Shown here: piece by piece, positions 1 through 64,000 of the stretch
Position numbering within the stretch: position 1 is the stretch's first letter
Layout of the letters: the number at the start of each line of letters is the position of its first letter
Assembly: GCF_006345805.1 (NCBI RefSeq)
Contig: NC_043020.1
Span: 5,642,001-5,706,000 of the forward strand
From: Octopus sinensis
Taxonomy: Eukaryota
DNA: 64,000 nt
Direction of reading: 5' to 3'
Made by a program: the position numbers and the translations under genes
The notes under the pieces: generated by a model
Database searches by the model: none
Seen by the model: only the letters and a program-made list of their open reading frames with translations
What the model was told of the DNA's origin: nothing

Positions 1-735
1 TGTGGAAATTAGCTGCCCAGCTGATGTTAACATAAAGCTGAAGATCAGTGACAAAGAGAATGCCTACGCTGAACTATTGAGAAATCTGCAGTTACTGTAT
101 CTAGATTACAAGTTCAGGTTTATACCTGTAATTATTGGGGGCATTGGGATTTGTAACATACTGCCTAAATACCAATCTTGAGAAATTAGGCTTCTCAAAA
201 CCAGAAAGGAGAAAGCTACTTCGAAGATTACAGATCCAATCCATCACTGGAACTATGAAAATCTTTAAAACTTTCCAGAATTTTATCCTTTAAGTATATA
301 TAAGCATGTTTAGATATGTAACTATATGCATGAGAATACATACATAAAACATACAAATCTGCACATACATACATACATACATACATACATACATACATAC
401 ATACATACATACATACATACATACATACATACATACATACATACGTACGTACGTACATACATACATACATACATACATACATAATACATACATACATACA
501 TACATACATACATACATACATACATACATACATACATACATACATACATACATACGTACGTACTTATGTACGTACATACATACATACATACATACATACA
601 TACATACATACATACATACATACATACATACATACAATGTTGTTGATGTTGAAATTCCAATATAGAAGCCTTGGATCCAGATTAGAAGCTGGTTTTTTCT
701 CTATTGGCAAGAAATCTTGAAATAAACTGAATAAT
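1..735 (+). mobile_element. 3' end of an RLE-type (R4/Dong-like) non-LTR retrotransposon with an internal (TACA)n tract in its 3' UTR
   Basis: Frame from nt 2 reads VEISCPADVNIKLKISDKENAYAELLRNLQLLYLDYKFRFIPVIIG, then after a frameshift ALG...LQIQSITGTMKIFKTF. This resembles the C-terminus of a restriction-like endonuclease domain. The element ends in aaataaactgaataat. The same 3' end recurs at ~7046-7405 and ~5485-5585. Confidence 0.7.
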
Positions 736-799
736 ATACGCAGACGCACGCGCGTGTACACAGATATACATATATAATATAATAAAATTTAAAACCGTT

Positions 800-1165
800 A
801 TCATTATTTTTATTCTTATTCTTTTCAACACAGGTTTTGTTGAAATTCTGGAGTGTTGAATGCGCCGCGGAAATGCTACCTGCAGCCTACGGTACCATGT
901 TGTCCTTTTGAACTATCTAATACTTTCCTGGTGATTCTGGCCGTGCCAAAGAAGCAAACTGTTTTGTTGCAGTTCTACTAGGCACAATATTCTGATTTCC
1001 TTGATATTCCTCTTGATGCCTTCTGGTACTTTCCCCGCCAAGTATCCAACAATATTCAGCAGTCTCTCCACATTCTTTATCATCCAAAGTTGAATTATGT
1101 CATGTACACGTCTATTTTTCCGTCTTCCTCCTTGACTATTCCTTTGGTCAAAGGGACACGCATCA
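800..1165 (-). mobile_element. Degenerate 3' fragment of a second R4/Dong-like element
   Basis: The minus strand gives the remnant ...GTARITRKVLDS, similar to the LxGTAxIxRKVL C-terminal motif, and ends in aataagaataaaaataat. It is partly duplicated at ~5645-5865. Confidence 0.45.
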
Positions 1166-1904
1166 TCAGTTCTTATTGTCGTTGTTGTTGTTGTTATTGT
1201 TCTTGTTGTTGTTTTTGGTGGTGGTGGTGGTTGTAGTGGCGACTGTGGTGCTGGTAGTCATGTTGTTGTTGTTGTTGTTAAGCAACAAGACGGGTAAGGG
1301 TGTTTAGGTGATGGTCTAGGGCTTAGGGGGTGGGAGACCCCAGACCTTGGAAAAAGAAAAAAACTTTGGTCGTCTTGTTGTAGTCGAGGGCTCTTCGTTG
1401 ACGCCCGACACCACTGGGAGGTGTCCCTCGAAGTCGCTGGAAATGGAGATCTCCAGGTCCAAATTCTTGAACAGCTGTTGTTGTTGTTGTTTGTTGTTGT
1501 TGTTGGTGGTGGTGGTGGTGGTGGTGGTCTATTGATTTAGCCTGTTGCACTCCGGAATTCATGAGAACAACAACACCTCTTGATTTTTTTATCGAAACAA
1601 CCTTCGGTTAAAGCAGATTAGCAAGGAGAACTCCTATTTTTAGCTTAGCCTAATTTAAGTAACGAAGAGCATAAATACAAAAAAGCCAAATCGCTTTCTT
1701 TCTCTTTGGATCGATTCGTCTCTGGCCAAAGAGCAAATCTCTCAATATGCTGATCAAATCGGGAAAGTAGATTTATCACCCTCTCTACTTACCTAGACTT
1801 TCTTAATCTGTCTTTCTCTAGCAGCCATACACATGAAACTATTTTCTACGTTGCAACGAATAACAATAACAATTTTCTTTCTTCATTTTTTTCTTTATAG
1901 TTTA

Positions 1905-2322
1905 CCTTTTATCTGTTTCAGCCATCAGACTGCGGCCATGCTGGAGCACCGTTTTGAAACATTTTAGTCGAACGAATCTAGCCCAGTGCAATTTTTTTAA
2001 AAAGCCTGGTACTTATTCTGTCGGTTTCTTTTGCTGCATCGCAAAGTTACGGGAATGGAAACACACCAGCACCGGTTGCAAAGATGCAAGGAGGACAAAC
2101 ACAGACACAAAGTCACACACACAAACACACACACACACACACACATGTATTTATACGATGGGCCTCTTTGAGCTTCCATCAACCAAGTCCACTCGCAAGG
2201 TTTTGATCAGCCCGAAGCTATAGTAAAAAACCACTTGGCCATTGTTCCACACGGTGGGACTGAACCCGGAACTAAGTGATTGCGAAGCAAATTTCTTACC
2301 ATATAGCCACACCGGTGCCAAC
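1905..2322 (-). mobile_element. Degenerate CORE-like tRNA-derived SINE
   Basis: Similar to the copies at 7610-7995 and 8860-9266 (gggttcagtcccac head, gctccagcatggccgcagtc tail). Confidence 0.65.
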
Positions 2323-2572
2323 CATCTTAATACGCAATTAATATTGTTCTTCACTCATTCATGCACCCGATCCATCTTAACGTTAAAATTCGTCGTTATA
2401 ATTAGTAACCGCCTGTCATATCTTCGCTATCATTTGTGACTTCATCCTTATAACTGATAACAAGACTAAATGAACAGCTGCCTTCTACCCTCGACTACAA
2501 GAATTCCATGTCTTCTGAACCAATTACCTTCAAAATCGTTACATTCTACTTAACAGAATTACTGCCTTCATA

Positions 2573-2785
2573 AGGCGACGAGCTGGCCGAAACGTTAACA
2601 CGCCGGGCGAAATGCTTAGCGGTCTTTCGTCTGTCTTTACTTTCTGAGATCAAATTCAGCCGAGGTCGACTTTGTCCTTCATCCTTTCAGGGTCGATAAA
2701 TTAAGTACCAGTTGCATACTGGAAAATATCTAATCGACTGCTCCCCTCCCCAAAAATTTCGGGCCTTGTGCCTAGAGTACAAAAT
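2573..2785 (+). mobile_element. tRNA-derived SINE, family M, tail type A
   Basis: Head ggcgacgagctggccgaaacgttaacacgccgggcgaaatgc, B-box-like gagatcaaattc, core ctttcatcctttcagggtcgataaattaagtaccag and tail ccccaaaaatttcgggccttgtgcc. Confidence 0.75.
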
Positions 2786-3223
2786 GAATTACTGCCTTCT
2801 TAACAAGCTGCCAAATTTTGCAAGACCAAATGACGCCAAGCCAAAGTTTGTATTGAATACATTAGCAAAATATCTCCAGAACATTCCCAGAGAATCCGAA
2901 GTTTTTAAACAGTTAAATCGGGCTTTTGGAAACCAATAAGCATACTTTTCTCTTGAAATGCTCACACCTTATCAAAACTTACGGTCCGTAAACCAGTAAG
3001 TAAGCAACGAAATACATTCTCGTATCGAAATTCTGTAGTCCCATTTTCAACACGCCATCTACCTACAAAGAAAAGCAATGCAGCCGACTACGATGCACTT
3101 CGCTGAATAACCAGCCAACCACGTAATTAATGGCTGCCCACATCAATTGGCACATATCACAAATATCTAGAAAATGAAACTCGTAAATTTTGAAAAAACA
3201 AAATTGTGTTATGCATCAGCATG

Positions 3224-3444
3224 TACGAGGGTGTACTGACAGGTTCCTCGTTTTAAGGGTCTCGCGAAAAGCCTGGCTGGAGCCCCAGCCTTCCAAGTTC
3301 TTTTACAAGGCTCAGAAAAACTTAAGTACTGCTGCAATAAGTGTGTGAATCTGAGAGGGGAATATGTTGAATAAAATCATAATTAACTGATTCTCCTGTA
3401 TTTTCTTTTACCCAAAACCAGGAACTTTTCTGCACCCCATCGTA
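3224..3444 (+). mobile_element. Mariner-derived MITE
   Basis: TA-flanked imperfect TIRs (tacgagggtgtactga ... tctgcaccccatcgta). The interior encodes the mariner transposase C-terminal remnant KCVNLRGEYVE*. Confidence 0.75.
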
Positions 3445-4229
3445 TGTGTGTAATCTCAATAATATTGTTGTTTTTTTTCTTTCTTTTTTCAAATCAAATT
3501 TCGATATAATCGTAATCTACAACATCTGAAAGGTATTTGTAGAAAATTTCATTTAAAAAAATACCCATTTTTCTAAAAGTATGACCCGAACGCTTGTGTT
3601 ACGTTACAGAACTTCTGGAAAACACTGATACATAATGCCTTTAAAAAAGATCATTATTTTTCTTATTTTTTATTTTTTATTTACAGAATCATGATCATGG
3701 CTCTATTTTGCAACCGAAAATTGTCTGTTAGAGGTCGTCTCTGTCTCATTGTTTCTCACTACCCATCTTTTTTGAGGGACGAAGGGGTATGCGCTTGTTC
3801 ATTATCTTCTTTCTACAGAAAACTGATGGGATCCTTATTATTAGCGGTTTAGACAAAATGCCAAGCGGTTATCCTAGAATAAAAAGCGTTGCTAGGTTAC
3901 GGAAATAAGTGGACGAAGGACGAAATATCCTTGTGTGTGTGTGTGTGTGTGTGTCAGTGTAAGAAGTATGAAACACTGTCTGTGATGGCTGTGGTCGGGC
4001 TTAACAAAACCCATCAAAGCTAATTAAACACCATAAATCTTATTAAATTTCAAAGAACATTGTATAGATTGTTTCCGAACTTTATTTAGAAAAGATTAAG
4101 CAGGTATTTCAAAGAAATTTCTCTCGAATTATTGGACTCAGGTGTTTCGGAACTAATTGATTGCATGATTCCAGAGTAAGAATGGACAAATTAGGTATTT
4201 TGCAACACACCCACGCACGCAATCATACA

Positions 4230-4312
<83 letters not shown>

Positions 4313-4458
4313 CCCCCCCCCACACACACAAACAAAACACGCGCACATAACCATGTTTGAATATATAAGTGTATGTATCTAGGTGTAGACGTACATATTC
4401 TCTCTCTCTCTCTCCCTCACCCCGTCTCGCGAAATACACACACACACACATGCACACA

Positions 4459-4523
<65 letters not shown>

Positions 4524-4553
4524 GAGAGTGTCTTTCTACTGATATGCACAAAT

Positions 4554-5332
4554 ATGGAAAGCACCACTTCATACATGCTCCACTATCGCTGGTCGTTCAA
4601 CCCAATGTACCATATCAATCAAACATTTGAGATAATAATTTTGTTTCCCATAGTTTTCTTCAACCTCCTCATAAGTTATTTGTATTTTCAATTACCCAGC
4701 ATTATGAAATTATACCAATATGTTTGCAGCGAGCCTTGCCTCAGGCGACATTGGATACGGAATCTCAGCCTTGATACCAACAATCATAGCAAAATTCTCT
4801 AATAGTGCCTCGAGATCTCTTTGTATTTTAACATTTTCATCAAACTTCCTTTCGGCCTGCTTGTCTCTCAGCAATCTAACGTTGCTCTCCATTGAACGGT
4901 ACATTGCAGTAGTTATGTCTTTTAAATATAACATTTACGTAACAAAGCAGACGACCAGCGCCGCCATTTTGCTTTCTTGGTTGGGAAATATATTGGTTAC
5001 GGTCGTCATATCGCTTTACAGTGGACGGGAGAATGTGACGATTTGTTCATTTGAAAACATTTACCCAAAATGGATCAACTCGTTCATTTTTATTACCGGC
5101 TTTCTGTATATTATCATAACTTTTATGTAAAGGTGATGTGGATAGCAAGGAAACAGTTGCGAGCGATTGGCCCCAATACAAAAACAGACAATTCAGAAGC
5201 AGACGAGATAAACAAGGCAAAGATGATGATGCTAATTTTCGGCTTTTTTATATGTTGCTATTTTCCTATCGTGACTTTAAAAGTCATAGAATATGTCCAA
5301 ATCTAACGAGAAGTATAACGTCCTCAAATGTC
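4554..5332 (+). pseudogene. Disrupted paralogue of the class A GPCR at 10027-10947
   Basis: Collinear with 10027-10812 (ASLASGDI, LSIERYIAV, KMMMLIFG, ICCYFP). It is split over several frames, has a deletion near TM5, and is cut off before TM7 by a (TACA)/(CA) tract. Confidence 0.85.
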
Positions 5333-5401
<69 letters not shown>

Positions 5402-5413
5402 ACACACACACAC

Positions 5414-5471
<58 letters not shown>

Positions 5472-7013
5472 AAGAACAATACCCTGTTGTTGATGTTGAA
5501 ATTCCAATATAGGAGTCTTGAATCTAGGTTAGAAACTTGTTCTTACTCTATTGGCAAGAAATCTTGAAATAAACTGAATAATAATACACACGGACGCACG
5601 CGCGTGTACACAGACATACATATATAATATAATAAAAATTGAAACCGTTATCATTATTTTTATTCTTATTCTTTTTAACAAAGGTTTTGTTGAAATTCTG
5701 GAGTGTTGAATGCGTCGCGGGAATGCTACCTGTACCCCACGATACCATGTTGTCTTTTTCAACTATCTAATACTTTCCTGGTGATTCTGACCGTGCCAAA
5801 GAAGCAAAATTTTATAACAGTTCTATTAAGCACAATATTCCGATTTCCTTGAAATTCCTCTTGATGCGTACTGGGGCCAATCTAATCGACAGGCTCCCTC
5901 CCCAAAAATTTCGGGCCTTGTACCTTGAGTACAAAATGAATTACAGACTTCTTAACAAACTGACAAATTTTGCAAGACCAAATGACGCCAGGCCAAAGTT
6001 TGTATTGAATACATTAGCAAAATATCTCCAGAACATTCCCAGAGAATCCGAAGTTTTTAAGCAGTTAAATTGGGCTTTTGGAAACCAATAAGCATACTTC
6101 TCTCTTGAAATGCTCACACCTTACCAAAACTTACTGTCCGTAAACCAGTAAGTAAGCAACGAAATACATTCTCGTATCGAAATTCTGCAGTCTCATTTTC
6201 AACAGGTAACAAACACGCCATCTACCTACAAAGAAAAGCAATGCAGCCGACTGCGATGCACTTCACTGAATAACCAACCAACCACGTAATTAATGGCTGC
6301 CCACACAGTTACACGGATAAAACAATGGAAGCCTGTAACCGCAACAGTTTCGACAGTTATTCACATAAGAACTACATAGACGAAACTATGGAAGCCTGCA
6401 AGCACAACATTTTCGACAGTCACACTTTTTGTTGGCGTCCCGAATTATAAAGAAACCCTGCATTCTTCCACAATTCTTATGGACAATTTGCGCATATAAA
6501 CTTTCATAGACTCCCGTGAACCTAATATAAGCTGCACCTATTATTCCCTTGCATTTCAAAACCAGATGTTTAGCAAAGGACACGTCTACCAAGTTTGTCA
6601 ATTTTCTTTATTTTTCTTTGTTTTTCTTTCTGTTTTTTTTTTTAACATTATTTCGTACACTTAACTATGCTTTCTGCTCTGCAAAACTTTTATTTCTTCA
6701 TATGTTAGCATGTTCATAAACACGCGAAGTTTAATTCCGCGAAAACGCATTCTGGGAAGACTCCTAATTTATGCGCTTCCATATTTTAGATAATGTATTT
6801 TTCTCATTTTTTCCGCATTCATTCGTATTATTCAGTTCTCGGTCCGTGTTTTTCGCAACATATTTTCTTGCAGATGTTTGCAATTCTTCGCCGACCGATT
6901 CACTTATAATGTGCTACTCTATATATTTTTCTTAAAATAATAATCAACGTCCATACATACACACACACATACATACATACATACATACATACATACATAC
7001 ATACATACATACA

Positions 7014-7045
<32 letters not shown>

Positions 7046-7047
<2 letters not shown>

Positions 7048-7405
7048 AGTTTCTCAAACCCAGAAAGGAGAAAGCTAATTCGAAGACTACAGATCCAATC
7101 AATCACTGGAACTGTAAAAATCTGTAAAACTTTCCAGAAATTTATCATTTAAACATATATATAAGCATGTCTAGATACGTAATTATATGCATGAGAATAC
7201 ATACATAAAACATACAAATCTGCACATACATACATACATACATACATACATACATACATACATACATACATACATACATACATACATACATACAAACAAA
7301 AATATTCTGTTGTTGATGTTGAAATTCCAATGAAGGAGCCTAGAATCTTGGTTAGAAACCGATTCTTTCTCTATTGGCAAGGAATCTTGAAATAAACTGA
7401 ATAAT
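7046..7405 (+). mobile_element. 5'-truncated copy of the R4/Dong-like 3' end
   Basis: Closely similar to 190-735, including the internal (TACA)n tract and the aaataaactgaataat terminus. Confidence 0.7.
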
Positions 7406-7485
7406 GACACACACACATACATACATACATACTTATAAACAGATACATACATACATACATACATACATACATACACATACATACA

Positions 7486-7516
<31 letters not shown>

Positions 7517-7609
7517 GTGTATACATTGAGGATACAATCATTTTATCAGTGGCCAGCGTATAATAACCGCCATGTCGGTAAAATTAATTTTTAAGTGTAT
7601 AAGTGGTTT

Positions 7610-7819
7610 ACTCTTTTACTCTTTTTACTTGTTTCAGTCATTTGACTGCGGCCATGCTGGAGCACCGCCTTTAGTCGAGCAAATCGACCCCAGGACTTAT
7701 TCTTTGTAAGCCTAATACTTATTCTATCGGTCTCTTTTGCCGAACCGCTAAGTTACGGGGACATGAACACACCAGCATCGGTTGTCAAGCGATGTTGGGA
7801 AGACAAACACAGACACGAA

Positions 7820-7869
<50 letters not shown>

Positions 7870-7995
7870 GACGGGCTTCTTTCAGTTTCCGTCAACCGAA
7901 TCCACTCACAAGGCTTTGGTCGGCCCGAGGCTATAGTAGAAGACACTTGCCCAAGGTACCACACAGTGGGACTGAACCCGGAACCATGTGGTTTG
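7610..7995 (-). mobile_element. CORE-like tRNA-derived SINE
   Basis: Minus strand has ggttccgggttcagtcccac, the CORE-like ccttgggcaagtgtctt, an internal (TA)(TG) tract and a 3' (gtaaaaga)n tail. Multi-copy in this window. Confidence 0.85.
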
Positions 7996-8286
7996 TAGAT
8001 ATTTGACATCTACTTCCAGCGTATCGGCGTTGTCTCCCCAGTACCCTCAATTACAAACATATATTTATAATTACAAATTTAAAAATGCATTCATAAATAC
8101 ATTTTTACATCAAGCTATGCACGTGCACCTTAATACTAGTGTTTTCATTGAATTCTTTTCCAAGTCTCTGCCTACTCAGTTCTTTTTCCGATTCAACGCT
8201 CGCAGAATTATAGAACACTGATCATGGCTCTCTGCGCTCTGGCTTCCAGACACAACTTGCCTCTCTAAGACCTCCCAGGATCACCA

Positions 8287-8324
<38 letters not shown>

Positions 8325-8859
8325 AGAAAGTTTTCCCAACTCAACACTCCAGCATGTCACTCACACTTTGCCATCTTGCTTACCCACAGCAAATGTACAT
8401 GATCACAATGTCGGACATTCAAGGCCTTTGCCCTTTTCTTTTAGGACACTTACCACAGCAGCACGCTTCTGCCAGAAATTTCCCAATTATACCATGGATT
8501 GAGAATGCACTATCTCGTCTCAGCTTCTTTCACTGAAAGTCCGCAGTTGAATGTCCTTGGTTTCACATCCACCTGTAACTGCACACTTTGCAATCGAAAT
8601 TTTGAGCATTCTTCAATTTTTGCATGGTGCACTTTCCTGCAATTTGTCTTGTTATCGCTCGATCGTCTTCGACAAATTATCTGAAGGAAAACTGATGTAG
8701 CAAACAGCTACCAAATACCTAAGTCAAGATTCGAAAGCGAGACCACATAAGTTGCCCAAAAACATATCGAATCTGTACGTAATCAACAACCATCTCCTTT
8801 TCGAAACGAAGGCAACCACGTGGAACCGACACACTGGGCTCCCGCGAATACTCTTTTAC

Positions 8860-9266
8860 TCTTTTACTCTTTTACTCTTTTACTTGTTTCAGTCATTTGA
8901 CTGCGGCCATGCTGGAGCACCGCCTTTAGTCGAGCAAATCGACCCCGGGACTTATTCTTTGTAAGCCCAGTACTTATTCTATCGGTATCTTTTGCCGAAC
9001 CGCTAAATGACAGGGACGTAAACACACCAGCATCGGTTGTCAAGCAATGCTAAGAGGACAAACACAGACACACAAACATATACACACACACATACATATA
9101 TATATATATACATATATACGACAGGCTTCTTTCAGTTTCCGTCTACCAAATCCACTCACAAGGCATTGGTCGGCTCGGGGCTTTAGCAGAAGACACTTGC
9201 CCAAGATGCCACGCAGTGGGACTGAACCCGGAACCATGTGGTTGGTTAGCAAGCTACTTACCACAC
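8860..9266 (-). mobile_element. CORE-like tRNA-derived SINE
   Basis: Same family as 7610-7995, with a (gagtaaaa)n tail. Confidence 0.85.
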
Positions 9267-9709
9267 AAATGTCTACAAAATTTCTAAAGTATGCTGTTGC
9301 CTTATTGTTAACTCAGTTTAATTAGTTTTAACAATCACTGTCTTGGTTTCAGTTCCTTGTGATTGAATTTCAAAAAAGGAAACGAAAAGAAACCAGGCGT
9401 ATGTGTGAGCGAGAGAGTATATGTGTGTGCGTGCGTTTGTATGTTAGTGTGTGTGTGTCAGTTTAAGAAATATGAAACGCTGTCTGTGATGGCTGCGGTC
9501 GGGCTTAACAAAACCCATCAAAAACTAATTAAACACAATAAATCTTATTAAATTTCAAAGAACATTATATAGATTGTTCGCGAACTTTATTTCGAAACGA
9601 TTAAGCAGGTATTTCAATGAAATTTCTCTCGAATTATTGGACTCAGGTGTTTCAGGCCTAATTGATTGCTTCATTCTGGAGTAAGAATGGACAAATTAGA
9701 TATTTTGCA

Positions 9710-9780
<71 letters not shown>

Positions 9781-9921
9781 ATCATGTCTGAACATGTAAA
9801 TCTATGTATCTACGCGTACACGTACAAGTTCTCTCTCTCTCTACCCGTTTTTCGATATATATATATATATATATACGTACATGCATACATACATACATAC
9901 ATACATACATACATACATACA

Positions 9922-9957
<36 letters not shown>

Positions 9958-10026
9958 TGTATATATATACACGCACATAGACACATATATATAAAGGAGA
10001 GAGTCTTTCTACTGATATGCACAAAT

Positions 10027-10947
10027 ATGGAAAACGCCACTGTATACTCGCTCGACTTTCGCTGTTCGTTCCATCCAATGCATTATATCTGTTTAACATT
10101 TGAAATAATATCTTTGTTTCCCATAGTTTTCTTCAACCTCCTCACAGTTATTTGTATTTTCAAGTACCCCACATTACGAAATTACACCAATATGATTGTA
10201 GCGAGCCTTGCCTCAGGCGACATTGCATACGGAATCTCAGCCTTGATACCAACAATCATAGCAAAATTCTCTAATAGTGCCTCAAGATCGGTTTGTATTT
10301 TAACATTTTCATCAAACTTCCTTTCGGCCTGCTTGTCTCTCAGCAATCTAACGTTGCTCTCCATTGAACGGTACATTGCAGTAGTTATGCCATTTAAATA
10401 TAGCATTTACGTAACAAAGCAGACGACCGGCGCCACCATTTTGCTTGCTTGGGTGGGAAATATATTGCTTACGGCCATCATATCGCTTTACAGCGGACGG
10501 GAGAATGTGACGATTTGTTCGTTTGACAGAATTTACCCAAAATGGATCAACTCGTTCATTTTTATTACCGGTTTTCTGCACATTGCTACAACTGTTTTCT
10601 TTTATGTAAAGGTGATGTGGATAGCAAGGAAACAGTTGCGAACGATTGGCCCCAGTACAAAAACAGACACTTCAGAAGCAGACGAGATAAACAAGGCAAA
10701 GATGATGATGCTAATTTTCGGCCTTTTTATATGTTGCTATTTTCCTGTTGTGGCTTCAAAAGTCATAGAATATATGACCAAATCAAACGAGAGATTTAAA
10801 GTCCTCAGATGTCTCTCAACTTTCTTCATCAAGATCAACTATTTCATAAATTTTTTCGTCTATAATGTCTGCAGTAAACAGTTCCGAAAGGCCACCAAAC
10901 ATTTCTTGTGTTGCAACAAGCTAAGCCTTTCCTCCAATCAACATTGA
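10027..10947 (+). CDS. Single-exon rhodopsin-like (class A) GPCR, 306 aa, orphan or possibly chemosensory
   Basis: Starts MENATVY (N-glycosylation sequon) and has seven hydrophobic segments. Motifs: TM2 SLASGD, TM3 LSIERYIAV (ERY), TM6 FICCYFP, TM7 INFFVY (NPxxY variant), helix 8 SKQFRKA and a CC motif. The ORF-track extension from 9784 is microsatellite. Confidence 0.9.
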   Translation: MENATVYSLDFRCSFHPMHYICLTFEIISLFPIVFFNLLTVICIFKYPTLRNYTNMIVASLASGDIAYGISALIPTIIAKFSNSASRSVCILTFSSNFLSACLSLSNLTLLSIERYIAVVMPFKYSIYVTKQTTGATILLAWVGNILLTAIISLYSGRENVTICSFDRIYPKWINSFIFITGFLHIATTVFFYVKVMWIARKQLRTIGPSTKTDTSEADEINKAKMMMLIFGLFICCYFPVVASKVIEYMTKSNERFKVLRCLSTFFIKINYFINFFVYNVCSKQFRKATKHFLCCNKLSLSSNQH

Positions 10948-11871
10948 TGTCTTTTGGTTTTTGTACTGAAATCAAACAACTGGATGACTCGGATTACAAA
11001 CATGGACATACAAGGTTCTTCACGTGCAAGACGGAGAGGTTTTTAAACTACAAGAAACTGTTTACACGGAAATTAAAACATGAAAATATTGGAATCGCCT
11101 CAAAGAATCCTAAATTTATTTTAACTGGCAACTCTTTTATGATTTTTCCTAAGATCGTGTACCATTTCGCTATAATTTATTGACAAATCACTCGCTACCC
11201 TGATTTTAATAATACGTTAATTGTCGCAAAAAAATGTTTTAAAGATTTTATTTGAAAACGTATGAAAATTTAACTTTGAAATTATGGAAGACATTTTTGT
11301 ATTGAGTGTTTCTTTATCTTGCAAAACACCAGAATTTCTCGCGATATCCACATCGAGGAACTCTACCCAGCTTCATCTTACACAAAGCTACATAACATTT
11401 ATGTTACAGTTCACTTTACTGAACTGAAATACTTTTTGGTTCATACGCCACTACACTTCTCTCCCTGATTCTACATCACTCGACACTGCGCAAAAGCGTA
11501 CCTAACCAAAACGCATCCCGTTCATTTAGTACTTGCGGATGCGCGTGGCTTAGTGATTCGGGGTGTTGTACTCGTAAGCTTAAGATTGTGATTTCGATTC
11601 CACCGCTTGGCGATATGTCGCGTTTTTTAACAAAACACTTCATTTCTCGTGGCTCCAGTCCACTCACCTGGCAATAATGAGTAATTCCACGGCGAATGAT
11701 CATCCCATCCGTTGGGAGAACAGATACAGCACAGAATCCAGGAAACTAGCCTTATCAGTCTATATCTCGGGAAGGACATTTCACCCAACTTTTGTTTACA
11801 CCAAATTACATTGGCCTACACTAGACTACACCCCCTACTCAAAACTGTGCTGTACACCTATGTATCTAAAC

Positions 11872-12090
11872 CAGTGGTTTTCAACCAGGGTTCCGCGGAA
11901 CCTTAGGGTTCCGCCAGTACAGTGCAGGGGTTCCGCAAGAAGTTACAAAACTGCTAAAATAGGCTGTAATTTTTAATTCTCCTGTGCAGATATGTGTGCA
12001 TAAGACTATTAAATTATTGCACAGGGGTTCCTCGAGCCAGTGGAATGTTTCCTTGGGGTTCCGCTCCAGTAAAACGGTTGAAAAGCACTG
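11872..12090. mobile_element. hAT-type MITE
   Basis: TIRs cagtggttttcaacc / ggttgaaaagcactg with an 8-bp TSD atctaaac/atccaaac. A second copy lies at 47093-47614. Confidence 0.85.
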
Positions 12091-12375
12091 ATCCAAACTT
12101 CTACACAACTTGAAAAAACATCTCGGCAAACTCGTGAACTCCACACTATCCAATTCTGTTCCCCTTCTCCTCGACATATAGATCTTTAACGACTGGTCAA
12201 AAGAAAGGTTAGATCGTGTCCTTGTTTATATATATATCTATAGATATATATATATATGTATCCTTCGTAAAAGCCGCACTGCTCGTGAAACAAACGAAAA
12301 GAAAACTAAGGCAGACAAGCAATGAACCCAAAAACGTATTCATTTAACTTCAGTGTGTACATATATAAATGTACA

Positions 12376-12597
12376 CATACATACATACATACATACATAC
12401 ATACATACATACATACATACATACATACATACATACATACATACATCCGTACATACATACATACATACATGCATACATACAAACATACATACATACAAAC
12501 ATACATACATACATACATACATACATACAAACATACATACATGCATACACACATACATACATACAAACATACATACATACAAACATACATACATACA

Positions 12598-12630
<33 letters not shown>

Positions 12631-12850
12631 CCGTACATACATACATACATGCATACATACAAACATACATACATACATACATACATGCATACATACAAAC
12701 ATACATACATACATACATACACACACACATACATACATACATACATACATACAGCCATGCATACATACATACATGCATACATACATACATACATACATAC
12801 ATACATACATACATACATACATACATACATACATACATACATACATACAT
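12376..12850. repeat. Long imperfect (TACA)n microsatellite
   Basis: Read directly from the sequence. Similar tracts lie at 364-636, 5333-5470, 6952-7040, 7405-7515 and 9878-9950. Confidence 0.95.
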
Positions 12851-12934
12851 TAAAAAATACAGGAGAACAAAACTGAAAACACCTACAAACGTATTGTGAC
12901 CGATGGGTCAAAATAATACGGGTGGAACTTAAAA

Positions 12935-13006
12935 TTAAAACAGCCACCAAGTTAAAACACAACTGGCCAGACATTGTTGTGTGGGACCACAAAGAGAAGA
13001 AATGTA
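12935..13006 (+). mobile_element. RLE-domain fragment of an R4/Dong-like element
   Basis: Reads KTATKLKHNWPDIVVWDHKEKKC, matching the HNRPDIVVxD motif of restriction-like endonucleases. Confidence 0.6.
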
Positions 13007-13311
13007 ACCTGTTTTTTATTATTATTATTGTTAACAGAGGATAGTTTTACAACCGTTAAAACTCTGCTAATTCTCATTAATTTCTTTGCTTTCAACTTTT
13101 TTTTTCTGATGAAGGACTCTATCCGAAACGTTGACTTTTCCATTCACCCACGGCAAGTTCACCGGACTTTTTCTCTTTTTTTTTTATTAAATAATACAAG
13201 TCTTGCGAGTTAACTCCATTCTTTCTCTTCGTCCATAAGATAAAGTCCTCAATGTCTCTAATACATACACACACAGAGATATATATACATATATATATAC
13301 ATATATATACA

Positions 13312-13394
<83 letters not shown>

Positions 13395-13483
13395 GGAAAG
13401 TTTACGAAAATAAACAAAAGACGAAGGCAGGTGGTGTACAAACAAACAGATGAATTAGTATAGCGCTCAGGAATAGAAAAAGT

Positions 13484-13520
13484 CTTTTACGTTTCGAGCC
13501 TACGCTCTTCGACAGAAAGA
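13484..13520 (-). ncRNA. Minimal hammerhead-ribozyme-like motif in a Penelope-type repeat (~13391-13580)
   Basis: Minus strand: cttt-CTGTCGA-a-gagc gtag gctc-GAAA-cgta-aaag. There is one deviation from the CUGANGA core. Confidence 0.55.
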
Positions 13521-13755
13521 TACACAGAAAAATAACAAGGAGAGTAACAAGGATAGAAAAATGTGTGTAGTAGCTAACGATATATATATATATATATATA
13601 TACAGAATTACCTCGGTTTTCGAACAACTCTGATCACGAATAAATCGAGCTTTATATATATCTAAATCGTACTTTATCTCCTGTCTTTCTCATATTCATT
13701 TAATGCAGTAGTACCTCGGTTTACGAATGCCTCTGGTCGCGAATAAATCGTGGTT

Positions 13756-15457
13756 TATTTCTTTACTGCCCCCCAAGGGGCTAAACATAGAGGGGACAAA
13801 CAAGGACAGACAAACGGATTAAGTCGATTATATCGACCCCAGTGCGTAACTGGTACTTAATTTATCGACCCCGAAAGGATTGAAAGGCAAAGTCGACCTC
13901 GGCGGAATTTGAACTAAAAACGCTATGGCAGACGAAATACCTATTTCTTTACTACCACACAAGGGCAAACATAGAGGGGACAAACAAGGACAGACAAACG
14001 GATTAAGTCGATTATATCGACCCCAGTGCGTAACTGGTACTTAATTTATCGACCCCGAAAGGATTGAAAGGCAAAGTCGACCTCGGCGGAATTTGAACTA
14101 AAAACGCTATGGCAGAGACGAAATACCTATTTCTTTACTACCCACAAGGGGCTAAACATAGAGGGGACAAACAAGGACAGACAAACGGATTAAGTCGATT
14201 ATATCGACCCCAGTGCGTAACTGGTACTTAATTTATCGACCCCGAAAGGATTGAAAGGCAAAGTCGACCTCGGCGGAATTTGAACTAAAAACGCTATGGC
14301 AGACGAAATACCTATTTCTTTACTACCCACAAGGGGCTAAACATAGAGGGGACAAACAAGGACAGACAAACGGATTAAGTCGATTATATCGACCCCAGTG
14401 CGTAACTGGTACTTAATTTATCGACCCCGAAAGGATTGAAAGGCAAAGTCGACCTCGGCGGAATTTGAACTAAAAACGCTATGGCAGACGAAATACCTAT
14501 TTCTTTACTACCCACAAGGGGCTAAACATAGAGGGGACAAACAAGGACAGACAAACGGATTAAGTCGATTATATCGACTCCCAGGGCGTAACTGGTACTT
14601 AATATATCGACCCCGAAAGGATTGAAAGGCAAAGTCGACCTCGGCGGAATTTGAACTAAAAACGCTATGGCAGACGAAATACCTATTTCTTTACTACCCA
14701 CAAGGGGCTAAACATAGAGGGGACAAACAAGGACAGACAAACGGATTAAGTCGATTATATCGACCCCAGTGCGTAACTGGTACTTAATTTATCGACCCCG
14801 AAGGATTGAAAGGCAAAGTCGACCTCGGCGGAATTTGAACTAAAAACGCTATGGCAGACGAAATACCTATTTCTTTACTACCCACAAGGGGCTAAACATA
14901 GAGGGGACAAACAAGGACAGACAACGGATTAAGTCGATTATATCGACCCCAGTGCGTAACTGGTACTTAATTTATCGACCCCGAAAGGATTGAAAGGCAA
15001 AGTCGACCTCGGCGGAATTTGAACTAAAAACGCTATGGCAGACGAAATACCTATTTCTTTACTACCACAAGGGGCTAAACATAGAGGGGACAAACGGAAT
15101 TAAGTCGATTATATCGACCCCAGTGCGTAACTGGTACTTAATTTATCGACCCCGAAAGGATGAAATGAAGGCAAAGTCGACTCGGCGGAATTTGAACTAA
15201 AAACGCTATGGCAGACGAAATACCTATTTCTTTACTACCCACAAGGGGCTAAACATAGAGGGGACAAACAAGGACAGACAAACGGATTAAGTCGATTATA
15301 TCGACCCCAGTGCGTAACTGGTACTTAATTTATCGACCCCGAAAGGATTGAAAGGCAAAGTCGACCTCGGCGGAATTTGAACTCAGAACGTAGCGACAGA
15401 CGAAATACGGCTACGCATTTCGCCCGGCGTGCTAACGTTTCTGCCAGCTCACCGCCC
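13756..15457 (-). repeat. Tandem array of nine SINE-M tail-B units (~185-bp period) with a single 5' head
   Basis: The head ggcggtgagctggcagaaacgttagcacgccggg occurs only at ~15457-15410. The units are joined as ...gggtagtaaagaaata|ggtatttcgtctgcc. Confidence 0.92.
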
Positions 15458-15462
15458 TTATA

Positions 15463-15500
<38 letters not shown>

Positions 15501-15860
15501 CACTGGTGCCAATGTGCTTTTGCATCGTTTTAGCTTTCGAATGATGCCGCCCCGTTGCCGAAGGAAACAAGCCAACATTTCCCCCTTCCCCACCTGATTG
15601 GACGGGTCCCTTGCAGGGAGTGAACTGGAGCAACGTGAAATAATGTGCAATCGGTCCCGGAATGGAAACCACGATCTCCCCATCGTGAGTGCGACAATCT
15701 TAACCACTAGGCCACGCGCCACAACATGTATGTATACATGTATATGCATCTATATATTCATACGTACACCGATAAACACACACACACACACTTATTTATA
15801 TATACGCGAACATATGTGTATATAAATTTTATTATAATTGTTGTTGTGTTGTTGTTGTTG

Positions 15861-15910
<50 letters not shown>

Positions 15911-15934
15911 GTTATTATTATTATTATTATTATT

Positions 15935-16235
15935 TTATGTTTGACTTTTTCTTTACATTTGTACAAGTTGGTTCCAAGTCTCATCCAGAGACCTCAAGAG
16001 AACAAGTAGGAAGTTCATGTTGGTGTTATGCCTAGTTTGCCATATATTTGATCTTATACATAGTGTTGTTCTAGAGAATGTTTAAGAAACCATAAGAAAA
16101 TTATGTTTGTTTTAAACCTTGAGATTACATAGAAAGTATTTTGCGTAGGATATGAGCAGTTCCCATGAGCACTATCTTTTGAATTTCTGCCATTTAGGGG
16201 TTTCCTGGTATCTGAGCTAGGTAGCAATCAGCCCC

Positions 16236-16238
<3 letters not shown>
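15935..16238 (-). mobile_element. 5'-truncated Dong/R4-like LINE end within (TAA)n
   Basis: Minus strand reads KGADCYLAQIPGNP*MAEIQKIVLMGTAHILRKILSM* followed by a 3' UTR. Long (TAA)n tracts flank both sides; TAA repeats are the known Dong target. Confidence 0.75.
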
Positions 16239-16286
<48 letters not shown>

Positions 16287-16302
16287 GTTATTGTTATTGT
16301 TA

Positions 16303-16391
<89 letters not shown>

Positions 16392-17370
16392 GAATGAGAG
16401 AGCAGAGCATGCCAGCAAAGTGACAGTGGGGTAAAATATACAAAGCCCAGTATACCCATCATGCGCGCGACATAGTGATCTCATATCAAGATAAACAGCA
16501 CATGACCTTGCAGGTGGGGCTCAGTTAGAATTTTCTTCTGGTCAAGTAATCCATCCCACTCAAAAGGTTCCTGAATGAGGGTTGTTTAAGGATGTTGAAC
16601 GAAACACCCATGTTTCCAGAGGTGAATTATTCAAACCCCAAAGAATCCCTCTCGACACATGGCTATGATGTTCCCCACTACTTCTGCTCATGATCAGAGA
16701 TGCACATATCGTCAGCCACTAAGGGACATGCTCAACTGGTTAAGGTCAAACAACTGGCAAGCAAATTTGTGGTATTGAGCAGAATATTTTCTGTAGCCCA
16801 TCTTTTATACTATTATTATTATTATTATTATCAAGGCGGCAGAATCGTTAGCACGTCGGGCGAAATGCGTAGCCGTATTTCGTCTGCCGTTACGTTGAGT
16901 TCAAATTCCGCCGAGGTCGACTTAGCCTTTCATCCTTTCTGGATCGATAAATTAAGTACCAGTTGAGTATTGACTTTGCTTTGATTGTTACAAGCTGTAT
17001 CGAAGTCTAAACCCAGAGACATCGAGGGACACCAACATTTTCCATCTAAAGATACTAACAGGTGAGGTGCCATGCGACCGGAAAAACTGATGTCTGTATA
17101 ATAAAAGAACAAGATAAGAACGAATAAAATTGTAATTGACATGGAGATGAATTTGCGTAAAACATAAGCGGTATTCATAAGCAGTGGCGGATTGAGTCTA
17201 GAAATATTGGTTGCCAGGAGACTAAGGAAGCCCACACGCACTACAATGGAATCATTTGTTTACTTATTTACTTATTTATTTATTTTGTTAAAAGTATTCT
17301 TTTCAGCTGTCTACAAACACAGCCAGGCTGAAATAATTAATACGTTCTTCCAGGAGCGAATTAAAAATTT

Positions 17371-17891
17371 GTTTCTTTACTACCCACAAGGGGCTAAACA
17401 TAGAGGGGGACAAACAAGGACAGACAAACGGATTAAGTCGATTACATCGACCCCAGTGCGTGACTGGTACTTAATTTATCGACCCCCAAAAAGATGAAAG
17501 GCAAAGTCGACCCCGGGGGAATTTGAACTCAGAACGTAACGGCAGACGAAATACGTATTTCTTTACTACCCACAAGGGGCTAAACACAGAGAGGACAAAC
17601 AAGGACAGACAAAGGGATTAAGTCGATTATATCGACCCCAGTGCGTAACTGGTACTTATTTAATCGACTCTGAAAGGATGAAAGGCAAAGTCGACCTCGG
17701 CGGAATTTGAACTCAGAACGTAGCGGCAGACGAAATACCTATTTCTTTACTACCCACAAGGGGCTAAACACAGAGGGGACAAACAAGGACAGACAAACGG
17801 ATTAAGTCGATTATATCGACTCCAGAGCGTAACTAGTACTTATTTAATCGACCCCGAAAGGATGAAAGGCAAAGTCGACCTCGGCGGAATG
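17371..17891 (-). repeat. Three tandem SINE-M tail-B units
   Basis: Junctions gtagtaaagaaata|ggtatttcg (~17740) and gtagtaaagaaata|cgtatttcg (~17555). Confidence 0.9.
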
Positions 17892-18299
17892 TCAATAAAA
17901 TATACCATAAAGCGGTATATTTCGCTGACATAAAACCAGATCGAACTGGTTCAAACTGGTTCGATCCAGTCTCTACCAGCCGACTCGGTCGCCCATCTTG
18001 TCGTTATCTCTTCACACTTGGCTGACACTAATGTCTGTGTGGAAATGGCTATTATTTATTATACAGCAGAACGAGAATTTATTCTGTCTTTATCGTTCAT
18101 TTGTTTGTCACTGGACAACGGCCAAACTGGAGCACTGCCTTGAAAGGGTTTTAGTCGAACGAATCGACTGTAGGAGATATTTTTGAAGTCAGTTACTTAT
18201 TCTGTTGTTCTCTAATTTCCAGGGCGCTAGATTTTGGGGATGTAAACAAACTCACACTGGTTGTCGAACGATGCTAAGGGAAACACACACACACACATA

Positions 18300-18343
<44 letters not shown>

Positions 18344-18744
18344 CATATGTGCCACTACCCTCTAATTTGCCTGGGGATTCTATAATGCCGCTAAGATGGC
18401 CCTGATGTGTGTGTGGGGGGGATGTGTGAGGGGTGAAGGTGGGGGAGTTAGTCTTTGTCTTCTACCGCTGCATAATAACCGGTATTGGTTTCGTTTAAGC
18501 TCACATGACTTAGCAGTTCAGTAAAAAGTCACTCTTACAATAAATACCTGGTTTTTAAGAAAAATACTAAGTTGAGTTGTTCGACTATATTTCTCCAAGG
18601 TGGTGCTCCAGCAGGGTCGCAGTCGAAAAACTGAAACGAGTTAAAGGATAAAAGTAAGGGGAAGTAACTCTATCGCCGTCGATTGTAATATCAGGAAACA
18701 TAACTCTAGCAATAAAAAATATTTTGTTTTTCTGCACACCTATT

Positions 18745-19215
<471 letters not shown>

Positions 19216-19739
19216 CGTCGATTTTAATTTATTCATTCTTTAAAAAAATTGTACTGGTTTCATTTATTAGGCTGTATCTAAGGTGCGATATTAACTTCAT
19301 GGCTACCAATTGAATAAATTACTTGAAATAATTTATTTGTTTTAATTTCGGACTTTGATCGGATTTCCAACTCAAGAACGTAACTTTCCCAAGACTGTTT
19401 GTACGTCGGAGCGACGAAGACCATCGAATTATCAGAGAAATTAATGACTATCAACTTCAATCTCTCGCTCTGACCATCTTCCATCCAATGACAAGACCAG
19501 ATCAAGACGACGGGAGATGGAGACAAATGCTGTGTAAGAGCAGAGTGCCATACTTGCCTCATCTTGCTCTCTGCGTTGTGGGGCCGCATGGCTTAGCAGT
19601 TAAAATATTCGATTCACGATCGTAAGGCTGTGGGTTCGTTTATAGCTGTGTCCTTGAGCAAGACACTTTATTTTACATTTCCTCAAAATGAGCTGTACCT
19701 AGCAAAAATGTGTAGCACTTGTATTTCGAAGGTCCAGTC

Positions 19740-19970
19740 TATTTCTTTATTACCCACAAGGGGCTAAACACAGAGAGGACAAACAAGGACAGACAAACGG
19801 ATTAAGTCTATTATATCGACCCCAGTGCGTAACTGGTACTTATTTAATCGACCCCGAAGGGATGAAAGGCAAAGTCGACCTCGGCGGAATTTGAACTCAG
19901 AACGCAACCGCAGACGAAATACCGCTTAGTATTTCGCCCGGCGTGCTAACGTTTCTGCCAGCTCGCCGCC
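19740..19970 (-). mobile_element. Full-length SINE-M tail-B monomer with a 16-bp TSD, nested in an older SINE (~19581-20070, + strand)
   Basis: Runs from ggcggcgagctggcagaaacg to gggtaataaagaaata on the minus strand. The direct repeat tatttcgaaggtccag lies at 19722-19737 and 19971-19986. Confidence 0.9.
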
Positions 19971-20404
19971 TATTTCGAAGGTCCAGCCAGCCACATTCTG
20001 TGTAATGATGAATCTCCCAGAGAACTACGTTTAATGTACGTGTGTTTGTGGAATACTCAGCCACTTGTAAGTAAATTTCACGAGCTGGGTGAACCGACGG
20101 AGGACCAGTCTGCTCTCTGCACTTCACAAAGCATCGCTGCAACTGCTTTCCTCTCCGTTGAACCATGAAGGTTTCTTCCGCCGGATCGAGTTTTCACATG
20201 CATTAAACTGGGACCCTGGTAGATGATACTACTCCGGGTCTGGATCGACCCGAGAACAATAGTAGCTAAGAGATGGTTCCACACCCCATAAACCCTAGAT
20301 CTCCAGGACCAGAAACCCAAAACCGGATGCAGTTTAAATGTCATACCCAAGACTATCTATCTGTGCCTACAAACATACATACAGACAGACATATATATAT
20401 TTGT

Positions 20405-20459
<55 letters not shown>

Positions 20460-20537
20460 CTATATGTGTGTGCGTATGTGCACATGGCTAGATAGATAAA
20501 TAGATAGTCTAGTTGTGACTTTAAATTGCATCCGGGG

Positions 20538-20569
<32 letters not shown>

Positions 20570-21506
20570 AGTGGATCTTGCATGCATAAAGTGGATTCGA
20601 TCCACCATAGCCAAATTTAAATTAACATTGCAACAGAACTTTTCCCACGATGGAACAATGGTTTTTCTCTGACAGAAGTTTTACATTTTCCTGATGCCTT
20701 TAGCTAGGCCAAAATAATGTCTGACCCTTTCTAACCTCTTCTACTTACCCAACAGCTAGAATAGATATAACAAGACCACCAACTAAATCTATTGTTCTCA
20801 ATGATATATCTATCTTTCTGGATAGTTATATAAGCAAGCAAAAATCAGTTAGTTACCTTGGTGACTACTCGTGAGTTGAGAGAGAGCTAACATCAGTTTG
20901 TGAACCGACCACTGGAATCATGGAAGCAAGGCAGACAAAACGGTCAGAGGAAAAAAGAAAGACAACGTCCCGCACTCTCTCACTCTCACTAGCTCTAATT
21001 CTGTTCTCTTACAACATCATTCTATCTCTCTCTCTGTAATTACTACTAAACAATGAAGAGGACACAAACACAAACTTTACTTTGCATGCTTTTGGATTTA
21101 TCATAACCTGCCCGTCGAGGCAAGGTATTTGTAACATAACGGTAAATAAATACTTTCTTAAAACTTTATGCATTGTTCATCTTTTACATCTTACAATATA
21201 CAATTATAACAAAAAATTTTTATCGACACATCATATTATTATTTACCAACCAATTTCTCCCGTTACAACTGCTGACTCCGACATCATCAATATAATGCTT
21301 ACTAATCAATTAAATGCGTTACATATATATATATATATATATTTAACTTTCTGTCACCTGAATGAATCGAACCCTGGATTTCCGTTTTCGAAAACAAATA
21401 CACATATTACTGTCACCATAATTAACAAAATAATTTTTTTAGAAATACAGTTTATGTAGATCGTTATCTCTTAAATGTTTGTATTTGTGTGTGTGTATTT
21501 TGTTCT

Positions 21507-22226
21507 ATTCTAGGCACAAGGCCCGTATTTTTGGAGAAGGAACCAGTTGATTAGATCGACCCAGTACGTAACTGGTTCTTACTTTATCGAACCCGAAAGG
21601 ATGAATGGCAAAGCCGACCTCAGCGGAATTTGAACTTAGAACGTAAAGACAGACGAAATACCTATTTCTTTACTACCCACAGAGGAGACAAACAAGGACA
21701 GACAAACGGATTAAGTCGATTACATCGACCCCAGTGCGTAACTGGTACTTAATTTATCGACTCCGAAAGGATGAAAGGCAAAGTCGACCTCGGCGGAATT
21801 TGAACTCAGAACGTAAAGACAGACGAAATACCTATTTCTTTACTACCCACAAGGGGCTAAACATAGAGGGGACAAACAAGGACAGACAAACGGATTAAGT
21901 CGATTATATCGACCCCAGTGCGTAACTGGTACTTAATTTATCGACTCCGAAAGGATGAAAGGCAAAGCCGACCTCGGCGGAATTTGAACTCAGACCGTAA
22001 CAGCAGACGAAATGCCGCTAAGCATTTCGCCCGACGTGTTAACGATTCTTATTTCTGTATTGCCCACAAGGGGCTAAACTCAGAGGGGACGAACAAGGAC
22101 AGACAAACGGATTAAGTCAATTATATCGACCCCAGTGCGTAACTTGAACTTAGAACGTAACGGCAGATGAAATGCCCGGTAAGCATTTCGCCCGGCGTGC
22201 TAACTATTCTGCCAGCTCGCCGCCTT
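21507..22226 (-). repeat. Nested SINE-M cluster: three tail-B units followed by one tail-A unit
   Basis: Junctions gggcaatacagaaata|agaatcgttaacacg (~22050) and gtagtaaagaaata|ggtatttcg (~21832 and ~21662). The terminal unit ends in the tail-A sequence gggccttgtgcctag. Confidence 0.88.
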
Positions 22227-22545
22227 ATTATTGAAAAAATATTACTTGTCAAGTTATAATCTTTTCTACTAAAAGCACAAGACCTAAAATTTCGGGGGAA
22301 AGGGGCTAAGTCGATTACATGCAGCCCATTGTTTAAGGAGCCCGAAGGGATGAAATGCAAAGTCGATTTAGGTGGAATTTGAACTCAGAACGTAACAGAA
22401 GGACAAAATGCCGTTAAAGAAGGACAATCTTGTCAAGTTATAATAAAAAACAAACCTGTTGCCCTATCATCCCCCTTTTTTTGTGGTTCTTTTCTTGTAA
22501 CCTGGGTGTTTGTTTGTTGTTTTTTTTATAATAATTCATCTTTTA

Positions 22546-22567
22546 GGATGCGAGCTGGCAGAAACGT
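22546..22567 (+). mobile_element. 5' stub of the SINE-M copy interrupted by the ORF1 array
   Basis: ggatgcgagctggcagaaacgt matches the SINE head ggcggcgagctggcagaaacgt. The SINE resumes at 38297. Confidence 0.8.
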
Positions 22568-22753
22568 CACCACTTCGTTTGACGTCGGTCGTGTTTTTTT
22601 ACGCTCTGTAAAATTCGGTAAAAAAGAACAAAAAGCGTTGTTGTTGTTGTGGAAATTCTGAACGGCGTTGACGCGGTTTCGCGTTTCGCTCGTTCAGCGC
22701 GTTAAACTTTTTTCTGTTTTGGCGGCCGTTTTCGGTCTGTCAGACAGAAGGAA

Positions 22754-24160
22754 ATGGACTATGAGTCTCTAACAGACTTGTCCACGACAGATGAGGAACT
22801 GGAACAGGCAATTGCAGTGAAGCTGATGGAGGAAAAGGCTGGAGTTTTCGAGTCTTTATCAGACTCGCCTACGTCTGAGAAGGAGCTAGAAATGGCAGCG
22901 AGGAATTTGGAAAAAAGCTGAGTTATACTTATGCCGGTGTAACCCGAAGCGGAAGAGAAAGGGGTCGACTTGGCCAAGCTACCAAGTTACCAGAAACACA
23001 TGAAAAAGGAAGCGGTGAGGTGGAACTATCACCGACACCCGGAGAAAAGAATGGTATGATAAGAGGACCATTGTTTACAGGGTGTGCGCAACGAAAGGAG
23101 AGGGTAGAAGTTGTATCCATGGAATGGATAGAGGAAGCCCTGCGAAGAACTGAGGAGGAAATAAATTTTCTGACTCGAGGATCCAAGTACGGGACCGTAG
23201 TTGTGCACTTTAAAAGTGAATCTGCAGCGAGGAAGATGGCAGCGAAGGCGGTGAAGTCGGAAAAGGTAACACTGTTACCTACGTATTTAAACAGGAGGAT
23301 TACACGAATAAGGGTGGAGGGAGTGCCACCAACGTGGAGGCAGAATGGATTGTGGCGGCTGTGATCAGCGGCCACGAGGACGAAGTGGATATTCTCCATG
23401 CCTCGGTTAAGTCCGAGGGCTGGAGAGGCGTAACAGTGGAGCTGAACGTACAGGCAGAGACCGAGGTACTGGTGGACCTGACGGAAAGCATCAGACTGGG
23501 AGAAGTGATCATGAGAGTGTGGGTGGAGGGCAGGGCTCCACGTTGTTACAAGTGTGGCCTGAGGGGTCACATAAGAGCCTTCTGCCCTCCCCCAGGGAAA
23601 GAAATGGATCCCGAACCAGAGAGAGAGAAGCAGAAACCAGAGGAGAAGGAAACAGAGGAAGAGAATACACAGAAATGGAAGGAAGCTGGAAGTAAGAGGA
23701 AGAGAAGAATACGTGGAAAAAAAATATATGAACTCCAATCCACCCCAAAACCACCCACGCCCTCTGAGTCCCACCCTATCCATGCAGACATTGAACCCAC
23801 CCCTCCCCCCCAACAAGAAAACAAAAGAAAAAAAAGAATACACACACACAAGAGATTGAATCGATATCAGGATCAGGCCGTACATTTGTACTATGACTGA
23901 ACAGAAGAAGTTAAAAGTCTAATGGAAGAGTATAAATGGTATGATGTTGGTGAGACTAGGTATGCTGTGATTGAAAAGAAGAACATAGGTGACTTTATGG
24001 TGATGTGTGAATGCGAGAATTGGGAGGTGAAAGATATAAGAATGAGCGATGAATTCGTGGAAAATATGGATGAGTATTTCGGAGTAAGAATGGATATGGA
24101 TTTGTTCGTATTGGCAAGGAACATTCAAGTGACTATGAAAAACAAAGGACAGGTAGTTGA
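22754..24160 (+). CDS. ORF1-like CCHC zinc-knuckle protein, unit 1 (several frameshifts)
   Basis: Collinear with unit 8 and retains CYKCGLRGHIRAFC. Many indels fall in homopolymer runs. Confidence 0.55.
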
Positions 24161-24505
24161 TGCTGACGGACGGGGCCGTTGGTATCGCTTTCATTTAATT
24201 ATCATTTTTTCGTTTAACAATTCATGTTCATAAAGTTTAATTATAATGTTATGTCCCCATGTTTCTTAGTGTCCCTTTCTGTGTCGCCCCTAGTGGGTAA
24301 TAAAGAAATAAGAAACGCCACCACTTCGTTTGACGTCGGTCGTGTTTTTTTACGCGCTCTGTAAAATTCGGTAAAAAAGAACAAAAAGCGTGGTTGTTGT
24401 TGTGGAAATTCTGAACGGCGTTGACGCGGTTTCGCGTTTCGCTCGTTCAGCGCGTTAACTTTTTTCTGTTTTGGCGGCCGTTTTCGGTCTGTCAGACAGA
24501 AGGAA

Positions 24506-25904
24506 ATGGACTATGAGTCTCTAACAGACTTGTCCACGACAGATGAGGAACTGGAACAGGCAATTGCAGTGAAGCTGATGGAGGAAAAGGCTGGATTTTC
24601 GAGTCTTTATCAGACTTGTCTGAGAAGGAGCTAGAAATGGCAGCAAGGAAATTGGAAAAGAAGCTGAGTTATACTTATGCCGTGTAACCAAGAAGGCGGA
24701 GAGAAAGGGGTCGACTTGGCCAAGCTACCAAGTTACCAGAAACACATGAAAAAGGAAAGCGGTGAGGTGGAACTATCACCGACACCCAGGAGAAAAGAAT
24801 GGTATGATAAGAGGACCATTGTTTACAGGGTGTTCGCAAACGAAAGGAAGAGGGTAGAAGTTGTAACCATGGAATGGATAGAGGAAGCCCTGCGAAGAAC
24901 TGAGGAGGAAATAAATTTTCTGACTCGAGGATCCAAGTATGGGACCGTAGTTGTGCATTTTAAAAGTGAATCTGCAGCGAGGAAGATGGCAGCGAAGGCG
25001 GTGAAGTCGGAAAAGGTAACACTGTTACCTACGTATTTAAACAGGAGGATTACACGAATAAGGGTGGAGGGTGCCACCAAACGTGGAGGCAGAATGGATT
25101 GTGGCGGCTGTGATCAGCGGCCACGAGGACGAAGTGGATATTCCCATGCCTCGGTTAAGTCCGAGGGCTGGAGAGGCGTAACAGTGGAGCTGAACGTACA
25201 GGCAGAGACCGAGGTACTGGTGGACCTGACGGAAAGCATCAGACTGGGAGAAGTGATCATGAGAGTGTGGGTGGAGGGCAGGGCTCCACGTTGTTACAAG
25301 TGTGGCCTGAGGGGTCACATAAGAGCCTTCTGCCCTCCCCCAGGGAAAGAAATGGATCCCGAACCAGAGAGAGAGAAGCAGAAACCAAGGAGAAGGAAAC
25401 AGAGGAAGAGAATACACAGAAATGGAAGGAAGCTGGAAGTAAGAGGAAGAGAAGAATACGTGGAAAAGAAAATAATATGGAACTCCAATCCACCCCAAAA
25501 CCACCCACGCCTCTGAGTCCCACCCTATCCATGCAGACATTGAACCCACCCGCTCCCCCCCAACAAGAAAACAAAAGAAAAAAAAGAATACACACACACA
25601 AGAGATTGAAATCGATATCAGGCCGTACATTTGTACTATGACTGAACAGAAAGAAGTTAAAAGTCTAATGGAAGAGTATAAATGGTATGATGTTGGTGAG
25701 ACTAGGTATGCTGTGATTGAAAAGAAGAACATAGGTGACTTTATGGTGATGTGTGAATGCGAGAATTGGGAGGTGAAAGATATAAGAATGAGCGATGAAT
25801 TCGTGGAAAATATGGATGAGTATTTCGGAGTAAGATGGATATGGAATTTGTTCGTATTGGCAAGGAACATTCAGTGACTATGAAAAACAAAGACAGGTAA
25901 GTGA
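24506..25904 (+). CDS. ORF1-like CCHC protein, unit 2 (frameshifted)
   Basis: Collinear with unit 8; fragments 24677-25516, 25267-25641 and 25638-25877 in the ORF track. Confidence 0.55.
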
Positions 25905-26247
25905 TGCTGACGGACGGGGCCGTTGGTATCGCTTTCATTTAATCATTTTTTCGTTTAACAATCCATGTTCATAAAGTTTAATTATAATGTTATATGTCCC
26001 CATGTTTCTTAGTGTCCCTTTCTGTGTCGCCCCTAGTGGGTAATAAAGAAATAAGAAACGCCACCACTTCGTTTGACGTCGGTCGTGTTTTTTTACGCTC
26101 TGTAAAATTCGGTAAAAAAGAACAAAAAGCGTGGTTGTTGTTGTGGAAATTCTGAACGGCGTTGACGCGGTTTCGCGTTTCGCTCGTTCAGCGCGTTAAA
26201 CTTTTTTCTGTTTTGGCGGCAGTTTTCGGTCTGTCAGACAGAAGGAA

Positions 26248-27650
26248 ATGGACTATGAGTCTCTAACAGACTTGTCCACGACAGATGAGGAACTGGAACA
26301 GGCAATTGCAGTGAAGCTGATGGAGGAAAAGGCTGGAGTTTTCGAGTCTTTATCAGACTTGTCTGAGAAGGAGCTAGAAATGGCAGCAAGGAATTCGGAA
26401 AAGAAGCTGAGTTATACTTATGCCGGTGTAACCAAGAAGGCGGAAGAGAAAGGGGTCGACTTGGCCAAGCTACCAAGTTACCAGAAACACATGAAAAAGG
26501 AAAGCGGTGAGGTGGAACTATCACCGACACCCAGGAGAAAAGAATGGTATGATAAGAGGACCATTGTTTACAGGGTGTTCGCAAACGAAAGGAAGAGGGT
26601 AGAAGTTGTAACCATGGAATGGATAGAGGAAGCCCTGCGAAGAACTGAGGAGGAAATAAATTTTCTGACTCGAGGATCCAAGTATGGGACCGTAGTTGTG
26701 CATTTTAAAAGTGAATCTGCAGCGAGGAAGATGGCGGCGAAGGCGGTGAAGTCGGAAAAGGTAACACTGTTACCTACGTATTTAAACAGGAGGATTACAC
26801 GAATAAGGGTGGAGGGAGTGCCACCAAATGTGGAGGCAGAATGGATTGTGGCGGCTGTGATCAGCGGCCACGAGGACGAAGTAGATATTCTCCATGCCTC
26901 GGTTAAGTCCGAGGGCTGGAGAGGCGTAACAGTGGAGCTGAACGTACAGGCAGAGACCGAGGTACTGGTGGACCTGACGGAAAGCATCAGACTGGGAGAA
27001 GTGATCATGAGAGTGTGGGTGGAGGGCAGGGCTCCACGTTGTTACAAGTGTGGCTGAGGGGTCACATAAGAGCCTTCTGCCCTCCCCCAGGGAAAGAAAT
27101 GGATCCGAACCAGAGAGAGAGAAGCAAAACCAGAGGAGAAGGAAACAGAGGAAGAGAATACACAGAAATGGAAGGGCTGGAAGTAAGAGGAAGAGAAGAA
27201 TACGTGAAAAGAAAATAATATGGAACTCCAATCCACCCCAAAACCACCCACGCCTCTGAGTCCCACCCTACCCATGCAGACATTGAACCCACCCGCTCCC
27301 CCCCAACAAGAAAACAAAAGAAAAAAAAGAATACACACACACAAGAGATTGAAAACGATATCAGGATGTACATTTGTACTATGACTGAACAGAAAGAAGT
27401 TAAAAGTCTAATGGAAGAGTATAAATGGTATGATGTTGGTGAGACTAGGTATGCTGTGATTGAAAAGAAGAACATAGGTGAGTTTATGGGGAGGTGTGAA
27501 AGGAAGAATTGGGAGGTGAAAGATATAAGAATGAGCGATGAATTCGTGGAAAACATGGATGAGTATTTCGGAGTAAGAATGGATATGGAATTTATTCGTA
27601 TTGGCAAAGAACATTCAAGTGACTATGAAAAACAAAGGACAGGTAAGTGA
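26248..27650 (+). CDS. ORF1-like CCHC protein, unit 3 (frameshifted after aa 269)
   Basis: ORFs 26248-27057 and 27366-27650 give the consensus N- and C-termini (MDYESL... and ...EKQRTGK*). Confidence 0.6.
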
Positions 27651-27992
27651 TGCTGACGGACGGGGCCGTTGGTATCGCTTTCATTTAATCATTTTTTCGT
27701 TTAACAATTCATGTTCATAAAGTTTAATTATAATGTTATATGTCCCCATGTTTCTTAGTGTCCTTTCTGTGTCGCCCCTAGTGGGTAATAAAGAAATAAG
27801 AAACGCCACCACTTCGTTTGACGTCGGTGTGTTTTTTTCGGCTCCTGAAAATTCGGTAAAAAAGAACAAAAAAGCGTTGTTGTTGTTGTGGAAATTCTGA
27901 ACGGCGTTGACGCGGTTTCGCGTTTCGCTCGTTCAGCGCGTTAAACTTTTTTCTGTTTTGGCGGCCGTTTTCGGTCTGTCAGACAGAAGGAA

Positions 27993-29396
27993 ATGGACTA
28001 TGAGTCTCTAACAGACTTGTCCACGACAGATGAGGAACTGGAACAGGCAATTGCAGTGAAGCTGATGGAGGAAAAGGCTGGAGTTTTCGAGTCTTTATCA
28101 GACTCGCCTACGTCTGAGAAGGAGCTAGAAATGGCAGCGAGGAATTTGGAAAGAAGCTGAGTTATACTTATGCCGGTGTAACCAAGAAGGCGGAAGAGAA
28201 AGGGGTCGACTTGGCCAAGCTACCAAGTTACCAGAACACATGAAAAAGGAAAGCGGTGAGGTGGAACTATCACCGACACCCAGGAGAAAAGAATGGTATG
28301 ATAAGAGGACCATTGTTTACAGGGTGTGCGCAAACGAAAGGAAGAGGGTAGAAGTTGTATCCATGGAATGGATAGAGGAAGCCCTGCGAAGAACTGAGGA
28401 GGAAATAAATTTTCTGACTCGAGGATCCAAGTACGGGACCGTAGTTGTGCACTTTAAAAGTGAATCTGCAGCGAGAAGATGGCAGCGAAGGCGGTGAAGT
28501 CGGAAAAGGTAACACTGTTACCTACGTATTTAAACAGGAGGATTACACGAATAAGGGTGGAGGGAGTGCCACCAAACGTGGAGGCAGAATGGATTGTGGC
28601 GGCTGTGATCAGCGGCCACGAGGACGAAGTGGATATTCTCCATGCCTCGGTTAAGTCCGAGGGCTGGAGAGGCGTAACAGTGGAGCTGAACGTACAGGCA
28701 GAGACCGAGGTACTGGTGGACCTGACGGAAAGCATCAGACTGGGAGAAGTGATCATGAGAGTGTGGGTGGAGGGCAGGGCTCCACGTTGTTACAAGTGTG
28801 GCCTGAGGGGTCACATAAGAGCCTTCTGCCCTCCCCCAGGGAAAGAATGGATCCCGAACCAGAGAGAGAGAAGCAGAAACCAGAGGAGAAGGAAACAGGA
28901 GAGAATCACAGAGAATGGAAGGAAGCTGGAAGTAAGAGGAAGAGAAGAATACGTGGAAAAGAAAATAATATGGAACTCCAATCCACCCCAAAACCACCCA
29001 CGCCCTCTGAGTCCCACCCTACCCATGCAGACATTGAACCCACCCCTCCCCCCAACAAAAAACAAAAGAAAAAAAAGAATACAAACACACAAGAGATTGA
29101 AAACGATATCAGGATGTACATTTGTACTATGACTGAACAGAAAGAAGTTAAAAGTCTAATGGAAGAGTATAAATGGTATGATTTGGTGAGACTAGGTATG
29201 CTGTGATTGAAAAGAAGAACATAGGTGAGTTTATGGGAAGGTGAAATGCGAGAATTGGGAGGTGAAAGATATAAGAATGAGCGATGAATTCGTGGAAAAT
29301 ATGGATGAGTATTTCGGAGTAAGAATGGATATGGAATTTGTTCGTATTGGCAAGGAACATTCAAGTGACTATGAAAAACAAAGGACAGGTAAGTGA
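27993..29396 (+). CDS. ORF1-like CCHC protein, unit 4 (frameshifted)
   Basis: Collinear with unit 8; fragments 28240-28497, 28479-29132 and 28763-29206. Confidence 0.55.
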
Positions 29397-29730
29397 TGCT
29401 GACGGACGGGGCCGTTGGTATCGCTTTCATTTAATCATTTTTTCGTTTAACAATTCATGTTCATAAAGTTTAATTATAATGTTCTATGTCCCCATGTCTT
29501 TTGGTGTCCCCTTCTGTGTCGCCCCTAGTGGGTAATAAAGAAATCACCACTTCGTTTGACGTCGGTTGTGTTTTTTTCGGCTCCTGAAAATTCGGTAAAA
29601 AAGAACAAAAAGCGGGGTTGTTGTTGTGGAAATTCTGAACGGCGTTGACGCGGTTTCGCGTTTCGCTCGTTCAGCGCGTTAAACTTTCTTCTGTTTTGGC
29701 GGCCGTTTTCGGTCTGTCAGACAGAAGGAA

Positions 29731-31136
29731 ATGGACTATGAGTCTCTAACAGACTTGTCCACGACAGATGAGGAACTGGAACAGGCAATTGCAGTGAAGC
29801 TGATGGAGGAAAAGCTGGAGATTTCGAGTCTTTATCAGACTTGTCTGCGTCTGAGAAGGAGCTAGAAATGGCAGCAAGGAAATTGGAAAAGAAGCTGAGT
29901 TATACTTATGCCGGTGTAACCAAGAAGGCGGAAGAGAAAGGGGTCGACTTGGCCAAACTACCAAGTTACCAGAAACACATGAAAAAGGAAAGCGGTGAGG
30001 TGGAACTATCACCGACACCAGGAGAAAAGAATGGTATGATAAGAGGACCATTGTTTACAGGGTGTTCGCAACGAAGGAAGAGGGTAGAAGTTGTAACCAT
30101 GGAATGGATAGAGGAAGCCCTGCGAAGAACTGAGGAGGAAATAAATTTTCTGACTCGAGGATCCAAGTATGGGACCGTAGTTGTGCATTTTAAAAGTGAA
30201 TCTGCAGCGAGGAAGATGGCGGCGAAGGCGGTGAAGTCGGAAAAGGTAACACTGTTACCTACGTATTTAAACAGGAGGATTACACGAATAAGGGTGGAGG
30301 GAGTGCCACCAAACGTGGAGGCAGAATGGATTGTGGCGGCTGTGATCAGCGCCACGAGGACGAAGTAGATATTCTCCATGCCTCGGTTAAGTCCGAGGGC
30401 TGGAGAGGCGTAACAGTGGAGCTGAACGTACAGGCAGAGACCGAGGTACTGGTGGACCTGACGGAAAGCATCAGACTGGGAGAAGTGATCATGAGAGTGT
30501 GGGTGGAGGGCAGGGCTCCACGTTGTTACAAGTGTGGCCTGAGGGGTCACATAAGAGCCTTCTGCCCTCCCCCAGGGAAAGAAATGGATCCCGAACCAGA
30601 GAGAGAGAAGCAGAAACCAGAGGAGAAGGAAACAGAGGAAGAGAATACACAGAAATGGAAGGAAGCTGGAAGTAAGAGGAAGAGAAGAATACGTGGAAAA
30701 GAAAATAATATGGAACTCCAATCCACCCCAAAACCACCCACGCCCTCTGAGTCCCACCCTATCCATGCAGACATTGAACCCACCCGCTCCCCCCCAACAA
30801 GAAAACAAAAGAAAAAAAAGAATACACACACACAAGAGATTGAAATCGATATCAGCCGTACATTTGTACTATGACTGAACAGAAAGAAGTAAAAGTCTAA
30901 TGGAAGAGTATAAATGGTATGATGTTGGTGAGACTAGGTATGCTGTGATTGAAAAGAAGAACATAGGTGACTTTATGGTGATGTGTGAATGCGAGAATTG
31001 GGAGGTGAAAGATATAAAGAGCGATGAATTCGTGGAAAATATGGATGAGTATTTCGGAGTAAGAATGGATATGGAATTTGTTCGTATTGGCAAGGAACAT
31101 TCAAGTGACTATGAAAAACAAAGGACAGGTAAGTGA
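29731..31136 (+). CDS. ORF1-like CCHC protein, unit 5 (frameshifted)
   Basis: Fragments 29841-30368, 30326-30874 and 30900-31136. Confidence 0.55.
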
Positions 31137-31479
31137 TGCTGACGGACGGGGCCGTTGGTATCGCTTTCATTTAATCATTTTTTCGTTTACAATTCATGTT
31201 CATAAAGTTTAATTATAATGTTATATGTCCCCATGTTTCTTAGTGTCCTTTCTGTGTCGCCCCTAGTGGGTAATAAAGAAATAGAAACGTCACCACTACT
31301 TCGTTTGACGTCGGTTGTGTTTTTTTCGGCTCCTGAAAATTCGGTAAAAAAGAACAAAAAGCGTGGTTGTTGTTGTGGAAACTCTGAACGGCGTTGACGC
31401 GGTTTCGCGTTTCGCTCGTTCAGCGCGTTAAACTTTTTTCTGTTTTGGCGGCCGTTTTCGGTCTGTCAGACAGAAGGAA

Positions 31480-32888
31480 ATGGACTATGAGTCTCTAACA
31501 GACTTGTCCACGACAGATGAGGAACTGGAACAGGCAATTGCAGTGAAGCTGATGGAGGAAAAGGCTGGAGTTTTCGAGTCTTTATCAGACTTGTCTGAGA
31601 AGGAGCTAGAAATGGCAGCAAGGAATTCGGAAAAGAAGCTGAGTTATACTTATGCCGGTGTAACCAAGAAGGCGGAAGAGAAAGGGGTCGACTTGGCCAA
31701 GCTACCAAGTTACCAGAAACACATGAAAAAGGAAAGCGGTGAGGTGGAACTATCACCGACACCCAGGAGAAAAGAATGGTACGATAAGAGGACCATTGTT
31801 TACAGGGTGTTCGCAAACGAAAGGAAGAGGTAGAAGTTGTAACCATGGAATGGATAGAGGAAGCCCTGCGAAGAACTGAGGAGGAAATAAATTTTCTGAC
31901 TCGAGGATCCAAGTATGGGACCGTAGTTGTGCATTTTAAAAGTGAATCTGCAGCGAGGAAGATGGCGGCGAAGGCGGTGAAGTCGGAAAAGGTAACACTG
32001 TTACCTACGTATTTAAACAGGAGGATTACACGAATAAGGGTGGAGGGAGTGCCACCAAACGTGGAGGCAGAATGGATTGTGGCGGCTGTATCAGCGGCCA
32101 CGAGGACGAAGTAGATATTCTCCATGCCGGTTAAGTCTGAGGGCTGGAGAGGCGTAACAGTGGAGCTGAACGTACAGGCAGAGACCGAGGTACTGGTGGA
32201 CCTGACGGAAAGCATCAGACTGGGAGAAGTGATCATGAGAGTGTGGGTGGAGGGCAGGGCTCCACGTTGTTACAAGTGTGGCCTGAGGGGTCACATAAGA
32301 GCCTTCTGCCCTCCCCCAGGAAAGAAATGGATCCCGAACCAGAGAGAGAAGCAGAAACCAGAGGAGAAGGAAACAGAGGAAGAGAATACACAGAAATGGA
32401 AGGAAGCTGGAAGTAAGAGGAAGAGAAGAATACGTGGAAAAGAAAATAATATGGAACTCCAATCCACCCCAAAACCACCCACGCCCTCTGAGTCCCACCC
32501 TATCCATGCAGACATTGAACCCACCCCACCCGCTCCCCCCCAACAAGAAAACAAAAGAAAAAAAAGAATACACACACACAAGAATTGAATCGATATCATA
32601 TCAGGCCGTACATTTGTACTATGACTGAACAAAAGAAGTTAAAAGTCTAATGGAGAGTATAAATGGTATGATGTTGGTGAGACTAGGTATGCTGTGATTG
32701 AAAAGAAGAACATAGGTGACTTTATGGTGATGTGTGAATGCGAGAATTGGGAGGTGAAAGATATAAGAATGAGCGATGAATTCGTGGAAAATATGGATGA
32801 GTATTTCGGAGTAAGAATGGATATGGAATTTGTTCGTATTGGCAAGGAACATTCAAGTGACTATGAAAAACAAAGGACAGGTAAGTGA
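31480..32888 (+). CDS. ORF1-like CCHC protein, unit 6 (frameshifted)
   Basis: Fragments 31480-31833, 31845-32114, 32124-32588 and 32694-32888. Confidence 0.55.
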
Positions 32889-33235
32889 TGCTGACGGACG
32901 GGGCCGTTGGTATCGCTTTCATTTATAATCATTTTTTCGTTTAACAATTCATGTTCATAAAGTTTAATTATAATGTTATATGTCCCCATGTTTCTTAGTG
33001 TCCCTTTCTGTGTCGCCCCTAGTGGTAATAAAGAAATAAGAAACGCACCACTTCGTTTGACGTCGGTCGTGTTTTTTTACGCTCTGTAAAATTCGGTAAA
33101 AAAGAACAAAAAGCGTGGTTGTTGTTGTGGAAATTCTGAACGGCGTTGACGCGGTTTCGCGTTTCGCTCGTTCAGCGCGTTAAACTTTTTTCTTTTTTGT
33201 TTTGCGGCCGTTTTCGGTCTGTCAGACAGAAGGAA

Positions 33236-34637
33236 ATGGACTATGAGTCTCTAACAGACTTGTCCACGACAGATGAGGAACTGGAACAGGCAATTGCAGT
33301 GAAGCTGATGGAGGAAAAGGCTGGAGTTTTCGAGTCTTTATCAGACTTGTCTGAGAAGGAGCTAGAAATGGCAGCAAGGAAATTGGAAAAGAAGCTGAGT
33401 TATACTTATGCCGGTGTAACCAAGAAGGCGGAAGAGAAAGGGGTCGACTTGGCCAAGCTACCAAGTTACCAGAAACACATGAAAAAGGAAAGCGGTGAGG
33501 TGGAACTATCACCGACACCCAGGAGAAAAGAATGGTATGATAAGAGGACCATTGTTTACAGGGTGTGCGCAAACGAAAGGAAGAGGGTAGAAGTTGTATC
33601 CATGGAATGGATAGAGGAAGCCCTGCGAAGAACTGAGGAGGAAATAAATTTTCTGACTCGAGGATCCAAGTACGGGACCGTAGTTGTGCACTTTAAAAGT
33701 GAATCTGCAGCGAGGAAGATGGCAGCGAAGGCGGTGAAGTCGGAAAAGGTAACACTGTTACCTACGTATTTAAACAGGAGGATTACACGAATAAGGGTGG
33801 AGGGAGTGCCACCAAACGTGGAGGCAGAATGGATTGTGGCGGCTGTGATCAGCGGCCACGAGGACGAAGTAGATATTCTCCATGCCTCGGTTAAGTCCGA
33901 GGGCTGGAGAGGCGTAACAGTGGAGCTGAACGTACAGGCAGAGACCGAGGTACTGGTGGACCTGACGGAAAGCATCAGACTGGGAGAAGTGATCATGAGA
34001 GTGTGGGTGGAGGGCAGGGCTCCACGTTGTTACAAGTGTGGCCTGAGGGGTCACATAAGAGCCTTCTGCCCTCCCCCAGGGAAAGAAATGGATTCCGAAC
34101 CAGAGAGAGAGAAGCAGAAACCAGAGGAGAAGGAAACAGAGAAGAGAATACACAGAAATGGAAGGAAGCTGGAAGTAAGAGGAAGAGAAGAATACGTGGA
34201 AAAGAAAACAATATGGAACTCCAATCCACCCCAAAACCACCCACGCCCTCTGAGTCCCACCCTACCCATGCAGACATTGAACCCACCCGCTCCCCCCCAA
34301 CAAGAAAACAAAAGAAAAAAAAGAATACACACACACAAGAGATTGAAAACGATATCAGGATGTACATTTGTACTATGACTGAACAGAAAGAAGTTAAAAG
34401 TCTAATGGAAGAGTATAAATGGTATGATGTTGGTGAGACTAGGTATGCTGTGATTGAAAAAAGAACATAGGTGAGTTTATGGTGTGTGAAAGGAAGAATT
34501 GGGAGGTGAAAGATATAAGAATGAGCGATGAATTCGTGGAAAAGGATGAGTATTTCGGAGTAAGAATGGATATGGAATTTGTTCGTATTGGCAAAGAACA
34601 TTCAAGTGACTATGAAAAACAAAGGACAGGTAAGTGA
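33236..34637 (+). CDS. ORF1-like CCHC protein, unit 7 (frameshifts in the 3' third)
   Basis: Open from MDYESL through the knuckle to EEKETE (~34140), then shifts frame. Confidence 0.65.
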
Positions 34638-34979
34638 TGCTGACGGACGGGGCCGTTGGTATCGCTTTCATTTAATCATTTTTTCGTTTAACACATTCAT
34701 GTTCATAAAGTTTAATTATAATGTTATATGTCCCCATGTTTCTTAGTGTCCCTTTCTGTGTCGCCCCTAGTGGGTAATAAAGAAATAAGAAACGTCACCA
34801 CTTCGTTTGACGTCGGTGTGTTTTTTTCGGCTCCTGAAAATTCGGTAAAAAAGAACAAAAAGCGTGTTGTTGTTGTGGAAATTCTGAACGGCGTTGACGC
34901 GGTTTCGCGTTTCGCTCGTTCAGCGCGTTAAACTTTTTTCTGTTTTGGCGGCCGTTTTCGGTCTGTCAGACAGAAGGAA

Positions 34980-36396
34980 ATGGACTATGAGTCTCTAACA
35001 GACTTGTCCACGACAGATGAGGAACTGGAACAGGCAATTGCAGTGAAGCTGATGGAGGAAAAGGCTGGAGTTTTCGAGTCTTTATCAGACTCGCCTACGT
35101 CTGAGAAGGAGCTAGAAATGGCAGCGAGGAATTTGGAAAAGAAGCTGAGTTATACTTATGCCGGTGTAACCAAGAAGGCGGAAGAGAAAGGGGTCGACTT
35201 GGCCAAGCTACCAAGTTACCAGAAACACATGAAAAAGGAAAGCGGTGAGGTGGAACTATCACCGACACCCAGGAGAAAAGAATGGTATGATAAGAGGACC
35301 ATTGTTTACAGGGTGTGCGCAAACGAAAGGAAGAGGGTAGAAGTTGTATCCATGGAATGGATAGAGGAAGCCCTGCGAAGAACTGAGGAGGAAATAAATT
35401 TTCTGACTCGAGGATCCAAGTACGGGACCGTAGTTGTGCACTTTAAAAGTGAATCTGCAGCGAGGAAGATGGCAGCGAAGGCGGTGAAGTCGGAAAAGGT
35501 AACACTGTTACCTACGTATTTAAACAGGAGGATTACACGAATAAGGGTGGAGGGAGTGCCACCAAACGTGGAGGCAGAATGGATTGTGGCGGCTGTGATC
35601 AGCGGCCACGAGGACGAAGTAGATATTCTCCATGCCTCGGTTAAGTCCGAGGGCTGGAGAGGCGTAACAGTGGAGCTGAACGTACAGGCAGAGACCGAGG
35701 TACTGGTGGACCTGACGGAAAGCATCAGACTGGGAGAAGTGATCATGAGAGTGTGGGTGGAGGGCAGGGCTCCACGTTGTTACAAGTGTGGCCTGAGGGG
35801 TCACATAAGAGCCTTCTGCCCTCCCCCAGGGAAAGAAATGGATCCCGAACCAGAGAGAGAGAAGCAGAAACCAGAGGAGAAGGAAACAGAGGAAGAGAAT
35901 ACACAGAAATGGAAGGAAGCTGGAAGTAAGAGGAAGAGAAGAATACGTGGAAAAGAAAATAATATGGAACTCCAATCCACCCCAAAACCACCCACGCCCT
36001 CTGAGTCCCACCCTATCCATGCAGACATTGAACCCACCCGCTCCCCCCCAACAAGAAAACAAAAGAAAAAAAAGAATACACACACACAAGAGATTGAAAA
36101 CGATATCAGGATGTACATTTGTACTATGACTGAACAGAAAGAAGTTAAAAGTCTAATGGAAGAGTATAAATGGTATGATGTTGGTGAGACTAGGTATGCT
36201 GTGATTGAAAAGAAGAACATAGGTGAGTTTATGGGGATGTGTGAAAGCGAAGAATTGGGAGGTGAAAGATATAAGAATGAGCGATGAATTCGTGGAAAAC
36301 ATGGATGAGTATTTCGGAGTAAGAATGGATATGGAATTTATTCGTATTGGCAAAGAACATTCAAGTGACTATGAAAAACAAAGGACAGGTAAGTGA
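34980..36396 (+). CDS. ORF1-like (Tx1/L1-type) RRM + CCHC zinc-knuckle protein, unit 8, the best copy; ~471 aa after removing one extra base near 36248
   Basis: Acidic N-terminus, SYTYAGV motif, RRM-like YGTVVVHFKSESAARKM and RIRVEGVPPNVEAEWI, then RVWVEGRAPR-CYKCGLRGHIRAFC (CX2CX4HX4C). A basic/Pro linker (KRKRR) precedes an ~90-aa C-terminal region. ATG to consensus TGA is 1417 nt, i.e. 472 codons plus 1. Confidence 0.8.
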
Positions 36397-36739
36397 TGCT
36401 GACGGACGGGGCCGTTGGTATCGCTTTCATTTAATCATTTTTTCGTTTAACAATTCATGTTCATAAAATTTAATTATAATGTTATATGTCCCCATGTTTC
36501 TTAGTGTCCCTTTCTGTGTCGCCCCTAGTGGGTAATAAAGAAATAAGAAACGTTAGCACGTCGTTTGACGTCGGTTGTGTTTTTTTCGGCTCCTGAAAAT
36601 TCGGTAAAAAAGAACAAAAAGCGTGGTTGTTGTTGTGGAAATTCTGAACGGCGTTGACGCGGTTTCGCGTTTCGCTCGTTCAGCGCGTTAAACTTTTTTC
36701 TGTTTTGGCGGCCGTTTTCGGTCTGTCAGACAGAAGGAA

Positions 36740-38148
36740 ATGGACTATGAGTCTCTAACAGACTTGTCCACGACAGATGAGGAACTGGAACAGGCAATTG
36801 CAGTGAAGCTGATGGAGGAAAAGGCTGGAGTTTTCGAGTCTTTATCAGACTCGCCTACGTCTGAGAAGGAGCTAGAAATGGCAGCGAGGAATTTGGAAAA
36901 GAAGCTGAGTTATACTTATGCCGGTGTAACCAAGAAGGCGGAAGAGAAAGGGGTCGACTTGGCCAAGCTACCAAGTTACCAGAAACACATGAAAAAGGAA
37001 AGCGGTGAGGTGGAACTATCACCGACACCCAGGAGAAAAGAATGGTATGATAAGAGGACCATTGTTTACAGGGTGTGCGCAAACGAAAGGAAGAGGGTAG
37101 AAGTTGTATCCATGGAATGGATAGAGGAAGCCCTGCGAACTGAGGAGGAAATAAATTTTCTGACTCGAGGATCCAAGTACGGGACCGTAGTTGTGCACTT
37201 TAAAAGTGAATCTGCAGCGAGGAAGATGGCAGCGAAGGCGGTGAAGTCGGAAAAGGTAACACTGTTACCTACGTATTTAAACAGGAGGATTACACGAATA
37301 AGGGTGGAGGGAGTGCCACCAAACGTGGAGGCAGAATGGATTGTGGCGGCTGTGATCAGCGGCCACGAGGACGAAGTAGATATTCTCCATGCCTCGGTTA
37401 AGTCTGAGGGCTGGAGAGGCGTAACAGTGGAGCTGAACGTACAGGCAGAGACCGAGGTACTGGTGGACCTGACGGAAAGCATCAGACTGGGAGAAGTGAT
37501 CATGAGAGTGTGGGTGGAGGGCAGGGCTCCACGTTTGTTACAGTGTGGCCTGAGGGGTCACATAAGAGCCTTCTGCCCTCCCCCAGGGAAAGAAATGGAT
37601 CCCGAACCAGAGAGAGAGAAGCAGAAACCAGAGGAGAAGGAAACAGAGGAAGAGAATACACAGAAATGGAAGGAAGCTGGAAGTAAGAGGAAGAGAAGAA
37701 TACGTGGAAAAGAAAATAATATGGAACTCCAATCCACCCCAAAACCACCCACGCCCTCTGAGTCCCACCCTATCCATGCAGACATTGAACCCACCCGCTC
37801 CCCCAACAAGAAAACAAAAGAAAAAAAAGAATACACACACACAGAGATTGAAAACGATATCAGGATGTACATTTGTACTATGACTGAACAGAAAGAAGTT
37901 AAAAGTCTAATGGAAGAGTATAAATGGTATGATGTTGGTGAGACTAGGTATGCTGTGATTGAAAAGAAGAACATAGGTGAGTTTATGGGGAGGTGTGAAA
38001 GGAAGAATGGGAGGTGAAAGATATAAGAATGAGCGATGAATTCGTGGAAAACATGGATGAGTATTTCGGAGTAAGAATGGATATGGAATTTATTCGTATT
38101 GGCAAAGAACATTCAAGTGACTATGAAAAACAAAGGACAGGTAAGTGA
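36740..38148 (+). CDS. ORF1-like protein, unit 9 (425 aa open, late frameshift, knuckle locally shifted)
   Basis: ORF 36740-38017. Compensating indels change RCYKC to RLLQC. Confidence 0.7.
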
Positions 38149-38296
38149 TGCTGACGGACGGGGCCGTTGGTATCGCTTCATTTAATCATTTTTTCGTTTA
38201 ACAATTCATGTTCATAAAATTTAATTATAATGTTATATGTCCCCATGTTTCTTAGTGTCCCTTTCTGTGTCGCCCCTAGTGGGTAATAAAGAAATA

Positions 38297-38870
38297 AGAA
38301 ACGTTAGCACGCCGGGTGAAATGCTTAGTGGTATTTCGTCTGCCATTACGGTCTGAGTTCAAATTCCGCCGAGGTCGACTTCGCCTTTCATCCTTTCGGG
38401 GTCGATAAATTAAGTACCAGTTATGCACTGGTGTCGATATAATCAACTTAATCCGTTTGTCTGTCCTTGTTTGTCCTCTCTGTGTTTGGCCCCTTGTGGG
38501 TAGTAAAGAAATAGAAATTTCTGACTGCCGTTACGTTGTGAGTTCAAATTCCGCCGAGGTCGACCTTGCCTTTCATCCTTTCGGCGGTCGATTAAATAAG
38601 TACCAGTTACGCACTGGGGTCGATGTAATCGACTTAATCCGTTTGTCTGTCTTCGTTTGTCCTCTCTATGTTTAGCTCCTTGTGGCTAGTAAAGAAATAG
38701 GTATTTCGTCTGCCGTTACGTTCTAAGTTCAAATTTCGCCTAGGTCGACTTTGCCTTTCATCTTTTCAGGATCGATAAATTAAGTACCAGCTAAAAATTT
38801 GGGTCGATGTAATCGACTTACCCTCGCCCTCGTAACTGTGGACCTTGTAACAAAAAATTTAAAGCCAATA
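38297..38870 (+). mobile_element. Remainder of the interrupted SINE-M: two tail-B units followed by a tail-A unit
   Basis: agaaacgttagcacgccgggtgaaatgc, B-box gagttcaaattcc and the SINE core. Tail-B ends lie at ~38513 and ~38699, and a tail-A-like end (gaccttgtaacaaaaaattt) at ~38860. Confidence 0.88.
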
Positions 38871-39042
38871 TAAAGATAGATTATGAGCGAGTTGAAAGAG
38901 AGGGAGGGGACTGAGTCTGCTTCCCTCCACCCCTGTTCCTTGGAATAGCTCAAAAATATGGAATTACTCTCGAAGCTGCTGTTTCAAGCTCTAATAAATA
39001 GACAAACTACTAGAAAAAAAGAAGTCGTTTTCACAGCTCAAA

Positions 39043-40164
39043 ATGGTTAAACGATTACCGTTACACATAGTGAATAGTATTTCTTGGATTTTGCAGCTGA
39101 TTTTATTTTCTTCATCAGTCGCTTTGATAATCTACTCTATCGCTAACGATGTCTGTGTATGTTCAGATGTAGGTTTGTTATGTGATCTAGACAGGCCACA
39201 TATCTACTACAATTGCTCTGCGGCAGGAAATCGACCGACTTTAGAAACTTGTCCGTCTGGGCAGCGATTCGATGTCTTTCGTGGAGTCTGCCTTCTTCCA
39301 TGTGATGTTGTCGAATGTTTGAAAGGGAGAGAGCTTCGTAAAAAATTTTATTTTCCAAATAAGTGTCGTTTTAATTTTTCTTCGCCATTATCGACTTCAT
39401 TTACGGAAAACTTGCAGAATGGGTGTTCTACAACTGCCACTGATGGTCAAAATTTATCCACTGCTGTTGATGTAAGTCCATCTAATTCGCTGACAAAGAA
39501 AATATTGACAAAGGTATCATTCGCAGACGACGATGTGGCTGTCAATCTTGTGAACTCCTCATACAACTTGTCCATACAAAATGATGACCAGTCGTTTCAG
39601 ATCGTCTCTGAGGAGTTAAAATTGAACGAAACTGCCACAGTCTCTCAACTCCTTCCCGTTAATAACCCAGCTAACACGACTAATGAATTGGAGACATTTA
39701 CCAGTCGTACTACGCCAACGTTGAAGTCGTTTACAAGAGAAAACCTATCAACAGAGAAGTCTCCCACTAACGTTACTCGAGCGGAATCAGTCCAACATGA
39801 ATTAAATTCTAAAGTCGAATCGAATTTGAGCCCCACCGAAGAAAACGGAGAGAAACGAAATCGAACTCAGTTTGAACCGTTGAATAATAGAACTGTTACT
39901 GCAAGAACAGGGACACCCCTATGGAAAGAGTTCGGTCTCCAGTCTCGTCAGCAACGAGATAAACTTGTGCAGCTGTGTAAACAAGGGTCGACATTTCTCT
40001 GCGATTCTTCGGACCGTTCAGTCTTTTACCGCTGCTTTAACAATCGGCCTTACCGCTACATTTGTCCAAAACCATTACTCTTCGATTCCAATATAAAAGA
40101 ATGTAGTCGCAATAAGAATGCGGTCTGTTTGCCGTCCATGGATTGGCGGCGTTTGGAAAAATAA
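39043..40164 (+). CDS. Secreted or membrane-anchored protein with two chitin-binding type-2 (peritrophin-A/CBM14-like) domains and a Ser/Thr-rich linker
   Basis: 373-aa ORF with a hydrophobic N-terminus. Two Cys motifs (C...IYYNC...TCPSGQRFDVFRGVC and C...VFYRCFNNRPYRYICPKPLLFDSNIKEC...C) flank an S/T/N/E-rich spacer. The start is uncertain because there is a possible splice acceptor, ttttgcag, at ~39096. Confidence 0.8.
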   Translation: MVKRLPLHIVNSISWILQLILFSSSVALIIYSIANDVCVCSDVGLLCDLDRPHIYYNCSAAGNRPTLETCPSGQRFDVFRGVCLLPCDVVECLKGRELRKKFYFPNKCRFNFSSPLSTSFTENLQNGCSTTATDGQNLSTAVDVSPSNSLTKKILTKVSFADDDVAVNLVNSSYNLSIQNDDQSFQIVSEELKLNETATVSQLLPVNNPANTTNELETFTSRTTPTLKSFTRENLSTEKSPTNVTRAESVQHELNSKVESNLSPTEENGEKRNRTQFEPLNNRTVTARTGTPLWKEFGLQSRQQRDKLVQLCKQGSTFLCDSSDRSVFYRCFNNRPYRYICPKPLLFDSNIKECSRNKNAVCLPSMDWRRLEK

Positions 40165-43129
40165 GTCATTAATTAAAAACTTAATTAAGCTGAAGAATTG
40201 TATAACCTCGTACTATGAAAATGAACATCCCTCCTCTAAAAAGCTAATTTGTTCTATAGCCTTTTCCATTTGTTATGACATCGAAATCTCTTGGCAGCCA
40301 TTGTTATGCAGATTATTTCGATACTAAAAAAAAAAAAAATTTCGTTACTAAAAATATTTTTTTGATTTAAAGTTTACTAGAGATTGAGCCTTTGTTAATC
40401 TGTTAAATCTCTTAATCCACTTTTATTTTCTTCTAGTTCATATCGCTTAAATTTTAAATCAATCACTTATTTACTTGACCATCTCGTAACCGTTACATTT
40501 CCAGATGACATCAGCCATAGTTTCTTTGAGCGCGCATGCGCATACACTTTTAATGAATTCTTGTTTTGAAAGAAAATAATAAACCTAGAAAAAGTTGTGA
40601 GTGTAAATATTCACACTTCTCGAAATTCAAATTAGTTTAGAGTTTTAATGTTTGTTTTAATTACTTGTTAATTAGCAAAAAATATAAATTGTTGTATTTG
40701 TTCCACTTCAACTTCGGTGATAATGTTCGTAGAATCGGTAATATTCTACTAAACGACCGAAATAATTTCTGTTCTCGGTTTGACCTTTTTTTTGCTTCTT
40801 CAAATTCTTGCTTAATTTCCTTGGTAACAGCATGAACGTCACATTCACTGTCTTAAACCCCGAAAGCTGTTGTATCCACTTAAGAATTGGTCTTGCTTTT
40901 ACAAGACCCATCCCACCACCACCACTCCAAACATCACCGTCGATCGTTAAATTCAGACGTTCACCTTCAAGAATCGACAGCCCCCTTCTGTAGAGTTTGC
41001 TCCCTCGGGACATAAATGAAGAGATTTCTTTCCTCGCCCCCTTGAATTCCTAAAAATACATTTACTTAAGCGTTTTAATTAGTAAGTTTATCACAAATAA
41101 AAGGTAATTATATTAAGCTATTTCCACAAATATAGATGAAGATAAGCATCGGGAATGCTTTTGTCCCGCTGCAGAAGCAACACAAATGTATTACAAGTTC
41201 TTATGAATTCATCGCAGTATTGGAAATCCCTCCGCATCATCAGCAAGTATCTTAAGGTCACAAACTTTCGCCCCTTAGCATGTAGGCTTCGCCTGAGTGG
41301 ACCACGAGGACTGACTTCGTCTTCACCTGAAGAAAGGTTCCACCTGTGGTCGCTTCTCAACCAGTCGCATTGAACTGGTTTCAGCTGCCAGGCTTATCTC
41401 TTTGGAGGCTTTCTTAGGTTGTCTCAGCTCCAGACTCATCTTCTGTCACACATTCATATGTATGTGTTTGCGTATGCCAAACCACATCCCCACTCTTGGT
41501 ACTATTTGTTAGTGAACAGTACAAACTGTGTGTAAAGTATATAATGTATTACTACGCTGTAATGTAGTCGTCCGTGTATCAAGTAATGAAAATAAAACAC
41601 GTAAACAATAACGATGGTTTTCATTTGGTTGTCTTTCCCATTAGAACCCAAACTACACATAACATCTTCTACTGAAAATAACCCATCGATCTAGCTGGAA
41701 AGCCGCAGTAGCCGACTTCAACAGGAGATTAGGCTGCGTGCCATCCCTTGACAAGGCCCACGTTGACCAAGTCCTGACGTTTGGTTTTCTTTACTAGTGA
41801 GAAGTATCGAATCTGTCCTGCCAGGACACTGGAAATTCAACCGTGATGATTGATTGTGCATGGCACAATATAACAATGTGTGTGCATGTGCAGCAAAGAA
41901 AGTGCAGGCGACTAACATCAACTTTTCCAATGCATAAGCGGTCCCTTATTTTATCAATTCTGAATGATGAAAGACAACGCCTGGCAGATTTGATCTCTGG
42001 ACGTATATGATAAACAACTTCCTTGACATTTTTCCCAGGGTGCACTTTTCTGATCTATTTAAACCATTAACATTGGTTCAAAATTTTGGCACAAGGCCAG
42101 CAATTTCAGGGGAGTGAGTAAGTTGATTACATCTCCCCGCAGTGTTCAACTGAAACTTATTTTACCGTCCCCGAATGGATGAAAGACAAAGTCGACCTCA
42201 GCGGAAATTGAACTCGAACCGTAAAGATGGACGAAATACTGCTAAGCATTTTCCCCGGCGTGTTAATAATGGTTCTGCTTGCTTGCTGCCATGTTTTCAC
42301 CCGTTGTTATTGAAAAGTGGTGGTAAAGGCGGCGAGCCAGCAGAACCATTTCGTCCATCTTCGCGTTCTGAGTTCAAATTCCGCCGAGGCTCACTTTTCC
42401 TCTCATTGCTTTTGGGGTCAATAAAAAAATAAGTACCAGTTGAGTACTGAAGTCGATGTAATCGACTTAAACCCTTCCCCGAAATTGCTGGTGTTGTGCT
42501 AAAATTTGGAAAGTAGTAAGACGGTGAGATGGCAGAACAGTTAGCACGCCGGACAAAAATGTTTAGCGGTAATTCGTTCGTCTTTACGTTTTGAGTTCAA
42601 ATTGTGCCGAGGTCGACTGAAACCAATATTGATAACTGGTACGGGTGGCGGGAGTGGATTGTCAGAATCATTAAAGTTTCGTACAAAATACATTAGTTAT
42701 GGCACTCAACGTTCTGAGTTCAAATCCTGAGGTTAATTTTGTTGCTTTTGTCCTTTCGGGGTCAATAAAATAACATACAGCTAACTTCTAAAATAACGGC
42801 AATTTTGTGTCTGAGATGCCGTTATAGTGAATTGTTTTTTGGGAGTTTTTTTCCGTTGTCTTGGAATTATTTAATATATTTTTATTAAAGTAAATAATAG
42901 CAGTGAAAATGGTAAATATGTCACAGATAAAATATAATTAATTTAGGGTGGCAAGCTGACAGAATGCTCAGCACGCCAGGCAAAATGATTAGCGGCATTT
43001 TGCCTGCCTTAATGTTCTGAGTTCAAATTCCGCCGAGGTCGGTTTTGCCTTTCATCCTTTCGAGGACGATAAATTAAGTACCAGCTGAGTAATGAGGTTG
43101 ATGTAATCGGGTAGGCTACTCCTGCAATA

Positions 43130-43548
43130 GGATCTTTTCGGTTTGAACGGCAGTTTTTAAAAATAATTTCCACGTAACTAAACACTTTTAAACTTCGTAC
43201 ACTGGTAGAATGTGTTTATAAAACATCTTTTTCTCTTGGCTTTATTGAGAACATTCTATGGTTTGTAAGATATTTGTTGTTATTTTTCTTCAATTTCTGC
43301 AATTTAAACCAATCAATGACGTCTATTGAGGTGAAAACATTCTGTGCCGTATGAATATGTCCCTCGTTTAAGAAACAGATTGGGTTTATTTACATTTCTG
43401 ATGAAAAAAAAAGATACCCTCCCTCCACCCCTAACCCTAACCCTAAAACAGATTGAAATGCAATAGATCGATACTAGGGTCATAATTATGGGTAACAATT
43501 TCATATGACACCGCTAGAACAAACTGCCGCTCAAACCGAAAAGATCCC
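43130..43548. mobile_element. MITE with ~25-bp TIRs
   Basis: ggatcttttcggtttgaacggcagttt ... aaactgccgctcaaaccgaaaagatccc. An inverted copy lies at 44475-44887 and a partial relative at ~46230-46360. Confidence 0.85.
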
Positions 43549-43549
43549 G

Positions 43550-43842
43550 GCCTTTTCAAGCCTAGCCAGGCTCATGGGCCCGGTTTCTGTGGCGTATGTG
43601 TTCCCCCCAGCTGGACGGGATGCCAGTCCAACGCAGCGTTACTCAAGAAACAGGAAGAGAGAGTGAGAGAAAGTTGGGGCGAAAGAGTACAACAGGGGTC
43701 GCCACTACCCACTGCCGGAGCCTCGTGGAACTTTTAGGTGTTTTCGCTCAATAAACACACACAACGCCCGGCCTGGGAATCGAAACCGCGATCCTCCGAC
43801 CGCGAGTCCGCTGCCCTAACCACTAGGCCATTGCGCCTCCAT
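43550..43842 (-). mobile_element. tRNA-derived SINE (third family)
   Basis: Minus-strand head ggaggcgcaatggcctagtggttagggcagcggactcgcggtcggaggatcgcggtttcgattccc contains A and B boxes. The same head occurs at 50180-50100. Confidence 0.8.
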
Positions 43843-43864
43843 TATTATTATTATTATTATTATT

Positions 43865-44130
43865 ATACCAGCAGTGACCAATAAACCTCGGCTTCTGTTT
43901 TTTGTATGATTTCTCTGATATATACGAGATATCTTCGGATAGCTCACTGTTCGTCATGTGACGATATATTTAGAACAGCACGTATCATTCTGGTGTACGT
44001 GCCATTTAGATGTTTCTTCATGAGAGCTGTAGGTTCCCATGTTATCGAACCATAGACCAAAATTGCTTCCACTGCAGCCTCTGAAGAAATCTATTTTAGT
44101 TTTGCGCAGAGGATTAGATTTCCAGACACT
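43865..44130 (-). mobile_element. Degenerate RTE-like LINE fragment
   Basis: Minus-strand remnant VEAILVYGSITWEPTALMKKHLNGTYTRMIRAVLNIS resembles the LxYGxETW...LR post-RT region. Confidence 0.6.
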
Positions 44131-44474
44131 AATAAATATATTAAATATACTAATAGATTTCCAATATTACTAAGTATATTAAATATCATTAATCATATTA
44201 AAAGAGAAGACAGCCATCTTGCAGACTCGTTAGCGCATTAAACAAATTGCTTAGAGACATTTCTTCGCGTTCTGAGTTCAAATTCCGCTGAGATCGACTT
44301 CGCCTTTCATATTTTCGGGGTCCACAAAATAAATACCCGTTGAGCACTGGGATCGGTGTAACTGATTAGCCTCTCCCCGCAAAATTTTAGGTCTTGTGCC
44401 TATCGTGGAAAGAAATAATTATATTAAAAGACGTGGAAATGGGAGAGTCCTTGGGGCGTCGGATAGAAAGTTGT

Positions 44475-44887
44475 GGGATCTTTTCGGTTTGAACGGCAGT
44501 GTTTTTCTAGCGGTGTCATGAAATTGTCCCCCATAATTATGACCCTGGTATCGATCTATTACATTTCAATCTGTTTTAGGGTTAGGGGTGGGGGGAAAGG
44601 GTATCTTTCTTTCTTCACAAATGTAAATAAACCCAATCTGCTTCTTAAACGAGGAACATATTCATACGGCACAAAATGTTTTCACCTCAGTAGACGTCAT
44701 TGATTAGTTGAAATTGCAGAAATTGAAGAAAAAAGACAACAAATATCTTACAAACTATAGAATTTTCTCAATAAAACCAAGAGAAAAAGATGTTTTATAA
44801 ACACATTCTACCAGTATACGAAGTTTAAAAGTGTTTAGTTACGTGAAAATTATTTTTAAAAACTGTCGTTCAAACCGAAAAGATCCA
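44475..44887. mobile_element. MITE, inverted copy of 43130-43548
   Basis: Same TIRs, and the interior is the reverse complement of that copy. Confidence 0.85.
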
Positions 44888-45239
44888 AGTTGTATAGTAT
44901 TTGTTCCGATTCTCAACGCTCCGAGATCGAATCCTCTCAATAGTCAACTTTGCTTTTCATCCCTGTGGGCAGTGTTCTCTCTAAGACAATGCTCCGCAAC
45001 CTTTTACCACTTGCGGTACACTTATATTCTTTTCAAAATTCGGCGGCACACCTGAACTAAAAATATAGGGGGAAAAAACTATATTCGGGTTACACTGCGG
45101 CACACAGTGTGCCGCAGCATACTTGTTGCGGAGCACTGCTTTAAGCTAATACGCTTGTTCTCGCGCGCGTGCACATATTTTACGATTTGCACACAAAAAA
45201 GTGAGTGGGTGAGCGCGCATGAGATTTTTAAGATGAAAT

Positions 45240-45411
45240 CAGTGGCGTAGCTAGAGTGTGTGCCACCCGAAGCAACCTTTGAGTTTTCCACCACCTCGCA
45301 CACCTGCCGGGCCTCCAAGCTTATACAGGCTTATAAAGTTGAGCCAAATGTGACTTCCTCTATAAAAGCGTCGCTTGAGGCGGACCGCTCCCTTCCCAAG
45401 CTACGTCACTG
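45240..45411. mobile_element. Short hAT-like MITE
   Basis: TIRs cagtggcgtagct / agctacgtcactg with an 8-bp TSD gatgaaat/ggtgaaat. Confidence 0.65.
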
Positions 45412-45662
45412 GGTGAAATCGAATTTAATTGAAGAAATTTGAACGAGCATGACTCTTATGGTTGTGTACATACTCCACTCACAAACACAGCGAAACTTTT
45501 TGAGGGAACATTACTGGTAGGGTGAATAAATCATCGGTGTTGATTAGCCGGTTTGTTAAAGAGTCGAAAGAGATAGTTTGTGATTTCTGTTCTGTTTCTG
45601 TGAGCTCTGAATTCACAAATCCTACCCGTTGCCACCGAGAGAGAGAAAAAGAAAGAAACCTT

Positions 45663-46100
45663 GGCGATCTTTCGTCTCTAGTAGACCTTTCCGTCGATTT
45701 CCGTAAAAATTTTTTTTTTTTACATATGGGCTTGCGGGAACTTTTGAAGTAATATACATACATATACACATACACCGAGTAAAAAATTTCAGTTATCTCT
45801 TTCTTTCACACATTACTCTGTCTCTTCACACACACTAACAGAAGCACTTCACTTACACAACATACTGTCTGTCTCCCACACCCCATCAAACACACACACA
45901 CACACACGCACACACACACACATGTACATCAATGCTTCACATGCACGGTAACTTCAAAAGAACTTCCCTCGTCATAAAATCGCTTAGTCTCTTAGTCTCT
46001 TTCGCTCTCATTACTTCAAAAATTCCCGCAAGCCCATATGTAAAAAAAAATTTTTTTTACGGAAATCGACGGAAAGGTCTACTACAGACGAAAGATTGCC
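45663..46100. mobile_element. Non-autonomous DNA transposon with ~90-bp TIRs (Merlin- or MULE-like)
   Basis: ggcgatctttcgtct...gaagtaat is inverted at ~46010-46100. A perfect 8-bp TSD, gaaacctt, lies on both sides. Confidence 0.8.
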
Positions 46101-47092
46101 GAAACCTTAATATATCCGTCAGGTGAGGCGACTAACTGATAATTATCAGTCGTAGAAAAGCCCAGTGAAAACATGGCTGCCTGAAGATCGTCTGCGAACC
46201 GAAGATCGTCTGCGAACGAAGAGTATATTGGGATATTTTCCTTTTGAACGGCAGATGTCAACTAAACACTTTTAAACTTTGTATACTGGTAGAATGTGTT
46301 TATAAAACATCATTTTCTCTTGGTTTTATCGAGAAAATTCTATAGATTGTAAGATATTTCGTCTGAAAATCCGAGCATTGTGGATTTATCTGAGATTGAA
46401 CCCAGAATAGATTAGGCTTGATTTTTATTTTACACTCGATTTTAGTACTTGACTAGTGTTTTATTTCGTTGCTCACAAAAAGATGGAAGACAAAGGTAAC
46501 CTCGGCGGGTTTTGAACTGGAAACGTAATGAGGCAATAAGGTTTAGCCCAATTTCATTCCTAGCAGTGATCCATCTAACCGCTGAATTACCATTATTAGT
46601 TATCTCCCCTTAACCACTAACCCGCAGACTCCCTAATTCTTCTTCCCTCCTGCATTTTATAGACATTTAAGATGTTGAACGACATAAACGGCCCTCAATA
46701 TCCATGCATTGACTTCTCCCGCGTATCTTTTTCTCTCTTTTCTTGTTTATTTCATAAATAAACCATTTCTAACGGTCTTAACTTGTGACCCCGGTTCAAA
46801 TTATAACTGACCAATTATAGAGACCGCCTGACTTAGACTCGCCCCATTGTGGACCACAGGTGGAATTCTCTGAATTAATTTCTGTGAGTAAATTCTTTTC
46901 TTTAGCTCCCTTCAATAATTATTTACTTTTACTTGAGTTTACTCCATTAACATAGGTACTGCCCTTTGATAATCATGTTAAAATCTTCCTTATATATAGT
47001 TTCTTGATAACTTCTTTTCTTTTTAAACACCCTGACCCTCCACCCCTTAAAATTGCTCCTACCCGTTAATAAATTGTAGCATTCCCTTAGAC

Positions 47093-47614
47093 CAGTGCTT
47101 TTCAAACTTTTTGCTGGAGCGGAACCCCAAGGAAACATTCCACTGGCTCGAGGAACCCCTGTGCAATAATTTGATAGTTTTATGCACACGTATCAAGGCC
47201 GACCAAAGCCTTGTGAGTGGATTTGGTAGACGGAAACTGAAAGAAGCCCGTCATATATATGTATATATATATATATTATGCGTGTGTGTGTTTGTGTGTC
47301 TGTGTTTGTCCCCCTAGCATTGCTTGACAACCGATGCTGGTGTGTTTATGTCCCCGTTACTTAGCGGTTCGGCAAAAGAGACCGATAGAATAAGTACTGG
47401 GCTTACAAAAAAAGAATAAGTCCCGGGGTCGAGTTGCTCGATTAAAGGCGGTGCTCCAGCATGGCCGCAGTCAAAATGACTGAAACAAGTAAAAGAATAA
47501 AAGAAAAAGAATATCTGCACAGGAGAATTAGAAATTATTGCCGATTTTAGCAGTTTTGTAACTTCTTGCGGAACCCCTGGACTGTACTGGCGGAACCCTG
47601 GTTGAAAACCACTG
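47093..47614. mobile_element. hAT-type MITE interrupted by a 5'-truncated CORE-like SINE (~47193-47510, + strand)
   Basis: Reverse copy of 11872-12090 with a perfect 8-bp TSD, ccttagac. Confidence 0.88.
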
Positions 47615-47924
47615 CCTTAGACCTTTACTAACTCACTCTTTTACTTACCGAGCCTGTAGCCCTGATGGTAAGTATTTATTTGCTCTTAACATATTGAGCT
47701 TCTAGACTATTTGTCTAAGCCATGTTTTCTTTCCTTTTCCTTCTTCCATTTGATTTTATTCTATGCTCTTGATTTTCCTTCTAATGAAGATCCGTTGCCT
47801 TAATTCGAATGCCCTATGACGATGAAGAATTTGGCGTAACTTCGGTGTAAGTACCGGTGTGTAAGTACCGGATACATTTCAAGAAAGTGGGGGTCTTTTT
47901 ATATATGGAGGGTTAGGGTTTGTG

Positions 47925-48171
47925 AAAAGTAAGAGAGTCCAGTTTGCTGGACATTGTTGTAGAGCTGAAAACAGGGCAATTTCTACTCTTCTCCTCTGGA
48001 AGCCATCTGCTCGCGATACCAGAAGGCACACACTCTCCGACCCTGATGTAATCTCCAGGGATACAGGCATCCAGCAACAGGACCTCCGTAATGCCATGAT
48101 GGACCGTGAAGTCTGGCGTAGCATGGTAAATTCCATTGTCTCGACCACGGTCAAACAATGATGATGAGGAT
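47925..48171 (+). mobile_element. 5'-truncated RTE-like LINE 3' end with TSD
   Basis: KRVQFAGHCCR...AMMDREVWRSMV C-terminus and a (TGA)n tail. The 13-bp TSD gttagggtttgtg lies at 47912-47924 and 48172-48184. Confidence 0.85.
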
Positions 48172-48518
48172 GTTAGGGTTTGTGTAGAATTTTATACTCG
48201 CATTTATATATAGACGGCATTTTGGCAAACTGATTAGTAAAGGCCGTAAAAAATATGTTACGTCACCCATTTTGTTTGTCATGCTTTGTATTAAAAAATA
48301 AGCTATAAATGTGGTCCAACAGATGTGTTGCTTAATCTTTGGTTTTCTCCATTTTCTAATTATTTGCATTGGTTCCTGATAAACCCTTGTTTATCCTGGT
48401 GTTATCTGCACTCTACGTGTATGGTGTGCCTGCACACCATAGCCCGGTGATAACGCAGGTAACGGATACCGATAGTATATACAGATATTTTATCCCTTAG
48501 TCGGTTATTATAACCGCT

Positions 48519-48583
<65 letters not shown>

Positions 48584-48684
48584 GGAGTAAACACATAAAT
48601 GTGAAACAAGGTGGAAAAAGAGTACTCAAATACCAGTGGTAGAGTAATATACTTTATTTAAAGCAGCAGAAAATTCAACAAAAT

Positions 48685-48722
48685 CTGTTACTCTGAGTTT
48701 CTCGTTGCCGTTCATCAGACAG
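48685..48722 (-). ncRNA. Minimal hammerhead ribozyme motif in a Penelope-type repeat (~48580-48760)
   Basis: Minus strand: ctgt-CTGATGA-acg gcaa cga-GAAA-ctc a gag-TA-acag. Confidence 0.65.
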
Positions 48723-48761
48723 TTTTTGTTGAATTTTCTGCTGCTTTAAATAAAGCATATA

Positions 48762-48825
<64 letters not shown>

Positions 48826-49026
48826 AGATAAGAAAATGGAGGAATATTTTGCATTATGAATTTGAGGTAAAACATTTTACCTTCGCCCATATAATACAAT
48901 AAATGAACTAATTGTATTGCATTTGTAAGCATTTATGTATTAGCCTTTTGGGTACTTTACTGGCAGTATATTGGATAAATGATATCCCATAGTGGGTTAC
49001 ACTCATAACCCCTATCTCACTTTGTA

Positions 49027-49099
<73 letters not shown>

Positions 49100-49266
49100 G
49101 TTGCATACTGTCAATCTAACAAGAACGTGACAGTAGGGGGTACACCACCGCTGTATAGCCCTAGGAAGCATCGAACGCCTCCTGATAGCTTCGACACATT
49201 TTTTCCCTGTGTCCTTATATACATATACGAAGGGGAGACAAACACCCCCGGCTGCCGGAACTGCAT

Positions 49267-49310
49267 CTAGGGACACCGTGTTTCAGGATCGTTGTCCTTC
49301 ATCAGCCTAG
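49267..49310 (-). ncRNA. Minimal type I hammerhead ribozyme (Penelope-type)
   Basis: Minus strand: ctagg-CTGATGA-agga caacga tcct-GAAA-cac g gtg-TC-cctag. The core is intact, all three stems pair, and the cleavage triplet is GUC. Confidence 0.8.
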
Positions 49311-49889
49311 AGTAGCAGACACCGGTCAGCATATATATATATATATATAGTGGTTGTATACTGTCAACTCAACGTGACAGTCACGTTGACTTGACAGTAT
49401 ACAACCACTCTATCGCCCCACCACCGCTCATGTCTCTCTGAGACATTTAGAAATTCAATATTTCTAATTTTGGTGATCAGTGAATAAATTTCAGTGAAAA
49501 TATTATATATTTGCAAAGCGGTTGCAGCCATCTCAGCTAGCAAGACTTACTACCCTGCACTGATGACGAGCAAGGGTCAGAAACATGCAGGTCTTCAGGT
49601 GCTAATACTAGCTGGTGGGGGTGTTTGCCTCCCCTTTGCAAATATAAGGACACGGGAAATGTGTGAAAGCCGACATGAAGTGTCGATGCTTCCTAGGGCT
49701 AAATAGCGGTAGTGTGATTCCCTTTACGGGACTTCATTGTTCGCAAAATGAGTTCATATTCCATGTATTCGTATTTTTTGTTGTTTACATTCTGTGATGT
49801 CCTGTACCCACATATGCATGTGTATATACATATATATGTAAGTATGTACATATACGTATGTATATATGCATATATATTATTTATATATC

Positions 49890-50181
49890 ACGTGATCACG
49901 TGACCGACCAGACCATCAGATGTTGTTACACATCGCTGGCCACAATGCGTTCGCATTGTTTTAGCCTTCGAATGACGCCACCCCGCTGGCTAAGCGAGCA
50001 GGCCAACAGAAGGAAGAGTGGTGAAAGAGTACAGCAGGGATCACCACCCCCTGCCGGAGCCTCGTGGAGCTTTTAGGAGTTTTCGCTCAATAAACACTCA
50101 CAACGTTCGGTCTGGGAATCGAAACCGCGATCCTGCGACCGCGAGTCCGCTGCCCTAACCACTAGGCCATTGCGCCTCCAT
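49890..50181 (-). mobile_element. tRNA-derived SINE (same head as 43550-43842, different 3' half)
   Basis: Shares roughly 150 nt of head and body with the 43.8-kb copy, then diverges. Confidence 0.75.
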
Positions 50182-50249
50182 TATTATTATTATTATTATT
50201 ATATTATTATTATTATTAATATTTATATATATATGTATATATATATGTG

Positions 50250-50282
<33 letters not shown>

Positions 50283-50544
50283 GTATATTCATATATACAT
50301 ACATTTCTAACTATAAAAGTATTTGTATGTATTTATATAATATATACATATATGTGTGTATGTATGTATGCACATATAGACTTGTTTATTTGTGTGTGAG
50401 TGTATACATGTATATACTTGTATATGCATAGATATGTGAATGTGAGTGGGTGTACTTGTGTGTATACATATATAGGCATACAGAGTAAGAAAGGTGGGAA
50501 ATGTCTCTCTCTCTCTCTCTCTCCCTCTCTCCCATACACCCACA

Positions 50545-50575
<31 letters not shown>

Positions 50576-51934
50576 TTCCTGTATCGCTTGTAAGCTATTT
50601 TAAGTTTGTCAGCTGACCATTGAAAGAAACCACTTTGAAACAAATTCTGTTGTGAAATCCAGAATGGCAGTGTTTACTCAGAAATTAACCCTGAAATAAT
50701 TTATTTTGAGACAATGTTACAGGATGATGCTTTTTTATTTTTAGATCAGCCACTTATCTCAAAATGTTTCCTTAATTTATGTGCGTAAAATGACCATGTG
50801 TGATACACATTCGTTGCTATGGCGACATCCTGCACTGTTTATTTTCACAGAACTGTTGTTTTTTTACTGTGATTTATAAATAAACAGAAATCTGTCGCAA
50901 TTTAGCAAATGTGTTTGTTATCTTGTATCTTGAGCTGTCACCCTTCCTGCTGATGAATATATTTTCCCCTCTTTTCCTCTTAAGCATCAATGTTCAGATT
51001 TCTGTAAAATATATGGCATATCAACGATATGTCTCTTCGTTAGAAAATTACCATTTTTTTTTCAATCTCACAACGAGAGATATTCAGCAATGGTACTCTA
51101 CTTGTGAAGACCTGTTGAGGCAAGCGAGAATCAGAATTGAAATCGAAATCGACCAACATCAATGGAAATTGTAGCTATGATACCAGTGCCGGTGGCACGT
51201 AAGCGAACCATCCAAACGTAGCCGTTGCCAGCGCTACCCCGACGGGCCTCTGTGCCGGTGGCACATAAAAAGCACCATTCAACCGTGGCCGTTATATATA
51301 TATATAAGCTTCATGGATGGTTGATGTACAATTATATATATATCTACAGGCATCTGCGTGGGTTGTATGTAAGCTGTTAACCCTGGTGAGAAGCTCACGA
51401 ACAGCGATGTAGGAACCAGAGCAGTGTGTTGGTGCCGTGTAGACATCGACAAAGTTGGTGAGGAGACATCAGTTGTGGCGACGAAGATAGAGGTCGCTGC
51501 GAGGTAGTCAGTGGTTAGACCTTAGAAACTCTAGGACCAACTGGCGTCGAGCCTAGGAAGAGGTAAACTTTTATAGCTGTCAGGTAGGCTCAGATGCTTG
51601 TTTGGAATAGACTGTCTCACATGACTTATTTGCAGGTTGTGATTGGTTAGGTTGCATATTTGCACTCGATAGAGCATGAGACAAATTGCGCCAATATCAA
51701 CCAATCAGAGTGGCAGACACAACAGGGTCCAAAACAGCGGCCAAAGGCTAGCTGTTACCTGCTACGTTCGTATGTACTTGATATGAGAGGAAGCTCACTA
51801 GAGTTTGCTACAAGCCAATGTACAGCACATACCTTTGATCGTTATAAGCCAATCATTTATGCAGGTCAATCAACAAAAACTGAATACTCTTACGTCGTCT
51901 TCAACGGAAGATTCCATCATATATATATATATAT

Positions 51935-53908
51935 ACATCATCATCATCATCATCATCGTTTAGCGTCCGTTTTCCATGCTAGCATGGGTTGGACGGTTCT
52001 ACTGGGGTCTGTGAAGCCAGAAGGCTTCATCAGGCACCAGTCTGATCTGGCAGTGTTTCTACGGCTGGATGCCCTTCCTAACGCCAACCACTCCGTGAGT
52101 GTAGTGGGTGCTTTTTACGTGCCACCCGCACTGGTGCCAGACAGAGCTGGCAAACGGCCACGAACGGATGGTGCTTTTTATGTGCCACCGGCACGAGGGC
52201 CAGGCGAGGCTGGCAACGGACACGAAACGGGGCGGTTGCTGGCAACGGTCGCGAAACGGAAAGTTCTCTTACATGCCACCGGCACTGGTAACACATCTGC
52301 AATTTCCATTGATCGATTTCCATTGATCGATTTCGATTCTGATCCTCACTTGCCTCATCACGTCTTCACAAGTAGAGTTTTGTGTCCCAAGAAGGGAAGG
52401 TATGCATACGTAGGCTGGCTCCATCCCATGTAGAAGGCCACGGGTTATGGACTCACTTGTCCTGCCGGGTCTTCTCGCGCACAGCACACTTCCAGAGGTC
52501 TCGGTCTCTAGTCATTTCCTCAGTGAGACCTAAAGTTCGAAGGTCGTGCTTCACCACCTCGTCCCAGGTTTTCCTGGGTCTGCCTCTTCCACAGGTTCCC
52601 TCAACCGCTAGGGTGTGGCACTTTTTCACACAACTATCTTCATCCATTCTCGCCACATGACCATACCAGCGCAAACGTCTCTCTTGCACACCACAACTGA
52701 TGCTTCTTAGGTCCAGCTTTTCTCTCAAGGTACTTACACTCTGCCGAGTGTGAGTACCGGCATTACACATCCATCGGAGCATACTGGCTTCATTTCTAGC
52801 GAGCTTACGCATATCCTCAGCAGTCACGGCCATGTTTCACTGCCATGTAGCATGGCTGTTCGTACACACGCATCATACAGTCTGCCTTTCACTCTGTGCG
52901 AGAGGCCTTTTGTCACCAGTAGAGGTAAGAGCTCTCTGAACTTTGCCCAAGCTATTCTTACTCTAGCAGTTACACTTTCAGCACACCCGCCCCCGCTGCT
53001 GACTTGGTCACCTAGGTAACGGAAACTATCAACTATTTCTAGTTTTTCTCCCTGGAAAGTGACGGAAGTTGGTCTCAGAGCATTTTCAGTGTTTATTGTT
53101 CCTGAGCATCTGCCACATACAAAAACCATCTTCCTAGTTAACCTTCCTTTGACATTGCTGCATCTCTTATGTGTCCATAGCTTACACTTGGTGCATCTTA
53201 TAGAGTTTCTACCTACACCTTTTCTACAGATTGAGCAGGGCCATCTACCTGAAGGTGTTTGTGATTTGTCTACCTTCCTACTGATTACGACTTTGGTTTT
53301 AGCTAGATTGACTCTGAGGCCCTTCGATTCTAATCCTTGTTTCCACACCTGAAACTTCTCCTCCAGTTCTGATAGCGACTCAGCAATTAGAGCAAGGTCA
53401 TCAGCATAGAGGAGCTCCCAAGGGCATCCTGTCTTGAATTCCTCCGTTATTGCCTGGAGGACTATGATAAATAGGAGGGGGCTGAGTACTGAGCCTTGGT
53501 GGACTCCTACCTCTACCCGGAATTCTTCACTGTACACATTTCCAACCCTCACCCTACTAGCGGCGTCCCTGTACATGGCCCGCACAGCTCTCACTAACCA
53601 TTCATCTATCCCTAGTTTCCTCATTGCCCACCAGATAAGGGATCAGGGGACCCTGTCGAAGGCTTTCTCCATGTCAACAAAAGCCAGGTACAGGGGCTTA
53701 TCTTTGGCTAGGTATTTCTCCTGCAGCTGCCTTACCAGGAATATAGCATCAGTGGTACTTTTCCCTGGCACAAACCCAAACTGCATCTCATCTAAACTAA
53801 CTCTCTCTCTAATTAGTTGGGCTATGACCCTCTCCGTAACCTTCATCACCTGGTCCAACAGCTTGATACCTCTGTAGTTATTCCAACAGCTTGATACCTC
53901 TGTAGTTA
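51935..53908 (-). mobile_element. 5'-truncated RTE-clade LINE (RT with one stop and one frameshift, long 3' UTR, (ATG)n tail)
   Basis: Motifs QFGFVPGKSTTDAIF, AFVDMEKAFDRVP, GVHQGSVLSPLLF, LLYADD, FRYLGD, HGSETW, RRLRWYGHV and RGRGRPRKTW in ORFs 53643-53858, 52824-53624 and 52453-52833. Confidence 0.95.
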
Positions 53909-54269
53909 TACATATATATATATAAATATATATGTGTGTACATATATGTATATGAACATATATAGGTTAGTGTCATCGCCATTATCATCATCATCATCAT
54001 TTGGCATTCGTTTCCTATGCTGCAATGGGTTGGACAGTTTGACAGCCGCTCGCACCCTGGAGCACTGCACTGGGCTCTGTTGTCTACTTTCACATGGTTT
54101 CTACAGTCGGGTCCCCTTCCTAACGCCAATTACTTTACTGAATGTACTGGGTGCTTTTTATGTGGCACCTGCTCCAGCAGAGTCGCCAAGTAACTTACAA
54201 AATAATATGTGTGTGTGTAGACCCAGCAGGACAGGTGAGGCCATAATCCCGTGGCCTCTACCTGGGATG

Positions 54270-54700
54270 TAACCAGCCCACTTATGCGTTCCTTTCCTTC
54301 TTGGGACACAAAACTCCACTTGTGAAGACCTGTTGAGGCAAGTGAAAATCAAAATCAAAATCATAATCTGTCAACATCAGTAGAATTTGTAGCTGTGATG
54401 CCAGTGCCGGTGGGACGTAAGAGAACCATCCGAATGTGGCCGTAGCCAGCGCCGCCCTGACTGGTTTCTGTGCCGGCGGCATTTAAAAAGCACCATCCAA
54501 TCGTGGCTGTTTGCCAGCCTTGTCTGGCACCTGTGCCGATGGCATGTAAAAAGCACCCACTACACTCACGGAGTGGTTGGCGTTAGGAAGGGCATCCAGC
54601 TGTAGAAACACTGCCAGACCAGACTGGGCCTGGTGCAGCCTTCTGTTGAACTGTCCAATCCATGCTAGCATGGAAAGCGGACGTTAAACGATGATGATGT
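54270..54700 (+). mobile_element. 3'-UTR-only copy of the RTE family
   Basis: Reverse complement of ~51940-52430 with an (ATG)n tail. Further pieces lie at ~51095-51292, 56970-57078, 59985-60152 and 63098-63338. Confidence 0.8.
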
Positions 54701-57078
54701 GATGATATATATATATACATAACAAATTAATAAATAAAACATATGTATATACATACACGTATACATTACATTATATATATATATAATGTAATGTATGTAT
54801 GAGTGTATGTATCTATCTATATATATATGTATGTGTGTGTGTATACGCATAGAGCTGTTTCGGAAGTGTTTTTTTTATATTGTTGATGAATAGAAGTGCT
54901 GCTGCTTCATGCAAAAAATCCAGTTTCAACTGGTAAATACATGTAAGAATTAAAGATTTTGAACATCTCAATAACTAGTCAAAACCCTCTGGCTGAATTC
55001 TGGTCAGTAGATTCAAAATATCACTTTCTACTTGTTACAGAGATATCACAAATGTTTATTTCTTACATGTATTCATCTGATTGAAAAGTTTTTTTTTTCT
55101 GCATCATGTAACACTTCTATTCATTAATAAAAAAAACATGTTCGAAACAGCTGTAGTGAACCATCTGTTGTTTATTTGTTTATCATTCAACCAACTTGGA
55201 ACCTACAATTCACATGGATTTTGGAGTCTATTGAGTGCAGAGTACAACTGGTGCAGTGTTTGTACCCACGTGTGACCTTAAGGACTTGTCTGTTTGTAAA
55301 TGTACGTACAACCTGAGTATACTCCATGTCTACTTCCATAATTACGTATTTGTCATCAAATGTTGTTTGTACTTGATAGCGATACCACTTACTCAATCTT
55401 GGTACTTTACTAGTCAAGTAGCAGTTACACTTGAATCATGATGTTATATATATGTGTGTGTGTGTGTGTGTTATAATTTAGCACAAACCGTAAAAGGTTA
55501 TTAGAGTACTCAGAGTTTCGAATGTCGATGCAAAGAGCTATGCATTCTCATTTGTTCTAGATTATAACATATATAAATAGTCGTTTGTTTATCTGATATC
55601 GAGGTCTTATTCTTTTGTTGTTATTTTTTATTATACTATATATATATATAAATAAATGTATGTGTATTTTTCCAGTGTTTACAAATAACATGGAAAAAAT
55701 GTCAGAAGTAAAGGAATTTGAATAATACCCACGTTTAACTCCATTTATATATATATATTTATATATATATATATATGTACATATACACATTTATATGTAT
55801 GTATGTATGTATACACATATATATGTATGTATGTATATATATGTATATATGTATATATACACATACATATATATATATATATGTGTATATATACACATAC
55901 ATATATATATATATATACATATATAGATAGATATATACATATAGATATAAATATATATACACACACTCACACACACACATATATGTATATTTCTCTATAT
56001 ATATGTATGTATAGCTGAATATATTTTAATATATATGTGTGTGTGTGTGTGTTTGCTTTTACATATGTAATTCTGACGTTAGTAAAAACAACTCACCTCT
56101 CCACCACTACCACACACACACACACATTCGCTGTCAATTTGACCAAATACTTCAAACTCTGTGGGATTGGTGTATGAACCAGGAAGCGACACAGTAAAAA
56201 ATACATCCAACTGCTACAAATAAAAACACACACACACACACACGCTCTTTTAGTGTTTAGTTTTACACTATGCAGACTTATGGTGTGTGTGTGTGTGTGA
56301 GTTGGACAAGTCTCTTGAAAGGGGAGAACAAATATTTCCATTCATAAATCCTGTTTCCAGTCAACACAATATCATTGGGATTATTTCAAAAGCAATTATT
56401 ATTATTGCTGTTAGTAGTAGTAGTAGTAGTAGTATCATCCTCATCGTCATCATTATCATCTTACATTCTGAGTTCTAATTACACCAAAGTTGTCTTTGCC
56501 TTTCGTCTTTTCGGGGTTGGTGAAATAAGTACCAGTCTTGTACTGGGGATCAATGAAATCGAATAGCTCCTTCCCTCATATTTGAAGGAATGTTCTGAGT
56601 TCAAATTCCACCAAGGTCAACTTTGCCCGTCACCCTTTCGAGATCAATAAAATAAATACCAGTTGTACACCTGGGTCAATGTAATTAGACAAGGCCTCAC
56701 CCCCAAAATTGCAGGCCTTATACCTGCAATAGAAAGGATTATTATTATTATTATTATTATTATCATCATTATAGGTGCAGGAGTGGCTGTGTGGTAAGTA
56801 GCTTGCTTACCAACCACATGGTTCTGGGTTCAGTCCCACTGTGTAACATCTTGGGCAAGTGTCTTCTACTATAGCCTCGGGCTGATCAAAGCCTTGTGAA
56901 TGGATTTGGTAGACGGAAACTGGAAGAAGCCTGCTATATATGTATACATATGTGTGTGTGTGAGTGTTGCCCCAGATCAGACTGGGCCGATGCAGCCTTC
57001 TGGCTTCACAGACCCCAGTTGAACCGTCCAACCCATGCTAGCATGGAAAGCGGATGCTAAATGATGATGATGATGATG

Positions 57079-57109
<31 letters not shown>

Positions 57110-57744
57110 AATTTCAACGGGTTTTGCTCAAATTTGACATCACTGAATCGACAGTGAGAGAGGGATTTTCAAGACAATCAAGGGGAAGAAAAGTAAAGGG
57201 TGGGGAAAGGGGAGAGAGAAAAGGAAAGGTTTCTTTCCAATTTGATGTGATCAATCCATTGAAATTTCATTACAAAGCATTTTTTTTTCTCTTCCTCTCA
57301 TTTGTATATCTAATAACATATTTACAAATAAACACTTTTTTATCTCAAGGACTAGATGATCTTTCAGGATGTGTTTATTCAAATGTGTTTATTTACAGAT
57401 ATGTTGATAAGAATACAATGAGAAGGGAAAGAGGAGGAAGAGAAAAAAGAAGTAATGAAGTTTCAATGGGTTCACCACATCAAATTGAAATGATACCTCC
57501 CTCTCTCTTATTTCCCCACTCTTTACTTTTCTTCCTCTTTCTTGATTGTGCTGACACCCCTCTCTCTATTTTTCTCCCTCTTTGCTTTTCTTTCTCTCTT
57601 TCCTTCTTTTTCCAAAAAAAAAACAAAAATATTTTTCTCCTCTTCTAAACAAAGCAAAAATCATTTTGATTTTGTCTTGAGTTTGAAAAATGAACGAAAG
57701 CAATAATAAAGAATTATCAAAAATTCTGACTGCTTCCTTTTTCT

Positions 57745-57918
57745 CAATATATATATATATATATATACATACACACACACATACATTATACACACACATA
57801 CATTATATATAATACACACACTTATATACACATACACATCATATATACACACACACAAACACATTATATATAATACACACACACTCATTATATATAATAC
57901 ACACACTTATATACACGT

Positions 57919-57954
<36 letters not shown>

Positions 57955-58177
57955 AACATATAATACACACACTTATATACATGTTATATATATATATATA
58001 TACACATACACACATCATATATACACACACACACAAACATATATAATACACACACACATACATTATATATAATACACACACTTATATACACATACACATC
58101 ATATATACACACACACAAACACATTATATATAATACACACACACTCATTATATATAATACACACACTTTATACACGT

Positions 58178-58217
<40 letters not shown>

Positions 58218-58635
58218 AACATATAATACACACTTATATACATGTTATATATATATATATACACATACACACATCATATATACACACACACACACATTAT
58301 ATATAATACACACACACATACATTATACATAATACACACACTTATATACACATTATATATATTATATATATATACACATACACACACAAACATCATATAT
58401 ACACACACACAAACATAATACACATACACACACATACGCAAACATATATAATACACACACATACATTTTATATATACATAATACACACACACATATACAT
58501 TATATATATGCACACACATATATACATACAATATGTACATACACGCACATATATATACACACACATTATATATATATACACACACACACATATATATATA
58601 CACACACACATACATTATATATATATATATACACA
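57745..58635. repeat. Complex (CA)/(TA) minisatellite with higher-order repetition
   Basis: The block starting ~57795 recurs at ~58055. Confidence 0.85.
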
Positions 58636-59149
58636 GCATCATCATCATCGTCATCATCATACATCCGTTTCCCATACTGACATGAGTGAATGCATTATAC
58701 ATGCTGTGTATTTCAGTTTTAAAATCCATCCCCAACACTCAACCCATCTTACGAAGCAAATAAAACCGTTGGTAACATGATCATTAATCACTGACAATTA
58801 TTACTAACGAGTGAAGTCATATCAGTAATGACTGCATGAGGTCATTGTTTAGCTTTAATACTGTTTCTTTGTTTTACAGATTTTTTTCTTTTTCATTTTG
58901 TTATTCTGTATAATTTATTGTTGTAAGACGATCCCTGTTGGTCCTGATAAGATGTTGCCTGTACTTTAAGTAAATCTATAAGGAGTTTTGTGTCTCCCCG
59001 CTTGCTTGATGATTATATAACACACACACACACACACATCTAAATAAATCTATAATATTCTATCCATTACAATATTTGTAAAATTAAAAAATTAAAAAAT
59101 TGTAAATAATAAAACATGAAAATCTATGGTGGACTTTCATTAATATATT

Positions 59150-59772
59150 CTTCTCTTTCTCTTTTACTTGTTTCAGTCATTTGACTGCAGCCATGCTGGA
59201 GCATGGCTTTTAGTCGAGCAGGACTTATTCTTAGTAAGCCTAGTACTTATTCTATATCTCTATTGCCAAACCGCTGAGTTACGGGGATGTAAAGACACCA
59301 GCATCAATTGTCAAGCGATACTGGGGTGGGGTGGGGACAAACAGGCACACAAACATATATATATATGTGTATATATATATTTCAATATGTGACCTTGTGA
59401 GTACCGCTGGCAATTTTTTCTCTCTGTCTTCCCTTCTTGGGATCTTTCCTTCTATGTTTCCGACGAAGAGCTCCGCTCGAAACGTTAAACTCTCTTTCTT
59501 CCCTTCTTTCCTGAGCGTCCAATAATACTTTATTTGTTCCACGTCCTCGCGTTGTTGTGTTTTTTTGTGTTTTCTTGTTTGGATTAACTACATATATATA
59601 TATTTATATATATACATGTATACGACGGGCTTCTTTCAGTTTCTGTCTACCAAATCCACTCACAAGGCTTTGGTCGGCCTGAGGCTATAGTAGAAGACAC
59701 TTGCCCAAGGTGCCACGCAATGGGACTGAACCCGGAACCATGTGGTTGGGAAGCAAGCTACTAACCACACAC
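59150..59772 (-). mobile_element. CORE-like SINE with a Penelope-type hammerhead repeat (~59385-59590) in its internal TA tract
   Basis: The SINE halves flank a segment containing gttt-CCGACGA-a-gagc tcc gctc-GAAA-cgtt-aaac (59456-59490, + strand). Confidence 0.7.
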
Positions 59773-60158
59773 AATTATATAAACTTGGATATTTTCATAC
59801 AGGATGGCCCAAAAGTAGGTTTACAGTTATTCAACTATCTCTTTTGCGTTCATATATTAACAGTTTAGAGCTTACTCTTTTCTCTTTTACTTGTTTCAGT
59901 CATTTGACTGTGGCCATGCTGGAGCATCGCCTTTAGTCAAGCAAATCGACCCCAGGACTTATTCTTTGGAAGCCTAGTACCCATTAAAAGCACCCGTTAC
60001 CCTCTGTAAAGCAGTTGGTGTTAGGAAGGGCATCTTGCTATAGAAACCATGCCAAATCAGACTGGAGTTTGGTGCAGCCCCTCAGCTTACCAGCCCTGGT
60101 TAAACCGTCCAACCCATGTGAGCATAGACAACAGATGTTTAAATGATGATGACATATC

Positions 60159-60533
60159 TGTGGCTGTGTGGTAAGTAGCTTGCTTACGAATCAAATGGCT
60201 CCAGGCTCAGTCTCACTGCGTGGCTCCTTGGGCAGGTGTCTTCTACTATAGCCTCAGGCCGACCAAAGCCTTGTGAGTGGATTTGGTAGACAGAAACTGA
60301 AAGAAGCCCATCTATATATAAGTGTGTGTGTGTATATATATTTGTGTGTCTGTGTTTGTCCCCCCACCACCCGACATTGTTTGACAACCGATGCTGGTTT
60401 GTATACATCCCCATTACTTAGCGGTTTGGCAAAAGAGACTGATAGAATAAGTCCTGGGATCGATTTGCTCGACTAAAAGCGGTGCTCCAGCATGGCTGCA
60501 GTCAAATGACAAACAAATAAAAGAATAAAAGAG
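60159..60533 (+). mobile_element. CORE-like tRNA-derived SINE
   Basis: Runs from tggctgtgtggtaagtagcttgc through ggtgctccagcatggctgcagtc to aaagaataaaagag. Confidence 0.8.
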
Positions 60534-60652
60534 CAGGCAGCAGACATCAATGAAACACTATCAACAACAACAACAACAATCTTAATATGGGAATTTTGAG
60601 ATCTCCAGATCCAACCAACAACAATCCGATTACGGAAATTTCTGGATTTCCT

Positions 60653-60880
60653 TTAACCCTTTCATTACTGTATTTCTGTTGAGATGCTCTGTGTTGCTTT
60701 CAGTTACTTTAAATATAACACAGAATTTAGTAAAATAACTTAGTTATCATTCAACTAGTGTTAGGAACATAAATTGTGACTAAGGTTTGGTGGAAGATTT
60801 TAATTCAAAACTTATGAAAACAAGACATTTGTATTCAGAGCTAGGGCCGGTTTCAGCCGGGTTGGTAACGAAAGGGTTAA
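60653..60880. mobile_element. piggyBac-type MITE
   Basis: TTAA|ccctttcattac ... gtaacgaaaggg|TTAA. Confidence 0.8.
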
Positions 60881-61417
60881 TATAAATTTAAAATAAAGCA
60901 AAGGAAAAACAATGAAAAAATACACAGAAAGAATTCAGTTTGTTTGCAAATGTTGCCTTAGAATAATTAAGGCAAATTTATTTAAATAAAAAAAGGGGAA
61001 AAAAAAACCGAGTATATATAGATATATATATATGTGTGTGTGTGTATGTATATATGTATAAGTATAATTGGATAGAAAACATTTTAGGAAAAAAAATATC
61101 AAAAAAAAATCAATTATAATGAGGACCAGCAGTTTTTAGGGTGTGTGTGTGTGGGGCCAAGGGAGTTAGAAGTTTAAGGACCAAATGGAAGAAAGGTGTT
61201 CAAATTTCGTGGGCAGATAGGCAAGGCCGGATTTAATACTGAGAGATTATAGAGATGCGTATGTGCGTGTGGTGGTGGTTATGTATCTGTGTGTCTGTGT
61301 CTGTGCATATTTCTATACATACACATACATACATACATGGGTAACATATCAGGGTATGTATATATGCGCAATGTGTGTAGTGGTGGTCATGGCGTGCGTG
61401 TATATATATATATATGT

Positions 61418-61656
61418 ACTTTATTTGAAGCAGCAGAAAATTCAACATAACCTGTTACTCTGAGTTTCACGGTGCCGTTCATCGGACAGTTTTTGCTAGA
61501 AAAAACTAGCAAAAACTGTCCGGTGAACGGCAACGTGAAACTCAGAGTAACAGGTTTTGTTGAATTTTCTGCTGCTTTAAATAAAGCATATTACTCTACC
61601 TCTGGTATTTGAGTACTCTTTTTTCCACCTTGTTTCACATTTATGTGTTTACTCCA

Positions 61657-61660
<4 letters not shown>
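61418..61660. mobile_element. Inverted Penelope-type pLTR pair, each arm with a hammerhead-like motif
   Basis: 61418-61500 is the reverse complement of 61506-61587. Same family as 48580-48760. The cores read ccgatga/ccggtga-acggca(a/c)cgt-GAAA-ctcagagta. Confidence 0.7.
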
Positions 61661-61698
<38 letters not shown>

Positions 61699-62048
61699 GC
61701 ACATAGATACATACACATCACTGATATATATATACGGTATGTATATATGTACATGTGTGGTTATAGTTGTGTGTGCATGCATGTGTGTGTATATATATAT
61801 ATAGATATATAGAGAGAAAGAGAGACAGATATATACATACACATACATACATGCACATTAGTTATATAATTAGGGTATTATATATGCACATGGATATATG
61901 CATATTACACAAGTGTCTTAGTTGCACATGAAAAGTGTATAAACACACACACACACACATATATATCATTAGATATACAAGTACATATGTATATATACAG
62001 ACACACACACACATAAATTCATATATATATGTATATATATATGTATAT

Positions 62049-62090
<42 letters not shown>

Positions 62091-62402
62091 TAGGTATGGA
62101 GAGGAAAAAGTCATTCAGTGTGGCCATGCTGGGCAGGATGGAGATCTTTAATGGAACCGTGGCTAGGAGAACAATTGGAGTTGGTGACTAGCGGTGAGTC
62201 CCAGCGTTCGTGGCTGACCCCCGGGGCCAGATGCACAATCTGCACGTGAACGGCTTGATGCTTTTCGTGGCGTGGTGGAATGGTAATGGCCTTGTAGGTC
62301 ACTTCATCGTCTTCTTTGGGAACATATTCACCCTCGATACTGAAACAGAAATAGATAGATATATATATAAAAATATAGCATAAGAAGGGTGATGAGATAT
62401 GA

Positions 62403-62752
62403 CTTAGTTAGTTAGTTAGTTAATTTGGCTCAAAAGCAAATAGCAAGGCCATGTAAGGGGACATGGAGTTAAGTACAGGGTGGTGTTCATGTAAAGAGTT
62501 CAGGCCACTTGAGGTCCAGGGAGGCTTTGAACAAAGCGGTCGTCGGCATCTTCACCATCTCGTCTGGCAGCTTGTTCCACGGATCTGCAACCCGGACGGA
62601 GAAAGCTCCTCTCCTTTGATTGAGATGAAATCGTCGCAGGTAGAGCTTTTCGGAATGACCCCGCAGCCGACACTCTGGAGCAGGAGTGAAGAACAGCTCT
62701 TTCGAGAGGTTACACTTCCCGCTTATGATGTTGTGGGCGAGAATGAGATCGT
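62403..62752 (-). mobile_element. CR1-clade LINE 3' fragment
   Basis: Reads DLILAHNIISG...RLRGHSEKL...FSVRVADPWNKLPDEMV...FKASLD, the typical CR1 C-terminus, and ends in a (TAAC)n tail. Confidence 0.85.
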
Positions 62753-62913
62753 TTTTCAAGAGAGAGAGGGAGAAACTAATAAGCAGATGGTTATACTAAA
62801 AACAATGACAGTTTCTTGGTGTCCAAATATCGTAAGAAGACAGCATGCCCTCAAGTGTCAATGTAAAGCGATCCTTGGCACTGCAGTGCTCTTTTTTCCT
62901 GCCTGCGTTTATG

Positions 62914-62948
<35 letters not shown>

Positions 62949-63307
62949 ATAATAATATTAGGGAGTAAATCCAAACTTACAGGGAAAAAATAGCTTTAGG
63001 ATTAAATCTAATTTTACAGTATAAATATAAATTAAATTAAATTAGAGATAAAACCACTATTAGGCAAATCAAACAGTGAAAAACATAAACCAACAAACAC
63101 CATCCGATCGTGGCCATGCCAGCCTGGCCTGGCCTCTGTGTCGGTGGCACATAAAAAGCACCCACTACACTCACGGAGTGGTTGGCGTTAGGAAGGGCAT
63201 CCAGCTGTAGAAACACCGCCAGATCTGACTGGCCTGGTGCAGCCTTCGGGCTTCCCAGACCCCAGTTGAACCGTCCAACCCATGCTAGCATGGAAAGCGG
63301 ACGTTAA

Positions 63308-63338
<31 letters not shown>

Positions 63339-64000
63339 GATTGTCAGAATAATTAATGTGAAATATGAATACAGCGAATATTAATATTGATATTTGATTG
63401 AAAATTAGAAAGTTTTAGTCATAAATTGCCCACTATTCCAGATTCAGTTCACCAATAATTCAATACCCTTAAGGCTTAAAAATTGTTTCAACTCTTTTAT
63501 TGATCCCTGGGGTAGCCACACTGACCTCTAGGGGTCAATACTGGCCACTCTGTTGTTCCCTTAGTTTAAACAATCCCTGAATGTTAAGAAAAATTCAGTA
63601 ATATTGTATTAGTATATTCTGATATTTAATGTGAAATATGTTTGGTGACTATCCCGTTAATATTGCATCAATATTTGGGTGGAAATTAATGAGTTTTAGC
63701 CTTGAATTACCCCCACTCTTCCAGGTACAGTTTTTGTAAAAATTCAGTACCCTTAATGGTTAAAATCATTTATCAGCCCTAGGGGTCAATATTGACCACT
63801 TTGCAAATCCCTGATATAGATAATGATTTAGACAAACCAAAATACTCACTCAGAAATATGAACAAACAATGAAACACTTGAAGGATCTTCAGGTTGAATA
63901 AAACCATGACCCTTTTCTCGACAGAATTCTTTCACTTTACCTCGAACAGTTGGACCACATTTTGCTCTTTCGGATCTGAAATTCAAACCAAAACATGTAT

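Follow-up and report, generated by a model that had tools for sequence, protein, structure and literature searches.

Tail-B SINEs of Octopus sinensis abut two fixed positions in the heads of their own older copies

About half of the ~10^5 tail-B copies of a SINE in the Octopus sinensis genome sit at one spot within older copies of the same family. A pattern search of the whole 2.72 Gb genome returned 122,006 exact tail-B ends. The head sequence directly following starts at position 52 (site B) in 23,699 of these and at position 19 (site A) in 1,575. Reversed control patterns gave 0, 0 and 1 matches, those for the two junctions being 0, so the fixed junctions, which are observed genome-wide, are beyond chance. 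Insertion of these SINEs into older copies by a Tx1-like machinery is well supported and very probable, taking together two accounts of how the target is chosen. The one we lean towards holds that Tx1-like LINE endonucleases with a loose motif, combined with a feedback from pairing and annealing, stack SINEs at their own head.

Two sites in the SINE head

The SINE was identified in a 64,000-nt stretch of contig NC_043020.1 (the window). It is 236 nt long and has two alternative 3' ends, tail-A and tail-B, the latter ending in GGGYARTAAAGAAATA; head positions are numbered on the window copy at 15460-15225. A- and B-box-like words were recognized by eye in the tRNA-like head, and ARAGORN finds no tRNA in the window. 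With this head, a shared body and alternative tails, the element presumably resembles the octopus OR1/OR2 CORE-SINEs of Ohshima and Okada (1994). Four stacked units occupy 21507-22224 on the minus strand; they and the other relevant features are as follows.

13756..15460 (-): site-B array of nine units, with private substitutions common to units 2-9; C52 head, yet G at 8/8 junctions
17372..17890 (-): site-B cluster of three units; first base C at one junction (17555); last tail is tail-B
19740..19970 (-): full-length tail-B SINE at a dispersed location, flanked by a ~17-19 bp target duplication
21507..21662 (-): terminal unit of the four-unit stack, positions 52-171 plus tail-A; presumed original target copy
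21663..21832 (-): SINE unit that begins at position 52 (site B), tail-B of T-AGTA type with a 14-nt deletion; has the T67/T68 alleles of the target
21833..22049 (-): SINE unit that begins at head position 19 (site A), tail-B of T-AGTA type; tail abuts site B
22050..22224 (-): first SINE unit of the stack, tail-B of C-AATA type; head positions 5-76, internal deletion of 77-133, then body; tail abuts site A
22544..22559 (+): remnant of a SINE head, ending at position 18; it is the left side of the site-A target that the ORF1-only array interrupts
22560..38296 (+): ORF1-only non-autonomous elements, nine in tandem and 1.75 kb each, inserted at site A so that they separate positions 18 and 19 in the head of a single SINE
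38297-38513 (+): remainder of the interrupted SINE from position 19, right of the ORF1-only array
38514-38699 (+): site-B unit within the cluster 38297..38860
From 38700 (+): terminal unit of the cluster 38297..38860, with a degenerate tail-A

All the junctions claimed in the original prediction are present in the window. The tail GGGCAATACAGAAATA, ending at 22050 on the minus strand, adjoins head position 19 (22049). AGTA tails adjoin head position 52 at 21833/21832, 21663/21662, 17740/17739 and 17556/17555 (first base C), at each of the 8 junctions in the 13756..15460 array, as well as at 38699/38700 (+) and, in degenerate form, at 38513/38514. The two fixed sites that had been proposed are confirmed, although their spacing is 33 nt (head positions 19 and 52) and not 35. 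As had been claimed, the last unit is tail-A in the clusters at 21507 and 38297, but it is tail-B in those at 13.7-15.4 kb and 17.4-17.9 kb.

Junctions were also aligned from DNA fetched at 278 SINE loci, most of them picked for A or B junctions and with loci at fetch edges dropped; of the 212 junctions, 185 start at head positions 50-56, 26 at 17-22 and 1 elsewhere. In an unchosen sample, the first 30 tails of contig C1 with mismatches allowed, 15 were at B, 1 at A and 14 dispersed, and no other SINE position served as target.

Tail types were counted by hand in the first 100 matches listed per search on contig C1, where rows from one array are not independent. The tails at A were CAATA 72, CAGTA 15, TAATA 8 and TAGTA 5; those at B were TAGTA 84, TAATA 14, CAGTA 1 and CAATA 1; and those overall were TAGTA 58, TAATA 21, CAATA 15 and CAGTA 6. 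The association between tail variant and site that had been predicted is upheld by this contingency check, with aata in 80 of the first 100 tails listed at A and 15 of the first 100 at B (odds ratio 23). As a marker of the site, aata/agta is linked, but the C or T ahead of it (GGGC/GGGT) separates the sites better (C in 87 of the first 100 listed at A; odds ratio 328). The link is graded over the four tail types, B:A use being estimated after scaling at 242 for TAGTA, 25 for TAATA, 3.9 for CAGTA and 0.46 for CAATA. C tails make up 1,438 of the 23,699 site-B junctions genome-wide, which exceeds the 2/100 of the listed sample. Subfamily age or source-copy lineage can explain such a gradient without tail-specific recognition.

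Age order of stacked units and the 5' join

The proposal that tail-B copies entered an older tail-A SINE agrees with the divergence of the units. Young terminal tail-A units differ from their own majority sequence by 8.8% and the unit upstream by 4.8%, the terminal unit thus being about twice as diverged as its neighbour (higher in 24 of 30 pairs, lower in 5), a gap that hidden tail-A subfamilies could inflate. None of 52 tail-A ends is followed by site B; one continues into site A, and another into a head that is complete and separate. Both results contradict a single ancestral dimer transposing as a unit, the alternative named in the original prediction, and the units lack the common age and fixed pairing with which the halves of a dimeric (complex) SINE move together. 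In 85 all-B arrays a T tail precedes a C tail 18 times and the reverse holds 6 times (p=0.02), even though 30 loci had been picked for C tails upstream of B. This order, with tail-A last, is what successive entry of new copies into the rebuilt site of the first unit would produce.

Multimers might also be made at the RNA level or be mobile as a unit, from a dimeric master or by a jump of the RT from an RNA cut at position 52 to the tail of another RNA. Site B is the 3' edge of a 4-nt loop in a long predicted head hairpin (z=-2.8), most terminal tail-A units are of one subfamily, and one duplication flanks whole stacks, all of which would suit such an origin. It is nevertheless largely refuted, and we consider it very improbable: the units of a stack differ in age and are ordered, tail-A is never internal before B, the upstream units come from many haplotypes, protein-coding elements also occupy site A, and at one locus (L025) the B junction leads into 19 nt that were copied from the target. 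The predicted hairpin could be relevant to DNA or to RNA.

Rare variants of the downstream unit, sought upstream in 54 site-B dimers, were found at chance level (1/44, 0/52, 2/60, 1/38, 1/30, 1/14), so the dimers are not duplications; such sharing is widespread in arrays of five or more units, so those arrays grew locally. Long arrays are thus partly the product of local duplication besides insertion, and in the window the private substitutions common to units 2-9 of the array at 13756..15460 suggest that it grew largely in this way. The variants common to neighbours in arrays of five or more run along the whole unit, as in a SINE-derived satellite, and satellites of this kind are described in squamates in parts of PMC10702118. 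However, slippage or unequal crossing-over without targeting is refuted as the origin of the stacks, for which it has scarcely any probability left: dimer units hold no rare variants in common, the same boundary base recurs at tens of thousands of loci, and tail-B/tail-A pairs cannot be duplications. It is retained as a secondary process for long arrays.

An empty-site allele was sought at 21330-22340 in contigs of four runs, which were dominated by paralogues, and none spanned the stretch. Over 21670-21805, the contig depth on tail-B was ~15% of that on the SINE body for run X1 but 3.5% for run X10, from another organism, which hints weakly at a lineage-specific tail-B burst.

Dispersed tail-B SINEs are flanked by target duplications of ~15-19 bp, as SINEs with LINE tails are; these were resolved at 28 of 57 ends, mostly as 16-21 nt including overlap with the head. 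At site B the expected 17 bp duplication is mostly lost. The target's T67 occurs in units upstream of B at 2/33 versus 6/106, G stands at the junction in 17 of 21 G47/C52-headed arrays, and the G47/C52 head is found in 8/27 arrays ending in young tail-A and in 0/12 tail-A units that retain their own head. Because T67 is rarely kept, because G47/C52 heads stand over G junctions and because of the difference between 8/27 and 0/12, the incoming copy usually supplies the head alleles, which is the outcome that annealing of full-length cDNA would be expected to have. R2 offers a precedent for such annealing (in parts of PMC3774820). The earlier suggestion that the seamless 5' joins need homology is supported. 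Under the reading we lean towards, the incoming cDNA, being homologous to the target head, would anneal and usually replace the head alleles, leaving a seamless join and a rebuilt site, and the lost duplication at B would be attributable to this replacement.

Long tracts copied from the target were considered as the basis of all joins and rejected: they are absent at B and hold for only a few site-A pairs (L019, L023), where sharing at 53-80 is 7/35 against 0.7 expected. Head divergence was uninformative as a marker of head origin (2.66% versus 2.67%).

The first junction base at B is G in ~94%; non-G bases number 1,531 (A 66, T 22 and C 12 in the first 100 listed). The original prediction had taken a g/c junction base to be target-derived and to track the head. 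This does not hold, since C accounts for ~0.7% of B junctions against C52 in 51 of 211 heads, and the G47/C52 arrays mostly carry G. The rarity of C at the junctions relative to the heads implies that C52 heads are avoided as site-B targets. G47/C52 heads seem almost immune to site-B insertion. SINE positions 47 and 52 co-vary (T/G or G/C) and would close the loop of the head hairpin.

Partner LINEs and the ORF1-only array

Many LINEs identified by a zf-RVT family search of the genome end in the tail-B sequence without poly(A). Their ORF2 is 1,126-1,137 aa long, with endonuclease, RT and zf-RVT domains; in L121 and L231, PF03372 (Exo_endo_phos), PF00078 (RVT_1) and PF13966 (zf-RVT), the domain set of the Tx1 clade, all score above cut-off. 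The ORF1 of L121 gave no family match. The one named relative among 18 homologues is 'Transposon TX1 uncharacterized 149 kDa protein' (26% identity), and the RT tree of the partner LINEs was built without named Tx1 reference sequences. As in the Tx1 clade, the targets include repeats and small RNA genes (U1, the head of a second SINE, site A). The LINEs are referred to as Tx1-like on the basis of their ORF2 layout, their target preference and this one weakly similar protein. The last 40-50 nt of the SINE tail are 80-90% identical to the LINE 3' ends, and the C-AATA SINE tail equals the tail of the L311 group but for one base in ~35. Judged from this shared 3' end, SINE tail-B comes from Tx1-like LINEs.

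Two lineages of LINEs are found at site A, one group having the matching GGGCAATA tail. Two full-length LINEs with unrelated flanks (L128 and L139) begin directly after head position 18, and members of a second lineage (L325 and L326) end at site A; GGGCAATA-tailed copies of the latter group are followed by AGAA in 4 of 5 cases. LINE tails were collected by the zf-RVT family search, a protein search with a divergent ORF2 end, altered-tail patterns, DNA searches with two LINE 3' ends, and flanks. Of 115 distinct LINE tails among the best-scoring matches (best 40-150 candidates per search), 5 are at A, none is at B and none is of the AGTA type GGGTAGTA. At 30/30 site-B loci where the base preceding the tail is altered, the element was a SINE and never a LINE. 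Thus the two partner endonucleases that had been predicted are half shown: a site-A LINE with matching tail exists, but no site-B LINE appears among these best-scoring matches. AGTAAA is a weakened form of AATAAA, which the LINEs keep, so agta probably arose as a change in the SINEs alone.

ORF2 is 98-99% identical in seven LINEs (L121, L122, L133, L123, L132, L139, L128) that have four different downstream flanks. The same residues are found in L121 and L139 in the region of the beta-B6/B5 loop, placed by eye, an endonuclease loop discussed in parts of PMC1950540. Evidence on the independence of the insertions with a GGCATGG flank is mixed: at three long loci the flanks differ by 1.7-3.8% and ORF2 by 0.3-0.7%, and at nine short loci the flanks differ by 1.0% and the 3' UTR by 2.3%. 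In L132, part of the element's own ORF2 comes after the tail.

An abundant sister LINE lineage (L231-L248, L344, L351, L354, L355) inserts at one fixed base in the head of a second SINE family at 15/15 loci, 14 of which continue into the body of that SINE, with a duplication of ~16 bp. At L081:2228-2391, a U1 snRNA gene of full length (Rfam RF00003, 125 bits) directly adjoins the LINE 3' end, possibly representing a U1-targeting lineage; this is one locus only. Other lineages have as fixed flanks a repeat without Rfam match (L082-L089), another repeat (L130 and L171-L192) and a (TC)n microsatellite (L317).

The nine ORF1-only units at 22560..38296 end in GGGTAATAAAGAAATA. Their ORF1 is 29-57% identical to that of the autonomous LINEs, and their last 32 nt are 97% identical to the LINE 3' end. 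The units are 13-55 substitutions apart and mosaic, and a CCHC knuckle motif is visible (zf-CCHC, E=0.067, which is below the Pfam cut-off). The array had been described as using the same site with an aata tail, and its tail is indeed TAATA at site A; that aata means site A is no rule, since SINE TAATA tails choose B ~25 times more often than A. The ORF1-only elements form a distinct family, with frames intact to ~487 aa in tandem arrays on many contigs (window 22560-38296; L033-L048), and in some arrays a local non-SINE duplication is repeated between units. Frameshifts in the window units may be assembly errors.

Target motif, precision of site B and known systems

At dispersed tail-B SINEs, NRTA is found at +1 in 32 of 57 cases against a background of 6%. 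Upstream of the nick, a purine occupies -3 in 23/28 and -2 in 22/28, and G at -1 is rare; this bias must come from the enzyme and not from RNA pairing. A loose motif, RRH|DRWA on the top strand, fits both site A (GGC|AGAA) and site B (AGC|GGTA). Dispersed T tails are followed by GGTA in 8 and TATA in 9 of 35 cases, and C tails by AGAA in 6 and TATA in 7 of 22, mirroring sites B and A. Site-B heads account for 4 among 70 RRH|GGTA and 966 RRH|DRTA sites in 72 kb of flank, and B takes 15 of 30 tails, so that the site is used very roughly 100-fold beyond the prediction of the loose 7-nt motif, an estimate that rests on 4 heads. This excess calls for either an unseen enzyme that recognizes a long sequence at B or a contribution from pairing; of these, pairing of RNA or cDNA with the target is favoured.

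The alternative with dedicated enzymes would have a further, rare or decayed Tx1-like subfamily cut B with long specificity and drive the T-tail wave, the rest being as in the reading we lean towards. Such a site-B enzyme is plausible because the sister lineage is strictly specific for the head of another SINE (15/15 loci), and site A and, at L081, U1 are likewise fixed targets within the group. That C52 heads are almost never targets, that the site-A lineage shares two endonuclease changes (codons 54 and 117), and that the dispersed sites of T tails are unlike those of C tails (G at +1 in 14/35 versus 3/22, p=0.04) also speak for it. Against it stand the lack of any site-B or GGGTAGTA tail among the 115 best-scoring LINE tails, the finding that all 30 altered-base site-B loci are SINEs, the dispersal of half of the tail-B copies at the loose motif, and endonuclease genes that are 98.3-98.6% identical yet have four different flanks. 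On balance we regard a dedicated site-B enzyme as possible but rather doubtful.

Under the reading we lean towards, tail-B SINE RNA would be copied in trans by Tx1-like LINEs (L1 group, APE endonuclease) without poly(A), whose endonucleases would nick at ~RRH|DRWA on the top strand and so give the 15-19 bp duplications. An earlier wave with GGGCAATA tails would have been driven by the same-tailed LINE group preferring AGAA, leading to site A, and a later, larger wave with GGGT tails would have led to site B. Repeated insertion would stack units youngest first, and some stacks would later grow by local duplication. The window SINE copy has no T4 terminator, so its transcripts should continue into the flank. 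Pol III run-on transcripts of copies at B would contain the site-B sequence and could pair with the nicked primer, which is the most likely source of the excess, and capture of homologous cDNA would help site-B insertions to finish. We infer TPRT itself, the two waves, the annealing and, above all, the pairing feedback.

More generally, we tentatively suggest that target choice is partly inherited through RNA, in that poly(A)-less transcripts continue into the flank of their source and this flank pairs with the nicked primer. A test for an RNA-derived flank was non-significant (terminal tail-A units after B lack T67 in 9/31 cases versus 1/12 elsewhere, p=0.24). If true, the SINE, having once inserted into its own head, thereby directed its descendants to that place, which became a self-reinforcing safe haven, and LINE lineages whose endonucleases are nearly the same keep different targets. 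Whether pairing of the RNA flank sets targets is relevant to retrotransposon-based gene insertion tools.

The closest known case is SINEU-3/Tx1-Mar of crocodilians, described in parts of PMC4494074, where a SINE likewise adopts the target preference of a Tx1 LINE for another repeat, and where sequential insertion leads to tandem copies and the duplication is ~16 bp. The target there is a Mariner transposon and the tandem copies sandwich the duplication, whereas here the SINE's own head is the target, the join is seamless, the site is rebuilt, two sites are used, and the behaviour extends to about half of 10^5 copies. The Tx1 clade (Tx1L, Keno, Kibi, Koshi), as treated in the same parts of PMC4494074, has APE endonuclease, RT and zf-RVT in ORF2, a CCHC ORF1 and fixed repeat or snRNA targets; the targets found here include the tRNA-like heads of two SINE families, and near-identical endonucleases have different flanks. 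Precise junctions through target-homologous RNA or cDNA are described for the 5' annealing of R2 (parts of PMC3774820) and for the 3' pairing used by R1Bm and SART1 (parts of PMC7265360). Those are autonomous rDNA or telomere elements, whereas here the homology arises because passenger and target are the same SINE. Squamate SINE satellites and bivalve tandem SINEs also form head-to-tail arrays, the long ones amplified locally (parts of PMC10702118 and PMC11481361); recombination is invoked in those parts, whereas here a fixed insertion site seeds the arrays and most stacks hold 2-4 unrelated units.

Active L1-Tx1 families are listed in a recent annotation of octopus repeats, in which a term search found neither 'target' nor 'nested' (PMC13282606). 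In the literature searched, no report was found of a SINE targeting its own head, nor of these LINE targets; Repbase or the 1994 octopus SINE paper may name the elements. Self-targeting of the SINE head is the new part, a SINE following a Tx1 target being already known. If true, the SINE uses tens of thousands of its own copies as a renewable safe target, stacking rather than striking genes, and the reading of copy number, age and 'satellite' calls in this genome changes. The LINE group provides a natural series of close APE endonucleases with different targets (98% identical pairs), in which shifts of specificity can be tested.

Other features of the window were noted by eye. Broken RTE-type reverse transcriptase fragments lie at 52453-53966 (-) and are a possible relative of the tail-A partner. 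Just past the SINE cluster, 38998-40164 (+) holds a 388 aa ORF for which a membrane anchor is predicted and in which two segments are rich in cysteine and chitin-binding-like. Two genes without introns, at 9700-10947 (+) and 4708-5512 (+), resemble rhodopsin-type GPCRs, the second being frameshifted.

Follow-up and report, generated by a model that had tools for sequence, protein, structure and literature searches.

Structure of the array

The window (the whole 64,000-nucleotide stretch analysed here) contains nine head-to-tail units at 22568–38296, each 1728–1743 bp from head motif to tail. When the left flank, GCGAGCTGGC|AGAAACGT (22550–22567), is joined to the right flank, AGAAACGTTAGCACGCCGG, which starts at 38297, the result is a SINE head matching an intact SINE at 19741–19966; this confirms the preliminary description of this array as an interruption of one SINE. 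The nick in the host SINE would fall between 22559 and 22560. The features are as follows:

22550..22567, + strand: host SINE head, 5' half with the left copy of the duplicated target (GCGAGCTGGC + AGAAACGT)
22568..24310, + strand: unit 1; ORF1 ATG at 22754, stop at 24160, frame broken by indels in this assembly
24319..26053, + strand: unit 2; linker AGAAACGC upstream
26062..27798, + strand: unit 3; linker AGAAACGC upstream
27807..29544, + strand: unit 4; minor tail haplotype, no linker before unit 5
29545..31283, + strand: unit 5
31291..33038, + strand: unit 6
33046..34787, + strand: unit 7; open frame of 412 aa, stop to stop
34796..36545, + strand: unit 8; open frame of 451 aa, stop to stop, with RRM-like domains at about residues 112–198 and 199–280 and a CCHC knuckle at 282–297
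36546..36560, + strand: target copy of 15 bp, AGAAACGTTAGCACG, separating unit 8 from unit 9 and overlapping the element's target-like 5' end
36561..38296, + strand: unit 9; open frame of 441 aa, stop to stop
38297..38512, + strand: host SINE 3' part, with the right target copy, a B-box-like motif, body and 3' tail
38517..38820, + strand: two more head-less tandem SINE units (184-bp type)

Units in the window differ from each other by 7–52 substitutions, the minimum being between units 8 and 9. Their junctions are of five kinds, and the three AGAAACGC linkers differ from the local target. Unit 9 has the shared tail ...CCCCTAGTGGGTAATAAAGAAATA at its end and an AATAAA hexamer at 38285. The longest stop-to-stop frames in the nine copies range from 157 to 451 aa. 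The protein of about 470 aa first ascribed to each unit is a property of the family, in which an open frame of 469–473 aa is present in 8 of 81 copies, and not of the window copies, none of which is fully open in this assembly. Frame breaks in the window are mostly single-base indels, 47 of the 93 private indel columns lie in homopolymers, and letters absent from unit 1 are present in contigs from other sequencing runs. Assembly error is therefore the likely source of these breaks in general, rather than a cause established locus by locus. In two DNA runs, read depth over the unit exceeds that of the unique flank by a factor of about a thousand or more, a ratio that gives no copy number. No listed run is recorded as RNA; two runs guessed to be RNA cover parts of the unit and are no evidence of expression.

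The host SINE

Within the SINE head, TGGCAGAAACG fits TRGYNNARNNG, the general A-box consensus, with no mismatches, and a B-box-like motif (GTTCAAATT, one mismatch) lies 64 nt beyond it. ARAGORN and Rfam scans gave no tRNA or Rfam match. Features of tRNA-derived SINEs are present in the target, namely A and B boxes in the head, a LINE-like tail and target duplications, the last seen for the host SINE at C8600, C7:63.67 and C5:48.4. Named octopus SINEs include OK, OR1 and OR2. The preliminary description inferred that insertion separates the promoter boxes and that the SINE serves as a "safe harbour", but the right half retains the B-box-like motif and two additional A-box-like motifs.

Exact empty SINE-head sites number 22,263 and exact occupied junctions of all kinds 811. 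The SINE also inserts into itself at the same base, and accounts for 28 of the first 30 of these occupied junctions. Its 3' tail, which at 38297..38512 resembles those of the repeated element and of the LINE described below, is common to all three. The SINE is thus a true target, as first proposed, but not a host only, since it carries the tail of the whole group and fills most occupied sites.

An ORF1-only element

Each unit combines two RRM-like domains with a CCHC knuckle, an arrangement that is a feature of Tx1-clade ORF1 proteins. ORF1 is under purifying selection; its core gives dS 0.40 and dN 0.065 between subfamilies A and C, and dN 0.28 between A and B, where dS is near saturation. 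The predicted ORF1 fold matches tandem-RRM structures (best Foldseek E 5e-05; Z up to 8.7), and L1 ORF1p structures do not appear in the fold-match lists. The zf-CCHC match is under the Pfam cut-off (E 0.068), with knuckle residues conserved in the alignment. An Atlas lead (score 0.90) pointed to RNA-binding domains of the ZCCHC3 type, for which a literature search gave no paper in support.

No RT or endonuclease frame was found in the unit, in agreement with the preliminary description. All 98 exact matches to the ORF1 end continue into a short UTR and none into ORF2. LINE ORF1 cores are 36–42% identical to the ORF1-only core, and the element keeps AGGTAAGT(G/A)ATG, a motif found at the ORF1/ORF2 boundary in six of the nine LINE copies shown. 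ORF1-only arrays occur on many chromosomes and comprise several subfamilies (A, B and C); 5' truncations are seen, and truncated copies are flanked by target duplications of 14–22 bp. We are confident that the unit is an ORF1-only derivative ("half-LINE") of an octopus L1/Tx1-type LINE, which upholds its initial classification as a non-autonomous retroelement. ORF2 was lost directly after its start codon, leaving head, ORF1 and 3' tail, and the derivative is an old one. A fresh internal deletion of the SINE-site LINE was rejected, as the ORF1 cores are 39% identical. Candidate ORF2 remnants in the UTR scored 57.5, 62.0 and 38.5 against shuffle maxima of 63.5, 57.5 and 60.0, near or at chance. 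A GCCCC-loop-GGGU tail hairpin, predicted for the LINE, type B and the SINE, was discarded for its weak z-scores (-0.6, -1.5 and 0.2); the type-A tail is predicted to fold differently.

The partner LINE

A 5.3-kb L1/Tx1-type LINE has its head and tail in common with the element and occupies the same arrays and the same SINE site. It encodes an ORF1 of 589 aa and an ORF2 of 1131 aa, stop to stop, and ORF2 contains Exo_endo_phos (PF03372), RVT_1 (PF00078) and zf-RVT (PF13966) domains, which bears out the expected autonomous APE-RT element with a matching tail. The best solved relative of ORF2 is human L1 ORF2p (E 5.5e-69), with R2 at 3.7e-23. There is no labelled Tx1 reference among the database matches, and the assignment stays at the L1/Tx1 group. 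The three LINE copies at the SINE site all differ from sister copies at four endonuclease residues (3/3); their frames are all broken in this assembly, and the intact copy belongs to a sister subfamily. The common head, tail, site and arrays suggest that the element is mobilised in trans by the partner ORF2p. One tail unites the LINE, the abundant SINE and several ORF1-only subfamilies as a clan.

Arrays across the genome

The nine-deep stack of one unit family originally reported is real in the window, but arrays elsewhere mix the LINE with ORF1-only subfamilies. LINE, A, B and C units lie head to tail inside one SINE at C2:57.15, the LINE is joined to three A units at C6:45.2 and to two B units at C2:169.36, and arrays reach 14 units. 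Besides the 5.3-kb LINE, elements within mixed arrays are 68–80% identical. Among 75 exact tails, 56 lead into another element, 12 into a SINE half and seven into other DNA, and a poly(A) run follows none of them (0/75). Recurrent insertion at TGGC^AGAAACG was borne out, as 12 of 19 array-end tails adjoin the SINE head and six loci have single copies with SINE halves on both sides. Target duplications are 8–15 bp at this site and 14–22 bp elsewhere.

The claim that the family as a whole targets the SINE did not hold. Type-B tails lie at the SINE in 6 of 33 cases (6 of the 15 that are non-internal), and a sister lineage targets it with 0 of 54 tails. Against the share of >20% of flanks in one repeat that PMC4494074 gives for a target-specific non-LTR element, array-end tails and non-internal type-B tails lie above and the sister lineage below. 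The preference for TGGC^AGAAACG belongs to some lineages and not to the whole family. In the major lineage, joins outside the SINE begin with AGA in 6/6 cases, and in the sister lineage CC follows the terminal TCA in 16 of 25 non-linker joins.

Across 81 copies, distance is 18.4 within arrays and 20.6 between arrays. Only 18 of 72 units have their nearest relative in their own array; the other 54 have an equally close or closer one elsewhere. Units are mosaics of haplotype blocks common to several units, and their substitutions recur in copies on other chromosomes. Clonal amplification or assembly duplication was rejected as the main cause, given the divergence of the units and the similar distances within and between arrays. 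Linker type tracks the upstream tail haplotype across chromosomes: the major tail is followed by 39 AGAAACG linkers, 12 SINE ends, seven other sequences and no direct joins, and the minor tail by eight direct joins, five other sequences and no AGAAACG. One linker, present in arrays on both C3 and C5, is identical to the sequence flanking a copy on C16. At C4:35.39, one 18-bp duplication encloses two differently truncated units. A local target variant stands at every junction at C2:169.36 and C2:110.2, and locus-specific target copies lie between units at these loci and at C5:48.4.

Array construction and target choice

With 22,263 empty sites available, independent stacking at one site is not credible without a local mechanism. 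The arrays were built by multi-template reverse transcription or by local re-insertion, and it is very probable that reverse transcription of several different RNAs made them. In the scheme that we favour, element RNA would be coated by its own ORF1p and reverse-transcribed in trans by the partner ORF2p. Site preference would probably depend both on nicking by the endonuclease and on base pairing of the two RNA ends. At the 3' end, a tag acquired by read-through (AGAAACGU...; the tag expected on RNA ends is AAGAAACGU(CA)) would anneal where the strand is nicked; at the other end, the target-like 5' sequence (AGAAACGT-CACCACTTCG vs AGAAACGT-TAGCACGCCG, 14/18 alike) would pair with the upstream overhang. 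Each array would lengthen through successive rounds of reverse transcription at a single break. On reaching the 5' end of one RNA, the enzyme would cross via the common linker to the 3' end of a second, with templates from a mixed RNA pool; re-priming on a regenerated target copy is an alternative growth step. This combination of half-LINE origin, trans-mobilisation, pairing-aided targeting and mixed arrays built by reverse transcription is probable as a whole, and we lean slightly towards a contribution of RNA tags to target choice. The 8-nt tag by itself is insufficient: AGAAACGT occurs 152,681 times, at least 22,263 of these (15%) in exact SINE heads, and perfect-match landings number 12 in the SINE to one elsewhere. 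RNA-to-RNA transfer is also a poorer fit than re-insertion or copying at the DNA level for the repeated local target variants of some arrays and for the identical truncation point of a tandem LINE pair at C6:112.83.

A further reading, in which target choice is inherited on the RNA and the same terminal redundancy chains RNAs into arrays, is tentative and on balance doubtful. Read-through past AATAAA would place the target duplication of the source locus on both transcript ends. The 3' tag would guide priming to matching DNA, keeping a lineage with its repeat while the endonuclease is unchanged, and the redundancy would chain different RNAs in one event, much like retroviral R-region strand transfer. 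The SINE, also a client, would supply the commonest address and insert into itself.

Endonuclease specificity for the SINE head, with sequential double insertion into a regenerated site, is an unlikely alternative. Later elements would enter that site as in R1 tandems, linkers would be target duplications, lineages with other targets would rely on other LINE subfamilies, and specificity would resemble that of Tx1-Mar for Mariner-N4. The four endonuclease residues that set the SINE-site LINE copies apart fit such ordinary enzyme specificity and speak against the favoured scheme; the locus-specific target copies between units, and precedents described in PMC2718515, PMC5932611 and PMC4494074, point the same way. 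Specificity gives no reason for 9–14 hits on one site when empty sites so outnumber occupied ones, and arrays also stand at non-SINE sites (C2:110.2, C6:70.5 and C5:19.15). The association of linker type with upstream tail, the C16 flank recurring on C3 and C5, and window linkers unlike the local target are likewise unexpected under it.

Amplification of a single insertion or dimer by unequal exchange or rolling circle with gene conversion, making the array a young satellite, is very improbable. The closeness of units 8 and 9, the LINE pair truncated at one point and the uniform junctions of some arrays would suit it, but the divergent elements and LINE combined in mixed arrays largely refute post-insertion amplification as the main mechanism, and the relatives at other loci and the five junction kinds in the window also count against it; local unit addition may occur. 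Least credible is that the array is an artefact of long-read assembly, or a host gene for an RNA-binding protein duplicated in tandem. The many single-base indels, database relatives annotated as uncharacterised host genes and the lack of a spanning contig among those examined from other runs would suit this reading. Against it, substitutions are common to copies on other chromosomes, many loci show target duplications, 5' truncations or single copies, a separate run's contigs contain tail-to-head joints, and ORF1 is homologous to LINE ORF1.

Comparison with known systems

The ingredients are each precedented, by HAL1, Tx1-Mar/SINEU, R1 tandems and HeT-A/TART. HAL1 (half-L1) of mammals is described as a non-autonomous L1-group derivative that encodes ORF1p alone (PMC5753468). 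The octopus element is similar in coding only for ORF1p, in the homology of its ORF1 to that of an L1-group LINE and in its marks of target-primed insertion; it differs in its two-RRM and CCHC type of ORF1, its radiation into several subfamilies, its preference for one SINE site and its mixed arrays. Mammalian HAL1 is poly(A)-tailed, unlike the octopus copies at their junctions, and the octopus host and the 75 tails without poly(A) set the element apart from mammalian HAL1 proper.

Crocodilian Tx1-Mar with SINEU, and Xenopus Tx1L, are reported as LINEs and clients with a preferred site in an abundant transposon, with tandem copies around a target duplication and nesting of SINEU, Tx1 and target (PMC4494074). 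In those systems a DNA transposon serves as target and the client is non-coding, whereas the octopus target is a self-inserting SINE with the LINE's tail, and the client codes for ORF1p and forms arrays of up to 14 units. Drosophila R1 forms head-to-tail non-LTR copies at one site with target duplications between them, described as single-family arrays that average two to three copies in a limited rDNA target (PMC2718515, PMC5932611); in the octopus, targets are present in large excess, and arrays combine autonomous with several non-autonomous families. HeT-A, TART and TAHRE combine ORF1-only and RT-coding partners in same-direction mixed arrays, where regulatory sequence may come from neighbours (PMC5537684). 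The octopus arrays are interstitial, endonuclease-primed, bounded by target duplications and L1/Tx1-derived, and no host function is claimed for them. In the account of R1Bm and SART1Bm in PMC7265360, the endonuclease fixes the target, and an RNA that carries downstream target sequence can pair with the nicked strand and so prime more accurately; near-identical octopus lineages differ in junction starts, which raises the possibility that the tag has a part in setting the target.

Literature searches found no description of this combination or family, and sequences in Repbase, Dfam and SINEBase may hold a consensus. A curated O. vulgaris library with 13 recently active L1-Tx1 families may also include one (PMC13282606). 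The clan offers a compact natural system for apportioning target setting between RNA–DNA pairing and endonuclease and for tracing the origin of long tandem arrays. An ORF1-only lineage selected long after its split from the LINE ORF1s found here makes it testable what a private ORF1p is for. The LINE is a candidate partner for the most abundant octopus SINE, and the scheme would account for SINE-in-SINE tandems. If tags do steer targets, this would bear on RNA-programmed insertion tools. Some relatives of the element are presently called host genes by annotation pipelines.

SINE-site array in the window

The window, at C24:5642001–5706000 of a 2.72-Gb genome, contains nine tandem copies of the ORF1-only unit (type A), which differ by 7–52 substitutions in pairwise comparisons. 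Put together, the array flanks restore a SINE head resembling the intact SINE copy at 19741–19966. The break lies inside a motif that matches the general A-box pattern. The unit coordinates and rejoined flanks confirm the preliminary description of nine head-to-tail units interrupting one SINE; its wider interpretation, with borrowing of a partner's endonuclease and reverse transcriptase (RT), is supported in part and extended here. The ~470-aa protein ascribed to each unit holds for the family, with the full ORF1 frame open in 8 of 81 copies genome-wide (469–473 aa), and not for the window (0 of 9). The eight junctions carry AGAAACGC (three), AGAAACGT-type linkers (three), a 15-bp AGAAACGTTAGCACG (one), or no linker (one). 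Contigs of two DNA runs, and of another two presumed to be RNA, cover the unit and include letters absent from unit 1, and tail-to-head joints were seen in contigs of run X11. Octopus species are the source of the named protein relatives.

Features of the window
22568–38296: nine-unit array, head to tail, units of 1728–1743 bp
13756–15408, 17372–17890, 21545–22013, 38330–38820: 184-bp head-less SINE units repeated in tandem
38998–40164, + strand: 388-aa frame lying 700 bp downstream of the array, with chitin-binding peritrophin-A (CBM_14) domains
9700–10947, + strand: 415-aa intronless-looking frame, rhodopsin-family G-protein-coupled receptor
52824–53642, − strand: unrelated reverse transcriptase fragment with PHD-like zinc finger

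Successive 184-bp SINE units are joined at another fixed point, GAAATA/GGTATTTCG, which likewise lies within an A-box-like motif. The same point marks the end of a LINE at C5:48.4 (contig and Mb).

Partner LINE

Another class of tail, repeated at 5.4-kb intervals, belongs to a LINE. The partner-type LINE encodes an ORF1 of 589 aa and an ORF2 of 1131 aa (stop to stop) with endonuclease, RT, and zf-RVT domains, the nearest solved structure to ORF2 being human L1 ORF2p. We provisionally call it a member of the L1/Tx1 group. Three copies (C6:45.2, C2:169.36, and C2:57.15) are 98.7–99.6% alike, have their first 70–80 bases in common with the unit, and stand first, on the 5' side, in arrays that interrupt SINE heads; in this assembly all three have broken frames. 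With its two enzymes, unit-like head, and place in the same arrays, this LINE matches the autonomous partner that had been predicted. Sister LINE copies are 91–95% alike and have a different head and different targets.

The sister subfamily (L095; C9:102.24, C5:48.16, C10:57.3) occupies a single site, TGGCATGGTTTGTCCGAT, of another multi-copy repeat, with an 18-bp duplication. A head-to-tail array at C9:70.50–70.52 Mb (L087–L089) holds at least four LINE copies of 4.7–5.4 kb, two internally deleted, and one more diverged LINE.

Target sites

The 75 exact tails run into another element in 56 cases, into the SINE half in 12, and into other DNA in seven. The last comprise a further LINE inside a SINE, a perfect AGAAACGT site, another subfamily (two), and type-A copies in unrelated DNA with 17–18-bp duplications (three). 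Both SINE halves flank a single copy at six loci. The count of exact empty sites is 22,263 over 5.4 billion positions, and chance is therefore excluded for SINE-site landings. Type-B tails end at SINEs in six, internal junctions in 18, and others in nine of the 33 matches listed. The expectation of one SINE target describes some lineages and fails for a sister lineage, with SINE-site landings in 0 of 54 tails.

Further lineages have recurring 3' flanks of their own, AGAGAAAATATTTTGAC... (C3:8725223, C15:35759583, C16:38543320, C10219:5958) and TAAC(A/C)TGGAGGAAAGC... (C6:40764629 and others), suggesting additional target repeats.

In the major lineage, each of the six non-SINE joins begins with AGA. 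The sister-lineage tail ends in GAATCA, and TCA is missing from the left duplication in all five testable copies; its non-linker joins continue with CC in 16 of 25 (two of the 25 are probably one locus assembled twice). Read from these sequences, join starts in both lineages follow that lineage's own linker. A model in which the RNA tag alone chooses the target is opposed by the 152,681 occurrences of the 8-mer, mostly outside exact SINE heads, and by four endonuclease residues that set SINE-site LINE copies apart from sister copies. The best reading of target choice combines a nicking preference with pairing at both ends of the RNA.

The SINE 3' end is a tail closely similar to that of the element, and the first 30 of 811 exact junctions between tail and SINE half are made up of 28 SINE tails, a single type-A unit, and a single non-element match. 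The SINE is thus a target and a probable client. Most of the SINE copies that occupy the head site (L125 / L131–L156) have the tail variant GGGCAATAAAG, which suggests that a SINE subfamily is linked to this site.

Array formation

Distances were compared for 81 type-A copies from 21 loci at 107 informative columns. Mean distance was 18.4 within arrays versus 20.6 between arrays, and 18 of 72 array units had their nearest relative strictly inside their own array. Type-A units are mosaics of shared blocks, and LINE, A, B, C, and additional subfamilies stand together in arrays, so arrays sample a genome-wide pool of elements. Targets are in large excess and arrays also occur at non-SINE sites, which calls for a local mechanism. 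RNA-to-RNA transfer is favored by linker types that track the haplotype of the upstream tail, by one duplication enclosing two differently truncated units, and by a linker in use on C3 and C5 that is the flank of a C16 copy. Variants of the local target found between units, together with truncation points that coincide, favor repeated priming or insertion at one break. Probably both act in array growth.

Every tail has AATAAA and then the linker; at the eight internal junctions the following unit's U/GU-rich head comes next. AATAAA followed by a U/GU-rich stretch is the geometry of polyadenylation. Polyadenylation directed by the tail and the next head would keep the linker on the RNA 3' end.

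Comparison with known systems

Each single ingredient of the octopus system is already known. The comparison literature covers HAL1 (PMC5753468), Tx1-Mar and SINEU (PMC4494074), R1 tandems (PMC2718515), double insertion (PMC5932611), RNA-target annealing (PMC7265360), HeT-A (PMC5537684), and tandem SINEs (PMC10702118), and includes PMC4758252 and PMC9004415. For O. vulgaris, the available portion of one report gives 13 recently active L1-Tx1 families, with targets not described (PMC13282606). A search confined to the literature listed no account of an L1/Tx1 derivative that encodes ORF1 alone, favors the SINE of its own clan, and forms interstitial arrays of mixed composition; the element consensus may already be catalogued in repeat databases.

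ORF1 protein and lineage age

The structural check agreed with the proposed RRM-like protein. The predicted model of the unit 8 frame (mean pLDDT 72; >85 across residues 91–300) resembles tandem RRM structures in fold comparison. Matches to single RRM/ferredoxin-like folds reached Z of 8.7, near the background of that search. A CCHC knuckle follows the RRM-like region.

The type-A ORF1 core shares 86% identity with subfamily C, 61–62% with subfamily B, and 36–42% with LINE ORF1s. Its dN/dS is 0.16 versus C and about 0.11 versus B, with dS near saturation for B, and the same short UTR follows the ORF1 end in 98 of 98 exact matches. The unit is therefore an old ORF1-only lineage rather than a recent deletion derivative. 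An as yet undiscovered LINE with a closer ORF1 is conceivable, if unlikely.

The ORF1 end (window 38135–38150, with equivalents in every unit and LINE) contains AG/GTAAGT, a perfect 5' splice-donor consensus retained by the units with ORF1 alone and by most of the LINE subfamilies examined. In type A, the stop there overlaps the next ATG (TGATG). Two O. vulgaris predicted proteins (P0004, P0005) consist of the element's last 90–100 residues repeated three times in tandem, which implies that arrays of units truncated at the 5' end have been annotated as genes. In a further predicted protein, P0006, a host gene is fused to the same residues.

Follow-up and report, generated by a model that had tools for sequence, protein, structure and literature searches.

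How does a retrotransposon come to lie nine times over, head to tail, at a single position in a genome, and can the joints between its copies tell in which order they arrived? The window analysed here, 64,000 nucleotides of Octopus sinensis contig NC_043020.1, contains nine such units of ~1.75 kb, whose tails, AATAAAGAAAT, end at 24309, 26052, 27797, 29544, 31282, 33037, 34786, 36544 and 38295. A preliminary description of the sequence took the rightmost unit to have inserted first by target-primed reverse transcription, with later copies reusing the regenerated site upstream so that the array grew leftwards. The units code for ORF1 alone and appear to belong to a Tx1/L1-type non-LTR family. 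Probably each copy was retrotransposed separately, the array being stacked up from right to left within one SINE. The evidence supports an order of insertion that can be read from the joints; the copies may have arrived over generations or in one episode.

Architecture of the array

All eight junctions were re-read from the sequence and have the strings first noted. Because the left flank AGAAACGT lies at 22560-22567, unit 1 and this flank fall outside the interval covered by the preliminary description. The features are listed below; labels beginning with C denote other loci in the genome.

22550..22559, + strand: 5' remnant of the interrupted SINE (GCGAGCTGGC), matching the intact minus-strand SINE heads near 15428 and 19942
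22560..22567, + strand: left junction, AGAAACGT
22568..24310, + strand: unit 1, family A, tail A1, putatively the last arrival
24311..24318, + strand: J1, AGAAACGC
24319..26053, + strand: unit 2, tail A1, nearest relative in array C2d
26054..26061, + strand: J2, AGAAACGC
26062..27798, + strand: unit 3, tail A1
27799..27806, + strand: J3, AGAAACGC
27807..29544, + strand: unit 4, tail subfamily A2, joined directly to the head of unit 5 (J4)
29545..31282, + strand: unit 5, tail A1
31283..31290, + strand: J5, AGAAACGT, with an A missing before and an extra ACT after, possibly an assembly error
31291..33038, + strand: unit 6, tail A1
33039..33045, + strand: J6, AGAAACG, which may be a one-base assembly deletion
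33046..34787, + strand: unit 7, tail A1, nearest relative the single copy C7a
34788..34795, + strand: J7, AGAAACGT, the commonest junction across arrays
34796..36545, + strand: unit 8, tail A1
34932..36287, + strand: ORF1-like frame of unit 8, 451 aa from stop to stop, with a CCHC knuckle and no RT
36546..36560, + strand: J8, left copy of the 15-mer target duplication; same form at C5d, C1d and C4b
36561..38296, + strand: unit 9, tail A1, putative founder
38297..38513, + strand: right copy of the 15-mer and remainder of the SINE

The string following the tail reads A-AGAAACG-C-CACCACT at J1-J3, CACCACT directly at J4, AGAAACGT-CACCACTACT at J5, A-AGAAACG-CACCACT at J6, A-AGAAACGT-CACCACT at J7, and A-AGAAACGTTAGCACG then TCGTTTGAC at J8. 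The 15-mer is exact at both 36546-36560 and 38297-38311, and the head of unit 9 lacks CACCACT, in agreement with the first account of its missing head bases. One-base deletions within the window units resemble assembly errors; for example, an additional G behind 34140 is found at nearly full depth in three of four sequencing runs and is present in the fourth. The single-base peculiarities of J5 and J6 may therefore be assembly errors too. Contigs from 4 of 24 runs did not separate the junction variants at J7, and none of the contigs listed bridged a junction.

The target is a site within an abundant SINE

The array lies inside an abundant SINE, between GCTGGC and AGAAACGTTAGCACG, so the 15-mer belongs to the target rather than being a fixed component of the element. 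Two further, minus-strand occurrences, at 15428 and 19942, stand within intact SINE heads and went unmentioned in the preliminary description. Fourteen arrays and seven single copies (21 loci, recovered by head motif rather than by flank, with tails and flanks sampled) occupy this one SINE site, indicating a preference for a repeated sequence; related subfamilies are found at other recurrent sites. Given that at least 28,669 perfect target sites in the genome are empty, nine insertions at one site exceed the chance expectation and a regenerated site alone is insufficient to explain them. The SINE combines high copy number with a LINE-like tail, its last ~40 bases resembling the tail of the units (84% over 38 bases). 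An Rfam search of the SINE returned nothing, tRNA matches included, and its likeness to A and B boxes was judged by eye; the tRNA-derived octopus SINEs OK, OR1 and OR2 are candidates for its identity.

The units share their ends and target with an autonomous partner

The units encode ORF1 and no ORF2, as in a HAL1-like element. The same SINE site is also occupied by a 5.3-kb element in which ORF1 lies upstream of an ORF2 with endonuclease and reverse transcriptase domains (Exo_endo_phos, E=1e-10; RVT_1, E=1e-31; zf-RVT, E=3e-10), the composition of an APE-type non-LTR retrotransposon. Unit and partner have common ends, the heads agreeing at 84% over 74 bases and the tails at 97% over 30, and the ORF1 of unit 8 is 40% identical to that of the 5.3-kb element over 184 aa. 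A Pfam search with the unit ORF1 gave nothing above cut-off, and a homologue search found only four proteins, all from Octopus. In a search with the partner, the sole informative name among 120 listed of 133 matches was 'Transposon TX1 uncharacterized 149 kDa protein' (32% identity, E=7e-92; a pairwise match), and by this resemblance the partner looks Tx1-like. A literature search, largely confined to openly accessible papers, found nothing on the family, on its target or on edited copies in genomes; these families may already be present in the repeat library of PMC13282606.

Junctions reflect the incoming RNA as well as the target

The bases that follow a tail track its subfamily. A1 tails end in ..ATAAGA and A2 tails in ..ATCA(CC), the latter being followed by ATCACCA in 10 of 11 cases and by a head in all 11. 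Furthermore, AGAAACGT accompanies the head to a non-SINE site in array C2a. The junctions are therefore not the pure records of target duplication that they were first taken for; they depend on the tail subfamily of the upstream unit and are partly RNA-borne. Two observations count against leftward stacking unless the RNA carried bases of its own: the left flank of the window has T where J1 has C, and C2b regains AGAAACGT to the left of a junction without it.

Junction polarity supports leftward growth

The proposal that unit 9 came first and that the array grew leftwards is supported by junction polarity across arrays. When 70 pairs of adjacent junctions from 13 arrays were compared, the long junction (TTAGCAC) was lost leftwards five times and gained once; the left-hand neighbour is long for 10/15 long junctions and for 1/55 short ones. 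TTAGCAC forms a right-end block in four of five mixed arrays (p=0.0006), or in two of three (p=0.049) once the two arrays in which another family carries it are left out, and is found at 5/7 single copies and 7/12 rightmost junctions. This test is partly post hoc, since the polarity was first noticed in this window and C3a, and one array, C2d, runs against it with a long-type junction second from the right.

Local sequence is also copied between junctions. A rare G flanks the 5.3-kb unit on both sides in C6 and C2b, the internal junction copying the left one; the internal junctions of C2a repeat an 18-base local duplication and AAGAAACGT from the left junction; eight junctions of C6b copy the left junction; and the local SINE variant AGAATCG recurs in every C2c junction. 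In C3c, C3e and C16, left tails join within right units at their own motif. The AAAAACG left-flank variant in C9, considered as a chimera proving leftward order, was set aside as it also occurs at C12979 and C4b; it may be a SINE variant.

Rightward growth was our initial reading: new copies would use the intact downstream site (tail followed by AGAAACGTTAGCACG), and the founder would be the leftmost unit, in many cases the 5.3-kb partner. It accounts for J5-J8 and the left flank being prefixes of the intact target, and the partner is leftmost in all four SINE arrays that contain it, which fits a founder role and counts against leftward growth. Moreover, when divergence was compared with array position, as the preliminary description had suggested, private substitutions proved commoner towards the left (rho -0.32, p=0.008, n=66; -0.29, p=0.018 without A-to-G), opposite to the expectation that left units are youngest. 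Rare deletions, probably errors, also seem commoner on the left in several arrays, so this excess may reflect assembly quality. Other arrays contradict rightward growth, and we consider it highly improbable: it predicts long junctions that are common and independent of their neighbours, unlike those observed, and it conflicts with the inner junctions of C6, C2b, C2a and C6b, which match the left and not the right flank, and with the heads that invariably follow A2 tails.

Units are probably independent copies that passed through RNA

The identical J1-J3 junctions had been attributed to secondary local duplication, a reading countered by the 21-52 substitutions that separate units 1-4 and by the nearest relatives of units 1, 2 and 4, which lie on other contigs. 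Units 8 and 9 differ by 7 substitutions only, from which a local duplication of this pair is conceivable. Across the arrays, 19 of 68 units have their nearest relative in the same array, non-adjacent units of one array are no closer than units from different arrays, and families A, B and 5.3-kb are intermixed in one array. Neighbouring units are more similar over their first 350 bases (p=0.0004 globally, 0.028 within arrays); the 5'-versus-3' contrast in this similarity is not significant (p=0.12, 0.19).

These relationships bear on expansion of a dimer at the DNA level, by unequal crossing-over or rolling circle, or on an assembly artefact. Such an origin would suit stretches in which one junction form repeats (J1-J3; all of C5c), the near identity of units 8 and 9, mosaic haplotypes and assembly indel errors, and DNA-level expansion is how the Drosophila R1 array has been interpreted (10.1101/158386). 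We judge it very unlikely here: the homogenisation within arrays expected for a satellite evolving by unequal exchange is not seen, units behind identical junctions differ (all seven in C5c), different families alternate, edited units have no exact duplicates, and short-read contigs from two runs (22 in one, 19 in the other) continue from tail into SINE.

ADAR-type A-to-G clusters were found in 5 of 99 units in other arrays and in none of the nine window units. The fraction of A changed depends on the 5' neighbour (T 0.47, A 0.35, C 0.17, G 0.05; p=4e-27) and on a 3' G (p=0.02). By base context these clusters fit the described footprint of ADAR hyper-editing, namely clustered sense-strand A-to-G changes with 5' G depleted and 3' G enriched (PMC5663115), and they argue that single units passed through RNA.

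A further rival is a one-step concatemer, in which reverse transcriptase, having reached the 5' end of one RNA, switches to the 3' end of another, or else transcribes a multi-unit read-through RNA, so that the site is used once and the inner junctions derive from RNA ends. The excess over chance at one site, the joins without duplication (J4; 6/6 in C12), the C2a heads that carry AAGAAACGT, the same-family neighbours (58/67, versus 41 when shuffled) and two hyper-edited units within one array could all be accommodated in this way. We nevertheless think it unlikely, as inner junctions contain locus-specific target sequence (the C2a 18-mer, the C2c AGAATCG), the A-to-G clusters are confined to single units and absent from their neighbours, and a concatemer predicts neither the right-end polarity nor tails joined inside neighbouring units.

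A model for stacked insertion

Target-primed reverse transcription, as first proposed, is supported by a partner that has endonuclease and RT and the same head and tail. In the right-to-left stacking that we favour, the partner protein would nick between GCTGG(C) and AGAAACG, and priming would occur on the RNA 3' end, aided by a few matching bases (..ATAAGA in A1, ..ATCA(CC) in A2). The cDNA end would then pair with sequence downstream of the nick. At an empty SINE this would give a 14-18 base junction, with target CACGCCG in register with head CACTTCG; at an occupied site the cDNA would pair with the resident head, and the left junction would be copied or shortened. Each round would shift older units to the right, and J4 would represent an A2-type RNA joined at the unit 5 head. 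With a resident copy in place, a site would draw new insertions far more strongly than when empty, through homology or through the same complex reloading at the same nick.

The tail contains AATAAA and the head of the next unit is GU-rich. We raise, tentatively, the idea that the element RNA carries its own landing pad, with target choice inherited through RNA ends; transcripts of a stack would end a few bases into a junction and may also start there. If so, one enzyme would serve subfamilies with different sites, and occupied sites would reinforce themselves. The rival is a set of partner endonucleases, each with its own site. One copy with 4/213 endonuclease residues changed sits at a different target, and comparison of the endonucleases does not separate RNA-set from enzyme-set targeting.

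Comparison with known systems

The basic idea, tandem arrays formed by repeated target-specific insertion, is already published and known from flies and crocodiles. The Drosophila telomeric HeT-A/TART arrays are likewise head-to-tail mixtures of autonomous and non-autonomous elements, grow from one end and include the ORF1-only HeT-A; the octopus arrays differ in being interstitial, inside a SINE, and in having target duplications. Among target-specific elements of the Tx1 clade, Tx1-Mar and SINEU-3 of crocodilians have a preferred site inside another transposon, shared by non-autonomous partners, and tandem insertions that sandwich a target duplication and are interpreted as sequential (PMC4494074). 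In the octopus the target is instead a SINE sharing the clan's tail, the passengers are 1.7 kb long and code for ORF1, and up to 14 units are stacked with families mixed. The Drosophila R1 tandem array and double insertions also consist of head-to-tail non-LTR copies with duplicated target between them, with identical 33-base duplications and expansion ascribed to unequal exchange (10.1101/158386), whereas the octopus junctions are variable and polarised and the units are not homogenised. HAL1 (half-L1), described from mammalian L1, is similarly a non-autonomous ORF1-only derivative (PMC5753468). The octopus units, by contrast, lie in tandem at a specific site without poly(A), and share no more than 40% ORF1 identity with the partner identified. 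They seem to work like HAL1 without being classed as such; the partner looks Tx1-like, and derivation from L1 proper is a possibility only. For R1Bm/SART1Bm, short target-matching sequences at the RNA 3' end are described as aiding priming, and R1Bm is said to need downstream target sequence (PMC7265360); in the octopus, pairing is read from junction statistics only, and subfamilies have different 3' ends and sites.

On this reading, each stack preserves in sequence up to 14 separate retrotransposition events at a single base, and natural products thereby reveal how 5' joining and 3' priming proceed. That insertions return so strongly to occupied sites, when tens of thousands stand empty, is unexplained by target regeneration, and this preference makes a role of RNA/cDNA homology testable. 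Octopus is known for heavy RNA editing, and it is possible, though doubtful at present, that the same clan writes ADAR-edited RNA back into the germ-line genome; the A-to-G clusters, if confirmed in raw reads, would represent edited RNA entering the inherited genome of a heavily editing animal. The same clan may also build the ~30,000 SINE-in-SINE junctions.

Nine tandem units occupy one SINE

Feature in the window:
22568 to 38296, plus strand: nine head-to-tail units, ~1.73–1.75 kb each

Re-extraction of the junctions between these units (J1 to J8, the last preceding unit 9) returned strings identical to those of the preliminary description, and the exact 15-mer pair that it had reported is present at 36546–36560 and 38297–38311. 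Single-base deletions in the units resemble assembly errors when short-read contigs are aligned over them, which leaves any detail of J5 or J6 that depends on one base provisional. The array flanks, GCGAGCTGGC-AGAAACGT on the left and AGAAACGTTAGCACGCCGGG on the right, are the halves of a SINE head that is intact elsewhere in the window, and the 23-base SINE site has 28,669 exact copies in the genome. The 15-mer is therefore target sequence and not a constant part of the element, the possibility that had been set against sequential insertion. The same SINE site is occupied by 14 arrays and 7 single copies, a count that takes in C5b, C5c, C12979 and C9380 (C names denote other arrays or copies in this genome, L numbers their loci), where one flank is missing or indistinct.

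The SINE itself forms 184-base tandem runs at 13756–15442, 17372–17890 and 21545–22053 (all three on the minus strand) and also 38297–38820, in which the tail meets GGTATTTCG ~40 bases inside the next copy (30,649 exact such junctions genome-wide). The run at 13756–15442 has a full head at its 5' end, and at 22053 the SINE tail adjoins the same AGAA(T)CG site used by the array. A single 388-aa frame 700 bases right of the array (38998–40164, plus strand) contains a CBM_14 (chitin-binding peritrophin-A) domain (E=4e-09).

Coding content and the autonomous partner

The one long frame of unit 8 (451 aa) contains a CCHC knuckle that falls under the Pfam cut-off; no RT was found in this frame, whose database relatives are 4 Octopus proteins and no others. 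The unit head motif gave 75 exact genome matches at 20 loci, all of which were analysed together with an earlier locus set and 16 of 40 extra loci from broader motifs. Four arrays start with a 5.3-kb unit coding for ORF1 and for endonuclease, RT and zf-RVT, which has its first ~70 and last ~30 bases in common with the short units; its ORF1 and that of the short units are 40% identical across 184 aa. Given these common ends and an ORF1 without RT, the short units are ORF1-only passengers; HAL1 is a known ORF1-only element (PMC5753468). Since the sole informative name among the relatives of the 5.3-kb element is a TX1 protein, its membership of the Tx1 clade is likely rather than proven. Thirteen recently active L1-Tx1 families are described in Octopus vulgaris (PMC13282606), with no mention of their targets or editing in the available main text; the accessible parts of PMC4758252 and PMC3531059 contain no octopus SINE sequence, and literature searches listed no paper on this family.

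Most short units belong either to family A, 1.75 kb long, or to family B, which measures 1.67 kb and is 68% identical to A in the middle. Two more ORF1-only families of ~2 kb, rightmost in C2b (L049) and C8600 (L069), have head and tail end in common and little besides. Tandem arrays with a 5.25-kb repeat at L105, L112, L113, L115, L117 and L119–L120 belong to a second autonomous family, which has ~80% identity with the partner; its junctions begin ACATGGAGGAAA, and an ORF2 20-mer has 987 genome matches with at most 1 mismatch.

Probable separate insertion and the origin of junction differences

Among the 75 family-A units compared, 19 of the 68 in multi-unit arrays have their nearest relative within their own array, and distances between non-adjacent units of one array are not smaller than those between arrays. 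The closest relative lies exclusively on another contig for six of the nine window units, with units 3 and 8 tying; units 8 and 9 are closely related. Families alternate inside single arrays. Most family-A units, window units 1 and 3 among them, are mosaics of a few haplotype blocks common across chromosomes, which suggests frequent template switching or gene conversion.

In a survey of 158 classified tails (19 were unclassified), the A1 tail subfamily was followed by ATAAGAA in 50/62 cases, A2 by ATCACCA in 10/11 and B1 by ATCAGAA in 11/22; the form of J4 thus reflects the A2 tail of unit 4. Part of the junction travels with the RNA, since at C2a the head carries AAGAAACGT at a non-SINE site. 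Long junctions (with a longer, TTAGCAC-type target stretch) take three forms, CAC/TTCG, CACG/TCG and CACGCCG/TTTG, which may represent three crossover points within a single stretch where target and head match imperfectly. C5d, C1d and C4b have junctions of the same form as J8.

Related subfamilies sit at other recurrent sites, being stacked at ttttaatc-acca (L040, L043, L044, L046, L104), tgtagagaaaaaa (L037, L039, L042, L085, L090, L091) and gaccaacatgtgtcccc (L093, L094, L099). A 5.3-kb copy with 4/213 endonuclease residues altered occupies yet another target; as one of the four lies in a loop that we take to contact the target, enzyme and RNA effects on targeting are inseparable here. Copies 96–97% identical to the partner lie at a different repeat, TGGCATGGTTTGTCCGAT (L110, L108); L110 has an 18-base duplication at its target and a differing 5' end.

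Direction of growth

A long junction needs an intact target, and so along the direction of growth can be lost but hardly regained. Among 70 neighbouring pairs from 13 arrays (one spurious C2c match and array C9380 excluded), 10 were long-long, 5 short-long and 1 long-short from left to right, an order opposing our initial reading of rightward growth. Long junctions form a right-end block in 4/5 mixed arrays (p=0.0006), in two of which the pattern had been noticed before testing, and in 2/3 (p=0.049) once two arrays whose long junction is a third family's are removed. The left junction is repeated at inner junctions in C6, C2b, C2a and C6b, and those of C2c repeat a local SINE variant. In C3c, C3e and C16 the left tail enters the right unit at a motif resembling its usual site, although the C16 joint could instead derive from a 5'-truncated first insertion; three further tail-to-body joints (C9b, C18, C10211) have no such clean match. 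Neighbouring units are more similar over their first 350 bases, the contrast between 5' and 3' similarity not being significant. Against leftward growth count the more frequent private changes in left units, the leftmost position of the 5.3-kb partner in 4/4 arrays, and left junctions requiring RNA-borne bases (the window's left flank, C2b, C2d). On balance, right-sided long junctions, inner junctions that copy the left one and tails entering right units favour the leftward growth proposed previously, and we read the array as a genuine record of insertions that recurred at one site, most likely in that direction.

Return to occupied sites

Repeated tandem insertion is itself known: for SINEU-3 it is reported as sequential, with target duplication, in a paper that also covers Tx1 elements targeting other transposons (PMC4494074), and both tandems and double insertion are described for R1 (10.1101/158386). 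The present arrays are a variant. RNA-target pairing has been described as well (PMC7265360). There are 1,499 tail-to-SINE-site joints in the genome, and under random site choice fewer than one site with three insertions, and ~1e-13 with nine, would be expected. A regenerated site, as first proposed, is thus insufficient to explain the stacking; with multiple hits so far above expectation, occupied sites must draw further insertions. The new insertion may be directed by homology to the copy already present, which fits the 5' similarity of neighbours and their shared family (58/67 pairs versus 41 when shuffled). Reloading of the complex at one nick in one cell would fit too.

A-to-G clusters in sister arrays

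Units with dense A-to-G changes (19–79 each):
C5c (L056–L057), two units: 47/47 and 26/26 of rare changes
C12979 (L035), C9b (L091) and C9 (L061), three B units; counts in order of size: 79/82, 29/34 and 19/21

Out of 99 units surveyed (75 from family A, 24 from family B), 5 have these sense-strand clusters, which are confined to single units and are absent from their neighbours. The window units contain none, and 19 A3/A5 and 7 A4 units have at most 6 such changes each. Judged from the genome assembly, the clustered units appear to be copies of edited RNA that became fixed in genomic DNA; for human L1 RNA, the assay of PMC5224506 detected no editing. Such footprints, with the unexplained return to occupied sites, take these arrays beyond the ordinary case. 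At the altered A, a 5' G is avoided and a 5' T or A preferred, matching the ADAR neighbour preference (PMC5663115).

Follow-up and report, generated by a model that had tools for sequence, protein, structure and literature searches.

An ORF1-only element and a SINE of Octopus sinensis as probable passengers of Tx1-like LINEs that insert at fixed sites in the SINE head

In the window, by which we mean the whole 64,000-nt stretch of Octopus sinensis DNA analysed here, an array of an ORF1-only element lies inside a SINE, and the element and the SINE end in similar 3' tails. Which enzyme moves these two elements, how did the SINE acquire its tail, and what brings both to the positions where they are found? 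We consider it quite likely, from comparison of the sequences, that the ORF1-only element and the SINEs with this tail (tail B) are passengers of the ORF2 protein of a Tx1-like clade of LINEs, because both end in the 3' tail of the clade and both insert at fixed sites in the SINE head.

A tandem array of nine 1.75-kb ORF1-only LINE units (22568–38296, plus strand; 96.9–99.1% identity to unit 8) interrupts a SINE head, with an 8-bp duplication on both flanks. The 5' remnant of the host head lies upstream of the array (22546–22559, plus strand) and is followed by the upstream copy of the duplication (22560–22567, plus strand), and the head resumes past the array at 38297, where the identical eight letters occupy 38297–38304. 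With one full SINE copy (L215:1299-1529) as the reference, the array sits at position 15, called site 1 (38297), and a second insertion site, site 2, is position 48 (38330). From site 1, the host SINE runs through the end of tail B (38297–38513, plus strand). A second, head-less tail-B unit follows (38514–38699, plus strand), joined at or near site 2 through an irregular junction, and then a site-2 remainder with a different tail, tail A (38700–38870, plus strand; 3' limit approximate). The host of the array is a SINE chain in the order tail B, tail B, tail A, and its last unit is, on the presumed order of events, likely the original host copy. Two other SINE chains were seen on the minus strand: one full tail-B copy with eight site-2 units (13756–15456), and a chain that ends in a tail-A unit and contains one junction at site 1 and two at site 2 (21549–22224). 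Directly past the host chain lies a 388-aa open frame with two matches to CBM_14 (chitin-binding; 38998–40164), and an RT fragment followed by a PHD-like finger at 52824–53642 (minus strand) represents another LINE type.

The first-pass annotation had described a shared tail of about 40 nt with a small stem-loop, and both tails were located where it had placed them, the element ending at 38295 and the SINE tail at 38512. The element tail (38254–38295, plus strand) matched tail B by BLASTN at 84.6% over 39 nt, and the local score of 46 was reached by none of 5000 dinucleotide shuffles (shuffle mean, 15.1). The similarity is real, but the length has to be corrected: tail B is about 62 nt long (38451–38512, plus strand), and the ORF1-only element matches only its 3' two thirds. 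The similarity does not come from target duplication, because the same tail terminates copies at unrelated sites. The same hairpin, with a 4-bp stem and a 5-nt loop, was present in the element (38272–38284) and in the SINE (38489–38501; both plus strand). In the element it is followed by a hexamer, 5 nt short of the element end, which may act as a poly(A) signal.

A covariation check of the stem had also been proposed, and its outcome was favorable. With RNAalifold, 25 tail segments gave a single 4-bp stem with a 5-nt loop; 82% of the stem cells were paired (17 of 96 unpaired), and the covariation score of 0.53 was not reached in any of 500 shuffles. Two-sided changes occurred at all four pairs, and registers slid along the alignment paired in 23–49%. 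The covariation appears to be good evidence for the stem but not independent evidence, because the rows are related LINE families and the stem register was taken from the SINE and set by anchoring on the element end. Within the SINE, the stem varies at the closing pair only (G-U/G-C). A lax free search for hairpins discriminated weakly (29 of 29 tails, 17.9 expected).

Tail A, carried by other copies of the SINE, had been called unrelated to tail B. This was borne out insofar as no significant similarity was detected, with 209, 264 and 717 of 2000 shuffles reaching the scores of its sub-tails; tail A is, however, not one tail but at least three, and by eye these sub-tails contain a small hairpin with the same loop as tail B. 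Among 16 tail-A matches without a clear SINE body in the fetched loci, none was a LINE carrying tail A.

If the SINE is moved by a LINE enzyme, as the first-pass annotation held, elements encoding an RT are expected to carry the tail, and several autonomous endonuclease-RT LINE families do terminate in it. They came from a zf-RVT search (150 of 24,042 candidates scored, ends read in 30 loci of these), from a protein search (150 of 16,989 scored, 30 loci read) and from 40 further fetched matches and later family searches; family letters (A, B, C through P) are labels of this analysis. Several of the families encode an ORF2 of 1,126–1,140 aa with endonuclease, RT and zf-RVT, and their tails are related and have no poly(A) (103 distinct ends). 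PF03372, PF00078 and PF13966 were above cut-off in all four ORF2 proteins tested (B1, A, C, D). The best PDB match of ORF2 was human L1 ORF2p (E 5e-68), one ORF2 homologue with 39% identity is named Transposon TX1 protein, and one is from Argonauta; the best named homologues of the ORF1 protein are from Octopus vulgaris. ORF1 of the Tx1 clade carries a CCHC zinc knuckle. Here zf-CCHC remained below cut-off (18.1 bits in the B1 ORF1, 13.7 in the window ORF1), with the motif visible in the alignment. The final 558 nt of ORF2 were used for a midpoint-rooted tree with 30 rows (each family represented by one to five), in which families A, B, C, E and P formed one clade (100/100), F, G, H, I, J and K another group, and D a third. 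The tail-bearing families likely belong to a Tx1-like clade.

Do these LINEs prefer particular targets? Kojima took more than 20% of copies at one target as the criterion for target preference (Kojima 2015, PMC4494074), and the shares here were 30 of 30 copies for E, 14 of 30 ends at the main target for B1, and about two thirds of 30 for P, while copies of family A were mostly dispersed. All 30 copies of family E, which were sampled by the 3' UTR alone (30 of 40 scored, 385 candidates), were inserted at SINE site 2, and the TSD was 16 bp. Nine copies of G lay at one site, and F and F4 at a common site. The flanks of B1 at its main target are 91–98% alike, and this group could be copies of one carrier repeat; 5'-truncated and tandem copies would speak for separate insertions, an argument on which we leaned little.

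G targets a single base in the head of another SINE family (L188, L190, L193, L194, L199, L200, L203, L204, L210), and we saw a B-tailed ORF1-only copy at that site and a tail-B SINE about two bases off (L318, L231). In a separate locus (L051 / L330:6159-6322; G000:C15, 29.05 Mb), a family-D LINE ends immediately ahead of a complete U1 snRNA sequence (RF00003, 125 bits); this single copy possibly represents a U1-targeting lineage or a source of U1 chimeras.

The ORF1-only element has a TSD and no RT. In unit 8, its ORF1 frame (34932–36287, plus strand; 451 aa stop to stop) has a weak CCHC knuckle and is 35% identical to the ORF1 of family B1. When the element was compared with the B1 copies at site 1, the first 84 nt were 85–86% identical and the last 32 nt 97%. 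B1 is likely its helper, because the two agree at 31 of these last 32 nt and because three B1 copies are found at the head of, or in, site-1 arrays alongside ORF1-only units, with a common 5' end. Twelve of 22 non-tandem 3' ends of the ORF1-only family were at site 1, and seven of the ten off this site start with its first three letters.

Tandem arrays are also formed by HeT-A. In three arrays (L064, L281, L289), two ORF1-only families that are 68% identical are interleaved, sometimes together with an autonomous unit, a pattern suggestive of serial insertion or template jumping. Another ORF1-only array, with a different junction tag, occupies a tag-like non-SINE site (L271-L272; G000:C6 70.55 Mb), and two single SINE heads contain an ORF1-only insertion at site 1 together with a full family-E LINE at site 2 (L061, L284; G000:C6 45.2 Mb and C4 118.8 Mb).

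That the SINE is mobilised by a LINE RT, so that a target became a passenger, was the central suggestion of the first-pass annotation, and the tail-B SINEs indeed share with these LINEs the TSD length, the precise end and the target sites. We counted 79,780 exact tail-B ends, of which 26,388 were followed by site 2 and 1,480 by site 1 (reversed-pattern controls, 0); the resulting share of about a third is approximate, as the junction patterns miss four leading letters. Among 40 single full-length tail-B copies, 16 had a TSD of 10–20 bp (median 15.5 bp) and one a simple repeat, and in 23 the TSD was not found; they had no poly(A). At loci not chosen for a junction, a site-1 or site-2 remainder came after 49 of 112 tail-B ends versus 3 of 57 tail-A ends, and over all loci 36 tail-A remainders were preceded by a tail-B unit.

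Dating of the subfamilies agrees with this order: copies with tail A host tail-B insertions and diverge more from their group majority (12.4%, n=83, a value inflated by the pooling of three sub-tails) than copies with tail B (5.4%, n=205). Given that tail-A remainders follow tail-B units and that divergence is greater in tail-A bodies, the family probably had tail A first, and by acquiring tail B it would have become a passenger of the LINEs that target it. Two plus-strand tail-A copies of one sub-type at L285 have site-1 junctions, and older SINE sub-families may have targeted themselves too. In the SINE head, Rfam and ARAGORN detected no tRNA, and there was no Rfam match up to E 10. The head and body presumably resemble the octopus SINEs OR1 and OR2. 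These two are regarded as tRNA-derived CORE SINEs (Ohshima and Okada 1994, cited in PMC4758252).

The abundance of chains raises the question of whether they are simply satellites produced by unequal recombination, the tail similarity being an old relic with no present role. SINE-derived satellites have been described in reptiles (PMC10702118), and some chains do have private variants in common. However, the dispersed junctions number tens of thousands and converge on a single base, which is also the insertion point of an active LINE family; tail-A remainders come after tail-B units, and the ORF1-only arrays mix 68%-identical families with autonomous units, and we regard this explanation as highly improbable. 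While the SINE as a passenger of the LINEs is the reading we prefer, long homogeneous chains such as 13756–15456 may have been extended by duplication of the DNA once the first unit had inserted.

Where did tail B come from? The first-pass annotation derived it from the lineage of the ORF1 element itself, possibly by a truncated insertion into the SINE; in this scenario the ORF1-only/B1 lineage, which targets the head, would have left its tail through a 5'-truncated insertion at the target. The tails are similar, the lineage does target site 1, and a second ORF1-only family is in the top five tails for two of three SINE copies. The comparison of all tails nevertheless speaks against this donor, since the window element ranked only 13th, 17th and 11th among 26 LINE-type tails against the three SINE copies. 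The last 27 nt of tail B scored best with A (44–49), compared with 34–38 for B and 38–42 for the second ORF1-only family; the first 36 nt are closest to LINE families F/G, scoring best with F111, F117 and both G tails (45–58), and B does not match them (11–18). The loop of tail B is that of A, C and part of P, while the loop of lineage B has one different base that is confined to B.

The position of the tail exchange is a further argument. Tail A and tail B part at reference position 164–168, which is 100–150 nt from sites 1 and 2 (positions 15 and 48), and an on-target truncated insertion, which would give a head and a tail without the body, therefore cannot have made tail B. Junctions at site 1, the site of this lineage, are also few (1,480) relative to those at site 2 (26,388). 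We consider this origin largely refuted and improbable. No sampled LINE tail (26 tails and 30 family-P copies) matched the whole of tail B, the best reaching 58–65 of 126. The simplest reading is that the donor stood near the base of the A/B/C/E/P clade and is extinct or unsampled, or that the tail is a recombined one. A route through off-target truncated insertion appears to exist: at L129, a 410-bp 5'-truncated family-P insertion interrupts a tail-A SINE at position 147 and is accompanied by a duplication of about 10 bp; a longer duplication with a shorter insert would yield a tail-B SINE. Only one of the 30 P copies showed this arrangement, and over the first 20 nt of tail B family P gives no match. 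With one copy in 30, position 147 was ruled out as a recurrent target of family P (a candidate site 3).

What decides between site 1 and site 2? The base closing the hairpin stem of the SINE (T or C; 38501 in the window) predicts the site. In the first 100 listed junctions at each site, scored by eye, site 1 had 89 C and 11 T and site 2 had 5 C and 95 T, against a background of 20 C among 100 unselected tail-B ends; in the fetched loci, the ratio of site 1 to site 2 was 29:5 for C and 4:112 for T. Off-target copies also tended to resemble the site of their own variant in at least four of five letters (12 of 24 C copies for site 1, 23 of 60 T copies for site 2; controls, 1–3%), although a few of them may be decayed remainders.

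One explanation of this pattern keeps the passenger relation and leaves the choice of site to the endonuclease alone, LINE families of different times having carried different SINE sub-families, with E or an older sister leading to site 2 and the site-1 group of B1 to site 1. We give it close to an even chance. According to Kojima (2015, PMC4494074), it is mainly the endonuclease that determines the target, and targets here mostly track the LINE lineage, as the counts for E, G, F and F4 given above show. Three site-1 B1 copies share G116N beside the active site, a change also found in B2, whose target starts with the same five letters as site 1. Divergence is slightly higher for the C variant (6.6%) than for the T variant (5.5%; p=0.006), which would make C slightly older, and helpers acting at different times could explain the variant, off-target and E-preference patterns; off-target sites that resemble the main site fit as well. 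The pairing of variants with helpers is, however, crosswise: family E, which uses site 2, has C in its tail like the SINE variant going to site 1, and B1 at site 1 has T like the variant going to site 2. Furthermore, B1 endonucleases that are 96–99% identical are found at three unrelated recurrent targets, and the B1 copy at L077 combines one group's diagnostic residues with another group's target. None of 36 non-tandem ORF1-only ends was at the main target of B1 despite identical last 27 nt, and one family-A copy lies at the target of F and one B-tailed ORF1-only copy at that of G.

These exceptions to an endonuclease-only rule turn attention to the RNA. In family E, 11 of 19 TSD pairs differed and 14 of the 15 differences were in the half adjoining the 5' end of the element (from 20 of the 30 copies, less one pair with an indel). 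Because the TSD copies differ mostly near the element 5' end although the copies are about 99% identical, this indicates that target sequence is present on the leader of the E RNA. Family E also favors heads with C at position 48 (19/30 vs 26/105, p=1.5e-4), while SINE dimers have C there in 1 of 63. The junction letter of E agreed with that of the host in 20 of 20 copies, as expected of a fixed cut; G was at the junction in 10 of 11 C-headed SINE dimers, a count confounded by the possibility that the head derives from the inserted RNA. At the other end of the ORF1-only element, transcripts would be predicted to read through into the duplicated target, because the putative poly(A) signal is only 5 nt before the element end.

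The RNA may thus bring along target sequence that sharpens the choice of site; we see this and the endonuclease acting alone as about evenly balanced, and the two models are not mutually exclusive. In its stronger form, which we rate as slightly less likely than not, the choice of target would be a heritable label on the RNA, whose flanks, the 5' leader included, would pair with the cut DNA and return each lineage to a site like that of its source. If this is true, sub-lineages with nearly the same enzyme would each retain an address of their own, as would the ORF1-only passengers and the SINE variants that differ by one base, and the SINE would be a self-targeting element that has inserted more than 26,000 times at a single base within its promoter region.

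Combining these observations, we propose that the small hairpin is likely the binding site of the ORF2 protein, which would copy the RNA where the target is cut. The older SINE would have replaced tail A with that of another clade member, early or unsampled and outside the ORF1-only/B lineage, by a template switch or an off-target truncated insertion near position 150–168. A new SINE copy, being homologous to its target, could anneal at the 5' junction and leave a complete copy followed by a head-less remainder, and repetition of this step would build the dimers and chains. The endonuclease would provide a short cut preference, which target sequence co-transcribed at the RNA ends would likely sharpen.

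This proposal would name the likely engine of a major SINE of the octopus genome, and self-targeting would explain why SINE dimers and chains, which annotation would divide among separate families, are so abundant. Should flanking RNA contribute to the choice of target, this would offer a testable account of the frequent target switching of Tx1 elements and a natural system of RNA-directed insertion; E and B1 are young, nearly identical families with long open frames. In O. vulgaris, 13 active L1-Tx1 families are listed by a 2026 annotation, which leaves SINEs mostly unclassified and in whose main text the words 'target', 'partner' and 'nested' do not occur. Our literature searches returned no description of this SINE/LINE system, and the families may be deposited in Repbase or SINEBase.

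The closest parallel in target use is SINEU/Tx1-Mar of crocodilians, in which SINEs and Tx1 LINEs share a target within Mariner at two positions and stack in tandem around the TSD (Kojima 2015, PMC4494074). As there, the target shared here is inside a repeat, is used at two positions and accumulates tandem stacks. Unlike there, where the target is an unrelated Mariner and the account reports no LINE with the SINEU-1 3' end, the target here lies in the head of the SINE itself, and SINE and LINEs have a tail in common. In tail recognition, the system is like the L1-clade LINE/SINE pairs of maize, sorghum and Chlamydomonas, which have about 45–80 nt of 3' end in common (Ohshima 2012, PMC3472496; 2013, PMC3747384): an L1-group LINE and a SINE share a 3' end with a covarying hairpin, and in tail B the sharing is beyond chance and compensatory stem changes are present. 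Such shared hairpin tails were rare in the survey consulted, with three cases, and an animal Tx1-like case with about 80,000 exact copies would extend stringent recognition to the Tx1-like group.

The window element is, in turn, comparable to the bipartite LINEs HAL1, HeT-A and Ag-Sponge, which have ORF1 only and the 5' and 3' ends of an autonomous partner (PMC5786205). It likewise has ORF1 only and the ends of such a partner; it differs from them in being derived from Tx1-like LINEs, in hitting a SINE head and in the low identity of its ORF1 to that of B1. For R1Bm, SART1Bm and R2, accurate priming has been attributed to presumed annealing between the cut strand and a target-like RNA end (PMC7265360), and Kojima noted that co-transcription with the target can strengthen specificity (Kojima 2015, PMC4494074). 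In R1Bm, SART1Bm and R2 the endonuclease and the target are fixed, whereas here nearly identical enzymes and non-coding passengers appear to inherit different targets.
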